A stretch of DNA of 64,000 nucleotides, taken from an uncultured Candidatus Saccharibacteria bacterium. Lineage in GTDB: Bacteria; Patescibacteriota; Doudnabacteria; UBA920; O2-02-FULL-48-8. Where the stretch lies: positions 4,898 through 68,897 of the forward strand of contig CAYOPE010000001.1 in assembly GCA_964405805.1 (NCBI GenBank), read 5' to 3'. A program made the translations under genes and the position numbers. The notes below the pieces were generated by a model. That model saw only the letters and a list, made by a program, of their open reading frames with translations, made no database searches and was not told where the DNA came from. This document shows, one piece after another, positions 1 to 64,000 of this stretch; position 1 is the stretch's first letter; each line of letters begins with the position of its first letter.

Positions 1-831
1 GAGCACAAAAAAATTCTCGGCATTGAAAACATTGATAAAGTTATAAATATTGATCAATCACCGATTGGCCGCACTCCGCGGTCCAACCCAGCGACTTACA
101 CTGGTGTCTTTACATATATCCGTGACCTGTTTGCCGCTACCCCGGAGGCGCGCATGCGCGGGTACAAGGCTGGCCGGTTTAGCTTTAATGTCAAAGGCGG
201 CAGATGTGAAGTTTGTGGCGGCGATGGTGTGATAAAAATCGAAATGCATTTTTTGCCAGACGTGTACGTGGCTTGTGAAGAATGTAAAGGCAAGCGCTAT
301 AACAAAGAAGCTCTCGATATCCACTACAAAGGCAAAAATATTTCTGAGGTTCTGGAGATGACAGTGGATGAAGCGCATGTTTTCTTCCGCGCCGTACCCC
401 TCATTGCTCGCAAACTCGAAACACTTTCATTAGTTGGATTGGGTTATATGCACCTGGGTCAGCAGGCAACTACTCTCTCTGGCGGAGAAGCGCAGCGTAT
501 CAAGTTAGCAACTGAGCTTGCTCGTGCTTCCACTGGTCGCACACTCTATATTCTCGATGAACCAACAACTGGTTTGCATTTTGATGACGTAAAAAGATTG
601 ATGGGAGTTTTGTCGCGCTTGGTGGAGAAAGGAAACACAGTGCTAGTCATCGAACACAATCTCGATGTCATCAAGTCTGCGGACTGGGTAATTGACCTTG
701 GGCCTGAAGGTGGCAACAAAGGCGGCGAAGTGGTGGCAGTAGGCACTCCTGAGGAAGTAGCAAAGGTGAAGAGATCTTATACTGGTCAATATTTGGCTAA
801 GGTTTTAAAGTCATCAAAGATAAAAGCATAA
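1..831 (+). CDS. uvrA: Excinuclease ABC subunit A, C-terminal part (5' end outside window)
   Basis: Frame 1 is open from nt 1. Translation carries the UvrA C-terminal zinc finger (CEVCGGDGV...CEECKGKRY), ABC signature LSGGEAQR and Walker [11 protein letters not shown]. Confidence 0.9.
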
Positions 832-840
832 TTTTCTGTT

Positions 841-868
841 GTCACTTTTTTGGCAGCAAAAAAGTGAC
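841..868 (+). terminator. Perfect 11-bp-stem hairpin just after the uvrA stop
   Basis: gtcactttttt-ggcagc-aaaaaagtgac palindrome 10 nt after the stop codon. Confidence 0.45.
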
Positions 869-1089
869 AGAAAAAACTGGCGACACGGCAAAAATTATCC
901 AGAATTCTTAGCTCGCTTGTTCTCACATGCGGTTCAGAAATTGCCTAATCGGCAATTTTTCACCGCCACTGCTCGCGTCGAATTCTGACAAAATTTTTGC
1001 AAGTGTCGCGAAGCTCGAAAACCATCTTTATTCAACATTGACAAATGAGCTCAATTTTGTCATTTTAATATGACCATTAACCGAACTTT

Positions 1090-2448
1090 GTGTTTGATTT
1101 AAGACCTCGGAAACCAAATCTAAAGTACTCAGACAAACTGGCGAAAACTTTGAAGCAGCCCGTAGTACCGGCTTTGAAAGAAGACGAAACAACAGAGGTT
1201 GTTCCAGTTGAGCGAGTCAACCAAACTCAGAAAATTGTTGCTGAGAGCAAATTTAAAACTGAATTAGAAAAAGGTGCAAGCCTTTCAATTGTCAATTTGG
1301 TTCAGAGCTTGATTGATCTGGCTTACAGTCTGCATGTTTCAGACATCCACATTGATCCAGAGCTGGATGCAGTGCGCACCAGGTTTCGTATCGATGGCGT
1401 GCTGCAGGATGCTTCCGTTCTTCCAAAAAATATTCATGCCGAAGTCATTAGTCGTATAAAAATTTTGGCAGGCTTGCGCACTGATGAGCATCAGGTCGCG
1501 CAGGATGGCAGATTTCATATTCAGCTGACTTCTGGCTCAGCTGATGTCCGCGTCTCGATTGCACCGACTTATTATGGTGAAAACGCTGTGTTGCGACTGC
1601 TTTCTGATTCAGCAGAAGAATTCACTTTAGAAAGTCTCGGATTTAGCATTCCGAATCAGACGAAGATCATCAATGCCATTCGCAAACCTTATGGCATGAT
1701 TCTGGCCACAGGCCCGACAGGTAGTGGTAAGACCACGACTCTCTATACTTTGGTCAAGATGCTGAATACAAAAGAGACCTCCATCATCACGGTGGAAGAT
1801 CCGATCGAGTATGCCATCTCTGGCATCAATCAGATAGGCGTGAATAACCGCACTGGTCTAACTTTTGCCAATGGCCTGCGCTCGATTTTGCGTCAGGATC
1901 CGAATATAATTATGGTAGGGGAAATTCGTGACGCGGAAACTGCGGGGATTGCGGTAAATACGGCGCTCACTGGCCACTTATTGCTCTCGACTTTGCATAC
2001 TAACGATGCAGCCACGACTTTGCCCAGACTCCTGGACATGAAAATCGAACCATACTTGATTGCCTCTACTGTAAATGTGGCAATCGGCCAGCGACTAGTG
2101 CGCAAAATTTGCGAGCACTGCAAGCTACGCAAAAAATTGACCACCACTGAATCGCGAAGCTTTGCCGAAGTCCTGCCCATGAAAAAATTTCCAGCCAATG
2201 TCATGGTTTATCAGGGCCAAGGCTGCGAAGAATGTAATTTTTCCGGCTACAGAGGACGAATCGGCATTCACGAAGTGCTGGTGGTGGACAATCCGATTCG
2301 TGAAGCAGTGCTACGTAAAGCTTCTTCTGCAGAACTACGCGATATCGCGATTAGTTCTGGTATGACGACTATGGTCGAGGATGGCTTGGAAAAAGTTTTT
2401 AAGGGTGTGACTACGATTGCCGAAATTTTAAGAATGCTTCATGAATAG
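1090..2448 (+). CDS. pilB: Type IV pilus assembly ATPase (PilB/GspE family)
   Basis: Walker A GPTGSGKTTT, GspE-type Asp/His boxes and a C-terminal tetracysteine CEHC...CEEC. First gene of the pilus operon. Confidence 0.9.
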   Translation: MFDLRPRKPNLKYSDKLAKTLKQPVVPALKEDETTEVVPVERVNQTQKIVAESKFKTELEKGASLSIVNLVQSLIDLAYSLHVSDIHIDPELDAVRTRFRIDGVLQDASVLPKNIHAEVISRIKILAGLRTDEHQVAQDGRFHIQLTSGSADVRVSIAPTYYGENAVLRLLSDSAEEFTLESLGFSIPNQTKIINAIRKPYGMILATGPTGSGKTTTLYTLVKMLNTKETSIITVEDPIEYAISGINQIGVNNRTGLTFANGLRSILRQDPNIIMVGEIRDAETAGIAVNTALTGHLLLSTLHTNDAATTLPRLLDMKIEPYLIASTVNVAIGQRLVRKICEHCKLRKKLTTTESRSFAEVLPMKKFPANVMVYQGQGCEECNFSGYRGRIGIHEVLVVDNPIREAVLRKASSAELRDIAISSGMTTMVEDGLEKVFKGVTTIAEILRMLHE

Positions 2449-3487
2449 AATTACGCTGAAAGATCAGATAATTTTTGTTAAGCGCTTAGCTTTGATTGTC
2501 CGATCCGGAACCCCGCTCCTGCAAGGCTTGCAAATGCTCAACAGTCAAGCCGGCTCGAAAAAAATGGGCAAAATTTTGCCGCAAGTAATATATGATGTGG
2601 AGCATGGACAATATTTGGCAGTTGCGTTGGGCAGATTTAGAAAAATTTTCGGTGAATTTGCTATTAACATCATTGAAATCGGTGAAGTTTCAGGGACACT
2701 GCCGGAAAATCTGGATTATCTGGCAGAAGAACTCAAAAAGAAACAAACTTTGCGCCGCAAAGTCATCGGCGCTATGGTTTATCCGGTATTCATGGTCATT
2801 TCGACTTTTGGCGTCACGATTTTATTGACGATTTATTTGTTTCCGAAAATTTTACCAATTTTTAAGAGTGTGAATTTCAGTTTGCCCATTACTACACGTC
2901 TCCTGATTTTTATCAGCACCCTACTGATCAATCACGGCACGCTTTTTTTGATTCTGGCCATGCTTTTAGTCATCGTTTTTCTGCTGCTCATGAGAATTCC
3001 GCCTGTGAAATATTTGTATCAGAGAATTATGCTTTCTGTACCAGTGCTCGGTAACCTCGTTCAGACTTATAACCTGGCCAATATTTGTCGCACCCTCGGT
3101 CTGCTGCTAAAAAGTAATGTCGCGATCGTGCGCACGACCAAAATTACTTCACGCACGACCAATAATTTGGTTTATCAAACTCATTTGGGCGAGATAGCGG
3201 AGACACTTACTAAAGGCGGCCAGATTTCTGACTATATTCAAATGCATACACAGGTATTTCCGACGATTCTCACGCAAATGGTGACTATTGGTGAGCGCAC
3301 AGGAAACCTCAGTCACACTTTTTTGTACCTGGCCGACATGTATGAAGCTGAAGTGGATGAAACCACGAAAAATTTGTCCACGATTTTAGAGCCTATACTT
3401 CTGGTCCTCATGGGACTTATGGTAGGCTTTGTGGCGATTTCTATAATTACACCGATTTATGGCCTCACGCAGAGACTACACCCGTAA
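2441..3487 (+). CDS. pilC: Type IV pilus inner-membrane platform protein (PilC/GspF family)
   Basis: Two GspF-like repeats with TM segments. 8-nt overlap with the pilB stop. Confidence 0.85.
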   Translation: MNRITLKDQIIFVKRLALIVRSGTPLLQGLQMLNSQAGSKKMGKILPQVIYDVEHGQYLAVALGRFRKIFGEFAINIIEIGEVSGTLPENLDYLAEELKKKQTLRRKVIGAMVYPVFMVISTFGVTILLTIYLFPKILPIFKSVNFSLPITTRLLIFISTLLINHGTLFLILAMLLVIVFLLLMRIPPVKYLYQRIMLSVPVLGNLVQTYNLANICRTLGLLLKSNVAIVRTTKITSRTTNNLVYQTHLGEIAETLTKGGQISDYIQMHTQVFPTILTQMVTIGERTGNLSHTFLYLADMYEAEVDETTKNLSTILEPILLVLMGLMVGFVAISIITPIYGLTQRLHP

Positions 3488-3953
3488 AAATGCAAATGGA
3501 TTCACATTAGTTGAAGTCCTGATTAGCATAGGAATTTTGGGTTTGATTGCCGGTCTCGGTCTTTTTATTAGTTTTGATGTGTATCGACATGGCACTTTCC
3601 ACTCTGAACAAGGCGAGATTGTCAGCATTTTACAAAAAGCCAGAAGTCAGTCCATAAATAATATTGATCAAGTAAGACACGGGGTGCATTTTCAATCCAA
3701 TCCTTTAACTTACATTTTATTTGAATGCCCGTCAGGCACTCCACAATGCTCAAGCTATACTGCAAGTAGTTCAGATGTCTCTGTGACTGCTTCCAATAAC
3801 GTTTCTGTCACCAGTACTTTGCCCATGGATATAATTTTTTCGCAGCTAAGTGGGGATTGTATCAGCTGCGTGAGCGCGCAAACCCTAACTGTGAACAATG
3901 GGCCGAGCACCAACAGCATTACTATTAACAGCGAAGGGCGGATTGATGATTAG
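3459..3953 (+). CDS. Prepilin-type N-terminal cleavage/methylation domain protein (minor pilin-like)
   Basis: N-terminus ...KNANG|FTLVEVLISIGILGLIAG has the class III signal peptide motif G-FTLxE. Overlaps the pilC 3' end; leader is unusually long (14 aa). Confidence 0.6.
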   Translation: MASRRDYTRKNANGFTLVEVLISIGILGLIAGLGLFISFDVYRHGTFHSEQGEIVSILQKARSQSINNIDQVRHGVHFQSNPLTYILFECPSGTPQCSSYTASSSDVSVTASNNVSVTSTLPMDIIFSQLSGDCISCVSAQTLTVNNGPSTNSITINSEGRIDD

Positions 3954-5388
3954 AAATTCTGAAGACGGTGTGGCGACACTAGAAATTTTGATTGCTATGA
4001 CTATCATCATCTTGGCTGTGTCAGCCGTGATCGTCGTAGTGTTTAGTGGTCAGTCGTTTTCTGTTGACTCGCAAACTGATCAAGACGCACTCTATAAAAA
4101 CCAAACTTTACTTGAGACCGCGCGAGCCAATGCTTCAAAATCAGTGAGTTTAGTTTCTAGTCAAACTATTTCTGATCCGTTTTATTCTGGCAATCTTTCT
4201 GCTTCGGATCTAAATGTGGACGTGAGCAAACTGGTGAGCACAGCGCTGAACTGGCATACAGATGTCAGGACCCAGGCCATGGCTTCGGAGACAATTGTGG
4301 TGGATCTGAAAGCGGCACTGGGCAGCAGTGGCTGTAGTAATACGGTATCATCTGGCTGGTCCAATCCTACAATTTTAAATCCTTCGCATACGATTGATAT
4401 TGATCCGGATACATTGACGGGTATGACCTATGCTAACAATGTCGTTTATATTACCGGCAATCATTCTTCTGCGAGCAAGGACGATTTTTATACAGTAGAT
4501 GCATCTGATCCAACTTGGCCGAAGCTATATCCGAACGGACATCTAAACACGGGTCCTGGATTGGCAGCGGTCGTGGTTGCTGGGCATTACGCTTATGTAG
4601 CGAATACGAGCACCACAGCCCAGCTGCAGGTGATAGACGTCACAGATCCAGCTAATCCAGTTTATCTGTCCAGTGCCAACAGACAAGTTGCCAGTACGCA
4701 TTCGAGTGTGGGCAATTCTATTTATTATTACAAAAATACCGTGTATTTAGGGCTCACAGCCCATGGCTCAGAACCGCAGTTTGCGATTTTTGACGTAACG
4801 ACTCCGACGAATCCCATAGCAAAAGGAACATATAACCAAATCGGTCATGATGTAAATTCGATCCGAGTTAAAGACGATTACGCTTATGTTGCCAGCCCAG
4901 CTAATGAGAATATGACAATTTTAAATATTAGCAATCCGAATAGTCCGACCAGGGTCGGTGGTTTTACTCCGACGGCGCTGCCAGACAGTAATGGTGTCGG
5001 TTCAAATTACGGCGAGAGTCTATTTGTGACTGGTAACACAGCGTACCTCGGCAGAACTTATGGCACGAATGAATTTTATGTACTCAATGTAAGTACTCCA
5101 GGAAATGTTTCGGTTTCCAATAGCGCTGACTTTGGAAGCGGGAATCAAACCAGTATTAACGGAGTTATCGTTAGATCGAATTTGGTATTTACTACTACCA
5201 ATTCTGTGTTTCAAGTGCGTCAGCTATCGAATCTTAGTAGCGTATTTGGCTCTTTGACATTATCAAGCACTTCTCCTACAGGTGATTTTAATTGTAATGG
5301 TAATGTTCTGTATGTGGGAGTGCTCGGACCGAGTGGTACAAGCGGCCATGATGTCCTAAAAATTATCGGTCCAGGAGCAGGCCCATGA
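3946..5388 (+). CDS. Large pilin-like protein with LVIVD-type beta-propeller repeats (putative pilus-associated adhesin)
   Basis: Start MIRNSEDGVATLEILIAMTIIIL... is pseudopilin-like (GxxTLEI + hydrophobic helix). Body holds >=5 repeats of YAYVA(N/S)...L.V.DV(S/T).P..P (LVIVD repeat pattern). ATG overlaps the previous stop. Confidence 0.65.
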   Translation: MIRNSEDGVATLEILIAMTIIILAVSAVIVVVFSGQSFSVDSQTDQDALYKNQTLLETARANASKSVSLVSSQTISDPFYSGNLSASDLNVDVSKLVSTALNWHTDVRTQAMASETIVVDLKAALGSSGCSNTVSSGWSNPTILNPSHTIDIDPDTLTGMTYANNVVYITGNHSSASKDDFYTVDASDPTWPKLYPNGHLNTGPGLAAVVVAGHYAYVANTSTTAQLQVIDVTDPANPVYLSSANRQVASTHSSVGNSIYYYKNTVYLGLTAHGSEPQFAIFDVTTPTNPIAKGTYNQIGHDVNSIRVKDDYAYVASPANENMTILNISNPNSPTRVGGFTPTALPDSNGVGSNYGESLFVTGNTAYLGRTYGTNEFYVLNVSTPGNVSVSNSADFGSGNQTSINGVIVRSNLVFTTTNSVFQVRQLSNLSSVFGSLTLSSTSPTGDFNCNGNVLYVGVLGPSGTSGHDVLKIIGPGAGP

Positions 5389-5879
5389 TTGATCAAAGAA
5401 AACAACAAGGTTTTACATTACTAGAGACCGTGGTTTATCTCGGTTTGTTTGCCATAGTCATTGGCGGCGGTATGATTGCCACGTATGAGATCATTCAAAG
5501 TTCAGGCAAGGTGAGTAATCAGGCCATGGTATCAGAAGAGGCGAATTTTTTGCTGTCAAAAATTAATTGGGGGCTATCTGGCGCTACTGCCATTAGCATT
5601 CCATCTTCCACGACATTAGTAGCGACGAAAATCATCAATTCGATTTCCACGAATTTAACTTTTACTCTTTCTGGGAGCAATTTAACCCTGCAACGCGGCG
5701 CCAATACCGCTCAAATCCTAAATTCTAGTAATGTCACAGTGTCGAATTTAAATTTTACAAATATTCCAGCAAGTGGCGGCATTCCGCAAGGTGTTACTAT
5801 GAGTCTCACGATAACTTCGCGAGGATCTGGTGGCGTAGTTAGCCGCGATTTTTCTACTACTAAATATTTACGTCAATGA
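5385..5879 (+). CDS. Prepilin-type N-terminal domain protein (pseudopilin)
   Basis: MIDQRKQQG|FTLLETVVYLGLFAIVIGG; 4-nt overlap with the upstream gene. Confidence 0.6.
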   Translation: MIDQRKQQGFTLLETVVYLGLFAIVIGGGMIATYEIIQSSGKVSNQAMVSEEANFLLSKINWGLSGATAISIPSSTTLVATKIINSISTNLTFTLSGSNLTLQRGANTAQILNSSNVTVSNLNFTNIPASGGIPQGVTMSLTITSRGSGGVVSRDFSTTKYLRQ

Positions 5880-6262
5880 AACAAGAAGGATTTGTCGCAT
5901 TAATTTCTGCCATTGTGATTTCTGTCCTACTTTTAGCCATTACTTTTAGCGTGGGCTTTTCGTATTTCTTTGCGCGATTTAATGTCTTAGATTCTGAATC
6001 CAAACAGCGGAGTCTAGGCTTGGCAGAAGCGTGTCTGGACCAAGGCACTCTAGATCTAATAACTAACACTACTGTGACAAGCCCAGTCACAGTCGGCTCG
6101 GAGCAATGTACCATCGTCTCAGCTGTCTTGGCTAGCAACCAGAACACGGTTGTGGCTACAGCTGTAGTCAACCGCGCTTACACCACAGTAAAAATGGTTA
6201 GTAACGCGACCACTGCTGCGATTATTTCTTGGAAAGAATGTGAAAATACTAGTACTTGCTAA
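5876..6262 (+). CDS. Pilin-like small protein (hydrophobic N-terminal helix after a Gly)
   Basis: MKQEG|FVALISAIVISVLLLAITFS; translationally coupled within the pilus operon. Confidence 0.5.
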   Translation: MKQEGFVALISAIVISVLLLAITFSVGFSYFFARFNVLDSESKQRSLGLAEACLDQGTLDLITNTTVTSPVTVGSEQCTIVSAVLASNQNTVVATAVVNRAYTTVKMVSNATTAAIISWKECENTSTC

Positions 6263-6310
6263 GCGTGTCCAAAGCTGCTATAAATATAATCACTAATTAA
6301 TCAAGGATTT

Positions 6311-6799
6311 ATGTTTAAAAACTTTAAGAAATCCCAAAACGGGTTCACCCTGATTGAAATCTTGGTGGTCATGGGGATCATTGCTGTTTTGGCTGCAATT
6401 GTCGTAATTGCTATCAACCCAGCTAGACAGTTTGCGCAAGCCAGAAACACGCAGCGATCCAGTGATATCAATACCATATTGAATGCCATCGGACAAAACG
6501 TAGCAGACAATAAAGGTACGCTAACTTGCGCGAGTATTGTGACTGCCATACCAGTTTCTCCAACTGCAGCAAACGATATTGGTACTGGAGGAGTCGCAGA
6601 TGTAAACTTGAGCTGTCTTACGCCAACGTACATTGCTGGCGGAGTTCCTATGGATCCTTCAGGCGGAACCGCTGGAGACACTAAGTACACGATCCAGCAG
6701 GATACGGTAGCCAATGGTTCGAGATATATAGTATGTGCACCTAATTCGGCGGAAACTGCAATCGTTCCAACTCCAGCAGTCCTCTGTGTTACTCGTTAA
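6311..6799 (+). CDS. pilA: Type IV pilin (likely major pilin, PilA-like)
   Basis: MFKNFKKSQNG|FTLIEILVVMGIIAVLAAIVVIAINPARQ is a canonical type IVa pilin N-terminus. Last gene before a strong terminator. Confidence 0.75.
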   Translation: MFKNFKKSQNGFTLIEILVVMGIIAVLAAIVVIAINPARQFAQARNTQRSSDINTILNAIGQNVADNKGTLTCASIVTAIPVSPTAANDIGTGGVADVNLSCLTPTYIAGGVPMDPSGGTAGDTKYTIQQDTVANGSRYIVCAPNSAETAIVPTPAVLCVTR

Positions 6800-6810
6800 C
6801 CTGAATTCCC

Positions 6811-6841
6811 AAAACCGCCTTTACACAAGGGCGGTTTTTTG
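6811..6841 (+). terminator. Rho-independent terminator of the pilus operon
   Basis: aaaaccgcc-tttacacaa-gggcggtttttt. Confidence 0.7.
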
Positions 6842-6909
6842 TTAAACTTACTATTATGAAAATTTCGAAAGCCCAAAACAACTGGCACCGTAACCAACTC
6901 TGCTTTGTA

Positions 6910-6993
6910 GAGGTTGGTTAGATTTGTATTGATTTATATTTTACCAACCCCTGCAAAGCAGGGGTTTTTTCTTTGGTGAAAAAAGGAGGAACG
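6910..6993 (+). promoter_or_regulatory. Leader module A: GAGGTTGGTTAG box, CCCCTGC-loop-GCAGGGG hairpin + U-run, then AAGGAGGA RBS
   Basis: The same three-part layout recurs at 8232-8320 upstream of a different operon. TTGGTT-N16-TATATT could be a promoter; the hairpin 6948-6964 is followed by TTTTTT. Confidence 0.4.
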
Positions 6994-7752
6994 ATGACGA
7001 GAGCGCCGCGAAGATTTGTCGTACTGGGCGAGAATGATTGGCGAGGCCAGCCATCAGTTGCATATGGAGTCGTCAGACGACTGGCTTACGAGCAGCGTCG
7101 AGCGTCGCATGGATCTACTTATATAAGAGTATTTTTGTTTGACGTTGGTCGCAGAGGTGATCCTTGGGGAGGGCTAGGGCTTGAGGTCAATGGTCAGGTA
7201 TATCGATTTGGCGCAGGAGTAAATCGTTGGCCTGAATATCACAATGGATACGGCGAGCTGACAGAAGTAGGAAAGATGGCTTTAGCTAGTGGAGTCCCGG
7301 GATTTCTCAAAATGGGTTGCGACTGGCGATGGGTGCAGGATGAGCTTGATCTTACGCACCTGTTTACCCAAGGTCAAATAAATCAAGTCGCACTGAACTA
7401 TGCTGATTTGATGAATGAACTTCTACCGACTCCACGTTTTCAGGCCTGGATTTGGTCTAAGCGACTGGGCACAGAGCTTCTGCCGGGTCACTACAACTGC
7501 ACGACTTTCATTCTAGATCAGTTCCGGAAAGTGGGTAGACCGTTGTCGCAACAGAAAACTCCGCTACCGGCATTTGATGCCCTTCTTCAGTTGAGTAAGG
7601 ACCAGGATCAGGACTTACACGCTTTACTCGCAAAGCAAGAGTCTGAGTTAATGGCCTCGCTATTAGTTTTCGATCCTTACTTAGACTGGGGATTGATTGC
7701 CAAGTTCCAATTAGCCTTACCCCGCAACCTAAGTTTGTCGAGTTTGGTTTAG
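6994..7752 (+). CDS. Hypothetical protein (higher GC than backbone)
   Basis: ATG at 6994 follows RBS AAGGAGGA. 253-aa ORF with ~50% GC; no family recognised. Confidence 0.6.
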   Translation: MTRAPRRFVVLGENDWRGQPSVAYGVVRRLAYEQRRASHGSTYIRVFLFDVGRRGDPWGGLGLEVNGQVYRFGAGVNRWPEYHNGYGELTEVGKMALASGVPGFLKMGCDWRWVQDELDLTHLFTQGQINQVALNYADLMNELLPTPRFQAWIWSKRLGTELLPGHYNCTTFILDQFRKVGRPLSQQKTPLPAFDALLQLSKDQDQDLHALLAKQESELMASLLVFDPYLDWGLIAKFQLALPRNLSLSSLV

Positions 7753-7755
7753 ACT

Positions 7756-7788
7756 CAGGACCAAGATACAAAATCTTGGTCCTTTTTA
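7756..7788 (+). terminator. Rho-independent terminator
   Basis: caggaccaagat-acaaa-atcttggtcct-ttttt. Confidence 0.65.
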
Positions 7789-7793
7789 TAGCC

Positions 7794-7838
7794 TTGACAC
7801 AACAAGGAATATAGTATATCATGCTAGCACGTTAGCAT
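7794..7838 (+). promoter_or_regulatory. Putative sigma70-type promoter (TTGACA-N17-TATCAT) overlapped by CTAG-core palindrome CATGCTAGCACGTTAGCAT
   Basis: Seen directly upstream of the yerC-like gene. The palindrome has 6-bp arms ATGCTA/TAGCAT and a GCTAGC core, similar to the CTAG-containing TrpR operator. Confidence 0.5.
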
Positions 7839-7865
7839 AAGGCCCTTAAAACCCCAGTAAACCCT

Positions 7866-8159
7866 ATGGAATCGAGTAAATGGCAAAATCAGGATACGAC
7901 CAAGCTGTTTGAGGCTGTTTTAAAGCTTCGGACAGTGGACGAGTGCGAGGATTTATTTCGCGATCTGCTGACCTTGGCTGAGATTCGGGAGATGAGCATG
8001 AGGTTTAAAGTAGCTCGGATGCTGGATAAAGGAAACAAGTCATATCTTACTATTGCGAAAGAAGCCAAAATTACTACTGCGACCATTACCCGTATCGCTC
8101 ATTGGTTTAGGCACGGGATGGGAGGGTATAAGTTAGTTATCGATCGTTTAAAAAATTAA
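7866..8159 (+). CDS. yerC: TrpR-like DNA-binding protein, YerC/YecD family
   Basis: LFEAVLKLRTVDECEDLFRDLLTLAEIREMSMRFKVARML...SYLTIAKEAKITTATITRIAHW matches the YerC/YecD TrpR-related HTH family. Confidence 0.8.
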   Translation: MESSKWQNQDTTKLFEAVLKLRTVDECEDLFRDLLTLAEIREMSMRFKVARMLDKGNKSYLTIAKEAKITTATITRIAHWFRHGMGGYKLVIDRLKN

Positions 8160-8178
8160 TTATTTTGATTTATATTAC

Positions 8179-8190
8179 CATGCTAGCATG
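8179..8190. promoter_or_regulatory. Perfect 12-bp palindrome CATGCTAGCATG (second copy of the yerC-associated operator-like site)
   Basis: Shares CATGCTAGCA with the site at 7820-7830. Lies between the yerC stop and the downstream leader module B. Confidence 0.45.
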
Positions 8191-8231
8191 TTATAACAGA
8201 CAATTAGTGAATCATACCAGCCCCTCACTTG

Positions 8232-8320
8232 GAGAGGTTGGTTAGGTATGCTTTTGAATTAAAAGTCTTCCTCATCAGCCCCTGCAAGCAAGCAGGGGTT
8301 TTTCGTTGAAGGAGGAGAGC
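8232..8320 (+). promoter_or_regulatory. Leader module B: GAGAGGTTGGTTAG box, CCCCTGCAAGCAAGCAGGGG hairpin + U-run, GAAGGAGGAG RBS
   Basis: Same architecture as module A (6910-6993). Confidence 0.4.
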
Positions 8321-8506
8321 ATGTTCCAAATGCATGATGGGGGGACAGACGTTGATCCGAAAAAGTACCGAAAGGAAGAATACAGAAATCCGAAGAAACC
8401 GGTAAAAGAATGGCCGGACCATTGGACCCAAGAACAAGAGGATTTTGCTTGGTCTCCTTGTGACTGGGATTCTGATCCTGACGATGGCGAACCAAATGCG
8501 CATTAG
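8321..8506 (+). CDS. Small acidic hypothetical protein
   Basis: ATG 8 nt after GGAGGAG. 61 aa, Asp/Glu/Trp-rich. First ORF of a three-gene GC-rich operon. Confidence 0.4.
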   Translation: MFQMHDGGTDVDPKKYRKEEYRNPKKPVKEWPDHWTQEQEDFAWSPCDWDSDPDDGEPNAH

Positions 8507-8517
8507 GAGGAGGGAGA

Positions 8518-9057
8518 ATGAAAGCGATTGGGTTACCTGAAGGCGGTGGACATGGCAAGGTCCGTGGAAATTTCGTTGTTTATCACAACATCGAAGGCCT
8601 AATCGAAGATCTGTTGCCGGTTTATCTGAAGGATATTTTTCGAAAGAAATATCCAAAACCAAACTGGCGCGGGTTTCAAGAAGCCGAAAAACGTCGAATC
8701 AATCAGAAGGCCAAGGAAATAATCTCAGGTCTTGTCTCCATCAGTTGGCCGTTTAACCATTGGAGCACTGGTGAGCGACAGTTGCCTGACATAAAAATTC
8801 AACTGCCGGGCAAAGGCCTAGCTTCCTTGGAGCGATCCATTCGCATGGCCGTTCGACAAACTCGACGCCGAGAATGGCAGGAAGAAAGTGCAAGATATCG
8901 GCGTTGGGCCAAAGATTTACCTGGTGAGCTACGGCGCATTAGAAAGGAGTACCAAGCGGAATTGTCAGCAATCCGCAAAGAAGGTCAAGTGAAGTTGTCA
9001 ATCCAGGTTCCGTACGTAGGTCCTGCAACTCATTCAGATTGGTACAGTCGACACTAG
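8518..9057 (+). CDS. Hypothetical protein with Arg-rich C-terminal helix
   Basis: RBS GGAGGAGGGAG precedes ATG. 179 aa, no recognisable family. Confidence 0.55.
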   Translation: MKAIGLPEGGGHGKVRGNFVVYHNIEGLIEDLLPVYLKDIFRKKYPKPNWRGFQEAEKRRINQKAKEIISGLVSISWPFNHWSTGERQLPDIKIQLPGKGLASLERSIRMAVRQTRRREWQEESARYRRWAKDLPGELRRIRKEYQAELSAIRKEGQVKLSIQVPYVGPATHSDWYSRH

Positions 9058-9066
9058 GAGGTAGCG

Positions 9067-9606
9067 ATGATTCGAAAGATTCAGATTGGTGTCATGGGAA
9101 GCGCAGCAGATTTGGGTTACACCGAAGCTGTGGCCAAGCTCGCTGAAGAAATCGGCAGGGAAGTGGCGCTGGCGGGTTGCACGCTAGTGTTCGGTGCTGA
9201 GAAAGACTGCGACTCACTCTCCACAGCGGCTGGCCGTGGTGCGCGTTCCGCCGGAGGTCTGACAGTTGGCATCACTTACGGCAAGGGTTTGGCAGTGTTC
9301 GATGATGCTGATATCATCATTGCCACTGGACTCGAGCGCGGCGGTGGCCGGGAATTCGTGTTGGCTCTTTCGTGCGATGCGATCATCGCCATCAGCGGTG
9401 GCAGTGGCACTCTCACCGAAATGGTGATCGCGTATCAAGCCAACATCCCGGTCATCGGCATCTACGGCTGCGGCGGCTGGAGTCAGAAGATGTTCGGGGA
9501 GGCGTTTGATACCCGCCGACCACATCTAGCAATTCGGGGTGCTACCAAAGCGAGGCAAGCGGTGGAGTTGGCATTGGCTGCAATTCAAGCAGCAGTAAAG
9601 ATTTAG
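9067..9606 (+). CDS. LOG/TIGR00725-like Rossmann-fold nucleotide-binding protein (SLOG superfamily)
   Basis: RBS AGGAGG precedes ATG. Contains GIYGCGG, ...AIISGGSGTLTEMVIAY (PGGxGTxxE-like LOG motif) and an N-terminal IGVMGSA glycine loop. Confidence 0.65.
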   Translation: MIRKIQIGVMGSAADLGYTEAVAKLAEEIGREVALAGCTLVFGAEKDCDSLSTAAGRGARSAGGLTVGITYGKGLAVFDDADIIIATGLERGGGREFVLALSCDAIIAISGGSGTLTEMVIAYQANIPVIGIYGCGGWSQKMFGEAFDTRRPHLAIRGATKARQAVELALAAIQAAVKI

Positions 9607-9615
9607 ATTCATTGA

Positions 9616-9650
9616 GATCAGGAGAGCGCGAGCTCTTCTGATCTTTTCGT
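9616..9650 (+). terminator. Rho-independent terminator
   Basis: gatcaggagagc-gcga-gctcttctgatc followed by ttttcgttt. Confidence 0.7.
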
Positions 9651-9805
9651 TTGCCTTGACAATGATATTTAAAAGTAATCCAAGAAGAGTATCATAAAAG
9701 TATACAGATCAGCCAAAACAATCTAGGGTCCGGCTGAGTAAGTCACCCTAGTGGCAGATAGATAGGGAGGGAGTGTCTAAATTCGTTTTCAGAAGGAGGG
9801 ATAGC

Positions 9806-10540
9806 GTGAGACAGTTGTTTGAAAATGTCGCGTCTCGTCCAGCACACGTGGGGCCGAGGAAAGCCTGGATCATCTCGGTCACCACTGTCATCTACGCAGC
9901 GATCGGCGGAGCATTGCTCATCGCTCCGTTGTGGGCGACGAATGTTCTACCCGCCGTCGACAAGGTGCTCGAGTGGGAGGCCCCGCCGAAGCCTCCGGTG
10001 CCGGTCAAGATCAAACGACCGGACAGGCCGAAGAAGGACCCGAAGTCGGGTGGAACCACGTCGAACGATCCGGAGCCACGAGTGCCGACGAAGCCTCCGG
10101 ACGACATCAAACCAGAGCCGCCCGGACCACGACCTGGCCCTCCCGGACCCGGACCGGATCCCTGTCCTGGGTGTCTGGAAGTCGATGTACCGAGAGGACC
10201 GATACCCGAGCCACCACCGCCACCCAAGCCACCGGATCCGCCGAAGCCGGAACCGCCGACGCGGCTACCGCCCAGTGTTAGGCAGCCGGTGAAGATCGCC
10301 GATGTACTGCCAATCTATCCGGATGGAGCGAAGAATGCGCGTGTGCAGGGCGTGGTCATTCTCGAAGCCGTGATCAGCTCGGACGGCAGGGTACAGGATG
10401 TCAAAGTCCTGCGTTCGATCCCGCTGCTCGACAGGGCTGCGATGGATGCAGTTCGGCAGTGGCGGTACACGCCCACACTCCTCAACGGCGTACCAGTGTC
10501 AGTGATCATCACGGTCACGCTCAACTTTACCCTGCAGTAG
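9806..10540 (+). CDS. TonB family protein (N-terminal TM anchor, Pro-rich spacer, TonB C-terminal domain)
   Basis: GTG at 9806 follows AGGAGG. Spacer ...KPPVPVKIKRPDRPKKDP...PEPPPPPKPPDPPKPEPP; C-terminal ...VQGVVILEAVISSDGRVQDVKVLRS...AMDAVRQWRYTP. ~62% GC. Confidence 0.7.
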   Translation: MRQLFENVASRPAHVGPRKAWIISVTTVIYAAIGGALLIAPLWATNVLPAVDKVLEWEAPPKPPVPVKIKRPDRPKKDPKSGGTTSNDPEPRVPTKPPDDIKPEPPGPRPGPPGPGPDPCPGCLEVDVPRGPIPEPPPPPKPPDPPKPEPPTRLPPSVRQPVKIADVLPIYPDGAKNARVQGVVILEAVISSDGRVQDVKVLRSIPLLDRAAMDAVRQWRYTPTLLNGVPVSVIITVTLNFTLQ

Positions 10541-10625
10541 TAAGCAGGGGTCTGCCCGAGGCTCGCTCGCATCTGTGCGACGAGCCCCGGAATTTTTTGC
10601 ACAAAAAAACTGGCCTGTCTGGCCA
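10530..10625. terminator. Cluster of three GC-rich hairpins (bidirectional terminator region)
   Basis: ccctgcagtagtaagcagggg (spans the TonB stop), ggctcgctcgcatctgtgcgacgagcc + TTTTTT, and ctggcctgtctggccag + TTTT. Confidence 0.55.
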
Positions 10626-10635
10626 GCTTTTGAGA

Positions 10636-10881
10636 TTATTGTTTGATATGAAGAGCTTCTTTGATTTGATGCACGTCTTTTTCGAGTTTACCCACACGCT
10701 CAGTGACATCGAGTTTTTCGATGAGGAAATCCTGTTGTGCCTGAAAACCGTCATTGACAATTCGGGCCAATTCATCAACAGCATTTCTAATATCATCTTT
10801 AGTGGACAAAGCCTCTAAATCTTGCTTTGTTGCAAAGGGCTTTAGAGCTTTATCTAAGTATTCTTTAGTTAATTCTGACAT
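10636..10881 (-). CDS. Small coiled-coil hypothetical protein
   Basis: 81-aa ORF with AT-rich backbone composition and heptad-like pattern; no family assigned. Confidence 0.5.
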   Translation of the reverse strand: MSELTKEYLDKALKPFATKQDLEALSTKDDIRNAVDELARIVNDGFQAQQDFLIEKLDVTERVGKLEKDVHQIKEALHIKQ

Positions 10882-10961
10882 GTGTTTGCTTTCTTGCCGC
10901 CATTACTAGTGGTCATATTATTCTAAAACCGCAGAAAAAGTTTGTCAAAGGTAAAAAGAAA

Positions 10962-10998
10962 AGCCGCACCCTGCTGAAAGACAGCAAGGGTGCGGCGT
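10962..10998 (-). terminator. Long hairpin with T-run on the minus strand
   Basis: gccgcaccctgctg-aaaga-cagcaagggtgcggc. On the minus strand it is followed by TTTTCTTTTT, downstream of the 11028-11525 gene. Confidence 0.55.
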
Positions 10999-11027
10999 TT
11001 TCGCGCGGGGTGCGGTTGGCACCGTCG

Positions 11028-11525
11028 TTATTCGGAGTGGCCGTGATTCGGCTCGGGCGAGGGTTTCACGCCCGGAGCGTTAACGCGGTGCTTCTCGCCG
11101 CGAATGTTCACGGGATCGAGTTCGAGCAGGCTCACCTGCATTCCGTCGACCTTGATCTTGTCATCCAGCGCGAGGACAACGAACAGCTGGCATTCCTGAT
11201 CGCTATAGAGATACGTTTCGATCAGCTCGCGGTAGATATCACGGACGGCGCCCAGGGCTCGCTTGAAGTCCTGTCCCGAGCGGCTGTCGTTGACGGAAAC
11301 CTTACTGAGCGTCACTTCGACGCCCCAGGCCCCGGCCCTGTCAGAAGTCGGGATACTGAGATCCGTCATCTGGACATAGTGAGTTGCCGGTCCATAGGAA
11401 GCACGATCGACGTGCAGATGCGGAACCGCGACTCCCTCGCGGAATGCGTCTGCGACGTACGAGCTGTCGAGAGCCACGAGGAAATCCTCGGGCATGCTGG
11501 CCGTTGCAACCGCCTTCAGTTTCAC
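11028..11525 (-). CDS. Hypothetical protein (GC-rich)
   Basis: GTG start 5 nt after AAGGAGG on the minus strand. The opposite-strand ORF lacks an RBS. No family recognised. Confidence 0.6.
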   Translation of the reverse strand: MKLKAVATASMPEDFLVALDSSYVADAFREGVAVPHLHVDRASYGPATHYVQMTDLSIPTSDRAGAWGVEVTLSKVSVNDSRSGQDFKRALGAVRDIYRELIETYLYSDQECQLFVVLALDDKIKVDGMQVSLLELDPVNIRGEKHRVNAPGVKPSPEPNHGHSE

Positions 11526-11667
11526 GATAGCCTCCTTCACAAATGACGCGCGCCTTGTTCAGGCGGCTGCCTAAGATCCAGACACGGTTCGTCGTGCTGG
11601 TAGGACAGTCAATTATAGCTAAATCGGGGTCAGGGGTCAAGGGTAGCTTGAGCCACCTCTCTGTCTC

Positions 11668-11708
11668 CGCCGAAGGCGGAGACATCTCTCCTGGAAGGAG
11701 AGAAATAA
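11668..11708. repeat. Two adjacent short GC hairpins of the CTCC-loop-GGAG family
   Basis: tctccgcc-gaa-ggcggaga and tctctcc-tggaa-ggagaga. The latter recurs almost identically at 26416-26434. Confidence 0.5.
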
Positions 11709-11722
11709 TCGGAAAGTTACTA

Positions 11723-11749
11723 TTGGCACTTGACAGAGGGGAGTGCTAA
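11723..11749. promoter_or_regulatory. CIRCE operator 1 (HrcA binding site)
   Basis: TTGGCACTT-gacagaggg-GAGTGCTAA matches the CIRCE consensus TTAGCACTC-N9-GAGTGCTAA. Confidence 0.9.
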
Positions 11750-11769
11750 TAGTAATATTGAATATACGG

Positions 11770-11796
11770 TTAGCACTCAAAGGCTAAGAGTGCCAG
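11770..11796. promoter_or_regulatory. CIRCE operator 2
   Basis: TTAGCACTC-aaaggctaa-GAGTGCCAG. Confidence 0.9.
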
Positions 11797-11856
11797 TTTT
11801 ACCCCTCATCTGCCCTTCGGGCATCTTCTCCCGCAAGGGGAGAAGAAATAAAGAAT

Positions 11857-12585
11857 ATGGACATTAGACAACAGAAAATTTTAGCGGCAATAGTTAAAGA
11901 ATACTCAGAATCTGCCAATCCTGTAGGATCGAAAGAACTCGTAGATAAATACCACTTCTCTGAGTCCTCAGCTACGATCAGAAATGAGATGGCGAGTCTG
12001 GAGAAAGCAGGGTTTATCATGCAGCCGCACAAATCAGCAGGAAGAGTACCGACTGATAAAGGTTATCGGTACTTTGTAAATGAGCTGATGCGGAGATTTG
12101 AATTGTCAGAAAAAGAGCGCCGAGCGCTGAGGGGCGAGTTGATGAAATTGCAGTCTGCCCATGAGCAGCTAGGCAAATCTATCTCAGGTTTGCTTGCTCA
12201 AGTGTCTGGCCAAGCTGCGTTTGCACTGCTTCCCAATCAATCTTCTGCTACCGGGCTTTCTCATATTATCGGTGACCCAGAGTTTAGTGATCCGAAAACT
12301 ATGAAGCAAGTGGCGCAGGTTCTGGAAAATATTGATAAGTTAGGGCTGAGGGGCGAGGGTAGAGGAGTGAGCGCGGAAGCTATTATTGGCGCTGAGTCCA
12401 AGCTCCCTGTGCCGAAGAATTTAAGTTTAGTTGTCTCAAATGTGAAGATGAAAGATGGCAAGAAAGGTGTCATCGGCATCATCGGCCCGAAACGCATGAG
12501 CTATGCGAAGAACATGTCTTTGATTAGCTATTTAGCGAAATTGATTTCCGGGACTGCGATGTTGTTTTTGATAATTAAGGTTTAG
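11857..12585 (+). CDS. hrcA: Heat-inducible transcription repressor HrcA
   Basis: N-terminal winged helix ...QQKILAAIVKEYSESANPVGSKELVDKYHFSESSATIRNEMASLEKAGFI... First gene downstream of the CIRCE pair. Confidence 0.88.
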   Translation: MDIRQQKILAAIVKEYSESANPVGSKELVDKYHFSESSATIRNEMASLEKAGFIMQPHKSAGRVPTDKGYRYFVNELMRRFELSEKERRALRGELMKLQSAHEQLGKSISGLLAQVSGQAAFALLPNQSSATGLSHIIGDPEFSDPKTMKQVAQVLENIDKLGLRGEGRGVSAEAIIGAESKLPVPKNLSLVVSNVKMKDGKKGVIGIIGPKRMSYAKNMSLISYLAKLISGTAMLFLIIKV

Positions 12586-12672
12586 GATTCCTCCCCTAGA
12601 ATAGGGGAGGTTAGGAGGGGTAGATTCCAGGATCTACCACCCCCAGCCCCTCCTATTCTAGGAAGGGAGAAA
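12586..12672. repeat. 85-nt imperfect-palindromic GC-rich element R1 (supplies the SD for grpE)
   Basis: ggattcctcccctagaataggggaggttaggaggggtagattccaggatctaccacccccagcccctcctattctaggaagggaga. Near-identical copy at 62939-63021; partial copy at 26135-26172. Confidence 0.85.
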
Positions 12673-12679
12673 CTACAAC

Positions 12680-13147
12680 ATGCCAGACGAAATGACCTCC
12701 CCCAGCCCCTCCTTAAAAGGAGGGGAGGAACTCACAAACGAAGAACTGCTCAATAACTGGAAGCGAACAGCGGCGGATTTTGAAAATTTTAAAAAGCGCC
12801 GAGAGAGCGAGACGAAAGAATTGATTGATTATGCCAAAGAAATGACTATGCTGCGTCTCATGCCCAGCTTACAGAGCCTTGAGCAAGTGCTGAAGTATGC
12901 ACCTGACGATGAAAAGTATAAAGACTGGATCGCGGGACTCAAGGCGACTGTCATGCAGCTTGAGAAAACCATGGAAGAGCTGGGCGTGGTGAAGATTCGG
13001 ACCGTGGGCGAGCAGTTTGACCCCACTCATCACGAAGCAGTCGAAGAAAAAGAAGGCGAAAGCGGAAAAATTTTATCCGAAGTGCAGCCAGGATTTAAGT
13101 TAAATAATAAAGTAATTATCCCGGCCAAGGTGATTGTCGGAAAATAA
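12680..13147 (+). CDS. grpE: Nucleotide exchange factor GrpE
   Basis: ...AADFENFKKRRESETKE... and a C-terminal beta domain; between hrcA and dnaK. Confidence 0.88.
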   Translation: MPDEMTSPSPSLKGGEELTNEELLNNWKRTAADFENFKKRRESETKELIDYAKEMTMLRLMPSLQSLEQVLKYAPDDEKYKDWIAGLKATVMQLEKTMEELGVVKIRTVGEQFDPTHHEAVEEKEGESGKILSEVQPGFKLNNKVIIPAKVIVGK

Positions 13148-13223
13148 AACGGACCACGAGACTGTCTGACAGACAACCTCATGGTCCCAGGATCCGGCGC
13201 AGCCAAGAGCGCTTGCGAGGTTT

Positions 13224-13358
13224 CTAGTTACGCCACGACTCGATGGAGTTGATCTCTTCCTGCGATTTGCCGAAGTAGCGAATGTGCTCCCAGAGTAATA
13301 GCAAGTAGAGCAGAGCACCAAGGAAATAGAGGCCGAAGTCCGGCTTGCGAATCTTCAT
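13224..13358 (-). CDS. Possible small membrane protein encoded antisense between grpE and dnaK
   Basis: MKIRKPDFGLYFLGALLYLLLLWEHIRYFGK... with GGAGG 5 nt upstream of ATG on the minus strand. Local GC is higher than the backbone. Low confidence. Confidence 0.3.
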   Translation of the reverse strand: MKIRKPDFGLYFLGALLYLLLLWEHIRYFGKSQEEINSIESWRN

Positions 13359-13457
13359 CAGCTCCTCCGCATTGTTGATTGAACCAAGTTTACACTCATA
13401 ACTTGATTGAGTCAATAATAAAGACCCGGTCATTCGACCGGGCAGGAAGGAATATTT

Positions 13458-15308
13458 ATGCCAAAAATTATAGGAATTGACTTGGGTACATCAAACTCAG
13501 CCGCTTCAGTGATGGAAGCAGGTAAGCCTGTGATCATCCCTTCAGCAGAAGGCCAGACCATGGCTGGAAAAGCTTTTCCATCTTATGTCGCCTTCACGAA
13601 AGATAACCAGCTTCTAGTAGGCGAGCCAGCTCGTCGCCAGGCTGTGACCAATCCTGATGGCACATCGTTTGAATTCAAACGCAAAATGGGTCAGAATTTT
13701 AAATATAAACTTGGCGGCAAAGAATATGCGCCAGAGCAGCTCTCTGCTTTCTTACTTCAGAAAATTAAAAAAGACGCGGAAGCATATCTCGGCGAGCCAG
13801 TGAGCAAGGCTGTGATCACTGTGCCTGCGTATTTCGACGATTCGCAGAGACAAGCTACCAAGAATGCCGGCGAGATTGCAGGCCTGGAAGTCGTGCGTGT
13901 GATCAATGAGCCCACTGCAGCGGCATTTGCCTATGGACTTGATAAATCTGGCAAGGATCAGAAGATTTTGGTATTCGACTTGGGTGGTGGCACGCTGGAT
14001 GTGACGATCATGGACTTCGGCGAGCATGAAGGTCAGGCAACTTTTGAAGTTCTCTCGACTTCAGGGGACACGCAGCTTGGCGGAAAGGACATGGACCAGG
14101 CTTTGATTGATTTTGTGGTCTCGGAATTTAAGCGCGAGACTGGCCTGGATCTCACTAATGACAAAATGGCCATGAATCGAGTACGTGAAGCAGTCGAGAA
14201 AGCGAAGATCGAGCTTTCTACCACTCTGGAAACTGATTTGAACCTGCCGTTTATCTCAGCTGATGCTGGTGGACCGAAACATTTGAATCTGAAACTCACT
14301 CGAGCCAAACTCGAGGAACTCGTAAAGCCGATTGTGGCGCGCATGAAGCATCCAGTAGAGCAGGCTCTGACTGATGCCAAGCTCACACCATCTGATATTG
14401 CCAAGATAATTTTGATCGGCGGTCCAACTCGCATGCCAGTGGTTCAGAAATTTGTGGAAGACTACATCGGCAAGCAGGTAGAGCGCGGCATTGACCCTAT
14501 GGAAGCAGTGGCTAAGGGCGCTGCGGTGCAGGCTGGTGTTCTCTCCGGTGATGTCCAAGGCAAAGAAATTCTTTTGCTGGATGTCACGCCTCTGACTTTG
14601 GGCCTGGAAACCTTGGGCGGTGTTGCTACACCATTGATTGAGCGCAACACCACGATCCCAACTTCCAAGTCGCAGACTTTTTCTACTGCTGCTGACAACC
14701 AAACCTCAGTTGAAATCAATGTGGTCCAAGGCGAACGGCCATTTGTCCATGACAACAAGTCACTTGGCAGATTCCACCTGGATGGAATTCCACCAGCTCC
14801 TCGCGGCGTGCCGCAAGTCGAAGTAACATTTGATATAGATGCGAACGGAATCCTCAAAGTTACAGCGAAAGACAAAGCCACAGGCAAATCTCAGAACATC
14901 ACCATCACTGGATCCAGCAATTTGTCCAAAGAAGAAGTGGAGCGCATGAAAAAAGAAGCTGAAGCGCACGCAGAAGAGGATCGAAAGAACAAAGAAGTCG
15001 TCGAGACTCGTAACCAAGCAGATACTTTGATTTCTGTGTCTGAAAAAACCCTGAAAGATGCAGGTGATAAAGTCGCGGAGGCTGATCGCAAAGATGTGGA
15101 AGTGAAAATCCAGGCTTTGAAAGATGTAAAAGATAAACCAGAGCTGGATGCCATCAAAAAGGCGATGGATGAGCTCTCAGCTGCGATCCAGAAAGTGGGT
15201 GCTGCTATGTATCAAAGTCAGGGTTCAGGGGACAGGGGGCAGGGGGCAGATGCAAGCCCTAAACAAGAAGGGCCAGTGGATGCTGAAGTAGTTGACGAGA
15301 AAAAATAA
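13458..15308 (+). CDS. dnaK: Chaperone DnaK (Hsp70)
   Basis: [18 protein letters not shown] and VILVGGPTRMP-type motifs; 616 aa. Confidence 0.97.
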
Positions 15309-15317
15309 TTAATCGGC

Positions 15318-15395
15318 TACGAAGTACGAAATGGGTACGAAAATACGAAAGGTTATCTCTGTTCGTACTTTCGTAAAGATTCGTAATTTCGTAGA
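15318..15395. repeat. TACGAAA inverted-repeat element, copy 1
   Basis: gtacgaaaatacgaaa...gttcgtactttcgta...attcgtaatttcgtaga. Second copy at 50157-50225. Confidence 0.7.
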
Positions 15396-15403
15396 TAAAT
15401 CCC

Positions 15404-15706
15404 ATGGATAACGAAAAGCAGAATATCAATATTAAGGTCACGGATGAGGTGCTCAAAGGCGCTTACTCAAATCTCGTCTTTGCCTCACATACCAAAGAAG
15501 AATTTATCCTCGACTTTGTCAGTGTCTTCGGCCCACAGGGCGTAGAAGTGGCGAAAATCATCACCAGTCCCGGGCATTTCAAGCGAATTGTCGCGGCCAT
15601 GCAGGACAACCTCAAGCGCTATGAGGAACAATTTGGTAAAATAGAGGTACAGGCACCAGGTAATCAATCTCAAAACACTTCCGAATCTTCGAAATTCGGG
15701 TTCTAA
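15404..15706 (+). CDS. Small hypothetical protein (possibly DUF3467-like)
   Basis: ...GAYSNLVFASHTKEEFILDFVSVFGP... resembles the DUF3467 core as I recall it; the family call is tentative. Confidence 0.45.
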   Translation: MDNEKQNINIKVTDEVLKGAYSNLVFASHTKEEFILDFVSVFGPQGVEVAKIITSPGHFKRIVAAMQDNLKRYEEQFGKIEVQAPGNQSQNTSESSKFGF

Positions 15707-15716
15707 ACCAAAATAA

Positions 15717-16502
15717 ATGGATTCACAATTACTGAAAAGAGTAATGTTGGCATTTTTAGCAGTAGCATGCTTTGCCTTTGCCTGGCAGACGCTTGCTACT
15801 GCTTTAAACCATTATTCAGACTTGTCAGTTTGGATCGCACCAGTGGTGCTGGCTTCACTAGGAAGTGTGTTTCTCTCGCTTCTGGCCATCGTGGGCAGTA
15901 GTAAATGGTTTTTCGTCAGCACGAATCTCGCGGTACTACTCTGTTATGTCGCACTCATGCCTAAAAATTTATATGTAGTAGCTGGGGGCGCTATGTTTTT
16001 CTGTCTAAGCTTTCTGTTTGAGCAGCGCGTGAAGTCTGACGAAAAAAGTCGCGCAGATTTTTCGCTTCACAGAGTCCTGCGCAGTAGTGTTTATGTGATT
16101 CTTTACGCTTTACTGCTTATGATTGGCTTTAATATCTACGCTAGAGCAGCTATTAGTCTTGAAAAAGATCCTAAGCACTTCTATGATCGAGTCGGATACT
16201 ATGCCTCCATCGAACTCGAGCATGTGCCGAGCAACCTAGTCGGACTAAATCCGAAAGATCCGCTGATCAAGGACGCTGTCGCAGGCTTGGTCTCTGAAAC
16301 TTTACAGAAACAAGCCTCGAATTATCAGAAATTTTTACCAGTAGCGTTTGCACTACTAGCAGTAGCATTGCTTCGGACGATTGGAATCATATTTATCTGG
16401 CTGACCATGCTATTTGCTCAGATAATTTTTCGATTTTTATTATTCATCAAATTTTTCCGCATCGAACCTGTGCAGGTTGAGGTCCGTAAGCTCCAGATTT
16501 AA
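15717..16502 (+). CDS. Hypothetical polytopic membrane protein
   Basis: Six or more hydrophobic segments; lies between dnaK and dnaJ. Confidence 0.55.
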   Translation: MDSQLLKRVMLAFLAVACFAFAWQTLATALNHYSDLSVWIAPVVLASLGSVFLSLLAIVGSSKWFFVSTNLAVLLCYVALMPKNLYVVAGGAMFFCLSFLFEQRVKSDEKSRADFSLHRVLRSSVYVILYALLLMIGFNIYARAAISLEKDPKHFYDRVGYYASIELEHVPSNLVGLNPKDPLIKDAVAGLVSETLQKQASNYQKFLPVAFALLAVALLRTIGIIFIWLTMLFAQIIFRFLLFIKFFRIEPVQVEVRKLQI

Positions 16503-16504
16503 CT

Positions 16505-17614
16505 ATGGCAAATGATTATTATCAAACTTTAGGCGTGTCGAAAACTGCCAATGCTGACGAGATCAAGCGGGCGTATCGGAAATTGGCGCACGAGCATCAT
16601 CCGGATAAAAACAAAGGCGATGAAGCTAAGTTTAAAGAGATAAACGAAGCGTATCAGGTGCTGTCCAATCCAGATAAGCGCTCGCAGTATGATCGGTTTG
16701 GTGCAGCAGGTTTTTCCGCCGGAGGCGGACCAGCCTCTGGCTGGAATCCGCAGGATTTTGCAGGTTTTAATGTTGATTTCGAAGACGCGTTCGATATTTT
16801 TTCTGACATGTTTGGCGGAGGCGGTCGAAGAACAAGACGCGAGAGAGGCGTGGACCTCGAAATGGAACTCAATCTTACTTTTGATGAAGCAGTTTTTGGT
16901 GTCGAGAAAGAATTGACTCTGGAAAAAACTGATGCTTGCGAGCACTGCAAAGGATCAGGCGCAGAAGTCGGCAGCAAAATTTCCACTTGCCCGAAATGTC
17001 ATGGCCAGGGACAAATCCGAGTTACTCGCAGGACTATCCTAGGACAGATGCAAACAGTCACGACCTGTGATAAGTGCGATGGATCCGGAAAAGTTCCAGA
17101 AAAAGCTTGTCCGGTCTGTAATGGAAGCGGGCAGAAGAGACGAGTCAAGACTTTGACAGTAAAAATTCCAGCTGGAGTGGAAAATGGCCAGCGTATTAGG
17201 ATTGCAAACGAAGGCGAAGTGGGCTACAAAGGTTCAAATTTTGGCGATTTGTATTTGCGCTTGCATGTCTCTGGCAAAAAAGGCTTTAAGCGTGAGGGTG
17301 CCGATATTTATTCTGAAAGCGGCATCAGTTTTTACCAGGCTGCACTGGGGACTACTATTGATGTGCAGACGGTTGACGGCATTATCAAGATGAAAGTCCC
17401 AGCAGGCACGCAATCAGAGAAAGTTTTCCGCCTGAAAGGCAAAGGAGCTCCAGTTCTGAATAGTTCTGGTCGAGGAGACCATTTTGTCACAGTTCACGTC
17501 ATCACACCCACGAAACTTACCAAGAAAGAAAAAGATTTATTTAAAAAACTCGCTGACGAATCCGGCGAGTCAGTAGAAGTCGACGAAGGCTTCTGGAGTA
17601 GATTTACATCGTGA
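16505..17614 (+). CDS. dnaJ: Chaperone DnaJ
   Basis: J domain with HPD (EHHPDKN), Gly-rich linker and four CxxCxGxG zinc repeats. Confidence 0.95.
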   Translation: MANDYYQTLGVSKTANADEIKRAYRKLAHEHHPDKNKGDEAKFKEINEAYQVLSNPDKRSQYDRFGAAGFSAGGGPASGWNPQDFAGFNVDFEDAFDIFSDMFGGGGRRTRRERGVDLEMELNLTFDEAVFGVEKELTLEKTDACEHCKGSGAEVGSKISTCPKCHGQGQIRVTRRTILGQMQTVTTCDKCDGSGKVPEKACPVCNGSGQKRRVKTLTVKIPAGVENGQRIRIANEGEVGYKGSNFGDLYLRLHVSGKKGFKREGADIYSESGISFYQAALGTTIDVQTVDGIIKMKVPAGTQSEKVFRLKGKGAPVLNSSGRGDHFVTVHVITPTKLTKKEKDLFKKLADESGESVEVDEGFWSRFTS

Positions 17615-18122
17615 GCAAATATATAAAAGGAGTGCTAGGTCTTTATTTGATTTTGTTGCCAATTCTTTTTATTTATGATCGGCAAGTTTTTCGCTTTGGA
17701 TTTTTAGGGACAGACACCAAAGCTTTTTTATTTTCGCAGTTACAATTTTGGTTTTTTATTTAGGTTTGAAATTTTTTCGAATCCAAAATTCGATCAATCT
17801 AAATATTAAAATTATAATTTACGCAATTTTTATTGCGATTGCTGAGGAAGCGATATTCCGAGGAGCGATTCAAGGATATTTACAGACCGAAATGAATATA
17901 GTCAGCGCTATCCTGCTTTCAGCCTTAATTTTTGGACTGGCGCATTTATTTAATGGGGCCAAAGGTTTAACTATTCAAAAATGGAACTGGCGACTCGTGG
18001 GTTTAACTTTTTTGGCAGGTATCCCTTTAGGATTGCTATTTGCATTCACTCAGAGTTTACTGTTACCCGCAATATTACATACGATTTTTATCGTTGGAAT
18101 AAAAAATTTTTCGAGTATATAA
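17611..18122 (+). pseudogene. CPBP (CAAX/Abi) family intramembrane metalloprotease, apparently frameshifted
   Basis: The C-terminal 124-aa ORF (frame 3) has EEAIFRG and FGLAHLFNG motifs. A hydrophobic N-terminal segment VSKYIKGVLGLYLILLPILF... sits in frame 1 upstream. The frames are separated by poly-T tracts around 17727-17760. Confidence 0.5.
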
Positions 18123-18123
18123 A

Positions 18124-18165
18124 AAAATCGGCTGGTCTTGGAATTTGCAGTCTTCCAAAACCAGC
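18124..18165 (-). terminator. 40-nt hairpin terminator, copy 1 of 3 identical copies
   Basis: aaaatcggctggtcttggaatttgcagtcttccaaaaccagc. On the minus strand it is a stem-loop followed by GATTTTT; downstream of the 18191-18958 gene. Confidence 0.65.
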
Positions 18166-18190
18166 GGACAATCAGCTGTGCCGCAGCCGA

Positions 18191-18958
18191 TTAGTGAGTC
18201 CCAGGCGACTTCGTTTTCGGTATTCGACCGCCGAGTTCGAGAATGTGTCCCGCTTGTTCAGTGGTCAATCCGAGGACTGAAGGTTTGAGCTGCTCTGTGG
18301 TCAGCCATTTGTATAGATTTTGAAATGCGTAAGAGAACCTTGCGAGGAGCGTCACGTCATCATTGTTGGTGCTTTTTTCTTCTTGAAGCCAGGCTTGGTA
18401 GGTTTCTGGACCCTTTTTGGCTGCTTCGACCAGCCTGATTTCTTTGAGCTCTTCGTCGTCCGCGATATTCCATTCTCTCTTCAAGTCAACCTGAAGCTCT
18501 TTTTTCAGTTCTTCGATCCTATAGGACAGGTCGCTGTTGCTTTGGGTCCACAGAGGAATCGGATTGTCGTAGCTGAATGCTTCTCGAGGCTCAAACGTGC
18601 AGTGAACGAAGTCCTCATACCTGTCGGCGTATCTCATCCTGATCGTCAACTTTTCGAGTAGAGTTCCACCGTTTTTTTTCCGAAGCCCATTCAGTTCTTG
18701 AGCCGTGGTTTTGAGACTTTCGAACAGGGTCTTGTCTTCGTTCGTTTTTTGTACGAGCACGGACGTCGCGGCATAGCGATCGAAGTACGAACAGATGCTC
18801 TCGCTGAGCGGTTCGGTTCGGACATTCTGTAGAAAGATTGCCAGCCGCGCGATCATCTGCTCACGTTCTTTGTCTTTTCCCTGCGCCGAGGTTGGCACGG
18901 CAGCGAACCCGACGAACAACAGAACCAGCGCGATCAGTCCGATCAGTCGTTTCGTCAT
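18191..18958 (-). CDS. Secreted hypothetical protein, paralog 1 (signal peptide MTKRLIGLIALVLLFVGFAAVPTSAQ)
   Basis: Signal peptide plus a 229-aa mature part. Shares a conserved ICSYFDRY / FCSYYERW motif with the neighbouring paralog. Confidence 0.7.
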   Translation of the reverse strand: MTKRLIGLIALVLLFVGFAAVPTSAQGKDKEREQMIARLAIFLQNVRTEPLSESICSYFDRYAATSVLVQKTNEDKTLFESLKTTAQELNGLRKKNGGTLLEKLTIRMRYADRYEDFVHCTFEPREAFSYDNPIPLWTQSNSDLSYRIEELKKELQVDLKREWNIADDEELKEIRLVEAAKKGPETYQAWLQEEKSTNNDDVTLLARFSYAFQNLYKWLTTEQLKPSVLGLTTEQAGHILELGGRIPKTKSPGTH

Positions 18959-19015
18959 GTCATCCTCCCTTCGGATGTGCAGGAGTTATAGCATGAAGAC
19001 GATGCTTTGGTCAAT
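18881..19015 (-). repeat. 5' module, copy 1: ~137 nt identical to 19722-19857
   Basis: Identical sequence covers the signal-peptide coding region, RBS (GGAGGATGACATG in reverse complement) and ~57 nt of 5' UTR. Confidence 0.85.
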
Positions 19016-19016
19016 A

Positions 19017-19059
19017 AAAATCGGCTGGTCTTGGAATTTGCAGTCTTCCAAAACCAGCC
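19017..19059 (-). terminator. 40-nt hairpin terminator, copy 2
   Basis: Identical to 18124-18165; downstream of the 19074-19799 gene. Confidence 0.65.
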
Positions 19060-19073
19060 GTTGCTGCCTGCTT

Positions 19074-19799
19074 CTATGAGCTGGGTTTTCTGAATCCTGG
19101 CGCGGGCATGCTGTGACATTCCATGATTCGCTCAAGTTCCTGCGGTTTCAATGACCAGATCGATGGCGAAACTTGAAAGCGATGATCAGTCATCAGATAC
19201 CAGATCCAGAATGATTCTTTGCAACCTTTTTCGCCTGACTTCCACTGGTTGCGCACGTTCTGAATGTCTTTTATAGACTGCTGGTACAGGTGATCGTTCA
19301 CTTCTTCGATTGACGGAATGTCTTTTGACGAGTAGCTAAGAGCGCTTTCTTTTATCAGGCGATTGAGTAGCAGCGCTACCTCGTACACATTGTCTGTGTA
19401 CAAGGAAAGATCTTCCACGGTTCCTGGTGAAAGTGGCGTTTGAAATCTGCACGTGATCGGGAGGCCATATCCGTACAGTTCGCGTGGTAGTTTTTTGGCC
19501 AATTCACTAGCGGCTGTGCGCTTTGCCAATTCTGCACCGAGATCAGAAACTCCCACGCTTTTCTGCAATTCCTGGTTGAGATTGAGACGGTCGAACAGAA
19601 CCTCGGCTGCTCGCCATCGTTCGTAATAGCTGCAGAATTCGTTGGTTAGGGGTTGCAGTTCCAGGTTCGCGACGATGTTTTTGAGATACGCCACTTGATC
19701 GAACTTCTCTCCGTTACAGCATTGCGCCGAGGTTGGCACGGCAGCGAACCCGACGAACAACAGAACCAGCGCGATCAGTCCGATCAGTCGTTTCGTCAT
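19074..19799 (-). CDS. Secreted hypothetical protein, paralog 2 (identical signal peptide, divergent mature part)
   Basis: The first 26 aa and upstream DNA are identical to paralog 1; the mature 215 aa have diverged. Confidence 0.7.
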   Translation of the reverse strand: MTKRLIGLIALVLLFVGFAAVPTSAQCCNGEKFDQVAYLKNIVANLELQPLTNEFCSYYERWRAAEVLFDRLNLNQELQKSVGVSDLGAELAKRTAASELAKKLPRELYGYGLPITCRFQTPLSPGTVEDLSLYTDNVYEVALLLNRLIKESALSYSSKDIPSIEEVNDHLYQQSIKDIQNVRNQWKSGEKGCKESFWIWYLMTDHRFQVSPSIWSLKPQELERIMECHSMPAPGFRKPSS

Positions 19800-19876
19800 G
19801 TCATCCTCCCTTCGGATGTGCAGGAGTTATAGCATGAAGACGATACTTTGGTCAAAATTTAATTATAAGCTATAAT

Positions 19877-20526
19877 TGTGGAGGGCGCCCCTCCACATAT
19901 GCAATATCGAGATTATAAACAATTTTTTGAAGGCGGAGTTTATCATATTTATAGTCGCGGCCATAACAAAATGGCAGTTTTTCGAGATACTGAAGACTAT
20001 AAATTTTTCCTGCAGCGCCTAGCGGAAATATTAAGCCTTAAGCCTTCTAAAAGCAGATGGCTGAGACCTTTGCCTAAGGGTTCGTTTACGATTTTATGCT
20101 ATTGCCTGATGCCGAACCATTTCCATTTTATAATTCAGCAAGAAACCAAGCTTCCGGTTTCTAAAATAATAGGGAAGTTGTTGACTAGCTACGGGATTTA
20201 TTTTAATAAAAAGTACCAGCAAGTCGGAACAATATTTCAGGATAGATTTATGTCTAAAGAAATTAATAATGATGAGTATTTAGTTCCTTTATCTGCATAC
20301 ATTCATAAGAATCACGCTAAATTTCTTTCTTGGAGATTTTCCAGTTTGGATGACTATATTAAAGGCGACAAAGAACTAATCGTTGACTCGACTTTGATAC
20401 TAAGTATGTTCAACAAAGATCGTCATCGATATTATAAATACATAAAAAGTTATAATAAAACTAAGGAAGATTTGATTACGGATTTAAAATTCGACGAATA
20501 AACGATGTGGAGGGCGCCCCTCCACA
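19877..20526 (+). mobile_element. REP-flanked RAYT (IS200/IS605-like Y1 transposase) unit
   Basis: Identical 21-bp perfect palindromes TGTGGAGGGCGCCCCTCCACA at 19877-19897 and 20506-20526 bracket the transposase gene. Confidence 0.75.
19899..20501 (+). CDS. REP-associated tyrosine transposase (RAYT / IS200-like TnpA)
   Basis: HuH motif LMPNHFHFII and catalytic Tyr in SAYIHKNH (YIHxNP-like); ~200 aa. Confidence 0.8.
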   Translation: MQYRDYKQFFEGGVYHIYSRGHNKMAVFRDTEDYKFFLQRLAEILSLKPSKSRWLRPLPKGSFTILCYCLMPNHFHFIIQQETKLPVSKIIGKLLTSYGIYFNKKYQQVGTIFQDRFMSKEINNDEYLVPLSAYIHKNHAKFLSWRFSSLDDYIKGDKELIVDSTLILSMFNKDRHRYYKYIKSYNKTKEDLITDLKFDE

Positions 20527-20528
20527 TA

Positions 20529-20572
20529 AAAAATCGGCTGGTCTTGGAATTTGCAGTCTTCCAAAACCAGCC
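20529..20572 (-). repeat. 40-nt hairpin element, copy 3 (abuts the 3' REP)
   Basis: Identical to copies at 18124 and 19017. Confidence 0.6.
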
Positions 20573-20782
20573 GTGGTCAGCCAGAAATTTGAGCGTCCTA
20601 CGTTCGGATTCGTTCGAGCTTTCGCTGCCCTCGCCTGAGAGGTTGATCAAGATTGCTCAAGAGGTGGGTGGGCAGTTCGACAGGCTTGCCGCCGTTTTTG
20701 AATACAAGCCTGCCGTCTCGCCACTCCAATTCTTTCCCTGGGTGGCGCATCTGAGCCCAACGCACCGCGAAGTTGCGGTCTC

Positions 20783-21081
20783 TCATTCAGTCCTCCATGG
20801 CAGGCATCGCATCCAGGCAGCCTGTGGAATTTCGACCCGAACATCCGGGTGTTCTTCGAGGAAGAGCTTCAGGCTTTCGGGAAGAAGCCCTCCTCGCAGG
20901 CGCTCGCCAATGGCTGCGGGTGTGACGTCGCGCAGCAGAATTCCGATCATGGCTTCGAGGCCATGGATTCGCCGCACGTCACAGTCGCACTTTTCGTCGT
21001 GACATTTGTGCGTGATGCTTGTCGCCATTTCACCTCGGATCGCAGACACCACGGCCAGATCGCTTGCAGTGTAGAACATCG
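20783..21081 (-). CDS. Hypothetical protein in GC-rich segment
   Basis: ATG (MFYTASD...) 8 nt after AAGGAGG on the minus strand. Contains HKCHDEKCDC. Confidence 0.4.
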
Positions 21082-21324
21082 CTCCGTTCCTCCTTTGTAC
21101 CAAAAAAGCCGCCTTCTTTCGAAGGCGGCTTAAGATTGGCAAATAAAGTTATCTATGCCAAAAAGTCACCTTCGGCTGAAGGCTTCTTGGCTTTCTTGCT
21201 TTGTGACAGAATTAAATTCATAGATAACGTAAAGATATGTTAGAGGAATTGGTAAGGATTGTCAAACACAGAGTGGGTGGAAACGTCACGCGAACGTGGC
21301 GTCTCCACCCGTATCTGCTCTGCA

Positions 21325-21639
21325 TTACTCAGGTGACCGATACGGGAAGTGTGTTTTGTGCGTCCAGTTGCTGCCCATGGTCTTTTTGTAGAGCAACACG
21401 CCTGTGCCCCACTCAGTGACGAAGACGTCGCTTCGGTACTGCTTACCATCGAAGCAGCCGATCTCCCAGGTCAGCGGCGGGTAGAGTTCGCCGCCGCCGA
21501 TCGGTCGATCCTCGCGACTGCTGTCCACGCACACCACGCGGATCCCATGTTCCTTGAACACGATCTCGTTCGGCGCTGCCAACACCCAGAGAAGGAAACC
21601 AATGAGCGCCACGAGCATTGCTTTCTTCAGAATTTCCAT
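21325..21639 (-). CDS. Hypothetical small secreted protein in GC-rich segment
   Basis: MEILKKAMLVALIGFLLWVLAAP is signal-peptide-like; RBS GAGGTG. Confidence 0.4.
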   Translation of the reverse strand: MEILKKAMLVALIGFLLWVLAAPNEIVFKEHGIRVVCVDSSREDRPIGGGELYPPLTWEIGCFDGKQYRSDVFVTEWGTGVLLYKKTMGSNWTHKTHFPYRSPE

Positions 21640-21830
21640 CGCGCACCTCGCAGAAGAGTTGTAAACTACAGAGCATCTGTTTCCGAGCAATTTCGCCAGG
21701 AATTTGGCAAGTTTGCTACAGACGCAGATAACTATAGTTGATTCTAAATTATCTACTTTCTGGGACTTTTGTCAAATGCCGAGATCTTGAAAAAAATCCC
21801 AAAATCTGTATAATACCTAGGCCCTTATGA

Positions 21831-21905
21831 GGGTGCGTAGCTCAGTGGTAGAGCACCTGCCTTTTAAGCAGAGGGTCGCGCGTTCGATCCGCGCCGCACC
21901 CACCA
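21831..21905 (+). tRNA. tRNA-Lys (anticodon UUU as read)
   Basis: 75-nt cloverleaf: acceptor GGGTGCG/CGCACCC, D-arm GCTCAGTGGTAGAGC, anticodon loop CUUUUAA, T-arm GCGCG-TTCGATC-CGCGC, 3' CCA. Confidence 0.8.
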
Positions 21906-21911
21906 AGAATC

Positions 21912-22385
21912 ATGAATGACGAATCATATTTTTTACGACGAATAATTCAGCCAGGACTTCTGGGGCTCATGGACGGCTCAGTCTCAACCCTTGCCCCATT
22001 GTTTGCTGCTGCCTTTGCCACGCGAAACCCGCATGTGGCTTTTTTGATCGGCACATCTGCTGCCACTGGCGCTGCTATTTCTATGGCCTTTGCCGAAGGC
22101 TTGTCTGACAGTGGGGAGCTCACAGGGCGAGGACAACCAGTCATGCGTGGCTCGATCACGGGCCTGATGACTTTTTTTGGTGGCATTCTTCACACATTAC
22201 CATTTTTACTTCGCGATTTGCATGAGGCATTGTATCTTGCATATTTTATAGTTGGCATTGAGCTGATCTGCATTGCATTTATCCGATACCGATACATGAA
22301 AATGAATTTTTGGTGGTCCATGGTGCAGGTGGTGGTCGGCGGGGTACTAGTTTTTCTGGCAGGTTTCTTGATCGGGAGTAGCTAA
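21912..22385 (+). CDS. VIT1/CCC1 family membrane protein
   Basis: Gly/Ala-rich TM helices ...LMDGSVSTLAPLFAAAFA... typical of the VIT family. Confidence 0.6.
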   Translation: MNDESYFLRRIIQPGLLGLMDGSVSTLAPLFAAAFATRNPHVAFLIGTSAATGAAISMAFAEGLSDSGELTGRGQPVMRGSITGLMTFFGGILHTLPFLLRDLHEALYLAYFIVGIELICIAFIRYRYMKMNFWWSMVQVVVGGVLVFLAGFLIGSS

Positions 22386-23068
22386 TGCTGGAAAGACTTC
22401 AAAAATACATTTCCCAGGCAGGGATAGCCTCGCGCAGACACGCTGAGGAGCTGATTGTGGCTGGAAAAGTTAAGGTTAATGGCCAAGTTGTAAAGCAACT
22501 TGGGACCAAAGTTGATCCTGCGAAAGATCAGGTAGAAGTTGAAGGCAAAAAAATTCGTTTGCAGAAGCTGGTTTACCTTATGATGAACAAGCCGAAGCGG
22601 ACTATGACTACCAGGCACGATCCGCGGGCGCGAAAAACCGTGTTTGAATTGCTGCCACCGAACCTCCGAAACGTGGTCTGGCCAGTGGGCCGACTCGACT
22701 TTGATACCGAAGGACTTTTGCTGTTTACAAACGACGGTGATCTGACACAGATGTTGACTCATCCGTCCAATGAACACGAAAAAGAATACGAAGTTGAGCT
22801 AGACAAAGAATTATCTCCTGGGCGAATTGAGAAGATCGAAACCGGCATGATGATTGATGGCAAAAAAACTGCGCCGAGTACCATTCGTACGAATGGTACT
22901 ACAGTGTATATCACGATTCATGAGGGCATGAATCGGCAGGTCAGGAAAATGTTTGGCAGCCTCGGCTACTCGGTTCGAAACCTCAGGCGCATCCGAATTG
23001 GCAAATTAAAACTGAATGATTTACAATTAGGGCAGTACAAAATTATTGACAGAAAGGATATAATTTAA
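22385..23068 (+). CDS. rRNA pseudouridine synthase (RsuA/RluB family)
   Basis: S4 domain ...ASRRHAEELIVAGKVKVNG... and catalytic VWPVGRLDFDTEGLLLFTNDGDL. Confidence 0.85.
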   Translation: MLERLQKYISQAGIASRRHAEELIVAGKVKVNGQVVKQLGTKVDPAKDQVEVEGKKIRLQKLVYLMMNKPKRTMTTRHDPRARKTVFELLPPNLRNVVWPVGRLDFDTEGLLLFTNDGDLTQMLTHPSNEHEKEYEVELDKELSPGRIEKIETGMMIDGKKTAPSTIRTNGTTVYITIHEGMNRQVRKMFGSLGYSVRNLRRIRIGKLKLNDLQLGQYKIIDRKDII

Positions 23069-23382
23069 TGCCAGAAGGTGAATTTCATGAACGAAGAGAA
23101 GATACATACGATTTGGAATCGGCCAAGCAACACCTGCTCGATATGTATGCGAGACTGGCACCGTTTATAAAGATGGATGAGGAGAAAAACAAAGAGGCTA
23201 GGATGGTGATAAAGGATTTAGAGAAAGTCACAAGCACTCTGGACATTAAGGCAAGATTTGAAAAGATGAAAACACTGCTTCCAGAACTTGAGCAAAGACA
23301 AATGTCCGAAGAAGATCTAAAAGTTCTTGAGGATAATTTAGCAACTCTAGACCGTCTGAGAAAAAAAGCTTCCGGGAAGTAA
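23068..23382 (+). CDS. Hypothetical coiled-coil protein
   Basis: 104-aa ORF translationally coupled to the upstream gene. Confidence 0.45.
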   Translation: MPEGEFHERREDTYDLESAKQHLLDMYARLAPFIKMDEEKNKEARMVIKDLEKVTSTLDIKARFEKMKTLLPELEQRQMSEEDLKVLEDNLATLDRLRKKASGK

Positions 23383-23388
23383 CTTGTA

Positions 23389-24630
23389 ATGCGGAAACAA
23401 ACAACACAAGAAAAAAAACAGATAGTAATACTCGGTGGCGGGTTCGCTGGCGTGCGAGCGGCTTTAGATTTGGATGATTACCTGCATGATGATGAAAATT
23501 ACGAAATCATTCTCATCGATCGGAAAGATTATCAGTGCTATCACGCTGGCCTCTACGAAGCAGCTACCACAGAGCATACTTTAGTAGCTGCGCGCAAAGT
23601 CAAACGGACTGTGGCCATTCCTTTTAGCGATATTTTTCCTCACACGAAAGTGAAAGTCTATAAAGCATATATTGAGCGGATCGATACAGTCAGTGGTAAG
23701 GTCGTGACTGATTCAAAAATTATACCTTATGATTACCTGGTCGTAGCTATGGGTAGCATGGCGGATTTTTATGATATTCCGAATCTCGACAAGTATGGCT
23801 ATACCCTGAAAAATTTGGAAGATGCGATCATGATTCGTAATCGGATCGAGGATTTGGTCATGAAAAATGATCAAGGGCAAATAATTATCGGCGGCGGCGG
23901 GTTTGCTGGAGTAGAATTCGCTTCAGAACTTCATAATTTGCTCAAGCATGAATGCCGAGATCATCAGAAAGACCCGAGCAAGTTTAAAATATTGATTGTC
24001 GAAGGTGGCACGAATTTTCTTCCCGGCCTTTCTGAGAAAGTTTCAGGCATGGTAGCAAGCAGAATGGCAGAGATGGGAGTGGAATCCAAGTTTAGCAGCC
24101 TGATCACTGAAGTAGGGAGTGATTTTGTCATGTTGAACATGAAAGATCGGATGCCTGCTGATCTACTGATCTGGACCGGGGGAGTCAGGTCGTGCGTCCT
24201 GCCAGTCGACTGTGCGCTCGAGCATGATAAAAAAGACCGGACCCTGACTTTGCCATCACTAAACCTGGGTCATTGCACAAATATTTTTATTATCGGCGAC
24301 AATCTCTGCATGGTGGATCCAATGACGAAAAAAATGGTGCCGCAAACTGCCCAGGAAGCAGTTCACCAGGGCAAACTAGCGGCGAAAAATATTTATCGCA
24401 TGATAAAAAACAAAACTCTACTGCCGTATCATCCGACTAGCTTGCGTTATGTCATTCCTGTGGGCGGCAAATTTGCCATCATGTATAGCCCGAACCTGAT
24501 CATTTCTGGCTTCTGGGGCTGGGTGATTCGTAAGGCTGCTGACCTGCGGTATTTCATGTCAGTTCTACCGATCTGGAAAGCTCTGGGCTACTGGCTGTTT
24601 GAAAATAATATTTTTATGAAAAATGATTAA
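23389..24630 (+). CDS. FAD/NAD(P)-binding oxidoreductase (type II NADH dehydrogenase-like)
   Basis: IVILGGGFAGV and a second IIIGGGGFAGVE dinucleotide-binding motif. Confidence 0.75.
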   Translation: MRKQTTQEKKQIVILGGGFAGVRAALDLDDYLHDDENYEIILIDRKDYQCYHAGLYEAATTEHTLVAARKVKRTVAIPFSDIFPHTKVKVYKAYIERIDTVSGKVVTDSKIIPYDYLVVAMGSMADFYDIPNLDKYGYTLKNLEDAIMIRNRIEDLVMKNDQGQIIIGGGGFAGVEFASELHNLLKHECRDHQKDPSKFKILIVEGGTNFLPGLSEKVSGMVASRMAEMGVESKFSSLITEVGSDFVMLNMKDRMPADLLIWTGGVRSCVLPVDCALEHDKKDRTLTLPSLNLGHCTNIFIIGDNLCMVDPMTKKMVPQTAQEAVHQGKLAAKNIYRMIKNKTLLPYHPTSLRYVIPVGGKFAIMYSPNLIISGFWGWVIRKAADLRYFMSVLPIWKALGYWLFENNIFMKND

Positions 24631-24636
24631 ATAATT

Positions 24637-25308
24637 ATGATATTTTCTCATTCAGTATTACCAATTTTAATTCTTTGGTTCGGAGTAGTGGTTTGGCATT
24701 TGATCAGATATCATACTTTCAAGTTCCATAAATTTAGATTTTCTGTAGGCAATCATTACTTAATGATGTCCAGTTTTGTCATAGGTTTACTACTTTATGC
24801 TTATGACATTCATTCGGTTAAGCCCATCATTATGTTTTTTGGATTTGCTTTGGCTGGAATCTCTGGTGTTATTTACGAAGAGTTGTTTGGTAAACATTTC
24901 TTACGAAGACGAGATCGAAAAGTCCACTGGTCTTGGTTTATTACGAGTTTTATCGGTTTAGTAATTTTAATTACCTGGTTTTTTTATTCCCGAGTGGGTA
25001 TTAATTCTATTTATGCCACTTCCATAGCATTTGTATGTATCGCAATATGTATAATTTTTATACGAAGAGATTTAATTTGGGATTCTCTACTAAGCGGAAT
25101 ATTAGTAGCATGTGTTATGTTATTAAGCTATCTAATTTTTTTAACGATTTTTCCTGAAGCGATAAAAAGATGGTGGTTTTTAAACAATATCAGTGGCATT
25201 TTGTTTTTAGGCATACCAATTGAGGAATTACTTTGGGCATTTTCCTGGGGACTCGTAGGCGGTCCAATCTACGAATTTATGGTGGGATTAAAATTTAAGA
25301 AGAGATAA
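24637..25308 (+). CDS. Hypothetical membrane protein
   Basis: Multiple TM helices; no family assigned. Confidence 0.5.
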   Translation: MIFSHSVLPILILWFGVVVWHLIRYHTFKFHKFRFSVGNHYLMMSSFVIGLLLYAYDIHSVKPIIMFFGFALAGISGVIYEELFGKHFLRRRDRKVHWSWFITSFIGLVILITWFFYSRVGINSIYATSIAFVCIAICIIFIRRDLIWDSLLSGILVACVMLLSYLIFLTIFPEAIKRWWFLNNISGILFLGIPIEELLWAFSWGLVGGPIYEFMVGLKFKKR

Positions 25309-25352
25309 ACCGGCCTTTTTTGTTTTGTCCAAATTTGATAGAATGAGTCACT

Positions 25353-26435
25353 ATGAACCGAGGTTTCTGGGATAAACTAAAAAAACCGATAATGGCTCTC
25401 GCGCCCATGGCGGATGTGACGGATGCGGTTTTCAGGCAGATAATCGCCAAGTACGGCAAGCCTGCCCGCCATGCCTCGGACGAGGCTCATCAACAAGGTG
25501 TGGCAGGCGGGCCTGACGTATTTTTTACAGAATTCGTGTCCACGGACGGGCTTATGTCAGAAGGACGCAAGCGATTGCTGGTGGATTTTTGGTATGGCGA
25601 AAACGAGCATCCGATAGTGGCGCAGATTTTCGGATCCGTACCAGAAAAATTTGAGCAAGTAGCGAAGATGATCGTGGAGCTGGGGTTTGACGGCGTGGAT
25701 ATAAACATGGGCTGCCCAGTAAAAAAAGTGCTCAATCAGAATTCCTGCTCAGCCCTGATCCGAACGCCGAAGCTGGCGCAAGAAATCGTGGAAGCGACCA
25801 AGCGCGGTGCTGGCAATCTGCCAGTATCCATAAAAACCCGAATTGGATTTAACAAAATTGACATTGAGAACTGGATCCCAACGCTTCTTCAGACGAAGCC
25901 AGCGGCACTGACTGTGCATTTGCGCACTGTGAAAGAAATGTCTTTGGTCCCAGCTCACTGGGAGCTCATGCCGAGGATTGTGGAGCTTGTAAATCAGCAG
26001 GCTCCGGAAGATCGCCCTCTGATTCTGGGCAATGGAGATGTGAAGACGGTGACAGAAGCCGAAGAAAAATGCGCGCAGACAGGTGCGGACGGGGTGATGA
26101 TAGGGCGAGGGATCTTTGGCAACCCGTGGCTTTTCTCCTCCCCTAGAATAGGGGAGGTTGGGAGGGGTAGAACCTATACTCCGTCAGTATCCGAAAAACT
26201 TCGAGTCATGATTGAGCACACGAAACTGTTTGAAGAGAAATTTAAAGGCTTAAAAAATTTTGACATCATGAAAAAGCACTACAAAGCCTATGTCAACGGC
26301 TTTGATGGCGCGAAGGAACTGCGCACGAAATTGATGGAAGCGAAAACGGCTGCTGAAGTAGAAAGTTTAGTTCAAGAATTTCTAGTTGCCACCTCTCTGC
26401 CGCTGCGCGGCATCTCTCCTGGGAGGAGAGAATAA
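25353..26435 (+). CDS. dus: tRNA-dihydrouridine synthase
   Basis: ALAPMADVTD...MGCP...IGRG motifs. Carries an in-frame 36-nt copy of the R1/R2 repeat (26135-26172, peptide SSPRIGEVGRGR). Confidence 0.88.
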   Translation: MNRGFWDKLKKPIMALAPMADVTDAVFRQIIAKYGKPARHASDEAHQQGVAGGPDVFFTEFVSTDGLMSEGRKRLLVDFWYGENEHPIVAQIFGSVPEKFEQVAKMIVELGFDGVDINMGCPVKKVLNQNSCSALIRTPKLAQEIVEATKRGAGNLPVSIKTRIGFNKIDIENWIPTLLQTKPAALTVHLRTVKEMSLVPAHWELMPRIVELVNQQAPEDRPLILGNGDVKTVTEAEEKCAQTGADGVMIGRGIFGNPWLFSSPRIGEVGRGRTYTPSVSEKLRVMIEHTKLFEEKFKGLKNFDIMKKHYKAYVNGFDGAKELRTKLMEAKTAAEVESLVQEFLVATSLPLRGISPGRRE

Positions 26436-26544
26436 TCTGAAAGTGACTATCGCAATGCTGAACTCGTTTCAGCATCTCAAATAAGATCCTGAAACCCGCC
26501 TGACCGGACGGGCAGGTAAATTCAGGATTGCTGGTTATGTGAGA

Positions 26545-26586
26545 CCTCCTCTTAATCTCCTCCTTAAAAGGAGGAGAGATAACTGC
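26545..26586. repeat. 42-nt GC-rich palindromic repeat, copy 1 (exact second copy at 58004-58045)
   Basis: cctcctcttaatctcctccttaaaaggaggagagataactgc; contains the hairpin ctcctcc-ttaaaa-ggaggag. Confidence 0.85.
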
Positions 26587-26650
26587 AGTTAAAAACCCCT
26601 CCCTGCCTGCCGGCAGGCAGGCTTTCAAGGAGGGGCAGGGGAGGTCTCTA
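26583..26650. repeat. gcagttaaa-CCCCTCC...AAGGAGGGG-N-AGGGGAGGT repeat, copy with internal palindrome insertion
   Basis: Related to 57604-57643; here interrupted by gcctgccggcaggc. Confidence 0.6.
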
Positions 26651-26833
26651 TGCCGCTTGGTCTAGGGGAGAATCTTCAAGCTGGGATTGGAGTTTTTCGT
26701 ATTCTAGATGTAGCTCTGCCAAATCTGCGCCGGTATTTTTTTCGCCTGCTTCAATACGAGAAATTTGCTGATGAAGCTCTTGCATTCTACTTTTTATTTG
26801 TTCGCGGTTGTAACCAATTTCAGGTGTAGCCAT
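26648..26833 (-). CDS. Possible small coiled-coil protein downstream of topA
   Basis: MATPEIGYNREQIKSRMQELHQQISRIEAGEK...; no clear RBS. Confidence 0.3.
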   Translation of the reverse strand: MATPEIGYNREQIKSRMQELHQQISRIEAGEKNTGADLAELHLEYEKLQSQLEDSPLDQAA

Positions 26834-26864
26834 GTTGTTTAGATTAATTATGTTTATTATATTC

Positions 26865-29096
26865 TTAAACTTTAGCTTCAGCAACCTCTCGCTCGTAGTC
26901 GCATTCTTTGTTACTGCACTTCAGTGTGCCGTTTTTGGTTTCCATGAGTAGGTCGCCGGACTTTGGGCACTTCTCACCAGTAGGCTTGCCATTCATGAGG
27001 AATTTACATTTCGGATACTTGGAACAAGAATAGAAAATGCCACGCTTGGATCGGCGTTCTACGAGTTCTCCTTCGCCGCAGGAAGGACAGGTAACTCCAG
27101 TTCCTTTTTGAATTTTTTTGATATTTTTACATTCTGGGTAACCGGAGCATCCGAGGAAAGATCCGAAACGTCCGAATTTGACCACCATGGGTCGGCCGCA
27201 GACATCGCAGATCTCGCCAGAGTTTTCGTCAATGATTTTCTGTTCTTCTGGCATGGGCCGAGTGTATTTGCACTCTGGATAATTGCTGCAAGCGATGAAT
27301 TTACCAAATCTACCGAATTTGATTTGCAACTGATGTCCTGAGAGCGGACATTTTTCGTCGAGAACTTCGACATGCTTTTCTACTTCTTTTTCTTTGGTCT
27401 TGAGATTGTCATGGAATGGGCCATAAAATTCGCGGATAACTGGTACCCACTTTTTATCGCCATTAGCAATTTCATCTAGCTGCTCTTCCATGCCTGCTGT
27501 AAATTGCAAATCCACAACTTTTGGGAAATGTTCGACTAAAATGTCATTGACGATAAAACCCATTTCAGTGGGATGGAATTTTTTATCAATTTTATTTACA
27601 TAATCGCGTTCTTGAATCGTGGTAATGGTTGGCGCGTAAGTAGAAGGACGACCGATACCATGTTCTTCCAGAGCTTTAATAAGTGAAGCATCAGTGTAGC
27701 GAGCTGGTGGCTGAGTGAAATGCTGCTTAGGAATAGTTTTGACGATTTTTGGCTTATCGCCTTTGGCTAATTCTGGCAGGAGTCCTTCCTCTTCAGCTTC
27801 TTCTTCATCAGTTCCTTCCAGATAAACTTTCATAAAGCCATCGAATTTGATGACTTGGCCTGTGGCGCGGAAAATATACTTTTTTGTTTGCCCTGGAATC
27901 TCGATGTCTACGCTTGTGGCATCAAAAACTGCTTCAGGCATTTGTGTGGCGATCGTGCGTTTCCAGATCAATTCATAAAGTCGCATCTGATTTTTGTCCA
28001 AATGCTCCTTCACGCTCTCTGGGTCGCGAGTCAGATCAGTTGGGCGCACAGCTTCGTGCGCTTCCTGCGCGTTTTTCTGCTTGGATGAGTATTTGCGAGG
28101 CTGGTCTAGTAAATATTCCTTACCATATTTTTCTAAAATCGCATCTTTGGCAGATCCCAGCGCTTGCTCCGAAAGATTAACTGAGTCCGTACGCATGTAA
28201 GTGATAAGCCCTGTTGACTCGCCATCACCCAGCTCCACGCCTTCGTAGAGCTGCTGGGCATACATCATGGTTTGCTTGGCAGAGAAGCCCAGTTTGCGTG
28301 CTGCTTCCTGCTGCAGAGTCGAGGTTGTGAAGGGAGCAGCTGGTGATCGGCGAACTTCTTTTTTCGTAACTTCTGTGACTTCTGCAGGTCTGTTGGCGAC
28401 GTCAGCAACGATTTTTTTTGCAGCTTCTTCGGTTTTGATAGCAAGCTTATCAACTGTTTTGCCATCAATTTTCGCCAGTCTGCCTAGGAAGTTTGAATCT
28501 TTATGAAAAGTAGTTTCAATGCTCCAGTATTCCTGGGGTTTGAATTTCTGAATTTCTCGCTCGCGTTCGACGATTAGTCGCACTGCCACTGATTGTACCC
28601 GACCAGCAGACAAGCCGCGTTTGACTTTTTTCCATAAGAAAGGCGAGAGCTCGTAGCCGACAAGTCTATCGAGCACGCGGCGGGCTTGCTGCGCATCTAC
28701 CAAATTGAGATCAAGCTCGCGCGGGTTTTCCAGAGCCTCTTGAATTGCAGTTTTCGTAATTTCGTGAAAAGCAATGCGTTTGAGTTCCTTTTTTTTCAAA
28801 TCCAAAGCAGAGATCAGGTGCCAGGCAATAGCCTCACCTTCGCGGTCCTCATCAGTTGCCAGAATTATCTCTGGTGCTTCTTTGGCAAGCTTCTTCAGTT
28901 CTGCCACTCGTTTCTTTGACTTCGGCGGTACTACATATGTCGGCTCGAAATCATGCTCAATATCTATGCCCATCTTGCTTGTCGGCAGGTCGCGGAGATG
29001 ACCGAAAGAAGCCTCGACTTTATACTTTCCATCGAGGAAGCGTGAGATAGTTTTGGCTTTAGTTGGAGACTCTACTATGACTAAAGATTTCGTCAT
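26865..29096 (-). CDS. topA: DNA topoisomerase I
   Basis: TOPRIM domain (IVESPTKAKTI), active-site region ...GLITYMRTDS... and four C-terminal C4 zinc ribbons. Confidence 0.95.
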   Translation of the reverse strand: MTKSLVIVESPTKAKTISRFLDGKYKVEASFGHLRDLPTSKMGIDIEHDFEPTYVVPPKSKKRVAELKKLAKEAPEIILATDEDREGEAIAWHLISALDLKKKELKRIAFHEITKTAIQEALENPRELDLNLVDAQQARRVLDRLVGYELSPFLWKKVKRGLSAGRVQSVAVRLIVEREREIQKFKPQEYWSIETTFHKDSNFLGRLAKIDGKTVDKLAIKTEEAAKKIVADVANRPAEVTEVTKKEVRRSPAAPFTTSTLQQEAARKLGFSAKQTMMYAQQLYEGVELGDGESTGLITYMRTDSVNLSEQALGSAKDAILEKYGKEYLLDQPRKYSSKQKNAQEAHEAVRPTDLTRDPESVKEHLDKNQMRLYELIWKRTIATQMPEAVFDATSVDIEIPGQTKKYIFRATGQVIKFDGFMKVYLEGTDEEEAEEEGLLPELAKGDKPKIVKTIPKQHFTQPPARYTDASLIKALEEHGIGRPSTYAPTITTIQERDYVNKIDKKFHPTEMGFIVNDILVEHFPKVVDLQFTAGMEEQLDEIANGDKKWVPVIREFYGPFHDNLKTKEKEVEKHVEVLDEKCPLSGHQLQIKFGRFGKFIACSNYPECKYTRPMPEEQKIIDENSGEICDVCGRPMVVKFGRFGSFLGCSGYPECKNIKKIQKGTGVTCPSCGEGELVERRSKRGIFYSCSKYPKCKFLMNGKPTGEKCPKSGDLLMETKNGTLKCSNKECDYEREVAEAKV

Positions 29097-29100
29097 AGTC

Positions 29101-30147
29101 CTAATTGTGATTGAAAATAATTGGATCTGTCAAGCCCATCTTCTTTAAAATCGCTGAAGTTTCATCAGGATTGGCCCATCGCGGGCAGCAGTAATCCTCA
29201 ATGATCACAGGCTTAAGCTCAATTTTTTGGATTTGATCTTTGTGATAACTTATTGAAAGCGTTAAACCCTCTTTTGTTTCCTGACTAAACATTTGGTCAA
29301 AGACAAAGTTACCGAGACTATAAAAAATCCATTTGCCTTGGTACTGCTCTACCGTCTGGATCCAGTGCGGATGCTCGCCGATGACCAGATCTGCCCCAGC
29401 ATCGATAGCGGTATGGGCAAATTTGATTTGCGCCTCAGTGGGCTTGCGAGTGTACTCAATGCCAGCGTGCATATTGACTATCACGATATTTGCGCCATGA
29501 CTTTTTAGCCCCAAAATATCTTGTTTCAGCTTTGATAGATCATTAAAGTTGCAAACTTCTGGGCTAGAACTTTTGCCACCATCATTGAGCGCTGTATAAG
29601 AGTAGGCGAGGAAACCGAATTTAGTATTATTTTTTGTGACGATTTGTCCATCATGACAGTCTGAGCCTGTGCCGATCGGCACAATGTTATTTTGGGCAAG
29701 TAAGTTTAGTGTAAAATCAATGCCTTTTTGGCCTTGGTCAAAAGCGTGATTGTTGGCAGTTGATAAAACATCCAGTCCGGCAAAGGTGAGACCTTGCACG
29801 GACTTAGGATCGGCATTGAAAACCAGGCTCCCGTCTACGAAGTGATGACCAGTATCATTAAATGGTGATTCGAGATTGGCAAAAGCAATGTCTGCGTTTT
29901 TAATAAAATCAGCAACTTTTTGAAACGGCAAAGTAAAGTCATTTGCTTCTGTCATTTTCCGGTCCACATTTCGAGAAAGCATGATGTCACCAGCGAAAAA
30001 CAAGGTTGTAGGTTTGAGGTTTGAGATGTGAGTAGTAGCGTGCCGATTCATCGGCTCACTGAGCTTGGATGGCATAAGAAAAAAGACACAAGCAGCAGCT
30101 GCAAGTAAAATAATTAAGACAAAAGTAATTCTAGCGGACTTTGACAT
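29101..30147 (-). CDS. CapA family protein (poly-gamma-glutamate synthesis / metallophosphatase-like)
   Basis: N-terminal TM, FAGDIMLSR...NLE...GEHPHW calcineurin-like motifs. Confidence 0.8.
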   Translation of the reverse strand: MSKSARITFVLIILLAAAACVFFLMPSKLSEPMNRHATTHISNLKPTTLFFAGDIMLSRNVDRKMTEANDFTLPFQKVADFIKNADIAFANLESPFNDTGHHFVDGSLVFNADPKSVQGLTFAGLDVLSTANNHAFDQGQKGIDFTLNLLAQNNIVPIGTGSDCHDGQIVTKNNTKFGFLAYSYTALNDGGKSSSPEVCNFNDLSKLKQDILGLKSHGANIVIVNMHAGIEYTRKPTEAQIKFAHTAIDAGADLVIGEHPHWIQTVEQYQGKWIFYSLGNFVFDQMFSQETKEGLTLSISYHKDQIQKIELKPVIIEDYCCPRWANPDETSAILKKMGLTDPIIFNHN

Positions 30148-31276
30148 AAATCCCTGCGCCTAAATTTTTCACGCGACCTTTCATCTCAAGCATGGTCAGA
30201 CTTGCATTCACAGTCTGCGCTGGCATGGAGACATTTTTAATCAGATCGTTAATGTGAATGCCGTCGCGATTGAGGTGAACTAAGATTTTTTCTTCTTCAG
30301 AAGTGGCCTCAGTGACTATTACCTGCTCAGTTTGAGCGGAATCAATATTTAATTCTTCTAGAATATCAAAAGCCGAATTGACTAGCTTAGCGCCTTTTTT
30401 GATGAGTTGATTGGTCCCTCTTGAGACTTCAGAAAAAATTGAACCTGGCACTGCAAACACTTCCCGATTTTGTTCGAGCGCAAAGTTTGCAGTAATCAGC
30501 GCTCCTGATTCAGCATCTGCTTCGATGACCAGAGTGCCAAGCGAGAGCCCTGAGATGATCCGGTTGCGGATCGGGAAGTTTTGCTTGATAGTACCAAAGC
30601 CCAGAGGGTATTCAGAGACCAGGCAGCCAGCTTCAATAATTTTTTGGGCAAGACTGTAGTTGGTGCGAGGAGAGATGCTGGCGTTGTCCAGGTCTGAAGC
30701 CAGGACTGCGATGGGCACTCCGTCATTTTCTACAGCAGAATTTAGTGCCACAGCATCTACTCCAAATGCAAGACCTGAAAAAATTGCCAAATTGCTATCC
30801 ACTAGGCCGGTCACAATCTCTTCTGTGGCCTGTTTTCCGTAATTCGTCATCTTGCGAGTGCCGACCACTCCAATGCCGAGTTTGTTAAGGGCCTTTTTGT
30901 CTCCTCTTATATATAATAGTGGGGGAGCAGCATGGATTTCTTTCAGTAGTTTGGGATATGTGCTTTCAGAAAAGAGGATTGTCTCGATCTGGCGCCGCGC
31001 CAGCTCGGCAAAAGATTGCTCTGGCTTGATTTTCGGTTTATTTGCTATAATTTGGTTAATAGTTTTTGCAGCTAGTCCGGCATCTATGTATTGGCCATCA
31101 CGGCCGATCCAAGCCTGATAAAAGCTGCCGAAATGATTAAACAGTTTCTGCATGCTCATAGCGCCGATCTCTGGAATGAGGTTGAAAGCGTTAGCAAAAA
31201 TTTTATCTTCTAGGTTCATATGTGTGAGGCCTGCCTCTACCTGTCGGTAGACAGGTGCCGGCAGGCAGGTTGACAT
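30131..31276 (-). CDS. dprA: DNA processing protein DprA (Smf)
   Basis: Rossmann-like core GIGVVGTRK...GVDAVALNSA... and a C-terminal winged helix. The dprA-topA linkage is conserved in many bacteria. Confidence 0.88.
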   Translation of the reverse strand: MSTCLPAPVYRQVEAGLTHMNLEDKIFANAFNLIPEIGAMSMQKLFNHFGSFYQAWIGRDGQYIDAGLAAKTINQIIANKPKIKPEQSFAELARRQIETILFSESTYPKLLKEIHAAPPLLYIRGDKKALNKLGIGVVGTRKMTNYGKQATEEIVTGLVDSNLAIFSGLAFGVDAVALNSAVENDGVPIAVLASDLDNASISPRTNYSLAQKIIEAGCLVSEYPLGFGTIKQNFPIRNRIISGLSLGTLVIEADAESGALITANFALEQNREVFAVPGSIFSEVSRGTNQLIKKGAKLVNSAFDILEELNIDSAQTEQVIVTEATSEEEKILVHLNRDGIHINDLIKNVSMPAQTVNASLTMLEMKGRVKNLGAGIYVKVR

Positions 31277-31504
31277 GGGGAGGTTTTTTTGTTAGAATTC
31301 AGAGTTCTTTACCAAATCATAGCATGTTTAGTGTTCTTGATCCTACCTGCAAGCGGCGAAAGTAGACAGCATCCCTCCTATTGTCTGCAAGTAACCACAA
31401 GTTGAGGCTGAAACGGTTTTCCGTTTTTGGTCTAGCGCTTCGTAGGTAGGGTTAAGATCGTTAAGAATTTTGCGGAGGAAACTTTTTTACCCATGGAGGT
31501 GGGT

Positions 31505-31726
31505 ATGGCCAAGGACGGCCCGTCGATTGGAAAAATGGCAGCATCGGCTCTGTGTCTCGCCATCTTCGTTTCTGCGACTGTGCGCGTCGTGGACAACCCG
31601 GCGATCAAGGAAGTGGTTTTTCACTCGGTGAAGCTGGCTCTGATCGGAGTCGGCCTGCTGAGCACTCTTGCCACTTGTTTTGTGGCCGTGGTGCTGGGTT
31701 GGCACTGGAACTCTGAAAGGAATTAG
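31505..31726 (+). CDS. Small two-TM hypothetical protein (GC-rich island)
   Basis: ATG 5 nt after GGAGGTG. MAKDGPSIGKMAASALCLAIFV...GVGLLSTLATCFVAVVLGW. Confidence 0.35.
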   Translation: MAKDGPSIGKMAASALCLAIFVSATVRVVDNPAIKEVVFHSVKLALIGVGLLSTLATCFVAVVLGWHWNSERN

Positions 31727-32019
31727 GAAATGGCAGAAAACCAATCCGACCTCAAGGTCGGTTCGCGGATAGATCCTGAAGTTGGAAGCTCCGGAGGTAC
31801 CGGAGCGCAGCATCGCGGACAACTAAATACGGAGTCGTCGGAATGATCACAAGAGGTCCTCGTCTCGTGAAGAGAAGCGAAGAGTCATCGCATCCTGCCG
31901 CGGCCCAGCAATCCATGCTCGCCGCACCCAACCCCGTTGAACCCCCGCAAGCCCTAACCCCGAAGACAGCGCAGGAAGCGAGAGTCGCTTTCGCGCAGCT
32001 GTTCAAATAGAGGTGAACC

Positions 32020-32238
32020 ATGATTGGAACACACTCTATTCGGGAAATCCCCAGACTCAAGCCGTTGGCTTCGGATTCTCCAATCCGGCTCCTCGAGAGC
32101 GACAAGCGGCTTACGATAAAGGAAGTCGACCATCTGATCGGCATTCTGCGGACAATGTCCGAGGCCGAGCTGCGACAAGTCCTACTCGTGTGTGAGCAGC
32201 GACTGGCCGCGGTGACTGGCACGAAGTTCCAGTCATAG
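32020..32238 (+). CDS. Small hypothetical protein (GC-rich island)
   Basis: RBS AGAGGTGA precedes ATG; 72 aa. Confidence 0.35.
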   Translation: MIGTHSIREIPRLKPLASDSPIRLLESDKRLTIKEVDHLIGILRTMSEAELRQVLLVCEQRLAAVTGTKFQS

Positions 32239-32594
32239 GCGGATCATGGCAATCAGAGAAGAGAAACGGAGATCGGATGGTTCGCTTCGCTCATCGATCG
32301 GTAGGCATAGAGCGAAGAGGCTGACCAATCTTCGAAAAACAGGCAACCGCGTTCCGGAGAAGAAGCCGCCATGGCTCGAGCGGCCGTACCAAACACCAGC
32401 CTTCGAGCCGCCTCGGCAGATCCTCCGTACAGACGACTGAAGACCACCTCCCACCCGCCCCGCACCCAGCCGGGGCAAGTACCGTCGAGACCGACGCACC
32501 TGCGTCAATCGACTGGTAGGCCGCAAGGCCACAAGAATTTGAAAAGACCCAGCGTTCGTATGCACGACGTTGGGTCTTTCTCATTTATAAATGC

Positions 32595-33134
32595 TTATCC
32601 GTTGAACTTTGACTGCGCAATGTCTAGTCCTTCAGTTTGGAGGATTTCGATAGCGGCTTTGGTTTTTTCGAGAACTTCTTTGACGATTTGTTCTTCGTCT
32701 GAAGAAAATTTTTGTAATACATAAGCATCGCCAGGCATTTGTCCACGCGTTTGAGGATTGTCGATCCCAAGTCTGATGCGGATGAAATCTTGAGTGCCTA
32801 ATTCATCAATTACTGATTGCACCCCGTTGTGGCCTGCGCCTGAAGCACTTTTTTGAATCCGGATAGCTGCAAGTGGCAGATCCAACTCATCATGAACTAC
32901 CACTAGCTCTGCGTCTGGATAAAATTTCAGAATTTCTTTCACAGCCTCACCTGATTTGTTCATAAAAGTTTGTGGTCTGGCTAAAATCACATCATCAAGC
33001 TTGATAAATTCACAATTATATTTGTTTTCCCACTTTTCGCCATTGGCCAGCAAGTCTAAACAGCGAAAACCCAGATTGTGTCTGGTGTTTTCGTATTGTT
33101 TTCCGGGATTACCAAGGCCTACTATGAGCATCAT
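32595..33134 (-). CDS. pth: Peptidyl-tRNA hydrolase
   Basis: MMLIVGLGNPGKQYENTRHNLGF... is a canonical Pth N-terminus. Confidence 0.9.
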   Translation of the reverse strand: MMLIVGLGNPGKQYENTRHNLGFRCLDLLANGEKWENKYNCEFIKLDDVILARPQTFMNKSGEAVKEILKFYPDAELVVVHDELDLPLAAIRIQKSASGAGHNGVQSVIDELGTQDFIRIRLGIDNPQTRGQMPGDAYVLQKFSSDEEQIVKEVLEKTKAAIEILQTEGLDIAQSKFNG

Positions 33135-34450
33135 ACTTTTCTAGCATATTTAATTTGTATGGGCGTGCCTTCAAAACCAAATTTGAGGCGGAATTGTTTT
33201 TCAAACCACTTTTTCCATGCCTCAGCGATGGCGGCTGGAAAATTTACGGTCATTTTAAAAGTCGGAGGGTTAGTCGCAATTTGTTTTAGGTTATAAATTT
33301 TTGGAGCTCTTTGGTCCTCAATCTTACCAGGCATGTGCTCAGTGATAATTTTTTCCAAAAATTGATCAAGGTCATCCTGGTCAGCTTGTTTTTGTGCCGC
33401 TTGCGCGGCACCCTGAGCAAATTTTAGCAGTAAATCCAGACCTTGAGAAGTCTTTGCTGAAGTAAACAGCACTGGCACAAACCACATTTGAGGCAGATAG
33501 TCGGGCAGGACATCGAGTAAGCGATCTTGATCGTCTTTTTTGACCTGATCGATTTTGTTTAGAAGTATAACCACTGCTTTACCAGCTTCGAGGATAGCTC
33601 TGGCAATGGTTTGATCCTGCACTGTGATCTCAGAAGTGGCATCAAGTACAAACAGGGCTACATCAGTTTGACTAATTGTCCTAATCGACTGGAAAGCAGC
33701 TGCGGCTTCCACATCGCTGTCCTGATCCCATTTCTTTTTGATACCAGCGGTATCGAGTAAAATAAATTTTTGTCCATTTGACTCGAAAGGAACCTCAACT
33801 GTTGATCTCGTGGTTCCGGCTTTGTCATGCACCAGGAGCCGTTCTTGTTTGAGCAGAGCATTGATCAGGGATGATTTGCCCACATTTGGTTTACCGACAA
33901 AGGCAATTTTAAGCCCTTGTTCGTTAGGTTTGAGGTTTGAGGTTTGAGGTTTGAGCCGCTTGACCACTTCGTCCAGGATGTCGCCAATGCCTGAGCCGTT
34001 GATGGAAGACATGAGATAAGGCTTGCCAAGGCCCAGTTTTTGGTATGCTTCACCAGCACTCAGTGTTTTGGCATTGCGCGTATCAATTTTATTTACTCCC
34101 AAAACCACTGGTTTGCCACTTTGCGAAAGTTGGGAAGCGATCTGCAGATCTTTGGAACTCGGTATAGTCTGACCATCAACGAGTAATAGGATGAGATCTG
34201 CTTCTTCTTTGGCGATCGCCGTTTGCTTCTGAACATTTTTCTCTAGTTCTGAGTCAGGACGATGGACAATTCCTGCTGTGTCGATGAGATAGAATGATAA
34301 ATCGTTCCAAGCAGTCAGCCCATACGCTCGATCTCTGGTTGTGCCGGCTTCCGGATATGTTAAAGCAGTCCTTCTTTCTAGGACTTTGTTAAAAAAAGTC
34401 GATTTGCCAGAATTGGGAAGCCCGATGATGGCGACGAGTGGAATTTTCAT
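33131..34450 (-). CDS. der: Ribosome-associated GTPase Der/EngA (tandem GTPase domains + KH-like)
   Basis: Two G1 motifs GLPNSGKST and GKPNVGKSS with DTAG motifs. Linker carries the gtttgagg x3 repeat. Confidence 0.9.
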   Translation of the reverse strand: MKIPLVAIIGLPNSGKSTFFNKVLERRTALTYPEAGTTRDRAYGLTAWNDLSFYLIDTAGIVHRPDSELEKNVQKQTAIAKEEADLILLLVDGQTIPSSKDLQIASQLSQSGKPVVLGVNKIDTRNAKTLSAGEAYQKLGLGKPYLMSSINGSGIGDILDEVVKRLKPQTSNLKPNEQGLKIAFVGKPNVGKSSLINALLKQERLLVHDKAGTTRSTVEVPFESNGQKFILLDTAGIKKKWDQDSDVEAAAAFQSIRTISQTDVALFVLDATSEITVQDQTIARAILEAGKAVVILLNKIDQVKKDDQDRLLDVLPDYLPQMWFVPVLFTSAKTSQGLDLLLKFAQGAAQAAQKQADQDDLDQFLEKIITEHMPGKIEDQRAPKIYNLKQIATNPPTFKMTVNFPAAIAEAWKKWFEKQFRLKFGFEGTPIQIKYARKV

Positions 34451-35847
34451 AATGCGTCTTTACCAAGTATGATTACAAAGTCAGCAAAGGAGCCAGAGTA
34501 CGGCACGTCTGAGACAGTGAAGTTATAATGAGACTTTAAATAATCCAAAGTTTTAGGTTTGGTGCCGTGAGAATTGTCATAAAGAATCGTTTGGCTATAG
34601 GGCACTTTGCCTTTGAAGCTCGTGAAATTCACAGTCAGACCAAGCTCTGAAAGTTTACTGAAAGTCGTGGCAGCCAGTCCGGTTTTGCTCGTGGAATTCT
34701 GTGCTTCGATGTCTGCATTTTCTTTTTTCAGTTTCGCCAGCTCAGGGGCCTTTACTAGAAATTCGTGGATATCGGTCAAGGTTTTTCCTTCACAAGGCTC
34801 AACTACATACATGCGTGTAGGTTCTTCTGATAAAGCAGGTTCTGCGACTTTAGTGGCAGTCGTGGCATGAGTTTGTAGATCGACTAAGCCTGCACAAATC
34901 AGATCATCTTGCGGCTCTAGCGAAAAAGAATAGATATTGTCACTACTGATCTGTTTGGCCAAATCAGCAAGCCTTTTGAGTTCATAAGGCTCAAGATTGG
35001 TTCGGAAATTTTCCGTAAAATCTTTGAGAAGATTATTAATCGTGGAAAGGCCGGTAAGATTTAGTTGTAGGATCTTGTTTTTCATAGCTACCAAGATTTT
35101 TTTCTGGCGCTCTGAGCGAGCAAAGTCTGATCCTTCGTTGTTTTCTTCAGAATGCCTGCTACGAGCAAAGATCAGAGCGGTCTTTCCGTCCATGTGCTGC
35201 GGGCCTTTCACAAATGTCACAGGCGCGAGATAACCAGTTGTATCATATGGATAGTCATTAGGGAAGGTCGCATCAGTAAAACTTCTATCTACTGTCACAT
35301 CCACACCGCCTAGATCGTTTACTGCTTGGACGAATCCTCTAAAGTCAATCACGGCATAATATGGAATCCGTAAGCCAGTAATTTTTTCTGCTACATCAAT
35401 CGCTGCATCTCCTGCAGTATTCGGATCATCGCGGAAGGCATAAGCGTAGGCAGCGTTAACTTTGTTGTACCCGTATTTGGGTAGCTCCAAGGCAAAGTCT
35501 CTTGGGATTGAAATTAATGTTACTTCATTTGATTTAGTATCAATACTTGCGACAATCATAGTGTCGGTGAGATGCTCACCCTGATGACCCGCCCCACCGA
35601 TACCAAGCAGTAGAACATTGACAGTGCCCTGAGATTCACCCACTAATTCTTTATCTGAACTTAAAAACAAGCTGCTTACACGAGTGAAGATATTTCCATT
35701 TTTACCAGTGAAAATTTTGTTGGTTCTACCGATCATGTTTAAAACGAACCAGGCGCCCATGCCAAGAACTAATAAAACTAGAGTTACTAGAATAACTTTT
35801 TTTTCGCATAGCCTACTAATTATACGTTTTTTAGCCCTTGTTTTCAA
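34447..35847 (-). CDS. LytR-CpsA-Psr (LCP) family cell-envelope protein
   Basis: N-terminal TM, then NVLLLGIGGAGHQGEHLTDTMIVASID...TLISIPRD LCP catalytic region. Confidence 0.85.
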   Translation of the reverse strand: MKTRAKKRIISRLCEKKVILVTLVLLVLGMGAWFVLNMIGRTNKIFTGKNGNIFTRVSSLFLSSDKELVGESQGTVNVLLLGIGGAGHQGEHLTDTMIVASIDTKSNEVTLISIPRDFALELPKYGYNKVNAAYAYAFRDDPNTAGDAAIDVAEKITGLRIPYYAVIDFRGFVQAVNDLGGVDVTVDRSFTDATFPNDYPYDTTGYLAPVTFVKGPQHMDGKTALIFARSRHSEENNEGSDFARSERQKKILVAMKNKILQLNLTGLSTINNLLKDFTENFRTNLEPYELKRLADLAKQISSDNIYSFSLEPQDDLICAGLVDLQTHATTATKVAEPALSEEPTRMYVVEPCEGKTLTDIHEFLVKAPELAKLKKENADIEAQNSTSKTGLAATTFSKLSELGLTVNFTSFKGKVPYSQTILYDNSHGTKPKTLDYLKSHYNFTVSDVPYSGSFADFVIILGKDAL

Positions 35848-35882
35848 TCCCGGATATCTGTTAAGCTAGTAAAGCACTTAAA

Positions 35883-35957
35883 AGGGCGGTTAGCTCAGCG
35901 GTAGAGCATTGCATTCACATTGCAGGGGCCACAGGTTCGAATCCTGTACCGCCCACC
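35883..35957 (+). tRNA. tRNA-Val (anticodon CAC as read)
   Basis: 75-nt cloverleaf: acceptor GGGCGGT/ACCGCCC, anticodon stem TTGCA/TGCAG with loop UUCACAU, T-loop TTCGAAT, 3' CCA. Confidence 0.8.
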
Positions 35958-35969
35958 AGGGAAATTTCT

Positions 35970-36599
35970 ATGATTGAACCAGAAAATCAAGATCGAAGTA
36001 ATAATGTTTTTGGAGGCTTTGCCTCAGGATTGCTTTTGCTTTGGGATTTTTTGAAAATTGTGATAATTGCCCTAGTTATCATCGTCCCGATTCGGTACTT
36101 TGTATTCCAGCCTTTCATCGTTTCTGGCTCTTCCATGGAACCCAATTTTCAAAACGGCCAATACCTGATTATCGATGAATTAACTTATAATTTTAAACAG
36201 CCGCAACGAGGACAGGTTGTGGTCATGCATTATCCACGTAACCCGAAAGAATTTTTTATCAAACGAATCGTCGGTTTACCTGGTGAGAAAATTCAGATTG
36301 ATAATGGCAAGGTTACAATTTATAACGATGAACATCCCCAAGGTGTTATCATTAGCGAGCCTTACCTACCAAATCAAGGTTTGACTTTTCCGCAAGATAC
36401 TTCAGTAGTGGGAGGAAATAAAATTTTGACTTTGGGATCGGACGAGTATTTTATGTTAGGCGACAACAGGCTTGCTTCTTCTGACTCCCGGACCTGGGGT
36501 GTTCTGGCGCGAAAGTATATGGTTGGAAGAGTTTGGCTAAGAGTTCTGCCAATTAGTGAATTTGGAGTGTTTAATCATTTACCAGCTTATAGCTTTTAG
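35970..36599 (+). CDS. lepB: Signal peptidase I
   Basis: S26 motifs VSGSSMEPN (Ser box), KRIVGLPGE (Lys box) and GDNRLASSDSR. Confidence 0.85.
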   Translation: MIEPENQDRSNNVFGGFASGLLLLWDFLKIVIIALVIIVPIRYFVFQPFIVSGSSMEPNFQNGQYLIIDELTYNFKQPQRGQVVVMHYPRNPKEFFIKRIVGLPGEKIQIDNGKVTIYNDEHPQGVIISEPYLPNQGLTFPQDTSVVGGNKILTLGSDEYFMLGDNRLASSDSRTWGVLARKYMVGRVWLRVLPISEFGVFNHLPAYSF

Positions 36600-36712
36600 T
36601 ATTAATAACGAAAAAAATTAGGTGCGCAGGTTGAATCCAGGGTTATATCAAGCAGTCCTCAACCGAGCACGAATTTTTTTCGAGAGGAGTAATAAGTCGA
36701 CCATAGCGTATT

Positions 36713-38032
36713 TTGCAAAGCAAAATTGCGAAGGTTCGACCAATTACGACAATGGGGCGGCCAAGAAAACTCACACCCACAATTGAAAAGGCGCCACCGA
36801 AATTAGCCGGAGCCAATGATTTACTACCAGAGCACCATCTGTCCTGGGAAGTGTTTTTAGAAAAATTGACTCATACCGCTCATAATTTCGGTTACAGCAA
36901 AATCGAAACTCCGATTTTCGAGGACGCTCGACTGTTTAGCTTCTGGTCACAGGGAAAAGACCAGCTTTTGACCACGCAAGATGCGAAGGGCGGTGCGATT
37001 GCGGCCAAGCCAACCAATATTTTTAGCTTGGTGCGTGCTTATCTCGAGTATCATTTTCCAGAGCGAGAAAAAGTCAGTAAGTGGTATTATCATTCGCCAG
37101 TCAACTGGGTCAGTCCCACGCACGAAATCAAACAAACTGAAGAGTATGGTTTTCAAGTTTTCGGCGCTTTTGCCCCGATCGCTGATGCTCAGATGATCAA
37201 TTTGTTGCAACGTTTATTTTCTGATCTGGGGCTGAAAAATTTGTCTTTAGAAATAAACAACATTGGCTGCATCGAGTGTCAGCCAGCTTATGCTGAGCAG
37301 CTGAAAAATTATTTTAAAGACAAAAAATACGATTTGTGTGAAAATTGTTTGGATTATCTAGAAAACAATCAGCCGCTTCAAATTTTGGCATGCACGAATT
37401 TATCTTGTCATACGGTAGCCTCAGAAGCTCCAACTTTGATTGATTTTTTGTGTGAAAATTGTCGTAAACATTTCATTGGAGTTTTGGAAGGTTTAGATGA
37501 ATTGGGTCTTGTGTACAATTTGAATCCGAAAGTGATCGGTAAACCGTGGTCTCGAAAAACTGTTTTCGAAATCCGATTTCGTGGCGAAACTGGCGATGCG
37601 GTGCTAGGCAGTGGCGGCCATGCGGACGATCTGATTCAAAGTTTGGGAGGACTACCGACTACAGCGCTAGGATTTTCTGGCACGATAGACATGATCATGT
37701 CTTCTTTCGAGCTGGCTAATGTCAAATTTAGTACCAAGCAGCAAGTCGATGTGTTTTTGGTCCCCCTAGGTGACCTAGCTGCGAAAAAAACTCTCAGATT
37801 GTTTACTGAGCTTTGGAATCAGAACATCATGGCTTCAGAATTTTCAGGACCGGGATCGATAAAAACTCAGCTGAAGCTAGCTGAATCGAACAAAGTTAGT
37901 ATTGCTTTGATCATTGGACAAAAAGAAGCACGGGAAGGTACTGTCATCCTCCGTGATGTCCGCTCAGGCATGCAGGAGCTGTTTACTTACGAGCGAATCA
38001 TTGAGGAAGTGAAGAAGCGGCTTGGCAAATAG
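36713..38032 (+). CDS. Histidyl-tRNA synthetase-like paralog with degenerate catalytic motifs and a Cys-rich insertion
   Basis: HisRS-like class II core (GYSKIETPIFE...; motif 3 reduced to GSGGHADDL) and an anticodon-binding-like C-terminus. Motif 2 Arg/Gln residues are absent. Insertion CIEC...CENC...C...C...CENC. The canonical hisS is at 56363. Confidence 0.65.
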   Translation: MQSKIAKVRPITTMGRPRKLTPTIEKAPPKLAGANDLLPEHHLSWEVFLEKLTHTAHNFGYSKIETPIFEDARLFSFWSQGKDQLLTTQDAKGGAIAAKPTNIFSLVRAYLEYHFPEREKVSKWYYHSPVNWVSPTHEIKQTEEYGFQVFGAFAPIADAQMINLLQRLFSDLGLKNLSLEINNIGCIECQPAYAEQLKNYFKDKKYDLCENCLDYLENNQPLQILACTNLSCHTVASEAPTLIDFLCENCRKHFIGVLEGLDELGLVYNLNPKVIGKPWSRKTVFEIRFRGETGDAVLGSGGHADDLIQSLGGLPTTALGFSGTIDMIMSSFELANVKFSTKQQVDVFLVPLGDLAAKKTLRLFTELWNQNIMASEFSGPGSIKTQLKLAESNKVSIALIIGQKEAREGTVILRDVRSGMQELFTYERIIEEVKKRLGK

Positions 38033-38065
38033 TCCAAAATGTGTTATATATAGTGTGAAAGAGAG

Positions 38066-38314
38066 GTGAGTTTTTTGGTAGAAGTGAAAAGAAAAGAGAA
38101 TGAATCGTTTGAATCCCTGCTTCGGCGCTTTAATCGCAAGATTCAGCAAAGCGGTGTTTTGGTTCGTGCTCGCAAGATCAGATTTTTCGTGCCGAGCAAG
38201 TCTCGAAATCTACTTCGTGAAGATGCGGCTCGTAGAGCTGTCAATCGCGAGAAGCGTGAAGAATTGAAAAAACTCGGCAAGCTGCCGACCAAAACCACAT
38301 TCAGGCGACGCTAG
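38066..38314 (+). CDS. rpsU: 30S ribosomal protein S21
   Basis: ...ENESFESLLRRFNRKIQQSGVLVRARKIRFF...KSR... is the bS21 pattern. Confidence 0.8.
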   Translation: MSFLVEVKRKENESFESLLRRFNRKIQQSGVLVRARKIRFFVPSKSRNLLREDAARRAVNREKREELKKLGKLPTKTTFRRR

Positions 38315-38351
38315 GTCGCTCGGATGACTGCAAAAAATGACGGTCTAAAAT

Positions 38352-38384
38352 TTACTAGGCATAAATTTTAGACCTAAGTCATCG
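38352..38384 (+). terminator. 12-bp-stem hairpin after rpsU
   Basis: ggtctaaaattt-actaggcat-aaattttagacc. Confidence 0.45.
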
Positions 38385-38458
38385 GCCTCGTTGCGGCGAA
38401 GCAACTTCGGCCTCTGAATTCATTTTTATGCAGCATCCTCGCTTAAGAAAAAAATTGT

Positions 38459-38896
38459 ATGCTTTTAGAACAAATTGATCAAGATCTCACGGCTGCTTTG
38501 AAAGCCAAAAATGAAGTTGTAGTCACATCGCTTCGCAATTTGAAGGCTGCGATAAAAAATTTGGAGTTGGAGAAAAATAAACCACTTACTGACGAAGATG
38601 TCTCAGGCGTGATGGCGAAGAAAGTTAAGCAGCACAAAGATTCGATCGAGAGTTTCAAAGCAGGCAATAGGCCTGACTTGGTAGCCATAGAAGAAGCACA
38701 AATGCAAGTACTTGTCGCTTACCTGCCGAAACAAATGGGTGAAGCTGAACTCACGGCGATTGTGAAAGAAGTTATCGCAAGTCTCAGCGCCCAAGCATCT
38801 GATTTCGGCAAAGTCATGAAAGAAGTAGTAGGTAAGGTCAAAGGCCGCGCAGACGGCAATATGATTTCTAAAATCGTCAAAGAAAATTTAAAATAA
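38459..38896 (+). CDS. GatB/YqeY domain protein
   Basis: ...LTAALKAKNEVVVTSLRNLKAAIKN... is the YqeY family pattern. Confidence 0.8.
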   Translation: MLLEQIDQDLTAALKAKNEVVVTSLRNLKAAIKNLELEKNKPLTDEDVSGVMAKKVKQHKDSIESFKAGNRPDLVAIEEAQMQVLVAYLPKQMGEAELTAIVKEVIASLSAQASDFGKVMKEVVGKVKGRADGNMISKIVKENLK

Positions 38897-38998
38897 ACCC
38901 CCACACCAAAGGGGAATGAATATTTGAAATATGTTTAAAAATAAAAAAATTAATATGCTCCCACGAATAAAGTTAGAGCATTTGGTGTGGGGGTAAAC

Positions 38999-40246
38999 AT
39001 GGCGCGCGAACAAATATTTGTGGGCCTCGATATCGGATCATCCATGATCCGAGTGGTGGTCGGAAAGCAAGAATCAGAGCTAGGCACACCTAGTATTATT
39101 GGCGTTGGCGAAGCCACCTCTGCTGGCATTCGTAGAGGCGTGATTGTCGACATTGACGAAGCCGTATCCTCGATCTCAGAAGCGCTAGAAAAAGCCGAAC
39201 GCATGACTGGACTGACTATCGACCATGCTGTGGTCTCTGTCGGAGGTGCGCAAATCACGTCCCAGGAAAGCCACGGCGTGATTGCTGTGGCTCGGGCTGA
39301 TGGGGAGATTACCGAAAACGATGTTGTGAGAGTCGTCGACGCTTCGCAAGCCATTTCCATTCCAGCAAATAGAGAAATTCTCCATGTCATCCCGAAAAAT
39401 TTCACAGTGGATGGTCAGACTGGAATCAAAGATCCAGTGGGCATGTCAGGAATTCGCCTGGAAGTCGACAGCCAGATCATTCAGGCCTCAGTGCCATTTA
39501 TAAAAAACCTGACCAAGTGCATCATGCAGGCAGGACTTGAGATTGATGACTTGGTTTTATCACCTCTTGCCGCTGCTCAAGCAGTTTTGAGTAAAAAGCA
39601 AAAAGAATTAGGCGTGGGATTAGTTGATCTCGGCGGCGGGACCACTGGTCTGATCGTTTTTGAAGAAGGCGATCTGGTTTCTTCCACGATTTTGCCAGTA
39701 GGCAGCATGCATATCACGAATGATTTAGCTATCGGCCTTCGCACTTCTGTGGATGCTGCGGAAAAAATCAAGCTCCAGTACGGCCAGGCCGAGATGCGGG
39801 AAGTGAAAAAAGATTTGGATGTGGATTTGGCCAAAATCGACAGGCAAGAAGAAGGAAAGGTGTCAGTTAAGCACATCGCTGAGATCATTGAGGCGCGTTT
39901 GGAAGAGACTTTTGAGCTTGTAAATAAAGAATTGAAGAAAATCAACAAAGACGGCCAGCTGCCAGCTGGAATTGTCTTGACAGGTGGTGGCGCAAAACTT
40001 CCCGGTGTGGTAGAATTAGCCAAAAAGCAGTTGCGTTTACCAGTAGTCAGTGGTCTTCCGGGTTCAGTGACTACTGTCATTGACCGAGTCGATGACCCAT
40101 CGTTTGCTACAGCAGTAGGTTTGGTCCTCTGGGCCAATGAATTTTTACTCGGCAGCAGTCGCACTGTAAATAAATTTGCTCGCAAGGTCCTAGAAAACGA
40201 TACAGTGAACAATTTACGGAAATGGTTTAAGAGTTTTCTCCCATGA
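38999..40246 (+). CDS. ftsA: Cell division protein FtsA
   Basis: Actin-fold motifs [15 protein letters not shown] and [17 protein letters not shown], plus a C-terminal amphipathic tail. Confidence 0.9.
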
Positions 40247-41385
40247 AATTAAGATCCCAACAAGTGAGTCCCAAAATTCAAACTTTTGCTCGAATTAAAG
40301 TTATCGGCGTGGGCGGCTCAGGCCACAATGCCATCCATCGCATGATGGAAACCGGTATTCATGGTGTGGAATTTGTCGCTATCAACACTGATGCACAAGC
40401 GCTTCACAATTCCGAAGCTGATTATAAAATTCATATCGGAAAAACTTTGACTCGTGGTCTTGGCGCTGGTATGAATCCAGACATTGGTCGTGCTGCAGCA
40501 GAAGAATCCAAAGATGAGATCCTAGATGTCATTCGGAACGCTGACATGGTCTTTATCACTTGTGGTCTTGGTGGTGGTACTGGTACTGGCGCTGCTCCAG
40601 TCGTGGCCGAGCTTGCGAAGAAGACTGGCATTCTGACCGTAGGTGTAGTCACCAGGCCATTTGCTTTTGAGGGTCTGAAGCGAAAAGAGATTGCTGAGAA
40701 GGGCCTAGATCAGCTCAAGCAGCATGTCGATACCATAATCGTCATTCCGAATGATCGAATTTTACAAATTATTGATAAAAAAACTTCGCTTCTTGATGCT
40801 TTCCGTACTGTGGATGATGTTCTGCACCAAGGTGTGGCTGGAATTTCGGATTTGATCACTACACCTGGCATGATCAATGTTGACTTTGCTGATGTGAAGG
40901 CAGTCATGCAGAATGCAGGCTCAGCACTTATGGGCATTGGCCGCGGCACTGGCGAAAATCGAGCCATGGATGCAGCCAGAGCAGCAATTGATTCGCCATT
41001 ACTCGAACTTTCTATTGACGGGGCACGTGGAGTCCTCTTTAACATCACTAGCGGCAAGGATTTGAGCATGTATGAGGTGGAAGAAGCCGCGAAATTTATT
41101 ACCAAATCAGTGGATCCAGATGCAAAAATTATTTTTGGCGCAGTTATCGACGATGAGATGGACGAAGAAGTGAAGATTACTGTGGTCGCCACAGGTTTTT
41201 CCGCCGGAGGCGGATCCGCCTATGGCGGAGATGATACATATAAACGACGGGAAGAACCCATGAAGACTGAAGTGAAGAAGCCGGTGTTTGCACCGAAAGT
41301 CATTGAAGAAGAACCAGAGCATCACGACACTTCAGATCAAGACGAACTCGAGATCCCAGCGTTTATACGAAAGAAGATTAAATAG
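40243..41385 (+). CDS. ftsZ: Cell division protein FtsZ
   Basis: Tubulin signature [14 protein letters not shown]-terminal conserved peptide [12 protein letters not shown]. Confidence 0.97.
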
Positions 41386-41469
41386 TCACGTATCACGTAA
41401 CAAAACCACGTTCAGGCGTGGTTTTTTGATTTTCGACTTTATGCTATGCTACGGCTAACATAAACACTC

Positions 41470-42135
41470 ATGGCCAAACAAAAACCAGGCCAGAGGAGGA
41501 AAATGAAGACTTATAGCAACGTCGTTCTTGTCGATCACCCAGTGGCGCATGATGCGCTACGGATTCTGCGCGACAAGAACACCGAGCCTGCTGCTTTTCG
41601 AGCAGCAGCGATGCGCATCAGCCTGATCCTGGCTGCAGAGGCTCTCCGGGAGGCTCCGACTGAAGAGAGAGTCGTGCAAACCCCGCTGGCGGAAGCAGCT
41701 GCTCAGAGCCTCAAAGACATCGTGGTCGTGCCAGTGTTGCGCGCAGGTCTCGGCATGCTCGACGCCGTCTTGCAGCTGGCGCCAAACGCCCACGTCGGTC
41801 ACATCGGATTGCAGCGAGACGAAGTGACGGCCGTGGCGTCGCAGTACTACCTGAAACTACCGCCAAATCTCGAGAGCTCTCTCGTTCTGCTGGTTGACCC
41901 CATGCTCGCCACCGGCGGCAGCGCTGTGGCAGCAGTTGATCTTCTGAAACTCGCAGGAGCCACGAACATCAGGATGATCTGCATCGTGGCGGCTCCTGAG
42001 GGCATCGCACTCATGACCGAGAAGCATTCGGATGTCACGATCTATACGCCTGCAGTGGACAGTCATCTGAACGACCAAAAGTACATCGTGCCGGGTCTCG
42101 GTGACTTCGGCGACCGACTCTACGGCACATTCTAG
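41470..42135 (+). CDS. upp: Uracil phosphoribosyltransferase (GC-rich island)
   Basis: PVLRAGLGM and VLLVDPMLATGGSAVAAVDLLK PRPP-binding motif, C-terminal YIVPGLGDFGDRLYGT. ~60% GC. Confidence 0.88.
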   Translation: MAKQKPGQRRKMKTYSNVVLVDHPVAHDALRILRDKNTEPAAFRAAAMRISLILAAEALREAPTEERVVQTPLAEAAAQSLKDIVVVPVLRAGLGMLDAVLQLAPNAHVGHIGLQRDEVTAVASQYYLKLPPNLESSLVLLVDPMLATGGSAVAAVDLLKLAGATNIRMICIVAAPEGIALMTEKHSDVTIYTPAVDSHLNDQKYIVPGLGDFGDRLYGTF

Positions 42136-42322
42136 AACTAAAAGCACAAGGGCCGATCAATAGTGGTCGGCTCGAGGAAGTGTGGTTCACAGCAGCCACG
42201 CTTTTCTTTTTGCTTTTTTTCTATTTTATAATTATAGTAACCGCAACGGAAACCTGTCTGCCGACAGGCAGGCGAAAGTTTTCAGGGTGCTATCAGCACC
42301 TTTACAGAAAGGTTGGAGGAAG

Positions 42323-43822
42323 ATGGACAAGCTTAACGCGGTCGAAGTTGGTCAGCATATGGCAAATATTGGCGTCATGGGTGATGCCTGCGGCGGAGTT
42401 CAGATCGACATCGCCGTGGCCTATCGTCAGACGCCGGAAGGACTGGTCGAAGGAACGACATGCGACCATGACTGCACGAACAACGAAGGCTGTGGCAATT
42501 ACGACTGCCCGGCTCACTACAGCGCTCCTGGAAACAGAGGTTTGAAAATCACGAGCATGGCGCCGGCTGATGTCATGCTGGACCGGATCACCAACGCTGT
42601 CTGGGGAGTACGCCGGGCCGTGGAGCGGTTTCTGGAAGTTGATTACCACGGCTTCTGTTACACGTCTGAGATTCGTGACGAAGTCGTGAAAGGTGTGATC
42701 GAGAGCCGGCTGCGCATGGGCAAGGTCATCGTGAATGTCTTTGGCGGCGAGCCGCTTCTCTACCCGCACTTCCTTCAGCTCGAAGGGGCGCTGATGGACC
42801 GCGGTTACACGTTGAACGTCACGACCACGGGGGACAAATGGCTCGATCCGAAGTTCGCCAAGGCCATGGAAGACATCGAGCCCACTGTGCTGGCATTGAG
42901 CCTGGATGATCTGACGATTCCGGAACTCCGGCGCCTCTCGAAGCTCACGCCCGAGCAGATCAAGCAGGAATGGAAAGCTCTCAGGGCGAAAAACCCCAAG
43001 CATGGGCAGGCGCTCAAAGCCCTCGAAGCCGTTTACGTCTTCGCGTACTACAAGGAACGTGGCGGCTATCCCAAGGGCAAGAAGCTCCTGGCCAACGCGG
43101 TGGTCCACAAAGGCAACCTGTCTCACATTCGCGACATGTTCGAGGTCGTGGCTGAAGTCGCTCCGGGGATCGTGTTCAATCCGTACGCAGGTCAGGCTGC
43201 GTTCGACCACGATGAAACAACCGGCCTGCGGCGTCGTGGAGAATTCGGCGCCGACGAAGTCCAGCAGTTCTCGGATTTCGTGGACTGGTCGATTTCGGAA
43301 AGCAAGCGGCCGGATGGTGTGATCGTCAAACGTTTGCCGCACTGGCTCCTGCATCGGGCAGCACTCGATGTTCACGAAGGTAAGACACGGGAGCAGTCCG
43401 ACGCCATCGCTGGGTGGAACTCCTGGCGCTGTCACAATCACGTGGGCGCGGGATTCTTCATGCAAGTCGGTCGATCACCGAAAGTGCGGATACCGAATCA
43501 GCCGCAGGTGATTTCGATTCAGGGCCTGCACGGAAAGACCGGCAGTAACGGCCAAGTCTATCCGGGCGGGCATCTGGGGTGCTTCTGGGATCCGACGACC
43601 GTAACCCAGGACGGACAGTACCACGACCAGATGGAGGTCATGGATTACCTGCACTACGGCATGAAATCTCTCGCGCAGAAGTCTGCTGATCCCTGTCCCG
43701 GATGCCGAATGCCGCGGCTTGACTCACTCCATCTCGTGATCCTCGAGGCAGGGATTCCGACTGACGATCCGACGCTGAAGAACCGGTATCTGAATCTGCG
43801 TCGAGAGCACGCCGGGTTCTAA
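42323..43822 (+). CDS. Hypothetical Cys-rich protein, possibly a divergent radical-SAM-type enzyme
   Basis: ATG after GGAGG. N-terminal cluster CDHDC-x5-C-x4-C, then VNVFGGEPLL (radical-SAM-like glycine motif) and LNVTTTGD ~22 aa later. C-terminal cysteines CPGC. The Cys spacing is not the canonical CX3CX2C. Confidence 0.45.
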   Translation: MDKLNAVEVGQHMANIGVMGDACGGVQIDIAVAYRQTPEGLVEGTTCDHDCTNNEGCGNYDCPAHYSAPGNRGLKITSMAPADVMLDRITNAVWGVRRAVERFLEVDYHGFCYTSEIRDEVVKGVIESRLRMGKVIVNVFGGEPLLYPHFLQLEGALMDRGYTLNVTTTGDKWLDPKFAKAMEDIEPTVLALSLDDLTIPELRRLSKLTPEQIKQEWKALRAKNPKHGQALKALEAVYVFAYYKERGGYPKGKKLLANAVVHKGNLSHIRDMFEVVAEVAPGIVFNPYAGQAAFDHDETTGLRRRGEFGADEVQQFSDFVDWSISESKRPDGVIVKRLPHWLLHRAALDVHEGKTREQSDAIAGWNSWRCHNHVGAGFFMQVGRSPKVRIPNQPQVISIQGLHGKTGSNGQVYPGGHLGCFWDPTTVTQDGQYHDQMEVMDYLHYGMKSLAQKSADPCPGCRMPRLDSLHLVILEAGIPTDDPTLKNRYLNLRREHAGF

Positions 43823-43852
43823 ACGTAAATGGAGGACGGATGAAGAGACTGG

Positions 43853-43890
43853 CGGGTGCGCGTAGCGATTACGCGCCCCGCCTTTTTTCA
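43853..43890 (+). terminator. GC-rich rho-independent terminator
   Basis: ggcgggtgcgcgtagcgattacgcgccccgcc-tttttt. Confidence 0.7.
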
Positions 43891-43958
43891 TTTGCTAGTT
43901 TTTGTTTGTGGACGCTATAATGCATAAGTCAACCGAGACTCCGAGTTGGAGTTCTCAC

Positions 43959-44456
43959 ATCAACGGAGGTTTGCCTATGTGTCCCGAAAGTCTCGCGCAT
44001 CTCGCACGAGGAACGGCCGAGGTCGGTGATCAAGTCGTCGCCAAGGACTTCAAGCACCAGGGCAGCAGTCACACGTTCACGATGTACGCGCGCACGGACA
44101 ACCCGACGTGTCCGGTCTGTCTGCCGAACGGCGCCACGATCTGCTTCAAGGATCCGTCGAGGCGGGTTCGCCGGCTCGCGGAAGTCACAGACGGTCCGGT
44201 CGTGGCCACACTCGCCAACGGCGCGTTCTACGAGAGCACGTTCGCATTCGCGAACGGCGCGACGGCCACGCTGTCGGAGATCCGCGGTGCGGTCTTCAAC
44301 GTCATTCCCGCCATCGCCACGAGCGACGAGATCAACGAGGAGGCGCGGCGCATCTTCACTGAACTCAGCCCGGAACTCGATCCGGTGCTCGCTCAGGCCG
44401 CGGCGACGGCACGCATCGCCCGAACCCAGTCGCGCGGCCAGACGGTCGCGGCGTAG
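43959..44456 (+). CDS. Hypothetical protein (GC-rich island)
   Basis: ATG 8 nt after GGAGG. The alternative frame 44026-44820 is Arg/Ser low-complexity and judged spurious. Confidence 0.5.
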   Translation: MNGGLPMCPESLAHLARGTAEVGDQVVAKDFKHQGSSHTFTMYARTDNPTCPVCLPNGATICFKDPSRRVRRLAEVTDGPVVATLANGAFYESTFAFANGATATLSEIRGAVFNVIPAIATSDEINEEARRIFTELSPELDPVLAQAAATARIARTQSRGQTVAA

Positions 44457-44620
44457 CACGTCGCGTTCGACGCCGACACAACCAAGCGACGCAGGAAGCG
44501 TCGGGGCGGTTCACCACCAGGTGATCCGCTCTTTTCATTTGTCAGAAAATGCATGCGTTTGGTATCCTATAGTATCAAGCGCAGGGCTTGGTAATGTTTT
44601 CAGTCTGAAACGGAGGAGAG

Positions 44621-46102
44621 ATGATCCCAAGATATACGAATTCTCGGATCCAGGCTATCTGGTCGGATCAGAACAAGACCAGGCTCTGGGATTGCAGCGA
44701 ACTCGCTGCGGTCCAGGCTTCGGAAGAGCTTGGCGAATTTCCTGCCGGCGTGTATCAGAAGATTGCCGCATCGCTCGCAGCACATCCTGTGGATCTCGAG
44801 TGGTGGCTTGCGAAAGATAAAGAAATCCATCACGACCTCAATGCCTACCTCGAAGAGCGGCTGCGGTTCATCGTCAAGAACCTACAGATCTACTTTCATC
44901 GCTACATGACCTCGTTCGACACGGAGGAGCCGGCGTTCGGCCGAATGCTTCGTGACTCAGTCGACGTGGTACTCGAAATGTGTGCTGAACTCGATCTGAT
45001 TCTGGCTTCGCTGGCGCGCAGATACCAGTACACGGTCATGATCGGACGCAGTCATCAGCAAGGCGGCGATCTGCAGACTTTCGGCAAAAGGGTCTGCACG
45101 TGGCTACGAGATCTTCGTACTGCCGCCCAGATTCTGGGCGATGTATCGGTCGATCTCAAGTACTCGAAGATGTCAGGGGCCATGGGTAACTATGGTCTGT
45201 TCAAACCAGAAGTCGAGCGCCGAGCACTCGCGATTCTCGGCTTCGAGCCGTACGTCGGTGCCACACAGATTATGCCGCGGGTGCTTTACGTGCCAGTGGC
45301 TGCTGCGCTTTCGGGTTTGGTCTCGACTATTTCGAAAATCGGCAATGACATCCGCCTCGGCGCGCGCAGTCCGAAGCCCATCTGCCAGGAACCGTTCAAG
45401 AAAAAACAGAAGGGTTCGTCGGCCATGCCGCACAAGAAGAATCCGATTCGCTGCGAACAGCTGGAAGGCATGGCCAGGGTTGCCCGTGGCTTCCTATCGA
45501 TGAACGCCGAAAACGTGCAGACTGACGAGGAGCGCGCCATCGAACAGTCCTCAGTGGAACGAATCGCATGGCCGGACCTGTTTCATGTCACTTGTCAGGC
45601 TCTGGATGTGCTGACCCAGGTCACGTCCGGGTTGAAAGTCTATCCCGATAACATGCTCTGGGAACTCGTCCAATCGCGTGGTTGCTACGCGGCGTCACAG
45701 GCCAAAGAAGTCCTAAAGACCATGGGCGAGGAGCTGTGGAATGACGCTGAGGAGCCGTACCGAATAGTCCAACTGGCTGCGTTCAACGTCTTTGAACCCA
45801 GCCAGAAAGCAAAGCGCATGCGCGAATTCCCGGAAACCTCGTTTGCTTTCGCCGAAAATTTCCTGATGGCGCCACACTCGTTCGAAACCGAGTGTGTCAC
45901 CATCCAGGAGGTGATCGTGCGCGGGCGGCTGCGGGTATCTGATGAGCTCGACGCGGACGAAGCAGTGGTGCAGCGCTGGAATCGCATTCTGGATTCGATT
46001 TTCGCGGACGAACGGAATCGCGACCAGTGGACGGAAATTTTTCGTCCAGCAGTACTTCTGGCTCACGAGTCCGCGATCTTCGCAGCGCTCTTGGGCGAGT
46101 AG
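44621..46102 (+). CDS. purB: Adenylosuccinate lyase (fumarate lyase family)
   Basis: N-terminus MIPRYTNSRIQAIWSDQNK... and the fumarate-lyase signature GSSAMPHKKNP. Confidence 0.85.
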   Translation: MIPRYTNSRIQAIWSDQNKTRLWDCSELAAVQASEELGEFPAGVYQKIAASLAAHPVDLEWWLAKDKEIHHDLNAYLEERLRFIVKNLQIYFHRYMTSFDTEEPAFGRMLRDSVDVVLEMCAELDLILASLARRYQYTVMIGRSHQQGGDLQTFGKRVCTWLRDLRTAAQILGDVSVDLKYSKMSGAMGNYGLFKPEVERRALAILGFEPYVGATQIMPRVLYVPVAAALSGLVSTISKIGNDIRLGARSPKPICQEPFKKKQKGSSAMPHKKNPIRCEQLEGMARVARGFLSMNAENVQTDEERAIEQSSVERIAWPDLFHVTCQALDVLTQVTSGLKVYPDNMLWELVQSRGCYAASQAKEVLKTMGEELWNDAEEPYRIVQLAAFNVFEPSQKAKRMREFPETSFAFAENFLMAPHSFETECVTIQEVIVRGRLRVSDELDADEAVVQRWNRILDSIFADERNRDQWTEIFRPAVLLAHESAIFAALLGE

Positions 46103-46201
46103 AATTCGGGTTTTGAGTTCGGGCGGGTTGCGCTTGCAGCCCGCCCTTTTTCTATAGTATGATGTCCTATCTAGTTCCCTTCGTTCTGAGAGGAGGATTG
46201 T

Positions 46202-46798
46202 GTGACCGAAGCTGTGATCTTTGACTGCTGCGAAGTACTCTTAACCGGAGTTAAGGGTTGCTACGAGCAGTTCGGAAAACTGCTCGGAACCGATCCTGCG
46301 ACTGTGAAGTCTCGCCTCATGTGCGACATGGCTATGCGTCTGTTTTCCGGCCAGGCCACAGAAGAGGAGTATTGGACTGATGTCATCCGGCGTTCAGGCT
46401 GGACTCACGATAGTAAAGTCTTGGGCAAGCAGCTGCGCCGAAGCTTTCGAGAGATCCCAGGTACACGCAATCTCATCCGAGCCATGCGACGACAGGGATA
46501 CAAAACCGGTCTGCTTTCAGTGCACGCCCGCGAGTGGGTCGAGTACTGTCAGAGGCGCTTTCGTCATCACTGTCTGTTTGATGTGGTGCACTACTCGTAC
46601 CAGTTCCAACCGTCCAAACCGCATCCAGAATCGTTTGTGAATCTGGCTGCGGCACTGGGCGTCAGTATCACCAACTGCGTGGTCGTGGATGACCGCGCTG
46701 AAAATATCATTGCGGCCAGGACCCTGGGTGCCCAAGGGGTGATTTTCGAAACTGCTGAGCAGACAGAAGCAGAACTGTTTTCCCTGCTCAGACTCTAA
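46202..46798 (+). CDS. HAD-superfamily hydrolase-like protein
   Basis: GTG after GAGGAGG. AVIFDCCEVLL (motif I-like, second Asp replaced) and VVVDDRAENI (motif IV). Confidence 0.55.
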   Translation: MTEAVIFDCCEVLLTGVKGCYEQFGKLLGTDPATVKSRLMCDMAMRLFSGQATEEEYWTDVIRRSGWTHDSKVLGKQLRRSFREIPGTRNLIRAMRRQGYKTGLLSVHAREWVEYCQRRFRHHCLFDVVHYSYQFQPSKPHPESFVNLAAALGVSITNCVVVDDRAENIIAARTLGAQGVIFETAEQTEAELFSLLRL

Positions 46799-46815
46799 CT
46801 GACGAGGAGTGTGAC

Positions 46816-48114
46816 ATGACGACTAAGTTTGTTCGAGGCGAGAAGGTGGCCGAAGGCAAGACCAAGGTGATTTACGCAGACGAGAACGACCCGACCGGCG
46901 CCATCGTCTTTTCCAAGGACGATCTGACAGCCGGCGACGGCAAGCGGCACGAGGTCTTCGATGGCTTCGGCGCACTGTCGAATCTGACGACGATCAACAC
47001 ATTCAGCCTGCTCCGCGCCTGCGGCATCCCGGTGGCGTTTCGCGAGAAGATCGATGACAGGACGCTCTCAGCGGATCTGACAGACATGATTCCGCTCGAA
47101 GTGGTGACGCGTCGCGAGGCGCACGGCTCGTTCCTCAAGCGCCATCCGTACCTGAAGCGCGACCACTACTTCCCGCGCCTCGTCTTCGAGCTGTTCCTGA
47201 AGACATCGGGAAAGAAGTGGAAGGAACACAATCTGCTCTGCGACGATCCTTACATGGACTACACGTCGCGACAGGAGCAGGGTTTGGTCGGGTTGTTCTT
47301 GCCCGATCAGCCCCTCTGGTCGCAGCCTTCACCTATGCATGTGGTGAACAGTTCTGAGATCGAAGGGTTTGAGCGCCTGCAGGAGATCGAGGAGATCACC
47401 AGAAAGGTCACCCTCGTCCTGGACAAGGCGCTGCAGATGGTCGGGATCAGGTTCGCGGACATGAAGATCGAGTTCGGAATCACGAAAGATGGCCGACTCG
47501 TGGTCTCAGACGTGATCGACAGTTCGTCGTGGCGGATCGTGGGACCGGACGGGAAGTACATCGACAAACAGCTGTTTCGAGACGGAGCCGAGGTTCCAGT
47601 CATGGCGCAGGTTTTCGCCCGAGGGCTCGAGATCACAAGCCGGTTTCAGGTGCCACCGAAGCAGCAGATCGTCATCTGGACCGGCTCACCGAAGGACGAG
47701 GTCTCGAAGTTCAAAGAGTGGTTGGAGAGTCATCCTCTGCCAATCCAAGTCGTGTATGTGGCCCTGTCCGCGCACAAGCAGCCTGTCCTGGCCGTTCAGA
47801 AGCTCCAGCAGCTCGTGCAGATGACGCCGGACACAGTGGTGGTGGCGTTCATCGGCCGATCCAACGGCGCCGGCCCCACGCTCTCCGGTGCAGTCAGTGT
47901 GCCTGTCCTGACTGTGCCGGCGGACTTCCAGAAAATGCCGGAAGATGTCTGGTCGAGTTTGCGCACACCGAGTGACGTGCCAGTCTCGACCATGCTGGAA
48001 CCCGGGAATGCCCTGCTTCAGGCGGTCCAGATCTTGGCGATGCGCAATCCGCAGCTATATATGGAGCTGCGTCATCGACAGGAAGATCGCCTGAGCAACT
48101 TCGCGCTGCTGTAG
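46816..48114 (+). CDS. purC: Bifunctional PurC-PurE fusion (SAICAR synthetase N-terminal, AIR carboxylase/PurE-like C-terminal)
   Basis: N-terminal ...GEKVAEGKTKVIYADENDP...VFSKDDLTAGDG... is PurC-like. The C-terminal 150 aa (LSAHKQP, GRSNGAGPTLSG, VPVLTVP, NALLQAVQILA) parallel PurE motifs (SAHRTP, AGGAAHLPG, VPVIGVP). Confidence 0.7.
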   Translation: MTTKFVRGEKVAEGKTKVIYADENDPTGAIVFSKDDLTAGDGKRHEVFDGFGALSNLTTINTFSLLRACGIPVAFREKIDDRTLSADLTDMIPLEVVTRREAHGSFLKRHPYLKRDHYFPRLVFELFLKTSGKKWKEHNLLCDDPYMDYTSRQEQGLVGLFLPDQPLWSQPSPMHVVNSSEIEGFERLQEIEEITRKVTLVLDKALQMVGIRFADMKIEFGITKDGRLVVSDVIDSSSWRIVGPDGKYIDKQLFRDGAEVPVMAQVFARGLEITSRFQVPPKQQIVIWTGSPKDEVSKFKEWLESHPLPIQVVYVALSAHKQPVLAVQKLQQLVQMTPDTVVVAFIGRSNGAGPTLSGAVSVPVLTVPADFQKMPEDVWSSLRTPSDVPVSTMLEPGNALLQAVQILAMRNPQLYMELRHRQEDRLSNFALL

Positions 48115-48204
48115 AGCAGTTCGACGACGGGCGCGCGAAAGTCACGGGCGGGGGCGATTGTTTATCAGGTTCTTCTGAACCTGACAAGCTTCGCTCCCGA
48201 TTTT

Positions 48205-49365
48205 TTATTTTGTTTCTACGAGATCCCACACATATTTCGCGGCGTTGATGGGTTTGCCGATGAGGGGATCGTGGTGAAGCTGGATGAATGGCGCGCCATT
48301 GCACTCAATGATCCCGCATTTTTGCTCTTTGTAAGATTTAGTGATGTCAGGAATGATAAAATCAAAGCCGAGAATTGATACATCCAGAAGCTGGCCAGCT
48401 TTCGCCAGCATCTCTTTCGTCTCTGGATGTGTCTCATCAGTGCAGTCATAAGAAGTGCCGCCATAATTGACGCCAATTTTTTCAGAAAGTGCCACAGTCT
48501 GATCTTTGGCCAAAATTAAATCCATACCGAGACTATTGCGCTGCATGAAATACGGATTGACTTTTATCTCTTTTACTTTGTCCGGTCTCTGGGCATCTTT
48601 GATTTTGATGAGTTCTGCGATAGTGTGAATGCCATCACCAGTGACCTGAGGCGAGGAGCCGCCTAGGACTCCGACTAGTTTGCCTCCGATCACAGTACCA
48701 CGCTGCACATCGCCATAGAGATGTTCTTCGATGATAACCCAGTGGCAGACTTGCTTGGAAATTTTAAAAGCTTTTTCCAAATCGTCTTTGGTGTAGACCA
48801 TGGTCGTGGTGTGTCGGCCGCGGGAGCCAGCACGCGGCTTGACGATAAGAGGCTTTTCGAGGGCATCAAATGTTTTGAGGGCTTGAGATACTCTAGTAAA
48901 TGACCCACCAGCAGCCACAGGGAAGTGATATTCGAGTAATTTTTTCTTCAGAAGATATTTATCATCAATCCAAGTTAGGTTTGAGGTAGCGACTTTTTCT
49001 GATCTTGGCAGATTCATAAAATAATGCCAGCGGTTTTGGAGCTTTACTCGATACAGATCTATGGATTTGCCAAATGGCTTGAGTTCCTCGATCTGAAGTC
49101 CTCTGGCGAGCGCTTCTTCCCATAGGACACGCGCACGATCATAAGGAATATTTTTTATATCGCGATTGATTTGAATGAGTCCGAGTGGTTTCAGAACATG
49201 AAAAACAGAAATGCCGATCCATTCGCCAAGTTTGTCCATGATTTGGCCCAACCGACTCTGGACCAAGGTCCGCCTGATCGGGCTAAACAGAATATCTATG
49301 GATTCATAGAATTTGTGAGTCCTGTGCGGTATGGGGTTATTCCCACAGTAAAGGCAGGTTTGCAT
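48205..49365 (-). CDS. ATP-grasp domain protein (cyanophycin-synthetase-N-terminal-like / amino-acid ligase)
   Basis: ATP-grasp core (...KPRAGSRGRH..., GGTSYDCTDETHPE...ILGFDFIIPDITKS). Start placed at MQTCLYCGN because the upstream 78 nt of the longer ORF translate a palindromic repeat. Confidence 0.65.
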   Translation of the reverse strand: MQTCLYCGNNPIPHRTHKFYESIDILFSPIRRTLVQSRLGQIMDKLGEWIGISVFHVLKPLGLIQINRDIKNIPYDRARVLWEEALARGLQIEELKPFGKSIDLYRVKLQNRWHYFMNLPRSEKVATSNLTWIDDKYLLKKKLLEYHFPVAAGGSFTRVSQALKTFDALEKPLIVKPRAGSRGRHTTTMVYTKDDLEKAFKISKQVCHWVIIEEHLYGDVQRGTVIGGKLVGVLGGSSPQVTGDGIHTIAELIKIKDAQRPDKVKEIKVNPYFMQRNSLGMDLILAKDQTVALSEKIGVNYGGTSYDCTDETHPETKEMLAKAGQLLDVSILGFDFIIPDITKSYKEQKCGIIECNGAPFIQLHHDPLIGKPINAAKYVWDLVETK

Positions 49366-49402
49366 GAGTGAATTATACCCCTCACCCGGCGCTTCGCGCC
49401 AC

Positions 49403-49426
49403 CCTCTCCCGGAAGCGGGAGAGGGA
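49403..49426. repeat. Perfect hairpin ccctctccc-ggaa-gcgggagaggg (CTCC/GGAG hairpin family)
   Basis: Same family as 11668-11708, 55227-55248, 55631-55649 and others. Confidence 0.6.
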
Positions 49427-49566
49427 AAATCTGAATTTGACAAACTAAATTCTCAGAAGACACTTTTGTTGATAAGTTTTTCTAGATGTAGAGCGGTAAA
49501 GCAAAATCTATCGAAAAAGTGGGTTTTGACAGGTTTCTATATATAGCGATATATTAACTATGGTTA

Positions 49567-49582
49567 ACACAAGATATTGTGT
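49567..49582. promoter_or_regulatory. NrdR box
   Basis: ACACAAGATATTGTGT is a perfect 16-bp palindrome matching the NrdR-box consensus acaCwAtATaTwGtgt, ~130 nt upstream of nrdR. A degenerate partner (tatatagcgatatat) lies ~30 bp upstream. Confidence 0.6.
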
Positions 49583-49710
49583 TTCCGAAGGCTTAAGGCT
49601 TAGCCTGAGACAAAAAATCAAACAAAAAAGCTTAAGATTGGTTCATTTTACATAGTATCGAGAGGCTTGATGAAGCGTTTTCGCCTATTTTTTTTCGTTC
49701 TCAAAAATCC

Positions 49711-50154
49711 ATGCGTTGCCCTAATTGTTCGAATGAAGACACAAAAGTTTTAGACTCTCGCCCCATCTCTGATGGGATGGCTATTCGGAGGCGCCGGGAA
49801 TGTACGAAATGTGGGGCTAGGTTCTCCACTCACGAGGAAATGGAACTGCTGGATCTGACTGTGGTCAAGCGTGATGGCAGCACCCAGGCCTATATGAGAG
49901 AGAAAATCGAGAATGGGATCAGAAAAGCTTTTGAGAAAAGGCCTCTGAGCCACGATGATTTCCATGCTTTGATCGTCGGCATCGAGCAGGACATCCAGAA
50001 AACCGGAAAAAGTCAGGTCGCGACCAAAGAAATCGGCAACATCGTCATGAAGCGCATAAAAAGTCGGGATCAAGTCGCTTACATCCGGTTTGCAAGTGTG
50101 TATCGCAAGTTTGCAGACGTAGAAGAGTTTGTCAGAGAAGCAAAAAAACTATAA
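49711..50154 (+). CDS. nrdR: Transcriptional repressor NrdR
   Basis: Zn ribbon MRCPNCSNEDTKVLDSR...CTKCGARF followed by an ATP-cone. Confidence 0.9.
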   Translation: MRCPNCSNEDTKVLDSRPISDGMAIRRRRECTKCGARFSTHEEMELLDLTVVKRDGSTQAYMREKIENGIRKAFEKRPLSHDDFHALIVGIEQDIQKTGKSQVATKEIGNIVMKRIKSRDQVAYIRFASVYRKFADVEEFVREAKKL

Positions 50155-50156
50155 TC

Positions 50157-50225
50157 TACGAAATTACGAAATAGTACGAAAATACGAAATGTTCGTACTT
50201 TCGTAGAAAATTCGTACTTCGTAGA
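50157..50225. repeat. TACGAAA inverted-repeat element, copy 2
   Basis: gtacgaaaatacgaaatgttcgtactttcgtagaaaattcgtacttcgtaga, between nrdR and nrdJ; compare 15318-15395. Confidence 0.7.
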
Positions 50226-50254
50226 TAGTAACAAGAATTAACTAAGAACAAACC

Positions 50255-52909
50255 ATGCAACCAAAAGAAAACCTACAAGAAAGAAAAGTAAATGCACTCG
50301 CTGAGCTTGGCGAAAAGATTTTCCTCGATCGCTACGCCATTAAGGACGCGAAAAAGGAAAGTCTCAGTGTAGGTGATACTGCGGTGGTATGTGTGAACCT
50401 AAAAACCGGGCAGCGTGAGATCGGGGTACTGGAAAAAATCGACAGAGAAGCACGCGAAGTAGTAGTCAAGCTTCGTGATGGCACTCTCGAAACTCGATCT
50501 ATTGATCATGTGGACAAGCCATTGGAAACTATGCCAGAACAGATGTTTGAACGCATTGCCAAACACATTGCATCAGTTGAAAACACAGATGAATTGAAAC
50601 AAGAATGGGAAGGACGATTTCGCGAGCTCATGAATGACTGGAAATACGTGCCAGCAGGAAGAATTTTTACAGGCGCAGGCACTGGCCAGAATCTGACTTT
50701 TTATAATTGTTACGTCATACCTTCCCCGCGCGATTCGCGAGGTGGAATTTTCGAGACCCTGGGCCAAATGGCGGAAATCATGTCACGCGGCGGCGGGGTA
50801 GGAATCAATGTCTCGACACTGCGTCCTCGCTACGCTTATGTGAAAGGCGTGAATGGCCGTTCTTCTGGCTCTGTGTCCTGGGCATCACTTTATTCATTTG
50901 TCACTGGGCTCATTGAGCAGGGCGGATCCAGACGCGGAGCGCTGATGTTGATTTTAAACGTCTGGCATCCTGATGTCGTGGATTTTATCAATTCGAAAAA
51001 AGAAGCCGGCAAGATTACGAATGCGAATATTTCTGTAGGAATCACAGATGATTTCATGACTGCGGTGAAGAATGACCAGCCGTGGGATCTAGTTTTTCCA
51101 GACACTTCAGATCCGATGTACCGCGATCGCTGGGATGGAAACATCGGTCGCTGGAAGGAAATTGGTGGTAAAGTCATCAAGCACAAGACGGTTCGTGCCA
51201 AAGACATTTGGGAAAATATTATTTCCTCTGCATGGTCTTCTGCTGAGCCTGGCATGTATTTTATTGATCGAGCGAATTACTACTCCAATTCTCACTATTT
51301 CGCAGATCTGCCATGCACGAATCCTTGTGGCGAGCAGCCGCTGCCTGCCTGGGGCGTGTGTAACCTCGGTCACATCAACCTTGCCAAGCACGTGGATTAC
51401 AGTAAAAAAGATGTGGACTGGAATAAATTAAAGAGAACTGTGCAGGATGCAGTCAGATTTCAGGACAATGTCATTGATGCGACACCTTATTTCTTTGATG
51501 AAAATTATCAGCAGCAAATGAGTGAGCGCAGAGTTGGCATGGGCACGATTGGTCTTGCTGAAATGCTGATTCATTTGGGACTCCGTTATGGTTCTCCTCA
51601 AGGAGTTGAGTTTATCGATAAACTTTACCAGTTTATTTCTATCACAGCCTACGAAACTTCAGTTGATCTCGCTCGTGAAAAGGGTGCGTTTAGTAAATTC
51701 GAAGTTGATAAGTTTTTGCAATCAGGCTTCATGCAGCGAATGCCAGAATACATTCGCCATCTCGTGCGCCAATACGGAATTCGAAACGTAACTATTTTGA
51801 CACAAGCACCGACTGGGACTGTGGGAACAATGGTAGGAACATCCACAGGCATCGAGCCGTTCTTCTCTTGGACATATTTCAGAAAATCTCGACTCGGTGT
51901 GCATCAGGAGCACATCAAACTTGCCAAAGACTGGCTGGATGCGCATCCAGGCGAATCTCTGCCTGACTATTACGTCACAGCTATGGAACTGACTCCAGAA
52001 GAGCACGTGCGTGTGCAGGCTGCTGTGCAGCGCTGGACTGATAGCGCTATCTCAAAAACTGTAAATGCGCCAGAAAACTATACTGTGGAGCAAACTGCGA
52101 AACTCTATGAGTTGCTGTATGATTTGGGAGCTAAAGGCGGGACGATTTACAGAGATGGCTCACGTGATGAACAGATCTTGGCTGTAGATCATAAAAAATT
52201 GGGCAAAGATGCGGCTGAACAAGTGGAGAATGGTAAAGCTGTGATCAAACAGGAACAGCCTGTTCAACCAATACCAACTCCTGAACCTGCCCCAGCACCT
52301 CAAATGCCACCGCAGCCTCAGATGAACTCAATCCAACCCCGCAAGCGACCAGATGTCATGCAAGGATCGACTTATAAAGTCGCGACAGCTTATGGTAATC
52401 TTTATGTCACGGTCAATGAAGACGAGTATGGACCATTTGAAGTTTTCTCGCAGCTTGGCAAGGCTGGTGGCTTCTTCGGCGCTCAGACTGAAGCGATTTG
52501 TCGCATGATTTCTCTGGCACTGCGCTCAGGAATTAGTTTGCCTACAGTTGTCGAGCAGCTCAAAGGCATCCGCGGTCCGGATCCCATGTTCCACAATGGT
52601 GAGCGCATTTTGTCGCTCCCAGATGCGATTGCAAATGTCCTAGAAAATCACATTAAGCGCGGACAGAAAGAACTCCAGCTGGATTTTTCAAAGATAGAAA
52701 AGTCTTCCTTCGCTAAAGCTTCGGAGGACAAGCAACCCGTCTTTCAAGCAGTAACCAAAGAAGTTCATTCTACCGGTTCCGCGTTTGTCACCACACAGAA
52801 GGCAGTTGCTGACTTTGGCGATGCGCCAGTGTGTATGGTTTGTAGCAACATGCTTCGCATGGCAGAAGGTTGCATGAAATGTGAGTACTGCGGGTGGAGT
52901 AAATGCTGA
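50255..52909 (+). CDS. nrdJ: Class II (adenosylcobalamin-dependent) ribonucleotide reductase
   Basis: Active-site NPCGEQPLPAWGVCNLGHINL and a C-terminal Cys-rich tail CMVCSN...CMKCEYCGWSKC; 884 aa. Confidence 0.88.
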   Translation: MQPKENLQERKVNALAELGEKIFLDRYAIKDAKKESLSVGDTAVVCVNLKTGQREIGVLEKIDREAREVVVKLRDGTLETRSIDHVDKPLETMPEQMFERIAKHIASVENTDELKQEWEGRFRELMNDWKYVPAGRIFTGAGTGQNLTFYNCYVIPSPRDSRGGIFETLGQMAEIMSRGGGVGINVSTLRPRYAYVKGVNGRSSGSVSWASLYSFVTGLIEQGGSRRGALMLILNVWHPDVVDFINSKKEAGKITNANISVGITDDFMTAVKNDQPWDLVFPDTSDPMYRDRWDGNIGRWKEIGGKVIKHKTVRAKDIWENIISSAWSSAEPGMYFIDRANYYSNSHYFADLPCTNPCGEQPLPAWGVCNLGHINLAKHVDYSKKDVDWNKLKRTVQDAVRFQDNVIDATPYFFDENYQQQMSERRVGMGTIGLAEMLIHLGLRYGSPQGVEFIDKLYQFISITAYETSVDLAREKGAFSKFEVDKFLQSGFMQRMPEYIRHLVRQYGIRNVTILTQAPTGTVGTMVGTSTGIEPFFSWTYFRKSRLGVHQEHIKLAKDWLDAHPGESLPDYYVTAMELTPEEHVRVQAAVQRWTDSAISKTVNAPENYTVEQTAKLYELLYDLGAKGGTIYRDGSRDEQILAVDHKKLGKDAAEQVENGKAVIKQEQPVQPIPTPEPAPAPQMPPQPQMNSIQPRKRPDVMQGSTYKVATAYGNLYVTVNEDEYGPFEVFSQLGKAGGFFGAQTEAICRMISLALRSGISLPTVVEQLKGIRGPDPMFHNGERILSLPDAIANVLENHIKRGQKELQLDFSKIEKSSFAKASEDKQPVFQAVTKEVHSTGSAFVTTQKAVADFGDAPVCMVCSNMLRMAEGCMKCEYCGWSKC

Positions 52910-53145
52910 TGGATTTTTTAGATGAACAGAAACAAGCTGGTCCAAGGGCTCCTAGTAAAGAGAGAAGAAGAGAGGAGCGACCAAAAAATAATCCTAAAGA
53001 AGATCTAGGCTACAGAATTAAAGGATTGGAAGCAGCAAAAATGGAGCCTGGTATGAGTCCGGCAGATCTAGCGGCACTGGATCGAAGCATTGAGGCGCTG
53101 AAAAAGAAACAAGCAGAAAAAAATCAACCGAAACAAGAAGATTAA
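52903..53145 (+). CDS. Small basic hypothetical protein, translationally coupled to nrdJ
   Basis: 80-aa Lys/Arg/Glu-rich ORF overlapping the nrdJ stop by 7 nt. Confidence 0.4.
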   Translation: MLMDFLDEQKQAGPRAPSKERRREERPKNNPKEDLGYRIKGLEAAKMEPGMSPADLAALDRSIEALKKKQAEKNQPKQED

Positions 53146-53148
53146 AAG

Positions 53149-53177
53149 ATGGGCGGTCCGCCGTCAGCGGACCGCCT
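53149..53177 (+). terminator. Rho-independent terminator
   Basis: ggcggtccgc-cgtca-gcggaccgcc followed by ttaaaaattt. Confidence 0.55.
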
Positions 53178-53186
53178 TAAAAATTT

Positions 53187-53639
53187 ATGGACTGTGTATT
53201 TTGTAAAATTGTTAGTGACGAGTTTGATTCCGCAAAGATCTGGGAAGATGAAAACTATCTGGCGATTTTGGACGTGAATCCCAATGTCCGAGGCATGACT
53301 TTAGTAATGCCCAAAAAGCATTTTGATTCTGATTTGTTTGATATGCCAGAGCAAGATTATAGTGATTTTTTGATTGCAACACGCAAAGTAGCTAAGCTTT
53401 TAGAAAAAAGTCTAGAAGTAAAGCGGGTTGCTCTTGTACTTGAAGGCATGGGTATCAATCATTTGCACGCAAAGTTGTATCCCTTGCATGGTCTTGATGA
53501 AAAATTCCAAGAGATGTGGGCGAGGGACCGTGTGTACTTTGATAAATACGAAGGCTATATCACGACGCAACTTGGTCCCAAGAAAGAATTGGCTGAACTA
53601 AAGCAATTAGCCGAAGAGATTAAGAAAAATGTCGGCTAA
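53187..53639 (+). CDS. HIT family protein
   Basis: MDCVFCKIV... and histidine triad region INHLHAKL. Confidence 0.75.
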   Translation: MDCVFCKIVSDEFDSAKIWEDENYLAILDVNPNVRGMTLVMPKKHFDSDLFDMPEQDYSDFLIATRKVAKLLEKSLEVKRVALVLEGMGINHLHAKLYPLHGLDEKFQEMWARDRVYFDKYEGYITTQLGPKKELAELKQLAEEIKKNVG

Positions 53640-54162
53640 AAAAGGTTTAACCATAATTTACATTGGCGATGGGAAGGGGAAGACCTCTGCGGCGGCGGGG
53701 TTGGCTGTGCGCGCTGCGGGCACAGGATTTAAAGTTTTGTATTTGCAGTTTGTGAAAGGCGACTGGCCGAGCGGTGAGCGAGAAGTTCTGTCGAAACTGA
53801 AAAATGTGGAAGCGAAACTCATGGGCAGAGGATTTGTAGGAATCCTCGGAGATCGTAAACCGATTGAGGAACATATAAAAGCTGCGAAGAATGCGATGAA
53901 AGAGTCGATCAAAGCTCTGAAATCAAAAAAGTATGATCTGGTGATCCTGGATGAAGCGATTTCCGCCATTGAATCTGATTTGCTGACTATTGCTGATGTG
54001 GAAAAAATTATCAAATCCAAGCCAGCCGAAGTTCATCTATGCCTCACAGGCCACAAGCGGATAAAAAAATTGATTGACTTGGCAGATCTGGTCACAGAGA
54101 TGAAGATGATTAAGCACCCATACTATCAGGGGATACTAGCACAACGAGGCATTGACTATTGA
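53629..54162 (+). CDS. cobO: Cob(I)alamin adenosyltransferase (CobO/CobA/BtuR family)
   Basis: GLTIIYIGDGKGKTSAAAGLAVRAAGTGFKVLYLQFVKG is the family P-loop region. Confidence 0.8.
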   Translation: MSAKKGLTIIYIGDGKGKTSAAAGLAVRAAGTGFKVLYLQFVKGDWPSGEREVLSKLKNVEAKLMGRGFVGILGDRKPIEEHIKAAKNAMKESIKALKSKKYDLVILDEAISAIESDLLTIADVEKIIKSKPAEVHLCLTGHKRIKKLIDLADLVTEMKMIKHPYYQGILAQRGIDY

Positions 54163-54205
54163 TAATACTCTGCTAATATTTGGGGGCGCTTAATTTAATA
54201 AATCT

Positions 54206-54661
54206 ATGACAAACCTAGGCAGAAAGATTGAAATATTTATAATCGTGGTCATTATTGCGGTGATTGGCATTGTCTACGCGTTTAGAAAGCCAGCGATTGC
54301 ACCGACCACAAACACAGAACCGAGCCAAAATACTCAGCAACAAGAAGAACAGCCAGTCTCGTCAGGCATGCCAGTGCCGGGAAGTGACGTGCAAGACAAA
54401 GTCGTGGTCACGGCTAATGTCATTGAGTACCGAGGAGTGGATGGGAAAAACGCTCTTGAGCTTCTGCAAGCTTCGCATCGCGTGGACCTAAAGCATTATT
54501 CTTTTGGGGACTTAGTCACAGGAATTGATGGAATTACTCCTGACGCTAGTCACTTCTGGGCTCTCTACGTGAACGGTCAATTTTCCCAAGTCGGTGCATC
54601 TGCTTATATCACGAAATCTTCTGACACGATCAGATGGCAAATAGATGAGGTAAAAAATTAG
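54206..54661 (+). CDS. Membrane-anchored DUF4430-like protein (putative corrinoid-binding, transcobalamin-like)
   Basis: N-terminal TM, Gln-rich linker, ~90-aa C-terminal domain. The family call rests on my recollection of the DUF4430 pattern plus the B12 gene context. Confidence 0.45.
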   Translation: MTNLGRKIEIFIIVVIIAVIGIVYAFRKPAIAPTTNTEPSQNTQQQEEQPVSSGMPVPGSDVQDKVVVTANVIEYRGVDGKNALELLQASHRVDLKHYSFGDLVTGIDGITPDASHFWALYVNGQFSQVGASAYITKSSDTIRWQIDEVKN

Positions 54662-54727
54662 TAATTAATCTGCGCAATGCTGAACTTGATTCAGCATCTC
54701 AAATAGAGATCCTGACTTTCGTCAGGA

Positions 54728-55264
54728 TTGCGTATCGGCAATATGGCTTATTTCTTAGTTTTTTTTGGGGCACTACTTAGAGTCATTCCACATGCGGCGA
54801 ATTTCGTGCCTATTGGCGCTATCGCTCTTTTTGGCGGTGTGTATCTCAGAAAGCGTGAAGCGCTTGTGCTGCCGCTTGCTGCCATGATTTTGTCAGATAT
54901 TTTTATTGGCTTTGATTCGCTCGAGTCGAGATTGACTATTTACGGATGTTTTTTGCTCAGTGGTTTGATCGGACTGACGATTCGTAACCACAAAAGTATT
55001 TGGACAGTAGTCGGCGGAAGCTTGCTTGGCTCGACGTTATTTTATTTGATCACAAACTTTGTCTGGGTTTATTCTACAAAAATGTATCCGCACACCTGGG
55101 CAGGCCAAATGGCGTCTTACACCAATGCCTTACCGTTTTTCCGAAACACAGTCATGAGTGATTTGTTTTACGTCGGAGTTTTGTTTGGAAGCTATGAATT
55201 AGTTAGACATTTTCAAAATAAAACTTCCCTCTCCTTTGAAGGAGAGGGATCGAGGGAGAGGTAG
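54728..55264 (+). CDS. Small polytopic membrane protein, possibly an ECF-transporter S-component-like (CbrT-like) protein
   Basis: ~6 TM helices in 178 aa, adjacent to cobO and DUF4430. The 3' end overlaps a GGAG hairpin repeat. Confidence 0.4.
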   Translation: MRIGNMAYFLVFFGALLRVIPHAANFVPIGAIALFGGVYLRKREALVLPLAAMILSDIFIGFDSLESRLTIYGCFLLSGLIGLTIRNHKSIWTVVGGSLLGSTLFYLITNFVWVYSTKMYPHTWAGQMASYTNALPFFRNTVMSDLFYVGVLFGSYELVRHFQNKTSLSFEGEGSRER

Positions 55265-55267
55265 ATT

Positions 55268-55612
55268 ATGGTCAAATTGTCTCGAGTTATGGTGGCTCGT
55301 AGTAAAGATTTAAGATCGAGGCAAACTCAGTGGGAAGAGATTCTCTGGGACCATTTAAGAGCTAATCATTTTGCCGTTAAGTTTAAAAGACAAGTAGTAA
55401 TTGGCGCATATATTTTCGATTTTGGCGCCAAAAGAAAAAAGTTATTGATAGAACTAGATGGAGCCGGGCATCGCGGTAAGGGAAAGATTGCAGATGAAGA
55501 AAAGATAAAATATGCCCTATCAAGAGGTTTTACTGTTCTGAAGTTTTGGAACAGTGAGATTGAAAGATCGCTAGATAAGGTTTTAGAAGAAATTTTTCAA
55601 AAGATACAGTAG
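55268..55612 (+). CDS. DUF559 (Vsr-like endonuclease fold) protein, paralog 1
   Basis: ...FKRQVVIGAYIFDFGAKRKKLLIELDGAGHRGK...GFTVLKFWNSEI matches the DUF559 pattern. Confidence 0.8.
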   Translation: MVKLSRVMVARSKDLRSRQTQWEEILWDHLRANHFAVKFKRQVVIGAYIFDFGAKRKKLLIELDGAGHRGKGKIADEEKIKYALSRGFTVLKFWNSEIERSLDKVLEEIFQKIQ

Positions 55613-55675
55613 CACCCTCTCTCCCAACCTCTCTCCCTGAAAGGGAGAGAGGAGTTCTAAACGGTAGATATTTTT

Positions 55676-55894
55676 ATGATCATAAAAGTTCATGTAAGAA
55701 CCCATGCCCACGAAGAGAAGATTGAAGAGGTGGGCGTGGATGAGTATAAACTCTGGACCACAGCGATCCCTGAGAATGGCGAGGCCAATGAGGCTGTGAT
55801 CGACATGCTGGCGGATTTTTTTGATACTTCGCCTTCGAAGATCAGGATAATTTCTGGAAACAAAAGCACGCATAAGTTGATAGAAATCGAGTAA
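55676..55894 (+). CDS. DUF167 (YggU family) protein
   Basis: ...KLWTTAIPENGEANEAVIDMLADFF...SGNKSTHKLIEI is the UPF0235 pattern. Confidence 0.7.
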   Translation: MIIKVHVRTHAHEEKIEEVGVDEYKLWTTAIPENGEANEAVIDMLADFFDTSPSKIRIISGNKSTHKLIEIE

Positions 55895-55958
55895 GCTCCC
55901 GTTGACTGGGAGCTGTTTTTTTGCTATGCTGATTGGCCACAAAGGCAGGAGGATTTCC

Positions 55959-56240
55959 ATGGCTCAGATTTCGGCAAAGGTCAGGGCGCAGGACAGTCCG
56001 GAAACGGCCCGCACGGTGTTGGACGAGCTCGAGGGCACGATGCGATTGTATCGATCGATGACCCTTACCGTGCTGGGCAGGATTTCTCTGGTGATGGCCG
56101 GAGAGATCCACCGAGAAACAGCGGATCGACTCGCGGAGAAAGGGAACGACCCAGTGGTGATTACCCGGATCGAGTCGCTCGACCACTTGCTCGTGACAGT
56201 CCGGTGCAGCGCCGCGGAAGTGACGCTGCTCAAGGAGTAA
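55959..56240 (+). CDS. Hypothetical protein in a small GC-rich cassette
   Basis: ATG after GGCAGGAGGAT; followed by GC-rich terminator 56272-56304. Confidence 0.45.
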   Translation: MAQISAKVRAQDSPETARTVLDELEGTMRLYRSMTLTVLGRISLVMAGEIHRETADRLAEKGNDPVVITRIESLDHLLVTVRCSAAEVTLLKE

Positions 56241-56271
56241 CCAACAAGCTCGATTCGTCGGCTCGACTTCA

Positions 56272-56304
56272 CAGGCGGGGGCGCGTGTCGCTCCCGCCTT
56301 TTTT
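56272..56304 (+). terminator. GC-rich rho-independent terminator
   Basis: ggcgggggcgcgtgtcgctcccgcc-tttttttatt. Confidence 0.7.
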
Positions 56305-56362
56305 TATTGTCAAAAAACTGGTAAACTTAAAGAGATCCTAAAACAAGTTCAGGATTACGAAT

Positions 56363-57601
56363 ATGGCAAAAGAAATACCTCAGGTACTCAAGGGCTTTCG
56401 GGACTATCTGCCGCAGGAGCAGGCTGCTCGAAAGAAAATAATTGCGAAAATCTCTGAAGCTTTCGAGCGTTTCGGGTTTTTGCCTTTGGATACGCCAGCT
56501 CTGGAGCCATACGAATTATTTAAAGGCAAAATCGGCGAAGACGAAAAATTAATTTATAAATTTCAAGATCTCGGTGATCGTGAAGTAGCGTTGCGCTATG
56601 ATTTAACAGTCCCACTAGTGCGCGTGGTTTCTGAGTATCAGGATTTGCCGAAACCGTTTAAACGATACCAGATCGCCAATGTCTGGCGCGCTGACAAACC
56701 ACAAAAGGGAAGATACCGAGAATTCACGCAGTGCGACATAGATATCGTGGGCAGTAACTCGAAAATCGCAGACGCGGAAATCATCGCAGCTATGCTTGCG
56801 GCCTACAATAGTCTGGAGATGGGAAATTTTACTGTAAAAGTCAATGACCGCGAGCTAGTAAATCAGGTTTTAAGTGGGCTTGATGTGCCCAAAGAAAAAG
56901 TGGCTGGGTTTATCCGCATCATGGATAAGGTTGCTAAGATTGGTGAAGAGAAAGCATCAGCTATGCTGGTCGAAGCTGGATTTGAAAAAGAAATTCTGAA
57001 GAAATACTCGGAAGCTTGGGAAAGTTCTAGCAAATCATACTTCGACCAATTGCAAAAGCTACTTAGTGGCATGGGCGTGCCGAATATAGTTTTCGATAAA
57101 TACCTCATGCGCGGACAAGACTACTACACTGGCATCATTTTCGAATTTGAAATGAAAGAAAAACCAGAATTTGGCTCGCTCGGCGGCGGCGGTAGGTATG
57201 ATAAAATGTTTGGTCAGGTCACTGGCACTGACATGCCGGCAGTGGGAGGATCGATCGGCTTTGATCGGATGTTTGCGGCCCTTCAGGAAATGGGAGTGAT
57301 CGCCCCTCAGACTGCTGCTGAAGTGATTGTCTTTAATTTGGATGAAAAATTGACTGCAGAATATCTAAATATCGTAACCAATCTTCGAAACGCAGGAATC
57401 GATACTGAATTTTATTATGATGCCGTGAAAATTGATAAGCAATTTAAATATGCAGAGAGCAAAAACATGCAGGTCGCAGTGATCTTTGGCGAAAAAGAAG
57501 CAGGAATGCGCAAAGTCAACCTGAAAAATTTGCAAGAAAAAGAACAGCGGACCGTGGACATGGATGATTTGGTGACAGAAGTGAAGAGCATGCTCTGGTA
57601 A
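56363..57601 (+). CDS. hisS: Histidine--tRNA ligase (canonical)
   Basis: Motif 1/2/3 intact (...RYDLTVPLVR..., RYQIANVWRADKPQKGRYREFTQCD, GGGGRYD) and an anticodon-binding domain. Confidence 0.95.
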   Translation: MAKEIPQVLKGFRDYLPQEQAARKKIIAKISEAFERFGFLPLDTPALEPYELFKGKIGEDEKLIYKFQDLGDREVALRYDLTVPLVRVVSEYQDLPKPFKRYQIANVWRADKPQKGRYREFTQCDIDIVGSNSKIADAEIIAAMLAAYNSLEMGNFTVKVNDRELVNQVLSGLDVPKEKVAGFIRIMDKVAKIGEEKASAMLVEAGFEKEILKKYSEAWESSSKSYFDQLQKLLSGMGVPNIVFDKYLMRGQDYYTGIIFEFEMKEKPEFGSLGGGGRYDKMFGQVTGTDMPAVGGSIGFDRMFAALQEMGVIAPQTAAEVIVFNLDEKLTAEYLNIVTNLRNAGIDTEFYYDAVKIDKQFKYAESKNMQVAVIFGEKEAGMRKVNLKNLQEKEQRTVDMDDLVTEVKSMLW

Positions 57602-57650
57602 CCCGCAGTTAAACCCCTCCTTTTAAGGAGGGGTAGGGGAGGTAGAGTTT

Positions 57651-58058
57651 ATGCATCGTACAATAGGTTTTCGAAAAACTATCCCGATCAGAAGACAGCT
57701 CCGCAGAAACCTCACTGCTCCTGAAAAAGTATTCTGGGAACAAATTGCAAACCGACAGTTTCAAGACCTAAAGTTTGTAAAACAACATGGTATCGGTCCC
57801 TATATCGTAGACTTTTGTTGCCGAGCTTTAATGCTGATTATAGAAATAGATGGCGATAGTCATGCTACAAACTTTGGGATATCTCAAGACAAAGTCAGAA
57901 CCGGATATTTAGAAAACCTAGGCTACAAGATTATTCGCTATAATAACCACGATGTCATCAATAACCTCGATGGAGTGTTCCAAGATCTGAAAAGCAAAAC
58001 CGACCTCCTCTTAATCTCCTCCTTAAAAGGAGGAGAGATAACTGCGCGGGAGTCCTAA
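57651..58058 (+). CDS. DUF559 (Vsr-like endonuclease fold) protein, paralog 2
   Basis: ...KFVKQHGIGPYIVDFCCRALMLIIEIDGDSH...GYKIIRYNNHDV. The C-terminal 14 codons translate the 42-nt repeat (58004-58045). Confidence 0.8.
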   Translation: MHRTIGFRKTIPIRRQLRRNLTAPEKVFWEQIANRQFQDLKFVKQHGIGPYIVDFCCRALMLIIEIDGDSHATNFGISQDKVRTGYLENLGYKIIRYNNHDVINNLDGVFQDLKSKTDLLLISSLKGGEITARES

Positions 58059-58059
58059 T

Positions 58060-59544
58060 ATGAATCTAACCAAATCCAAAATTTTTTTGATCCTTTGCTT
58101 GGGCTTCATTGTGGGCATTGCGATCGGGCGATTCATAAGTTATCAAATCATGGCTGTGTGTGCCATGATTTTTATAATTGTTGCCACAGTCAATTGGCCA
58201 AATAGAATTGCTGCGGTTGTGGGAATAGCCGGGCTTGTTTTATTGCTCGGCGCTGTTAGATTTAAGACGAATTTCGCGCAGAATGATCTTGCGGCATATT
58301 ATAACCAGAAAGCCGAAGTGATTGGTGTGATCAGTGAAGAACCAGACGAACGGTCAGACAAAGTTTATCTGACTTTGGGCGATCTTGAGATCAATGGAGC
58401 GAAAAAACAGTCGAAAATTTTGCTAACTGTGAATTTGTATCCCAAATACGAGTATGGCCAGAAGCTGAAGTTCACAGCCAAGATCACTGAGCCAAAAGAA
58501 TATACAGATTTTTCCTACAAAAATTATTTATCGCGCTTTGGCATTGACGCAGTCGTGTATTTGCCGAAAATCGAAGTTGTGGACGGCCAGTTTGGTAATT
58601 CTATCAAGCTTGGCATCTTGCGTTTGAAGCAGAAATTTGTGAAAGCCCTCGGCAATGTCCTACCAGAACCACAGAACGCATTTCTTGGCGGCTTGCTTTT
58701 GGGAGCCAAAAGGCAAATCCCGAAAGAGCTGTCAGATCAATTTAGTAAAACAGGCACGTCACATATTGTCGCTATCTCTGGCTACAACATCACGATCATT
58801 GCCGGCGGCATCGAATGGCTACTGGCTTGGTTTGGCGTGCGAAAAAGGATTTCATTTGGCATTGCGATCATAGCGATCGTCGGCTTTGTAGTTATGACTG
58901 GCGCTTCTGCTTCTGCGGTGCGCGCGGGCATCATGGGCATTTTACTTTTACTGTCTCTGAATGTCGGCAGAGTAAGTGTGGCAGCGAATGCATTAGCATT
59001 TACCGCAGTGGTCATGCTTCTGATCAATCCGCAAATTCTGGCTTTTGATGTGGGCTTTCAGTTGTCATTTGCTGCGCTGATAGGAATTATCTATTTAGTG
59101 CCACTGATTGAACCGTATTTTTTGTGGCTGCCAAATTTTCTAAGCGCTCGGCAATATTTTTTAGCGACTCTCGCTGCCCAAATTTTTACTTTGCCGATCC
59201 TGGTCTATAATTTCGGCCAGCTTTCACTCGTCTCACTGCTCCCAAACATTCTAGTCCTACCCACAGTGCCAGCTGCCATGCTGTTTGGATTTATCACGGG
59301 ACTCATGGCTATGATTTGGGCCAAGCTTGCGTACTGGGCAGCCGGGATTACGTGGTTGATCCTGACTTACATTCTGAAAGTTATTGGATTTTTTGCGCAT
59401 CTGTCATTTGCCTCAGTCTCGATTCACGTCAATTTTTGGTGGGTCGTCTGTTATTACTTGCTTTTGAGTCTAATTTTTGTTAAACTTAGTAGGCAAAAGG
59501 AGGCCGACGCGCTAGCGTTGGCAAAACACGAAAATGAGTTTTAA
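58060..59544 (+). CDS. comEC: ComEC/Rec2 family DNA internalization channel (no C-terminal beta-lactamase domain)
   Basis: Competence domain ...[16 protein letters not shown]... with 10+ TM segments. Confidence 0.85.
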
Positions 59545-60184
59545 TAAAATTTTAACAGGATTGATAGTTATCGGTGTCGTGGTCGCTGGCTACTTCTATT
59601 TTAAGACCAACAAAGTCCAAATGCCGAATCCTCAGACCTTAACTACAAATAATCAAGAAACTACCACAGAAAATAATCCGCCAGCGAATCCGAACGCGCC
59701 TGTGGCTGTGTTTGATGTCAAAGATTTCGGCACTTTCGAAATCACACTCAATGCCAAAGCCGCACCGAAGACTGTAGCGAATTTCGTCAAGCTTGCGCAG
59801 CAAGGATTTTACAATGGCCTGACTTTTCATCGTATTGTCGAAGGTTTCATGATCCAGGGCGGGGACCCGAAAGGTGATGGCACTGGCGGACCTGGCTACA
59901 CTGTGCCAGCTGAGATTGGACTCAAGCATACTCTTGGCGCGATCGCCATGGCGCGTACTGGTGATCAGGTCAATCCGACCAAAGCTTCTTCTGGCAGTCA
60001 ATTTTATATCACACTTGCTCCGCAGCCGAGTCTGGATGGTCAGTACACTGTGTTTGGCTATGTCACTTCTGGCATGGAAGTAGTCTCGAAGATCGGCCTG
60101 ACCCCTACTGATGTCAGTCCGCAAACCGGCGAACAGTCGACTCCGATTACTCCTGTGATAATTAATAAGATTACGATTAAATAG
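59534..60184 (+). CDS. ppiB: Peptidyl-prolyl cis-trans isomerase, cyclophilin type
   Basis: [15 protein letters not shown]...GGPGY is the cyclophilin signature; N-terminal TM anchor. Confidence 0.9.
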
Positions 60185-60187
60185 CTC

Positions 60188-61255
60188 ATGGATAAAACTG
60201 AATTTCCGATTTTTAAGACCAAGATTGCTGGAGTTGATCAAAAATTCGATTTAAATAATGTTGCGAGCAGGAAAGAATATTTTCAAGCCAAGGTCGGCAC
60301 TGAGATTGCGAAACTAAAAAAGTTTTTGGACAAGACCGCCTTTGTTTCTTTTTTGATTGGTAAGAAAAATTCAGGAAAAGGCACGTATTCGAAGATGTTT
60401 AAGGAGATGGTGAATCCAGAGAAAGTGGGGCATCTGTCTGTGGGCGATTTGGTGCGCGATATTCATCAAGCTTTAGAAAGTACTCCGGAAGCCAAAGAAA
60501 AATTACTCGAATTTCTGAAAGATAATTATCGGGGCTTTCATAATTTGGAGGAAATTTTGGATTTGATCTCAGGCCGAAGCCAATCAACTCTCATTTCTTC
60601 AGAGTTAATTTTGGCTTTAATCAAATACGAAATTGGCAAGCGGCCGAAGCAAGCACTATTTATCGATGGCTTCCCTCGAGCTTTTGACCAAATCAGCTAC
60701 TCTTTATTTTTAAAAGAAATTATTGGTTACACTCACGAACCAGATTTTTTGGCTTTTATTAGTGTGGCCAATTCTGTGATAGATGAACGCATAAAATACC
60801 GCGTGATTTGTCCGATTTGTAAAACTCCTCGCAATACTAAATTGCTGGCCACACACAAAGCAGGTTATGATGAGAAAACTAAAGAATTTTATCTAATTTG
60901 CGATGATCATAACGAGCGCATGGTGCCCAAAGAAGGTGATGAACTAGGAATTGAGCCCATTCGCGAGAGATTAGAAGTGGATAATCAGATTTTCCAGCAA
61001 CTTTTGAAGCTCACTGGCGTGCCCAAAGTGTATCTTCGAAATTCGATCCCAGTAGCTGTGGCCAAAGAGTACGTGGATGATTATGAAATTACCCCAGAAT
61101 ACTATTATGAGAAAGACGCAGCCACAGGAGAGGTAAAAATTTTGCAGCGACCATGGACGATCAAAGATGACGATGGCGTGGAATCCTACAGTTTGCTACC
61201 ACAGGCCGTGGTAGTAGCTCTCATAAAGCAAACAGCACAGATCTTGGGTTTGTAA
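60188..61255 (+). CDS. Extended adenylate-kinase-like P-loop protein
   Basis: P-loop IGKKNSGKGT, LSVGDLVRD (AMP-binding-like) and an LID-like zinc knuckle CPICKTPRN...CDDHNERMVPKEGDE. 355 aa versus ~215 for canonical Adk. Confidence 0.45.
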   Translation: MDKTEFPIFKTKIAGVDQKFDLNNVASRKEYFQAKVGTEIAKLKKFLDKTAFVSFLIGKKNSGKGTYSKMFKEMVNPEKVGHLSVGDLVRDIHQALESTPEAKEKLLEFLKDNYRGFHNLEEILDLISGRSQSTLISSELILALIKYEIGKRPKQALFIDGFPRAFDQISYSLFLKEIIGYTHEPDFLAFISVANSVIDERIKYRVICPICKTPRNTKLLATHKAGYDEKTKEFYLICDDHNERMVPKEGDELGIEPIRERLEVDNQIFQQLLKLTGVPKVYLRNSIPVAVAKEYVDDYEITPEYYYEKDAATGEVKILQRPWTIKDDDGVESYSLLPQAVVVALIKQTAQILGL

Positions 61256-61352
61256 AATCTTGAGCAGTCCTGAGAAATCAGAGCTGTTTTTGTTTTGACA
61301 CAGGTTGCGTTTCGCGATAATATAAATAGCCGATTTCGGCAGGAGGATACCT

Positions 61353-61628
61353 ATGGCACGGATACAGCGAGACCCCCAGCGCAGCACGATCATCTTGGCG
61401 ACAGTTGTCGTCAAGGGTGGCAAGGGCCGACAGGCTGTGGCCTTCAACGTCGGGTCAGAAGACATCGAGAAAGCCAAGAAGGAACTCGCGGCCGCGGCTG
61501 ACGCGGACGGCAACATGCTCTGTCTCAGCGAAATTCCGATTTGGACCGGTGACGCGGTTGCCTCGTATCGTGAAGTCGTTGGTCGCTTGGTCACCAAGCA
61601 CGTCGTGGCCAAGCAGTCGGCCGCATAA
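61353..61628 (+). CDS. Hypothetical protein (GC-rich cassette gene 1)
   Basis: ATG after GGCAGGAGGAT, the same RBS context as 55959. Confidence 0.4.
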   Translation: MARIQRDPQRSTIILATVVVKGGKGRQAVAFNVGSEDIEKAKKELAAAADADGNMLCLSEIPIWTGDAVASYREVVGRLVTKHVVAKQSAA

Positions 61629-61641
61629 CGAAGGAGGTCTC

Positions 61642-61947
61642 ATGCACTTTGTGGCCATCGTGAGCTTCAATCTGCCGCACAGAACCGGGGTTGGAGTCAG
61701 TCACACCAAGGCTTTCCTGGCAGAAAGCCGTCCGATTGCGCAGTTCTTCGTCGAGCAGTTCGCCAGACTGCTTCGGGAAAAGGAGGGGTCAGTCACTCAT
61801 TTTTCTGTGGTCGGTGCTGTCCACGAGCTGATCCCTATCGACAGCACTACTGATGTGCCGGCTCTGGTCCAGAGAATTGTGGACGAGCTCGTGGAGGAAC
61901 GCCGGAAAGAGGTTGCGAGATCACGTCAGGAATACCTGCGCGACTGA
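61642..61947 (+). CDS. Hypothetical protein (GC-rich cassette gene 2)
   Basis: ATG after GAAGGAGG; ends before GC-rich terminator 61960-61996. Confidence 0.4.
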   Translation: MHFVAIVSFNLPHRTGVGVSHTKAFLAESRPIAQFFVEQFARLLREKEGSVTHFSVVGAVHELIPIDSTTDVPALVQRIVDELVEERRKEVARSRQEYLRD

Positions 61948-61959
61948 TACTCCGAGTTT

Positions 61960-61996
61960 CCAAGAGGCGGGACGCCTTGCGTCCCGCCCTTTTCTT
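61960..61996 (+). terminator. GC-rich rho-independent terminator
   Basis: ggcgggacgccttgcgtcccgcc-cttttcttttg. Confidence 0.7.
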
Positions 61997-62021
61997 TTGC
62001 CAATTTTGCTATAATAGACCC

Positions 62022-62939
62022 ATGCCTGAATTACCTGAGGTCGAAACCGTGGTTTCTGAACTGCGGTCGAAGCTGAGAAATAAGAAAATAAAAGAAGTCA
62101 GGGTGCTGCTGCCGAAAATGGTCGCAATCGGTCCGCATACTTTACCCAATCTGAGACGGACCGATTCGCAGACAGCAGCAGACTTTGCGCGGACACTGCG
62201 GAATCAGAAAATTTCTGGTGTTTCTCGTCGTGCTAAAATGATTATCATTGATCTTGCAGGTAAGTACGCCATCTTGGTCCATCTTAAGATGACGGGCCAA
62301 CTGATTTTTTTCGACAAAAAACATTTGGACAAGCAAATCAAGCTTTTGAATATTGAAAACACGAAAGCGGTCCACCTGCCTGCCAAGTCCACGCATGTAA
62401 TTTTTGATTTTGCGGATGGATCGAAACTTTTTTACAATGACTTTCGGCAGTTTGGGTATCTGAAATTGGTCACAGATAAAGAATTGTCACAGGTTTCGGA
62501 GCTGCAAGGCTATGGACCAGAGCCTTTGGCCGCAAATTTCACGTACGTGAAATTTGCTGAACTGCTGAAGAAGAGATCCAACGCGCTGATCAAGCCGTGG
62601 CTTATGGATCCCACGATCATCGCAGGCATCGGCAACATTTATTCTGACGAAATTCTGTATTTTGCCAAAGTCCGGCCAGACAGACGAGTGAAAAGTTTGT
62701 CTGGGACTGAGAAAAAATTGGTTTTCAAAGGCATAAAAAAGATTTTGCAGGATGCAGTAAATCATTACGGCTCATCAGTCGGGGACTTTGTCAGACCCTC
62801 AGGCGACTGGGGCACGTATGGTCTTCTTCATAAGGTTTACGGCCGCGCCGGGGAAAAGTGTAAAAGATGTGGTACTATAATAAAGAGCATGAAATTTAAT
62901 GGCAGGACGGGTTGCTACTGCCCGCGAGAACAGAGGTAG
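62022..62939 (+). CDS. mutM: Formamidopyrimidine-DNA glycosylase
   Basis: MPELPEVETVV N-terminus (catalytic Pro2/Glu3), H2TH region, C-terminal zinc finger CKRCG...CYCP. Confidence 0.9.
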   Translation: MPELPEVETVVSELRSKLRNKKIKEVRVLLPKMVAIGPHTLPNLRRTDSQTAADFARTLRNQKISGVSRRAKMIIIDLAGKYAILVHLKMTGQLIFFDKKHLDKQIKLLNIENTKAVHLPAKSTHVIFDFADGSKLFYNDFRQFGYLKLVTDKELSQVSELQGYGPEPLAANFTYVKFAELLKKRSNALIKPWLMDPTIIAGIGNIYSDEILYFAKVRPDRRVKSLSGTEKKLVFKGIKKILQDAVNHYGSSVGDFVRPSGDWGTYGLLHKVYGRAGEKCKRCGTIIKSMKFNGRTGCYCPREQR

Positions 62940-63021
62940 GTTCCTCCCCTAGAATAGGGGAGGTTAGGAGGGGTAGATTCCAGGATCTACCACCCCCAGC
63001 CCCTCCTATTCTAGGAGGGGA
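62939..63021. repeat. 85-nt palindromic GC-rich element R2 (supplies the SD for the 63031 ORF)
   Basis: Differs from R1 (12586-12672) at only 2-3 positions. Confidence 0.85.
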
Positions 63022-63030
63022 GAAAAAACC

Positions 63031-63375
63031 ATGCAAGATGATAAATGGGAAGCGCTAAAAGAAGAATTGAAACGCAAGTTCAAAGTCGAAGATCAGCACT
63101 TTGAAGATTTGATTACGTCCACTGCGGATGGGCCAGTTATTTCTGGCAAGGTCGAAGTGATTATCTTCGAAACTCCCATGGGTAAGATCAAACTTGTGCG
63201 TGAAAGCAAACCCGTGGTCCTGGGCAAAAAAGAATTCTACAGTCATCAGCAGGGAAAAGCCGCCAGGACTGAGTACCAATTTTCAGACACAGAATTTTCT
63301 CACAAGATCAAAGCATATAAATTAGATGATGAAGACGAATGGAAGGAGATGGATGCTGCAGCATTTGGAAATTAA
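63031..63375 (+). CDS. Hypothetical protein
   Basis: ATG 8 nt after GGAGGGGAGA, which is contributed by repeat R2. Confidence 0.5.
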   Translation: MQDDKWEALKEELKRKFKVEDQHFEDLITSTADGPVISGKVEVIIFETPMGKIKLVRESKPVVLGKKEFYSHQQGKAARTEYQFSDTEFSHKIKAYKLDDEDEWKEMDAAAFGN

Positions 63376-64000
63376 GGAAAATCAGAAACAAAAGTTAGCA
63401 GAGGCGATTGTTTCAACTCTAGTTTTTTTCAGTTTGTATAATTTACCTCTCTCTTCGCGTCGCGTTTTTGAACTACTGCTCGGAACTAGATCTACGCAAG
63501 CAGAAGTCGATGAGATGTTGAATTTTTTGGCAGTAAATAATCTCATTTTCACTCAGAATGGTTTGTTTGCGCTGAAAAAATGGGACGCAGCAGTATATAA
63601 TGCCAATCAACTAGAGCTCACGAAAAAATGGCAGAAGATTGATCGCTATTTTTCTTGGCTTGCGGTTCTACCATTTGTCCGCCAGATCTCAGTGATCAAT
63701 AGCTTGGCCCTAGGCACGGCTGACAGCGACTCAGACATTGATTTTTTGGTCATCACTAATCCTGGTCGGCTGTACTTTGTGCGATCAATCATCATTGTCC
63801 TGTTTCGCTTGCTCGGGGTTTACAAAACACGACAAAAAATCAAAGACAGATTTTGTTTTGGCTTTTTTGTCTCAGAGAGAAAACAAGATCTACACGAGCT
63901 ATTGTTGAAACCTCAAGATCCGTATTTGGTTTTCTGGCTGGCAAACATGCGACCGATACTTGGTCGGCAAGCATACGAGCACTTTATGCAAGAAAATGCT
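63353..64000 (+). CDS. Nucleotidyltransferase-domain protein (3' end outside window)
   Basis: ORF open to the window end; ...NSLALGTADSDSDIDFLVIT... is a minimal nucleotidyltransferase (GS-x9-DxD) motif. Confidence 0.5.
   Translation, partial: MLQHLEIKENQKQKLAEAIVSTLVFFSLYNLPLSSRRVFELLLGTRSTQAEVDEMLNFLAVNNLIFTQNGLFALKKWDAAVYNANQLELTKKWQKIDRYFSWLAVLPFVRQISVINSLALGTADSDSDIDFLVITNPGRLYFVRSIIIVLFRLLGVYKTRQKIKDRFCFGFFVSERKQDLHELLLKPQDPYLVFWLANMRPILGRQAYEHFMQENA

Follow-up and report, generated by a model that had tools for sequence, protein, structure and literature searches.

HisZ is a regulatory relative of histidyl-tRNA synthetase (HisRS) that usually has no functional anticodon-binding domain (ABD) and is usually encoded together with hisG. 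It regulates HisG and mediates feedback by histidine (PMC9437257). The HisRS-like domain of Gcn2 mimics both the catalytic domain and the ABD of the synthetase without the adenylate-forming elements, and has been repurposed for tRNA binding and regulation (PMC11363354). In Thermus thermophilus HisRS, the ABD residues E388, K397 and Q404 read G34, G36 and U35, respectively (PMC4357726). The Gcn2 ABD lacks equivalents of all three and binds tRNAs non-specifically (PMC11363354). SLIMP and the double-length TyrRS of trypanosomatids are further cases in which synthetase copies without catalysis have been kept, and the dead half of the TyrRS pseudo-dimer still recognises the anticodon (PMC5370408; PMC9437257).

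The gene described here, which we refer to as pseudo-HisRS, lies in a 64-kb stretch of DNA from Candidatus Doudnabacteria (the window). It falls among the aaRS-derived pseudo-enzymes, as a probably displaced hisS that retains its anticodon-reading module. A literature search returned no published description of pseudo-HisRS. The public labels of its homologues vary between "histidyl-tRNA synthetase", "HisS family protein", "ATP phosphoribosyltransferase regulatory subunit" and "hypothetical protein", and automated pipelines could mistake the protein for a functional HisRS or for a sign that histidine is synthesised.

Gene structure, genomic slot and the second HisRS

The open reading frame at 36713–38032 on the forward strand is intact in the ORF list of the window. 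Translation almost certainly starts at the ATG at 36752, with the TTG at 36713 disfavoured, because 104 homologues of 420–430 amino acids begin with MGRP[KR]K; homologues of 425–426 amino acids that open with MGRPKK are among the evidence for the coding sequence. An earlier, sequence-only reading of this DNA had proposed a HisRS-like gene with a class II fold and an anticodon-binding-like C-terminus, and the searches agree on both points. The protein aligns over its full length with E. coli HisRS (1KMM; E = 7e-48, about 1e-47) and matches the Pfam families tRNA-synt_His (PF13393, 63 bits) and HGTP_anticodon (PF03129, 45 bits). Its best 21 Foldseek matches are all bacterial HisRS, with the GCN2 HRSL structure 9BF3 at rank 31. 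The domain order is that of a class II core, an insertion domain and an HGTP anticodon-binding domain (Table 1). Against the HisRS equivalog model TIGR00442, pseudo-HisRS scores 220.7 bits, which is under the cut-off of 286.75.

Table 1. Features of the pseudo-HisRS locus and of the second HisRS gene (positions within the window)
Feature	Position	Strand	Basis
lepB (signal peptidase I), conserved upstream neighbour	35970..36599	+	Peptidase_S26 in homologous loci; synteny
Pseudo-HisRS CDS, 426 aa + stop	36752..38032	+	ORF; bacterial-type HisRS orthologue without catalytic residues
Basic N-terminal tail, residues 1–19, AT-hook-like core MGRPRK	36752..36808	+	AlphaFold2: predicted disordered
Catalytic-like domain, N-terminal part, residues 20–165	36809..37246	+	Alignments; motif 1 kept, HisA and motif 2 degenerate
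HisRS insertion domain, residues 166–255, eight conserved Cys	37247..37516	+	Alignment to E. coli
Catalytic-like domain, C-terminal part, residues 256–330	37517..37741	+	Alignments; HisB and motif 3 degenerate
Class IIa anticodon-binding domain (ABD), residues 331–426	37742..38029	+	Pfam HGTP_anticodon
rpsU (S21; 38066–38314) and yqeY (38459–38896), conserved downstream neighbours, then ftsA, ftsZ	38066..38896	+	Synteny
Functional type-2 (archaeal/eukaryal-like) HisRS	56363..57601	+	TIGR00442 389.4 bits (cut-off 286.75); 11/11 key residues

The gene order around pseudo-HisRS is lepB-hisS-(rpsU)-yqeY-ftsA-ftsZ. The same slot holds all the degenerate types of hisS and also functional bacterial-type hisS genes (Yanofskybacteria, Wolfebacteria and others). 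Because this slot matches that of working CPR hisS, pseudo-HisRS is, as judged from synteny, the vertically inherited ancestral bacterial-type hisS of Candidatus Doudnabacteria and not a fresh duplicate. The earlier description of it as the "second" paralogue is thereby reversed, as the enzyme at 56363 is the one that belongs to another (type-2) lineage and sits at another locus. A functional tie to ftsA/ftsZ or to rpsU/yqeY was also considered, and was rejected since functional hisS of other CPR bacteria shows the same synteny.

The gene that had been named as the canonical hisS, downstream in the window, lived up to that name: its product passes the TIGR00442 cut-off with all key residues found (Table 1), and its best PDB matches are the HisRS of Elizabethkingia, human, Nostoc and Thermoplasma. 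On this sequence evidence, it is the type-2 HisRS that charges tRNA-His in this genome. Type-2 HisRS and type I pseudo-HisRS, the family to which the window copy belongs, share a contig in at least 20 Doudnabacteria assemblies, and the distance between the two genes on shared contigs of the type I family is 12–18 kb. Neither the window nor 32 related loci yielded a tRNA-His gene.

Catalytic site, insertion domain and N-terminal tail

Alignment with HisRS showed that the catalytic signatures have been replaced. The stretch FRHERPQKGRYRQF of HisRS corresponds to VNWVSPTH-EIKQT in pseudo-HisRS, while LRPEGTA of HisA has become AKPTNIF, RGLDYY of HisB has become GKPWS, and GGRYDGL of motif 3 has become GGHADDL (SGGHAD for GGGRYD). 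A single one of the 11 key residues, D313 (E. coli numbering), is retained, and E83, R113, E115, R121, E131, R259, Y263, Y264, R311 and Y312 are all replaced. The invariant arginines of class II synthetases are among the losses, with gaps or non-basic residues at R113 and R121 (motif 2) and a histidine at R311 (motif 3). The histidine-binding residues of HisA and HisB (E83, T85, R259, Y263 and Y264) are not kept either, and pseudo-HisRS lacks 31 positions that at least 85% of functional relatives conserve. Motif 1 is preserved. The catalytic degeneracy that the earlier reading had put down to missing motif 2 arginines and to GSGGHADDL in place of GGGRYD is borne out by the alignment, on which pseudo-HisRS is catalytically dead. 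The complete HisRS architecture and the high conservation of the protein could be expected of a second active HisRS, or of a synthetase for another substrate, with an unorthodox active site. We regard such an enzyme as very improbable, given the replacement of the invariant motif 2 and motif 3 arginines, of R259 and of every histidine-binding residue, a motif 2 loop that varies within the family, and a pocket sequence that differs among the orthologous degenerate types I–IV (GGHADD, GGNYS, GGYHD and GGRKN).

A role as HisZ, the regulatory subunit of short-form ATP phosphoribosyltransferase, is suggested by the names of some NCBI homologue records and by the fact that HisZ is likewise a non-catalytic HisRS homologue. 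The sequence-only reading had considered this role unsupported and had seen no hisG nearby. The searches that followed lead to the same view: a six-frame scan of the 64-kb window gave no HisG signature, no hisG was found in about 50 related loci, and no HisG Pfam match occurs in the annotated neighbourhoods. The score against TIGR00443 is 59.3 bits, with a cut-off of 271.65, and the match covers residues 36–189 only. Pseudo-HisRS also has a full ABD, has lost the histidine-binding residues that HisZ feedback requires, and is the positional orthologue of hisS, and its best 50 Foldseek matches include no HisZ structures. CPR bacteria generally lack amino-acid biosynthesis, which counts against HisZ as well, and we consider the assignment highly unlikely.

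Two further features had been reported as additions to the HisRS plan, namely a multi-cysteine insertion and a basic N-terminal extension. Both features are present, but neither is an addition. The eight cysteines conserved in the family (C173, C176, C196, C199, C214, C219, C234 and C237) form the pattern CxxC...CxxC...Cx4C...CxxC at positions that line up with the usual insertion domain of HisRS, and the alignment of this domain to that of E. coli needs a gap of just one residue. All eight are found in 40 of 63 catalytically canonical relatives, and seven or more in 52 of the 63. Two structural Zn sites are the probable outcome of this arrangement. The insertion domain has lost the acceptor-stem clamp motif NPLR.LD.K, with equivalents of R210, D213 and K215 missing; in T. 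thermophilus HisRS, K209 touches C72 of the tRNA (PMC4357726). Basic N-terminal tails are likewise borne by many functional relatives, CPR HisRS included, where their sequence is variable. The cysteines as well as the tail are inherited from functional CPR and other bacterial HisRS, and neither is a novelty of this protein.

The family-specific part of the tail is the exact 15-mer only. The motif MGRP[KR]K[IL]TPx[VI]EKAP is present in 104 members of the pseudo-HisRS family, in which M1, G2, R3, P4, K6, P9, E12, K13 and P15 are invariant, and AlphaFold2 gives a pLDDT below 50 over residues 1–14. An AT-hook is a minor-groove binder that consists of a GRP core with K/R flanks. The M-GRP-[KR]K of the tail matches this core, without the arginine that precedes it in the canonical R-GRP. 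The 15-mer has the look of a peptide for specific docking, which hints at a partner, and its invariance goes far beyond a generic basic tail in specificity. On these grounds, pseudo-HisRS might serve a protein or DNA partner as scaffold or regulatory subunit, with no role in tRNA binding and with the N-terminal peptide docking or contacting DNA, much as HisZ acts on HisG or as an aaRS-like accessory subunit serves mitochondrial DNA polymerase gamma. The invariance of many pocket residues within type I (W111, Y113, Q135, W266, H290 and D292) would also be in keeping with such a role. We nevertheless judge it unlikely: the pocket residues differ between types I–IV, the N-terminal motif is carried by types I and III alone, and there is no conserved adjoining partner gene beyond the inherited housekeeping synteny. 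The feature common to all the types is the ABD with its anticodon-contact residues.

Selection on the anticodon-binding domain and the proposed role

Pseudo-HisRS is under strong purifying selection, which peaks in the ABD, and its conservation matches that of essential genes. More than 120 clusters, at 62–83% identity, each have an intact ORF of about 426 amino acids. The dN of pseudo-HisRS is 0.16–0.27 overall and 0.04–0.10 in the ABD; synonymous sites are saturated, which leaves dN, and for omega no more than an upper bound, to describe selection. The ABD is 96% identical to that of the nearest 50%-cluster representative, and it shares 57–61% identity with the ABD of the other degenerate types, as against 22–30% for the catalytic core. 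In functional CPR HisRS, by comparison, ABD and catalytic core are equally conserved, and in type II proteins the ABD is the sole part that Pfam still detects. Among 20 contig-matched pairs, there are 18 in which pseudo-HisRS is no less similar to the window copy than is its functional HisRS counterpart on that contig. Across the same loci, the conservation of pseudo-HisRS equals that of der and pth and exceeds that of lepB, LCP and yqeY. One related locus (L044) is broken up between reading frames.

This selection pattern effectively refutes the idea of a functionless, slowly decaying relic. Decay could be expected of a gene whose catalysis is gone and whose replacement is present, and the frame-split locus would be an instance of it. 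The intact ORFs, the low dN alongside saturated synonymous sites and a conservation level equal to that of der and pth all stand against it, as does the retention of the gene in genomes whose largest contigs in these data reach no more than 0.8–1 Mb. Of the explanations considered here, we give a relic the least credence.

Within the ABD, E392, R401 and Q408 are invariant across the pseudo-HisRS family. Their spacings of nine and seven residues are identical to those in E. coli HisRS and in T. thermophilus HisRS, where the residues are E388, K397 and Q404, and the basic pair K345/K346 is kept as well. Because the ABD is the most conserved part of the protein and keeps the side chains that read GUG, we propose that pseudo-HisRS, without catalysis and probably as a dimer, binds tRNA-His at its GUG anticodon loop, and we rate the chances of this proposal as somewhat better than even. 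The earlier suggestion of a regulatory pseudo-synthetase or tRNA-binding factor is consistent with these data.

We infer the order of evolutionary events around the displacement of hisS as follows. A second, type-2 HisRS would have taken over histidylation, and the displaced hisS would have lost the residues that bind ATP, histidine and the acceptor end of the tRNA. Over a long period of strong purifying selection, it has kept the HisRS scaffold with motif 1, hence a probable dimer, together with the Cys-rich insertion domain and its probable structural Zn sites, the short invariant basic N-terminal peptide and, above all, the ABD with the three side chains for G34, U35 and G36 of tRNA-His. 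Specific for tRNA-His, the resulting protein could be a binder, a sensor, a sequestering factor or a regulator. The tRNA binding, dimerisation, Zn binding and physiological role are inferred likewise. Full HisRS-like binding of the tRNA is unlikely, because both the clamp motif and the motif 2 loop have been lost, and the affinity of the ABD alone for tRNA may be low. The anticodon is a weak identity element in E. coli and T. thermophilus HisRS (PMC4357726), and the conservation of the ABD could reflect a protein-protein interface instead. A heterodimer of pseudo-HisRS with the type-2 HisRS seems doubtful, as the two proteins belong to different HisRS lineages.

The preserved ABD and GUG-reading residues could also be put to use on mRNA. 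E. coli ThrRS acting on its own operator and yeast HisRS acting on HTS1 mRNA are models for a translational regulator whose ABD would grip an anticodon-like stem-loop, tuning hisS or its neighbours to the level of tRNA-His. HisRS is reported to bind a mimic of the anticodon within its own mRNA (PMC6542539), and pseudo-hisS forms a cluster with rpsU, yqeY, ftsA and ftsZ in which all genes run in one direction. The flanking sequences make this role quite unlikely. There is no conserved leader before pseudo-hisS, because the spacer from lepB is down to 8–12 nt in some genomes (L008 and L018). The Rfam search upstream of pseudo-hisS returned a tRNA-Val only, with no T-box or other leader RNA, and the search upstream of the functional hisS returned nothing significant. 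The functional hisS is preceded by a DUF167-like ORF, a small ORF and a terminator, past which a leader of just ~60 nt is left. Around both hisS genes, the searches turned up no element that mimics the anticodon.

The proposal that pseudo-HisRS binds the anticodon loop of tRNA-His can be carried further. The displaced HisRS may have been exapted as an essential, stand-alone and tRNA-His-specific anticodon reader, a bacterial counterpart of Gcn2 with codon-family specificity that senses or buffers tRNA-His or docks it through the N-terminal peptide, and degenerate hisS orthologues (types I–IV plus many that are partly degenerate) may be a recurrent but so far unrecognised part of the translation systems of CPR bacteria. 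We put this extended version forward tentatively, as a possibility well short of probable.

Comparison with known systems

CPR genomes are among the smallest known. A dead enzyme of 426 residues that is conserved like a working HisRS in such a tiny genome implies an important non-catalytic job, and the selection pattern specifically singles out its anticodon-reading module. The locus offers a clean natural case in which a synthetase has apparently been displaced by an enzyme of a different type and the displaced orthologue repurposed.

Pseudo-HisRS is closest to the bacterial-type HisRS (E. coli 1KMM and T. thermophilus 4RDX), with which it shares the domain order, a full-length alignment and its best fold matches, as well as the CPR genomic slot, the eight-Cys insertion domain and the GUG-reading ABD residues. 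Unlike these enzymes, it lacks the catalytic and histidine-binding residues (D313 excepted) and the clamp motif, falls under the equivalog cut-off, and coexists with a separate functional HisRS. Among non-catalytic relatives, HisZ is similarly a bacterial HisRS homologue retained for a non-translational role, whereas in pseudo-HisRS the ABD is the best conserved part, the histidine-binding residues are gone and hisG was not found in the loci searched. Like the Gcn2 domain, pseudo-HisRS is a HisRS mimic without adenylate-forming elements. It differs from Gcn2 in retaining all three anticodon-decoding side chains, and in being a stand-alone protein of 426 amino acids and bacterial-type origin, whereas the Gcn2 domain is fused to a kinase and of eukaryotic origin. 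It could serve as a testable bacterial model for the passage from an aaRS scaffold to a tRNA-specific binder or regulator, in which specificity, unlike in Gcn2, has apparently been kept. As with SLIMP and the trypanosomatid TyrRS, the protein has been kept after losing catalysis; in contrast to both, it is the ancestral orthologue instead of a new duplicate, and it is not fused to an active partner.

Fold and loss of the catalytic residues

Translation of the pseudo-HisRS gene almost certainly starts with the ATG at 36752, which gives a predicted protein of 426 aa; database homologues are 425-426 aa long, and MGRP[KR]K[IL]TPx[VI]EKAP opens 104 of them. Pfam detects tRNA-synt_His (63 bits) and HGTP_anticodon (45 bits), and the NCBIfam hisS model TIGR00442 scores 220.7 bits, below its cut-off of 286.75. 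E. coli HisRS could be aligned along the entire protein by phmmer (E = 7e-48). Foldseek searches with an AlphaFold2 model (pLDDT 76) returned bacterial HisRS structures as top matches and the HisRS-like domain of GCN2 at rank 31, with HisZ absent among the top 50. The sequence-only reading had found no hisG nearby and a HisZ role unsupported, and this holds: no HisG signature was found in the window or in the annotated neighbourhoods, and TIGR00443 (HisZ) scores only 59.3 bits against a cut-off of 271.65. HisZ was rejected on model cut-off, architecture and partner test.

In the phmmer alignment, FRHERPQKGRYRQFHQ of E. coli HisRS is replaced by VNWVSPTH-EIKQTEE, LRPEGTA by AKPTNIF, RGLDYY by GKPWS and GGRYDGL by GGHADDL. 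Of 11 key positions in E. coli numbering (E83, R113, E115, R121, E131, R259, Y263, Y264, R311, Y312 and D313), only D313 is kept, while all 11 are present in the type-2 HisRS of the window and in functional CPR enzymes. A comparison of 30 degenerate with 64 canonical proteins identified 31 positions at which the degenerate set has lost a residue shared by at least 85% of functional HisRS. They include the insertion-domain motif NPLR.LD.K, whose lysine (T. thermophilus K209) contacts the acceptor stem (PMC4357726). The motif 2 loop differs in sequence among family members. The catalytic degeneracy proposed earlier is thus borne out and, judged by sequence, is real and complete, with no alternative active site. 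An active second HisRS is excluded because both class II arginines are gone and the pocket is unconserved.

The eight cysteines align within the usual HisRS insertion domain, whose alignment to E. coli has only one single-residue gap, and the same pattern occurs in functional HisRS of other CPR (loci L031, L029, L047 and L032). Among the 63 catalytically canonical representatives nearest to the query, all eight are present in 40 and at least seven in 52; an N-terminal tail of at least 15 aa is found in 23, with a net charge of at least +3 in 20 of these. The multi-cysteine insertion and basic extension are therefore present as described, but they were not added: both are inherited, and only the exact N-terminal 15-residue sequence is specific to the pseudo-HisRS family. 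Most of the closest functional bacterial HisRS (P0125-P0269; 40/63) have all eight cysteines of this domain (CxxC...CxxC...Cx4C...CxxC). Since E. coli HisRS, whose structure is solved, has one cysteine across the eight positions, this putative Zn-binding domain may be structurally uncharacterised.

The hisS slot and the second HisRS

Comparison of the window's neighbouring proteins with 47 loci by tblastn revealed a common arrangement, (pth-der-LCP) followed by lepB-hisS slot-(rpsU)-yqeY-ftsA-ftsZ. It encloses a functional bacterial-type hisS in Yanofskybacteria, Wolfebacteria and other CPR and, in Doudnabacteria and their relatives, all of the degenerate versions. Pseudo-hisS had been taken for a second paralog; its position in the slot of functional CPR hisS indicates instead that it is the ancestral hisS and no extra copy. 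A tRNA-Val(CAC) gene between the LCP gene and lepB belongs to the conserved block upstream of the slot; it has the same place in about 20 loci, comprising nearly all those of Doudnabacteria.

The functional gene belongs to another HisRS lineage (type-2, archaeal/eukaryal-like), carries LRYDLTVP and RGQDYYTG, and has its best PDB matches in Elizabethkingia, human, Nostoc and Thermoplasma. Its context, DUF4430-DUF6580-DUF167-hisS-DUF559-comEC, is conserved and distinct from the hisS slot. Besides the two co-contig pairs in the table, 18 further pairs were matched by identical nucleotide size of their contigs, 17 from the hit lists of the two proteins and one (327,498 nt) via locus L019. We infer the direction of events, in which the type-2 enzyme took over catalysis from the old hisS. 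Two DUF559 (Vsr-like endonuclease fold) ORFs flank the segment with the type-2 gene, and DUF559 also lies 3′ of hisS in L049 and L050; these may record past mobility, or DUF559 may simply be common in CPR. Elsewhere in the window, a GC-rich island (GC 0.56-0.58, against about 0.45 elsewhere) encodes a radical-SAM protein, an unknown ORF, an adenylosuccinate-lyase-like Lyase_1 protein, a HAD hydrolase and a fused SAICAR synthetase-AIR carboxylase (purC-purE), and resembles a block for purine metabolism that this CPR genome gained by horizontal transfer.

Features and related loci
Feature	Location	Remark
Pseudo-hisS, longest ORF	window 36713-38032 (+)	type I
Functional type-2 hisS	window 56363-57601 (+)
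tRNA-Val(CAC)	window 35884-35958
GC-rich island	window 42000-48200
DUF559 ORFs	window 55268-55612; 57651-58058
Pseudo-hisS	CAZSDS010000001.1: 579,443-580,723	same contig as next
Functional hisS	CAZSDS010000001.1: about 566.5-567.8 kb	same contig as previous
Pseudo-hisS; functional hisS	ENA k141_428035: 130,750-132,033; 146,324-147,565	both on one contig
Type II	hisS locus	GGNYSxW, HELGxF
Type III	hisS locus	EGGYHDGL
Type IV	hisS locus	GGRKNLY
Partly degenerate gene	L040:6001-7230	lepB-hisS-rpsU-yqeY slot
Split hisS-like gene	L044:6001-7226	Doudnabacteria MAG
Functional-type hisS	L029:5896-7263	in-frame TGA

Selection and the wider degenerate family

The type I core family holds over 120 clusters with identities of 62-83%, all with intact ORFs. 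In comparisons with eight homologous loci, synonymous changes are saturated while overall dN is 0.16-0.27; it is 0.24-0.39 for the catalytic-like core, 0.10-0.22 for the insertion domain and 0.04-0.11 for the anticodon-binding domain (ABD). This selection pattern excludes a decaying relic. Conservation in the same loci is comparable to that of der and pth and exceeds that of lepB, LCP and yqeY. In 18 of the 20 pairs matched by contig, similarity to the window counterpart is no lower for the dead copy than for the working HisRS (79% versus 67% on a 478,967-nt contig). The other two, on 32,754- and 46,849-nt contigs (P0113/P0271 and P0118/P0273), show the reverse: they hold the functional hisS most similar to that of the window (79% and 75%), whereas identity of their pseudo-hisS reaches just 64% and 63%. 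One of the two genes may have recombined or been transferred among Doudnabacteria, or the contig sizes may agree by chance.

Types II-IV, more divergent degenerate forms found at this locus, have derived residues in common with type I that functional enzymes seldom carry (W111, E131, A393, M407, F411 and the C-terminal G425), which supports a common origin. Across the four types the pockets are unconserved and the ABDs conserved; Pfam still detects the ABD of type II proteins but no longer the catalytic domain. With types II-IV the window protein shares an ABD identity of 57-61% and a catalytic-core identity of 22-30%; with functional CPR HisRS both values are about 50%. Partly degenerate proteins (L040, P0126, P0130, P0137, P0140 and about 30 other representatives) keep GGR[YH]D but have neither RGLDYY nor the arginine(s) of motif 2; they may be the sole HisRS of their genomes or additional pseudo-enzymes. 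The L044 gene is broken over reading frames with many stops per frame, owing either to misassembly or to true pseudogenisation. In L029 the TGA falls exactly at the conserved motif 2 Gly (QF-G-xE) and ORFs are markedly longer under table 25 (UGA = Gly); this contig, labelled 'Parcubacteria group', is probably from a UGA = Gly lineage.

Proposed anticodon reading and known pseudo-enzymes

T. thermophilus HisRS reads the GUG anticodon through E388 (G34), Q404 (U35) and K397 (G36) (PMC4357726; PMC11363354). The corresponding E392, R401 and Q408 are invariant in the pseudo-HisRS family, with spacings of 9 and 7 residues identical to E. coli and T. thermophilus, and also occur in types II-IV and functional CPR enzymes; the basic pair K345 and K346 at the ABD start is retained. 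Because the GUG-reading residues are conserved at this spacing, the best-supported mechanism is that of a protein without catalysis, probably a dimer, which has lost the usual hold on the acceptor end but would still recognise the anticodon loop of tRNA-His. We infer tRNA-His binding, dimerisation, Zn binding and physiological role alike. Binding to an mRNA operator finds no support in the leaders. The protein might instead act with a protein or DNA partner, which would give a purpose to the AT-hook-like peptide that is invariant at its N-terminus.

Public annotation of the homologues is inconsistent, our literature searches turned up no account of the protein, and a 2022 review of aaRS duplications includes only HisZ among HisRS-like proteins (PMC9437257). 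Pseudo-HisRS belongs with the aaRS-derived pseudo-enzymes. Unlike the HisRS-like domain of Gcn2, which has lost the decoding side chains (PMC11363354), it keeps all three.

Follow-up and report, generated by a model that had tools for sequence, protein, structure and literature searches.

In chromosomal integration hotspots and islets, a fixed slot between core genes carries a variable cargo of atypical composition, and the slot is empty in outgroups. The locus considered here has all of these properties, yet it is without integrase, transposase, tRNA or att repeats, and its cargo keeps to one theme, nucleotide synthesis, remaining GC-rich and led by SD sequences over deep divergence. A second point of comparison is translation of the Bacteroidia type, which is reportedly independent of SD sequences, rpsU keeping a strong one. 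Backbone genes here are likewise largely without SD, and rpsU is preceded by an extended SD (GAGGTGA) both in the genome at hand and in its relative L006, which suggests an unusual use of the anti-SD. The differences are that the host in this case belongs to the CPR and that a GC-rich, apparently acquired minority of genes is SD-led throughout.

The features of the locus, found in a 64,000-nt stretch of DNA (the window, meaning the whole of what was analysed), are shown in Table 1. The gap between ftsZ and nrdR is a variable hotspot. I consider it probable that the GC-rich island within it is a mosaic cargo, consisting of two nucleotide-synthesis modules placed in a hotspot of gene turnover between ftsZ and nrdR-nrdJ of Candidatus Doudnabacteria. 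Module A (upp, the radical-SAM gene and an orphan ORF) would make UMP from uracil and PRPP. Module B (purB, a HAD hydrolase gene and a PAICS-like fusion of purC with a class II purE) would carry AIR through CAIR and SAICAR to AICAR with no need of PurK, and its PurB would also convert adenylosuccinate to AMP.

Table 1. Features of the ftsZ-nrdR locus, in coordinates of the window. Starts of upp, the radical-SAM gene and the orphan ORF were corrected to ATG codons at 41503, 42323 and 43977; the Logan gene call for upp likewise gives 210 aa.
Feature	Position	Strand	Remarks
ftsZ	40243..41385	+	left backbone anchor; Pfam Tubulin/FtsZ_C on Logan gene call
terminator-like hairpin after ftsZ	41402..41425	+	left island edge
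upp, uracil phosphoribosyltransferase, 210 aa	41503..42135	+	ATG preceded by SD (AGGAGG)
non-canonical radical-SAM enzyme, 499 aa	42323..43822	+	CX3CX10C after beta-1, GGEP motif, C-terminal 4-Cys site
orphan ORF, 159 aa	43977..44456	+	GC3 0.78; SD GGAGGT; Logan gene call
purB, adenylosuccinate/SAICAR lyase, long CPR-type form, ~494 aa	44621..46102	+	GSSAMPHKKNP signature
strong GC-rich intrinsic terminator after purB	46121..46146	+	11-bp stem, 9 GC pairs, T-run
HAD-IA hydrolase, 198 aa	46202..46798	+	GTG start; 17 nt upstream of purC-purE
purC-purE fusion, 432 aa	46816..48114	+	N-terminal SAICAR synthetase, C-terminal class II AIR carboxylase
ATP-grasp ligase, cyanophycin-synthetase/GshAB ATP-grasp-like	48205..49365	-	NCBIfam TIGR02068, 173 bits, partial
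nrdR promoter-like site and NrdR box ACACAAGATATTGTGT	49526..49582	+	
nrdR and class II ribonucleotide reductase	49711..52909	+	right backbone anchor; Pfam

An earlier note on this DNA had described a GC-rich block of six genes, each at 58-60% GC, against a backbone of 38%. The block is there, with a GC content of 57.4% over its coding span (41494-48114) as compared to 45.7% in the rest of the window, but the backbone lies at about 45-46% and the genes, while GC-rich, are not uniform, ranging from 54 to 63% (upp: 58%, with GC3 of 0.67). It is the 6.6-kb stretch of highest GC in the window (the runner-up reaches 51%), and 1-kb windows of the backbone have a standard deviation of 3.4% and a maximum of 54.3%. 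GC3 is 0.60-0.78 in island genes and about 0.45 in flanking genes, ftsZ, for example, having a GC3 of 0.41, a GC content of 46.5% and no SD. The distance in dinucleotide signature between the island and the rest is 129, whereas backbone chunks of equal size give 42 +/- 18 (maximum 83.5), and composition steps sharply at both edges. The GGAGG-type ribosome binding sites that the note reported precede all six island genes, as compared to 6 of 47 backbone ORFs (Fisher p = 4e-5), and the same division between cargo and backbone is seen in seven relatives (L006, L010, L011, L013, L003, L004, L144). Of the GC-rich terminators it reported, the one after purB is clear, and the hairpins after upp and purC-purE are weaker. 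No NrdR box lies inside the island. The window contains a second GC-rich islet, with a gene of the Gram-negative TonB_C type.

Steps as sharp as these might be produced if assembly or binning had put the contig of a GC-rich organism into a Doudnabacteria scaffold. The left junction nevertheless reappears in a Logan contig from an independent assembly (L002), which matches positions 39120-42775 of the window exactly. The right junction (48115-48204) is spanned by none of the independent contigs retrieved (span tested, 48120-49383), a circumstance that counts against the mosaic reading as well, and the Logan contig L001 stops 5 bp past the stop codon of purC-purE. Since the adjacencies ftsZ-upp-radical-SAM, ftsZ-purB-purC and purC-purE-nrdR recur in independent assemblies from other samples, made by other assemblers, I find a chimera scarcely credible.

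The flanks of the island are conserved. FtsZ is 85% and 81% identical to its counterparts in two Candidatus Doudnabacteria MAGs (the former MFEJ01000004), and NrdR and the class II ribonucleotide reductase are 82-85% identical to those of L006. The ATP-grasp gene has backbone composition and stands outside the GC-rich island, though it is part of the variable locus: the protein is 74% identical to its L006 homologue and 27% to that of L013, whose gene, in contrast to that of the window, is transcribed in the direction of ftsZ and nrdR.

What lies between the flanks varies greatly. From ftsZ to nrdR the window has 8.3 kb, L036 about 108 bp and L042 about 0.4 kb, and the distance comes to 1.2-1.7 kb in each of L015, L019, L020, L021 and L023. 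More distant relatives have a gap of about 0.1-1.7 kb, and outgroups have an empty slot. Other slots are filled differently: with pyrF and a PRT gene (pyrE) in L013 (3.6 kb), with upp, the radical-SAM gene and toxin-antitoxin genes in L006 (6.5 kb), with upp and the radical-SAM gene in L010, with purB-purC following ftsZ in L144, and with pyrF-pyrE-purB-purCE preceding nrdR in L003. These cassettes are likewise GC-rich and SD-led. At 80-86% identity of FtsZ, genomes differ qualitatively in gene content, with upp and the radical-SAM gene in some, pyrF and pyrE or purB and purC in others. Cargo proteins are 44-73% identical, as compared to 73-88% for those of the backbone. Between the window and L006, for instance, backbone proteins are 73-88% identical while UPRT and the radical-SAM enzyme are both at 46%, and between the window and L003 the values are 80% for NrdR, 59% for PurCE and 50% for PurB.

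Because close relatives hold other combinations at the same slot, its content appears to have come together as genes were gained laterally and replaced, recombination via the conserved flanks being the probable route. The source pool appears to be GC-richer, SD-using and largely within the CPR, the PurCE family being otherwise mainly verrucomicrobial. PurB is of the CPR type and, in quick NJ trees rather than model-based phylogenies, the radical-SAM proteins and PurCEs of the Doudnabacteria group are each monophyletic; the exchange therefore looks mostly intra-CPR.

The earlier note took the block to be a horizontally acquired module. Foreign GC, GC3 and dinucleotide signature, SD sequences on every gene and a patchy distribution in close relatives all agree with acquisition. 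They do not extend to acquisition as one recent unit, that is, a single transfer of the entire 6.7 kb from a GC-rich donor outside the CPR, for example a verrucomicrobial host. GC and GC3 that are high throughout, the abrupt edges, the verrucomicrobial affinity of the nearest named PurCE homologues and the presence of the islet with the TonB_C gene are what such a transfer would lead one to expect, but upp-radical-SAM (L006, L010) and purB-purC(E) (L144, L003) occupy the slot separately, PurB is of CPR type, and most of the radical-SAM family comes from CPR-like contigs. The search for a donor through homologues and trees turned up no close one, the best outside matches being about 50-55% identical. 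There is no integrase or transposase among the island's ORFs, no att site or flanking direct repeat was found at its borders, and the nearest tRNAs are at 21.8 and 35.9 kb. Nor are there phage genes adjacent to the island, and viral homologues were not found, leaving a phage auxiliary metabolic cluster unsupported. I therefore regard one recent transfer of the whole block, whether or not a mobile element carried it, as quite improbable. The same lack of mobility genes, tRNA, flanking repeats and viral homologues to explain how cargo moved also weighs against the mosaic reading, as does the high GC3 retained at 44-73% protein identity, which simple transfer followed by amelioration does not explain.

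The opposite extreme is vertical descent: an old locus in which selection would maintain high GC and leading SD sequences, its genes forming a class apart in expression or translation within a genome otherwise independent of SD, and which has undergone rapid evolution and differential loss. Monophyly of the radical-SAM proteins and PurCEs at one locus is expected here too, and to that extent counts against a mosaic; that all relatives use one chromosomal slot, that the GC-rich, SD-led signature persists in each of them despite deep divergence, and that rpsU has its extended SD in an SD-poor backbone are also in accord with it. Less easily accommodated are the qualitatively different gene contents at so little divergence of FtsZ, cargo identities about half those of the backbone, the empty slot of outgroups, a window PurB closer to those of other CPR lineages (54-55%) than to that of L003, and GC-rich singleton radical-SAM genes within low-GC contigs (L104, L129). 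I consider this explanation unlikely, though less so than the preceding one, and prefer a mosaic assembled in place.

HMM and PDB matches bear out the identities first proposed for upp, purB, purC-purE and the HAD and radical-SAM-like genes, and the enzymatic activities that follow are predicted from them. That PurE, PurC, PurB and Upp should be encoded in a symbiont-type genome was also borne out, the host being a member of the CPR. Upp scores above both equivalog cut-offs (NF001097, 247.5 bits against 114; TIGR01091, 240.4 against 208) and matches PF14681 (232.8 bits). Its translation contains what I take, from the E. coli and Bacillus enzymes, to be the PRPP-binding loop (VLLVDPMLATGGS) and the C-terminal uracil-binding loop (YIVPGLGDFGDRLYGTF), and the uracil loop as read, YIVPGLGDFGDR, is canonical.

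PurB matches PF00206 (Lyase_1; 103 bits) and reaches 286.8 bits with TIGR00928, under the equivalog cut-off of 326.2. Its signature fits that of the fumarase/aspartase superfamily (GSSxMPxKxN), its C terminus is extended by about 100 aa, and its top 18 PDB matches are all adenylosuccinate lyases (best, that of T. maritima, 1c3u, E 4e-59). The nearest named homologues are from Falkowbacteria, Jorgensenbacteria and Patescibacteria (50-55%); top matches are of about 494 aa, and all those whose source name gives a lineage are from the CPR.

Two genes of the island are more obscure. The orphan ORF found no match in Pfam, NCBIfam or PADLOC searches, its sole match being a weak one to a hypothetical protein of L010 (hyp137), and its AF2 pLDDT is 39.7. 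The HAD hydrolase scores above cut-off (PF00702, 58.1 bits; PF13419, 49.9; TIGR01509, 43.3 against 29.4) and is absent from every related locus examined. In its motif I (FDCCEV) the nucleophilic Asp is present and the second (Asp+2) replaced; Asp+2 is also missing from some active HAD phosphatases of the YihX type.

The fusion protein most resembles animal PAICS. Insect and human PAICS are its best PDB matches across both domains (4ja0, E 4e-53; 2h31, E 3e-46), and they share the order of domains, PurC first, and nearly the length (425 vs. 432 aa). SAICAR_synt covers residues 11-131 and beyond (PF01259, 120.3 bits, gathering cut-off 20) and AIRC residues 285-424 (PF00731, 63.4 bits, cut-off 30). 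Against the purC and purE equivalogs the protein falls far under the NCBIfam cut-offs (TIGR00081, 87.9 bits vs. 189.9), and its activity is accordingly a prediction. The PurE motifs SAHK and GRSNGAGP align with those of PAICS (GRSNG(L/A)GP; LSAHKQP with TSAHKAT of 4ja0), and class II PurE as a rule has SAHK, not SAHR, in its 70s loop. In keeping with this, the PAICS carboxylase and the class II enzyme of T. denticola (3rg8, E 7e-7) outrank class I enzymes (E ~5e-4). Unlike PAICS the protein is bacterial, its nearest kin being about 1,800 prokaryotic fusions, mostly named as Verrucomicrobiota. That phylum accounts for nine of the ten lineage names among the top named matches, at about 50% identity, the tenth being Gracilibacteria, and PurCEs of the Doudnabacteria type form a clade of their own.

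The radical-SAM enzyme belongs to an uncharacterised family (some 117 cluster representatives) linked to UPRT and pyrimidine genes. It possesses the radical-SAM fold and the GGE SAM-binding motif, its score with PF04055 (29.0 bits) is marginally under the gathering cut-off of 29.5, and its similarity in sequence to solved radical SAM structures is marginal (profile vs. PDB, best E 1.5e-3). The nearest fold is the decarboxylase BlsE. Where BlsE, MoaA, SuiB, PqqE and anSME, of the twitch/SPASM type, have CX3CX2C, the 57 family members compared have invariant cysteines (C47, C51, C62) spaced as CX3CX10C, placed by the structure model in the loop after beta-1; the C-terminal site is formed by C370, C420, C458 and C461. 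The enzyme also differs in its size of about 500 aa, with an additional N-terminal beta-sheet, and in its partners, which are UPRT and pyrimidine genes rather than antibiotic or RiPP clusters. In 32 of 54 loci the family adjoins UPRT, dihydroorotase or an AsnRS-like fusion; CarB, PurD and PurF-like genes are also among its neighbours, and upp-radical-SAM is a two-gene cassette in many CPR contigs.

Prokaryotic viperin (pVip) was considered and rejected as an identity for this protein. About 300 aa and CX3CX2C would be expected, and the matches (PADLOC pVip, 21.4 bits over ~90 residues; NCBIfam viperin, 17.8 bits, where the cut-off is 180) are confined to the generic SAM-binding core. An island devoted to antagonism or phage defence, in which the enzyme turned UMP or UTP supplied by Upp into a viperin-like modified nucleotide, is for this reason highly improbable: besides its size and cysteine motif the protein has an auxiliary cluster domain, its family's neighbours are biosynthetic and not kinases or defence genes, and no relatives were found in IMG/VR or INPHARED.

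A role in the pyrimidine pathway fits these neighbourhoods better, the enzyme most plausibly making uracil from a de novo intermediate; it may supply uracil for UPRT. The closest known counterpart of the pair is canonical pyrE and pyrF, which L013 and L003 hold in the slot where the window has upp and the radical-SAM gene. Upp takes uracil rather than the orotate used by PyrE, and the radical-SAM enzyme is unrelated to OMP decarboxylase. Nonetheless, each pair joins a phosphoribosyltransferase to a second enzyme with UMP as the end product, and by analogy the two pairs would be functionally equivalent. That the radical-SAM family elsewhere lies beside uracil and pyrimidine genes offers a hint of an undescribed step in the making of UMP.

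The window holds the gene content of a CPR-type chromosome segment (type IV pilin-like genes, hrcA-grpE-dnaK-dnaJ, topA, ftsA-ftsZ, nrdR-nrdJ) and has a GC content of about 45-46%. Against this background the island, at 41.5-48.1 kb, is the 6.6-kb stretch of highest GC: 57.4%, as compared to 45.7% in the remaining window (1-kb standard deviation 3.4%, maximum 54.3%). The contrast that the earlier note had described is therefore real, but the figure of 38% it had given for the backbone is too low. The rise in GC is present at the codon level, with GC3 of 0.60-0.78 in the six island ORFs and 0.41-0.48 in ftsA, ftsZ, the downstream ATP-grasp gene and nrdJ. The dinucleotide-signature distance between the island and the rest is 129, whereas equal-sized chunks of backbone give 42 +/- 18.

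An abrupt shift in composition might arise from the joining of unrelated sequences during assembly. The independent Logan assembly of run SRR12313479 gives three contigs identical to the window over 39120-42775, 43975-48119 and 49384-52564, respectively, the first of which reproduces the left junction, ftsZ-upp. No independent contig spanning the right junction, between purCE and the ATP-grasp gene, was retrieved, the nrdR contig beginning at 49384, and exact-protein look-ups with the ATP-grasp gene, using two candidate starts, gave no match. Continuity at the junctions, a matter raised in the earlier note, was thus confirmed on the left and not on the right. Adjacencies of the same type recur in other samples and assemblers: ftsZ-upp-rSAM (rSAM being the radical-SAM-fold protein) in the related loci L006 and L010, ftsZ-purB-purC in L144, and purB-purCE-nrdR in L003. 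Given the reproduced left junction and these recurrences, an assembly chimera is very unlikely.

Features of the island and of the rest of the window, in order of position
Feature	Position in window	Observation
Second GC-rich islet	8518-11546	GC 54-62%
SLOG cluster-4 gene	9067-9606	In islet; LOG-like, nucleotide-related; SD-led
TonB_C-domain gene	9773-10540	In islet
ORF pair	11010-11546	In islet
Tandem paralogous secreted-protein genes	18191-18958, 19074-19799 (-)	GC3 0.57-0.59, above backbone
Low-GC ORFs	19878-20501, 24637-25308	GC 33-34%
Short GC-rich stretches	20505-21700, 31300-32600, 61300-61950	GC 51-56%; no long credible ORF
Small SD-led, high-GC3 ORFs in these stretches	31493-31726, 32020-32238, 61353-61628	GGAGG, GAGGTGA, AGGAGG, respectively
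rpsU (bS21)	38066/38075-38314	Extended SD GAGGTGA at 38063-38069
upp	41503-42135	Above equivalog cut-offs
Radical-SAM-like protein	42323-43822 (+)	499 aa
Orphan ORF	43977-44456	No relatives detected beyond a weak match to an ORF of L010
purB	44621-46102	Long-form adenylosuccinate lyase; below TIGR00928 cut-off
HAD-IA hydrolase	46202-46798	Only in window genome among related loci
purC-purE fusion	46816-48114	Best solved relatives insect PAICS (E 4e-53) and human PAICS (3e-46)
ATP-grasp ligase	48205-49365 (-)	Between island and nrdR
nrdR promoter-like site	49526-49582	TTGACA-18-TATATT
nrdR-nrdJ spacer	50155-50225	Direct and inverted TACGAAA heptamer repeats

Other stretches of the window are atypical as well. 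TonB_C, found in the second islet, is an energy-transducer domain of the Gram-negative outer membrane, a strange one for a CPR genome. The tandem secreted proteins share the same 26-aa signal peptide, and the SD-containing sequence upstream is likewise the same for both, and the two low-GC ORFs depart from the 45% backbone in the direction opposite to that of the island. No Rfam matches were found in the GC-rich islets outside the island.

Among the products of the island, Upp is a bona fide member of the UPRT family; the others include a lyase of the PurB family, a PAICS-like PurC-PurE(II) fusion, a HAD hydrolase and a radical-SAM-fold protein. The uracil loop of the UPRT is canonical. In PurB the GSSAMPHKKNP signature is intact, and every one of the best PDB matches is an adenylosuccinate lyase. 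The carboxylase domain of the fusion is class II-like, bearing SAHK and GRSNGAGP motifs and matched better by the class II PurE of T. denticola than by class I enzymes, and so PurK would not be needed. Judging from these families, purB, the HAD hydrolase gene and purCE (module B) would carry AIR through CAIR and SAICAR to AICAR and convert adenylosuccinate to AMP, while upp, the rSAM gene and the orphan ORF (module A) would serve UMP synthesis. The orphan ORF matched no family and has no conserved homologue 3' of the rSAM gene in other loci; its single-sequence AF2 model (pLDDT 39.7) is unusable. Fusions like PAICS in Verrucomicrobia or CPR bacteria are not described in the literature searched.

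In the island there is no riboswitch or leader RNA by Rfam at gathering or E<=1 thresholds, no integrase, no tRNA, and no meaningful direct or inverted repeat at the edges that might mark the borders of a mobile element. Control by NrdR was rejected, since the window has a single site with an NrdR box, at the nrdR promoter, where the promoter-like site overlaps a probable box pair (CTATATATAG core, ACACAAGATATTGTGT). Also rejected were membership in a defence system (the PADLOC matches, to pVip and ShosT, were weak and generic) and an origin in phage as auxiliary metabolic genes (searches of IMG/VR and INPHARED turned up no relative of the rSAM). Of the GC-rich terminators that had been proposed for the gene ends, there is a strong one after purB; only weaker hairpins follow upp and purCE.

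The GGAGG-type ribosome-binding sites proposed for the island genes are present in all six, and set these genes apart from their surroundings: only 6 of 47 backbone ORFs in the window have a Shine-Dalgarno (SD) match of 5 nt or more (p = 4e-5), and ftsA, ftsZ, nrdR, nrdJ, hisS and lepB are among those that have none. The same division runs through seven related loci (L003, L004, L006, L010, L011, L013 and L144), in which the cargo genes, those filling the gap between ftsZ and nrdR, are all SD-led and the backbone genes all SD-less, and it holds for purD-upp-rSAM in the rSAM-bearing contig L102. An exception on the side of the backbone is rpsU, whose extended SD is found likewise in L006 (4979-5218). 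In Bacteroidia the anti-SD is occluded and a strong SD is kept by rpsU. The SD-poor backbone and extended rpsU SD seen here resemble that condition and suggest that the core genome initiates translation independently of SD, as in Bacteroidia, with a separate class of SD-led genes. These genomes may keep two translational classes of gene: a backbone that lacks SD sites and a GC-rich cargo that has them. Together with the strong SD on rpsU, this division suggests unusual initiation biology in the lineage.

FtsZ is 85% and 81% identical to that of Candidatus Doudnabacteria MAGs. The gene order SPase-HisRS-...-ftsA-ftsZ-[gap]-nrdR-nrdJ-...-cobA is kept in many related genomes, and the gap is highly variable. 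It is about 108 bp in L036 and about 0.4 kb in L042, both without cargo, and 1.2-1.7 kb in L015, L019, L020, L021 and L023, most of which contain one small membrane-protein ORF. L013 (3.6 kb) carries pyrF, a PRT gene and an ATP-grasp gene; L006 (6.5 kb) carries small ORFs, a PIN gene, upp, rSAM, more small ORFs, a PIN/RHH gene and an ATP-grasp gene; and the window (8.3 kb) carries the island and an ATP-grasp gene. L144 reads ftsZ-hyp-purB-purC, and in L003 a pyrF-like gene, pyrE, purB and purCE lie directly 5' of an nrdR whose product is 80% identical to that of the window. Because size and content vary in this way among relatives, the slot is a hotspot, and its cargo in close relatives is always nucleotide-synthesis genes. 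Within Doudnabacteria, upp and rSAM fill the place held in L013 and L003 by pyrF and pyrE.

The ATP-grasp ligase resembles the ATP-grasp domain of cyanophycin synthetase and GshAB. It is 74% identical to its homologue in L006 (13230-14384) and 27% identical to that of L013 (8206-9396), which is co-directional with ftsZ and nrdR, the reverse of the orientation in the window. From this low identity and flipped orientation, the gene too behaves as cargo of the hotspot, although its GC is like that of the backbone. In L006 the upp-rSAM cassette is flanked by PIN-domain (8728-9141) and PIN/RHH (12548-13196) toxin-antitoxin genes of low GC (37-46%), which are missing from the slot of the window.

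Cargo and backbone differ in divergence. Between the window and L006, backbone proteins are 73-88% identical (FtsA 88, FtsZ 86, RNR 85, CobA 87, HisRS 78, SPase 73, ATP-grasp 74), as compared to 46% for both UPRT and rSAM. Against L003, PurCE (59%) and PurB (50%) fall below NrdR, and against L144, PurB (66%) falls below FtsZ (80%). The nearest PurB homologues outside the group (about 494 aa) are 50-55% identical, and those with a lineage in the source name are all CPR (Falkowbacteria, Jorgensenbacteria, Patescibacteria). The PurCE family comprises about 1,800 fusion proteins, the named top matches being Verrucomicrobiota at about 50% identity and one Gracilibacteria. In quick neighbor-joining trees the PurCEs of the Doudna type (window, L003, L004 and P0004) form their own clade, as do the Doudna rSAMs; the UPRT tree is poorly resolved as to the monophyly of the Doudna proteins. 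This pattern of divergence, the origins of PurB and PurCE, and the clades speak against acquisition in one recent step from a distant donor. The earlier note's horizontally acquired module survives as lateral exchange at the hotspot but not as a single recent import, and the reading favoured by these comparisons is of a mosaic that was probably gained, replaced and reshuffled there, largely within the CPR.

Cargo GC exceeds that of its own flanks in every relative, and its GC3 remains high even at degrees of protein divergence by which amelioration should have run its course. Either exchange with a GC-richer pool is ongoing, or the composition is held by selection. Singleton rSAM genes (L104:627-2021 and L129:5944-7341) have GC of 54-58% and GC3 of 0.64-0.71 amid neighbors of 36-45% GC, which suggests that a GC-rich version of the gene has spread laterally, and repeatedly, among CPR genomes.

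The rSAM family is small. When 5.8 billion proteins were searched by a word index, only three relatives came up; exhaustive HMMER comparison with 1.84 billion cluster representatives raised this to 117, mostly full-length, at 28-43% identity, under generic names only ("radical SAM protein", "organic radical activating enzyme"). Conservation across 57 members is complete at C47, C51 and C62 (CX3CX10C), and complete or almost so at C370, C420, C458, C461 and an FGG(E/N)PE motif. No solved structure is more than marginally similar in sequence. Structural comparison gave BlsE 18.7, SuiB 16.4, MoaA 15.6, PqqE 14.8 and viperin 13.9. BlsE is a radical-SAM decarboxylase with cytosylglucuronic acid as its substrate (PMC3715490).

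Neighborhoods were compared in 54 loci: 51 from a metagenome scan seeded with a 16-sequence alignment, plus the window, L010 and L011 (L092/L093, L094/L095 and L115/L116 are duplicate sequences). A UPRT gene directly adjoins rSAM in 22 of the 54, in variable order and frequently with overlapping start and stop; this pairing has no description in the searchable literature. Dihydroorotase adjoins it in four loci, and CarB is near it in three, beside dihydroorotase in L094/L095 and two small ORFs off in L120. The UPRT gene next to rSAM has PurD for a neighbor in L102 and a PurF-like gene in L126. The clearest link of the family to de novo pyrimidine synthesis is the low-GC CPR contig L094 (1683-10941), where carB, dihydroorotase, rSAM, an adjoining MGS-PyrD-PRTase triple fusion and a fumarase/aspartase-like lyase gene are co-directional. 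Six CPR contigs (L097, L098, L100, L105, L108 and L124) place 5' of rSAM, often overlapping it, a fusion of about 492 aa (e.g., L098:1462-2940) that joins a catalytic core like AsnRS or asparagine synthetase A to a domain like the allosteric (MGS) domain of CarB. This uncharacterised architecture may belong to the same pathway.

It is likely that the rSAM has a role in pyrimidine metabolism, and its coupling to Upp, dihydroorotase and CarB gives a specific hypothesis, namely that pyrimidine synthesis includes a new enzymatic step. The rSAM would convert a de novo intermediate, most plausibly dihydroorotate, directly to uracil by radical (oxidative) decarboxylation like that of HemN or BlsE, and Upp would turn uracil into UMP, bypassing PyrD, PyrE and PyrF in anaerobic, quinone-poor CPR bacteria. 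As an account of an unrecognised terminal branch to UMP, I consider this sequence of steps a long shot. Alternatively, the rSAM may be a radical decarboxylase of OMP or reduced OMP. By the route through uracil, the rSAM-upp cassette and the pyrF-pyrE pair would be interchangeable cargo at one Doudnabacteria hotspot.

On the current view, CPR bacteria rely on their hosts for nucleotides. In this one lineage the capacity to make them is modular and is swapped at a fixed hotspot beside the ribonucleotide reductase operon, the swapped genes bearing a distinct GC content and ribosome-binding-site signature. The locus therefore offers a concrete handle on the gain and loss of metabolic independence in reduced symbionts. 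An island of this kind, a chromosomal hotspot with laterally exchanged metabolic genes, is already known. What is unusual here is the thematic uniformity of the cargo, which consists of alternative nucleotide-synthesis cassettes; the durable GC-rich, SD-led signature of that cargo in an SD-poor CPR backbone; and the inclusion of a radical-SAM family, as yet uncharacterised, whose coupling to Upp and pyrimidine genes is tight.

Follow-up and report, generated by a model that had tools for sequence, protein, structure and literature searches.

The window analysed here, 64,000 nucleotides of contig CAYOPE010000001.1 from an uncultured Candidatus Saccharibacteria bacterium, contains a gene for a divergent radical-SAM protein, here called rSAM. 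It lies between upp, which encodes uracil phosphoribosyltransferase (UPRTase), and an intrinsic terminator (Table 1). The open reading frame is the one described in the first-pass annotation, and its product is 499 residues long. That annotation also had the gene standing alone between its two neighbours; the boundaries are correct, but "alone" is misleading, since upp is the conserved partner of this family (see below). A longer reading frame starting at GTG 42182 was rejected because homologue N termini align with ATG 42323, and a 387-aa antisense ORF (42302-43465) was rejected as well; both are by-products of the high GC content.

Table 1. Features of the upp-rSAM locus, in window coordinates
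Feature	Position	Strand	Basis or remarks
upp, uracil phosphoribosyltransferase gene	41470..42135	+	Pfam UPRTase 3.7e-69; NCBIfam upp equivalogs passed
Two hairpins and T-run 3' of upp, terminator-like	42150..42215	+	Terminator scan, RNA fold
TATAGT, -10-like box (conserved block ATAGTAA)	42233..42238	+	Intergenic alignment
5'-UTR hairpin GGTGCTATCAGCACC, then TTTACA	42286..42306	+	Conserved among relatives' loci
Ribosome-binding site GGAGG	42315..42319	+	Direct sequence reading; 4 nt 5' of ATG
CDS, 499-aa divergent radical-SAM protein	42323..43822	+	ATG 42323; stop codon ends 43822
Predicted expanded cluster-binding loop C47-x3-C51-x10-C62 (Y60 at -2)	42461..42508	+	Conservation, P0120 alignment
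GGE, G141-G142-E143, end of barrel strand 2	42743..42751	+	Aligns with GGEP of MoaA, viperin, SuiB
TTTG, end of strand 3, TTNG/TNG counterpart	42821..42832	+	T167 99%, T169 91%, G170 96%
S193-L-D195, end of strand 4, ribose motif position	42899..42907	+	S193 97%, D195 92%
Family-specific C-terminal domain, residues 331-499, with C370, C420, C458, C461	43313..43819	+	Predicted auxiliary metal/Fe-S site
Intrinsic terminator, GC-rich stem 43851-43882, then T6	43851..43888	+	RNA fold

The upp-to-rSAM gap in the clade of the query protein is 53 to 187 bp, and in the window it contains several conserved elements. The terminator scan matched the structure 3' of upp at 42176-42205, with a T tail, and the fold of 42136-42325 gave a z score of -4.6; the T-run is conserved also in three related loci (L001, L005, and L006). 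When the window and these same loci are aligned over the intergenic region, an ATAGTAA block shows no variation, and L010 has it too; in the query clade, TATAGT is probably part of a putative promoter belonging to rSAM itself. Further downstream, about 20 nt 5' of the ribosome-binding site, lies a hairpin with the layout GGTGCT-loop-GCACC, followed by TTTACA, which occurs once in the window versus 0.11 occurrences expected by chance. The rSAM genes of L001 and L010 carry it directly 5' of their start codons, and that of L005 in a variant form. An Rfam scan of the 5' UTR gave no match, and the hairpin is a possible candidate for a regulatory element. The terminator 3' of rSAM folds with a dG of -37.5 kcal/mol (z score of -4.99), and none of 200 shuffled sequences did as well. 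The segment from upp to purC-purE (41470-48114) is compositionally distinct, with a GC3 of 0.60 to 0.82 versus 0.41 to 0.47 in ftsA and ftsZ. L001 shows a similar contrast, its upp and rSAM genes having a higher GC content than the genes around them.

An exhaustive search of 1.84 billion cluster representatives returned 117 matches, 102 of them at ≤1e-10; most were full length (about 450 to 500 aa), with ~30 to 37% identity. It was this search that uncovered the family, and not the word-index search, which gave three relatives at 46 to 64% identity and only 4 proteins even with a 74-sequence profile. Among the weakest matches of the exhaustive search was P0120, a 336-aa protein encoded on metagenome contig Ga0315281_10305482, which as a query of the word-index search recovered one fragment only. 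Two members occur in species-representative genomes, one in a Saccharibacteria MAG and one in a Patescibacteria MAG, and NCBI gives the member P0010 (MDO8483017.1) the generic annotation "radical SAM protein." Our literature searches, which covered CX3CXnC radical-SAM motifs, links between radical-SAM proteins and UPRTase, and Saccharibacteria radical-SAM enzymes, found no description of the family.

Conservation was assessed in an alignment of 74 full-length members with a mean column identity of 27%. Every member (100%) retains the three N-terminal cysteines C47, C51, and C62, and conservation of Y60 reaches 98%. Residues F140-G141-G142, T167, T169, G170, S193, D195, N265, and N286 are conserved at 91 to 99%, V260 and P287 at 86%, and four C-terminal cysteines (C370, C420, C458, and C461) at 92 to 97%. 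K232, N258, W422, and R465 are invariant, and R337 and R493 are near-invariant. Two further cysteines, C23 (7%) and C57 (1%), are rarely shared. Judged from this alignment, the conservation of the motifs is far beyond chance.

The N-terminal cysteines had been described previously as a noncanonical cluster, CDHDC-x5-C-x4-C. In the query this stretch reads C47-DHD-C51-x5-C57-x4-C62. The conservation of C47, C51, and C62 in all 74 homologues upholds most of that description, but C57 is not a ligand, leaving a three-Cys motif, CX3CX10C. Members have 5 to 26 residues separating C51 from C62 (10 in the query), most commonly 8, and two members have CX4CX5C. The canonical CX3CX2C spacing was found neither in the query nor in the family (CX3CX5-26C), with the sole exception of P0120, so that the spacing series runs from n = 2 (P0120) through 5, 7, and 8 up to 26. 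P0120 can be aligned to the entire family profile (hhalign probability of 100%, E value of 3e-57, profile columns 23 to 438), and its CDHDCSYCPSA lies on the family CDHNCT...GGYxCPAA, matching on both sides of the gap. This alignment identifies C47, C51, and C62 as motif cysteines 1, 2, and 3. As read from the aligned sequences, the odd Cys motif is the canonical CX3CX2C with an insertion between the second and third cysteines, and C47, C51, and C62 are the predicted ligands of a SAM-cleaving [4Fe-4S] cluster. Known motif variants include ThiC (CX2CX4C), HmdB (CX5CX2C), QueE (CX14CX2C), and PhnJ (CX2CX21CX5C) (PMC4389238); an insertion after the second cysteine and before the third is absent from all four but is just what the rSAM family has. 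Our literature searches found no report of such an insertion in a radical-SAM motif.

An AlphaFold2 model built with the 74-member alignment (pLDDT of 94.1, pTM of 0.93) begins its core with strand E40-45, directly followed by the Cys loop (residues 46 to 81) and then by five more strand-helix units. Five strands carry motifs at their C-terminal ends: FGGEP (strand 134-140), TTTG (163-167), SLD (189-193), N258...N265 (254-261), and NPY (284-289). The rSAM protein has a (β/α)6 partial TIM barrel, as expected of a radical-SAM core. Profile searches of PDB sequences with the 74-member alignment retrieved SuiB, viperin, PqqE, and BlsE. In the fold comparison, BlsE ranked first with a score of 18.7 (284 residues aligned), followed by SuiB (16.3), MoaA (15.5), PqqE (15.0), GDGT-MAS (14.1), SkfB (13.8), viperin (13.8), and anSME (13.7). 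Foldseek returned the same set of folds (BlsE at 2.6e-5), so that the similarity to TIM-barrel radical-SAM folds for which the first-pass annotation had proposed a search is present.

The strand-end motifs support the same assignment. All of the motifs quoted previously are present in the translation, and GGE follows C62 by 79 residues, close to the ~80 aa claimed. Across the family the motifs FGG(E/N)P, TTTG, SxD, N258-x-V-x-H-x-G-N265, and N286-P-Y are 86 to 100% conserved. In an hhalign comparison using an E. coli MoaA sequence that was entered by hand, GGEP, TTNG, and SVD of MoaA (strands 2 to 4) fell on the family FGGEP, TTTG, and SLD; these three motifs also align with viperin and SuiB, SLD falling on SCD of viperin. 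While G141 and G142 are 95 to 96% conserved, position 143 is Asn in 46 of the 74 members and Glu in 9. The GGEP of the query is therefore the minority and more canonical form. Agreement from sequence profiles is weak: the query scored 29.3 bits against the Pfam Radical_SAM profile (PF04055), versus a gathering cut-off of 29.5; the match covers profile positions 30 to 139 only, leaving the N-terminal Cys part of the profile unmatched. The profile is matched by 46 of the 74 members at an E value of ≤0.01, and P0120 passes the gathering score with 34.1 bits over positions 4 to 117, Cys motif included. NCBIfam equivalogs gave scores all below 25 bits and far below their cut-offs: MoaA, 12.6 versus 284; TYW1, 12.8 versus 318; QueE, 15.9 versus 300; and PqqE, 13.8 versus 381. 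We assign the rSAM protein to the radical-SAM superfamily and, on the equivalog scores, to none of its named families. With the fold, the strand motifs, and the conserved Cys triad all in agreement, the original suggestion of a possible divergent radical-SAM enzyme is supported.

Next to the barrel, the protein has a C-terminal domain of ~170 residues with the Cys pattern C-x49-C-x37-CxxC, the last pair being C458-P-G-C461 (43694-43705). In the model, C370 is followed by a strand (379-383), a low-confidence insert, a second strand (417-419), C420, a helix (436-453), and C458-x2-C461. Twitch domains have their ligands in the order of one Cys before a hairpin, one Cys after it, and two Cys after a helix (PMC6231123), and the order in the model is the same. 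The SPASM motif has seven cysteines, CX9-15GX4C-gap-CX2CX5CX3C-gap-C (PMC6231123); the family has only four conserved C-terminal cysteines. Neither PF13186 nor TIGR04085 matched, and scans of Pfam and NCBIfam with the query and the 74 members gave no SPASM or twitch match. Modelled and fold-searched alone, the C-terminal domain matched no solved fold. The earlier proposal that the C-terminal cysteines could bind an auxiliary cluster is thus plausible, given the 92 to 97% conservation of the four positions, although these searches detected no homology to SPASM or twitch domains. C370, C420, C458, and C461 could instead form a Zn or structural site. With no detectable structural relative, the four-Cys domain may represent a new type of auxiliary-cluster domain.

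Metagenome contigs were searched with a back-translated pattern (G-C-x-W ... C-x-G-C-x-M-P), and the matches were confirmed by HMM, yielding 44 family ORFs in 35 to 36 nonredundant loci. Clustering of the neighbouring genes revealed one dominant partner, a directly adjacent UPRTase homologue. By a phmmer check, a UPRTase gene was directly adjacent in 23 of 35 nonredundant loci (about two thirds). Fourteen loci extend far enough on either side of the rSAM gene to show both neighbours; 11 of these have the adjacent UPRTase gene, and L007, L008, and L063 do not. The UPRTase gene is nearly always on the same strand as the rSAM gene, gaps are often -11 to +23 bp, and the stop and start codons of the pair often overlap. 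A distance tree places upp 5' of the rSAM gene in two clades, that of the query among them, and 3' of it in a third, with no more than 29 to 43% identity between the clades. Even P0120, the most divergent member, has a UPRTase gene directly downstream, with an 8-bp overlap (locus L117). The partner UPRTases pass the NCBIfam upp equivalog cut-offs (for the window Upp, 240 bits versus 208 with TIGR01091), and Upp converts uracil and PRPP to UMP. Because upp is adjacent in both gene orders, in divergent clades, and even in P0120, upp and the rSAM gene form a two-gene module that is conserved across the family beyond inherited gene order.

No second recurrent neighbour, transporter, or reductant gene was found among the family loci. 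Neighbours that did not recur include genes for a PfkB kinase (L008), HinT (L011), Tag (L045), PurD (L056), and GuaA and RdgB (L050), as well as RmuC, NYN, and HAD genes; part of this naming was done by reading N-terminal sequences. Small ORFs lie 3' of the rSAM gene in several loci. Those of the window, L001, L005, and L006 showed no evident mutual similarity when their translations were read side by side.

We considered four other explanations, each of which fits the data less well than a working radical-SAM enzyme of the kind discussed below. The first is a SPASM/twitch-type maturase that modifies peptides or proteins, whose target would be a small peptide encoded nearby or Upp itself. Several of the top fold matches (SuiB, PqqE, SkfB, anSME, and CteB) are maturases of RiPPs or proteins, the best NCBIfam matches are SPASM maturases, at only 10 to 23 bits, and the downstream small ORFs might supply a substrate. 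However, in neither the query nor the 74 members was a SPASM (PF13186) or RRE-type domain detected, the small ORFs show no evident similarity on side-by-side reading and form no recurrent cluster, the sole recurrent neighbour is a housekeeping-type Upp, and the best fold match, BlsE, is a small-molecule enzyme. We regard a maturase as unlikely. The second is a radical-SAM enzyme that modifies RNA, with uridine or some other tRNA or rRNA base as a possible target; the proximity of upp would then be incidental. The matches that could point this way reflect generic barrel similarity (13 to 17% identity), with TYW1 far below its cut-off; no RNA-binding domain was found, and nothing in this reading would account for the adjacency to upp, which holds in both gene orders and extends to P0120. 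This explanation too seems improbable.

As a third alternative, the protein could descend from radical-SAM enzymes but have lost SAM cleavage, its barrel put to another use in a pseudo-enzyme or in an Fe-S/Zn protein with a structural or redox role. The expanded cluster loop, the Asn that replaces the GGE glutamate in 46 of 74 members, and the borderline Pfam score are all consistent with such a loss. Set against them is the 86 to 100% conservation of the three cysteines and of all SAM-contacting strand ends (GG, TTTG, SxD, N258/N265, and N286-P287) despite ~27% overall identity, and active enzymes such as QueE (CX14CX2C) tolerate long loop insertions (PMC4389238); a loss of SAM chemistry is very unlikely. 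A prokaryotic viperin (pVip)-like antiviral enzyme, which would convert UTP or CTP to a 3'-deoxy-3',4'-didehydro nucleotide with Upp supplying the precursor, is also very unlikely, given a score of 18 bits versus 180 for NF038283, a PADLOC pVip match of 21 bits confined to strands 2 to 4, a 499-aa query ~200 residues longer than viperins (about 300 aa) with a four-Cys C-terminal domain that viperins lack, no occurrence of the family pattern in the viral contigs searched, and no consistent proximity to other defence genes.

The reading that we prefer, and hold to be likely, is that rSAM is a member of the radical-SAM superfamily that acts on a small molecule, probably related to uracil, in a module with upp. 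Several observations count against it: the GGE glutamate is Asn in most members, P0120 has FG-TPE at this position, the query falls 0.2 bits below the Pfam gathering score with the N-terminal Cys part of the profile unmatched, the C-terminal domain matches neither SPASM/twitch profiles nor a solved fold, L007, L008, and L063 have no adjacent upp, and no further recurrent neighbour points to a substrate. From the fold, motif homology, conservation, and gene linkage, we infer Fe-S binding, SAM cleavage, an auxiliary cluster, and a substrate class as follows. C47, C51, and C62 would hold the [4Fe-4S] cluster, and SAM would be bound by its fourth iron and by the FGG(E/N)P, TTTG, and SxD strand ends. 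Once reductively cleaved, SAM would give rise to a 5'-deoxyadenosyl radical, which would take a hydrogen atom from the substrate. The C370/C420/C458/C461 site would hold a probable auxiliary Fe-S cluster serving electron transfer or substrate positioning.

The substrate is most likely a uracil-related nucleobase, nucleoside, or nucleotide. This is suggested by the pairing with upp, by the closest fold neighbours (BlsE, MoaA, viperin, and DesII), which act on nucleosides or nucleotides, and by the invariant basic residues K232 and R465 together with the near-invariant R337 and R493. The enzyme might act on a modified or reduced pyrimidine and so provide uracil, or one of its nucleotides, for salvage; alternatively, it might modify the UMP produced by Upp. 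A more specific and tentative proposal, which we think possible but doubtful, is that rSAM and Upp constitute an unrecognised radical-SAM route of pyrimidine salvage in small-genome, Patescibacteria-like bacteria, with a CX3CXnC loop and a four-Cys domain that would both be unprecedented. In such a route, the enzyme would take up a pyrimidine scavenged from the environment or a host, whether modified, reduced, or C-linked, and turn it into uracil or a uracil nucleotide, and Upp would carry the product to UMP. Candidate substrates would be dihydrouracil or dihydrouridine, pseudouridine or its phosphate, and thymine or other 5-substituted uracils.

Saccharibacteria and other Patescibacteria have been described as dependent on scavenged nucleotides, and the tight, ancient pairing with upp offers a testable lead to a radical reaction in pyrimidine salvage. 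Most of the interest hinges on identifying that reaction. The family also bears on how radical-SAM enzymes are recognised: searches based on the motif can miss enzymes with a Cys spacing other than CX3CX2C. It extends the set of tolerated motif variants, with the canonical motif of P0120 as an evolutionary link, and its spacing series provides a natural set for studying how the loop constrains binding of the cluster and SAM.

Among solved structures, the closest is the cytosylglucuronate decarboxylase BlsE (PDB 7VOB), to which DesII, MoaA, and viperin are related as sugar-nucleotide radical-SAM enzymes. Identity of these four proteins to the query is only 13 to 15%, and they have the canonical CX3CX2C, whereas the query does not. 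Relative to them, the query has additional helices in the segment linking strand 1 to strand 2 (about residues 100 to 132) and other inserts, and its 170-residue four-Cys C-terminal domain is unrelated. NCBIfam scores of 12 to 18 bits, versus cut-offs of 180 to 284, place it outside those sugar-nucleotide families. The SPASM/twitch proteins BtrN, SkfB, anSME, PqqE, and SuiB are also among the best whole-protein fold matches. QueE of Burkholderia multivorans (CX14CX2C) is an earlier example of how a three-Cys motif can hold a long insertion while barrel and cluster site stay canonical (PMC4389238); the QueE insertion lies between the first and second cysteines, while that of the rSAM family lies between the second and third and spans 5 to 26 residues. 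The conserved aromatic residue has moved to position -2 (Y-x-C) in the rSAM family, and the relationship with QueE is at the superfamily level only. A compact relative with the canonical motif is P0120, which is homologous over its whole length and has the same set of C-terminal cysteines, but lacks the query insertions (about residues 52 to 59, 100 to 132, 204 to 228, 331 to 345, and 384 to 410). What distinguishes the rSAM protein is a trio of features: the expanded, variable-length CX3CXnC loop, the four-Cys C-terminal domain without detectable relatives, and the pairing with upp.

The window shared extended synteny (38987-52909) with L001, the locus that carries a 46%-identical homologue of the radical-SAM (rSAM) protein. 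Both run from ftsA through ftsZ and small genes to upp, which is followed by the rSAM gene, and in both, genes for an ATP-cone protein and for a large ribonucleotide reductase were located several kilobases downstream.

Within the window, upp and the rSAM gene belonged to a compositional island whose genes had GC contents of 0.54 to 0.66 and GC3 values of 0.60 to 0.82, compared with a GC content of 0.47 for the whole window and GC3 values of 0.41 to 0.47 for the flanking ftsA and ftsZ. The GC content of upp and the rSAM gene was likewise above that of the neighboring genes in L001. This composition could reflect horizontal acquisition, or nucleotide-metabolism genes could form a distinct expression class. 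The island also encodes two divergent purine-pathway genes, a purB-like lyase with a C-terminal extension (287 bits, below the purB equivalog cutoff of 326) and a purC-purE fusion, each half of which scored far below its own cutoff (88 versus 190 bits and 63 versus 150 bits). The 159-residue orf159 had a very high GC content (0.66; GC3, 0.82), its own ribosome-binding site, and a promoter-like site at 43892-43921; it matched nothing in Pfam, NCBIfam, or PADLOC, and the equivalently placed ORFs of three homologue loci (L001, L005, and L006) had no evident similarity to it. A long antisense ORF overlapping the rSAM gene and several further long alternative-frame ORFs between 43.9 and 46 kb are, on the simplest account, by-products of high GC content rather than genes.

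The 5' UTR of the rSAM gene carries a conserved hairpin (GGTGCT-loop-GCACC, then TTTACA), which was preceded by a conserved ATAGTAA block resembling a -10 element. The hairpin occurred once in the window, had counterparts in other homologue loci, and had no match in Rfam; it may be a regulatory operator.

The most divergent homologue, P0120 (locus L117), is compact and has a canonical CDHDCSYC motif; its gene overlaps a following uracil phosphoribosyltransferase (UPRTase) gene by 8 bp. The partial gene upstream weakly matched an MGS-like domain (E = 0.009), and the searched collection held only one further protein of this type, the fragment P0122. L008 is one of the lineages in which no upp adjoins the rSAM gene. 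There, a PfkB-family sugar or nucleoside kinase gene lies 47 bp downstream on the same strand; the models that it matched best, though weakly, were those for ribokinase and nucleoside kinase. This neighbor, a single observation, is compatible with a nucleoside-related substrate for the rSAM enzyme.

Coordinates of features in the window and in homologue loci
Feature	Locus	Position	Strand	Remark
Island	Window	41470-48114		upp, rSAM gene, orf159, purB-like lyase, HAD hydrolase, purC-purE fusion
5'-UTR hairpin	Window	42286-42306		~20 nt 5' of rSAM ribosome-binding site
Hairpin counterpart	L001	9963-9977
Hairpin counterpart	L010	293-305
Hairpin counterpart	L005			Variant form
Antisense ORF	Window	42302-43465	-	387 aa
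orf159	Window	43977-44456	+	Directly 3' of terminator behind rSAM gene
purB-like lyase	Window	44621-46102	+	493 aa
purC-purE fusion	Window	46816-48114	+	432 aa
Large ribonucleotide reductase	Window	50255-52909		884 aa
Large ribonucleotide reductase	L001	15187-17829		880 aa
P0120	L117	229-1239		336 aa
UPRTase	L117	1232-1735
PfkB-family kinase	L008	11436-12272
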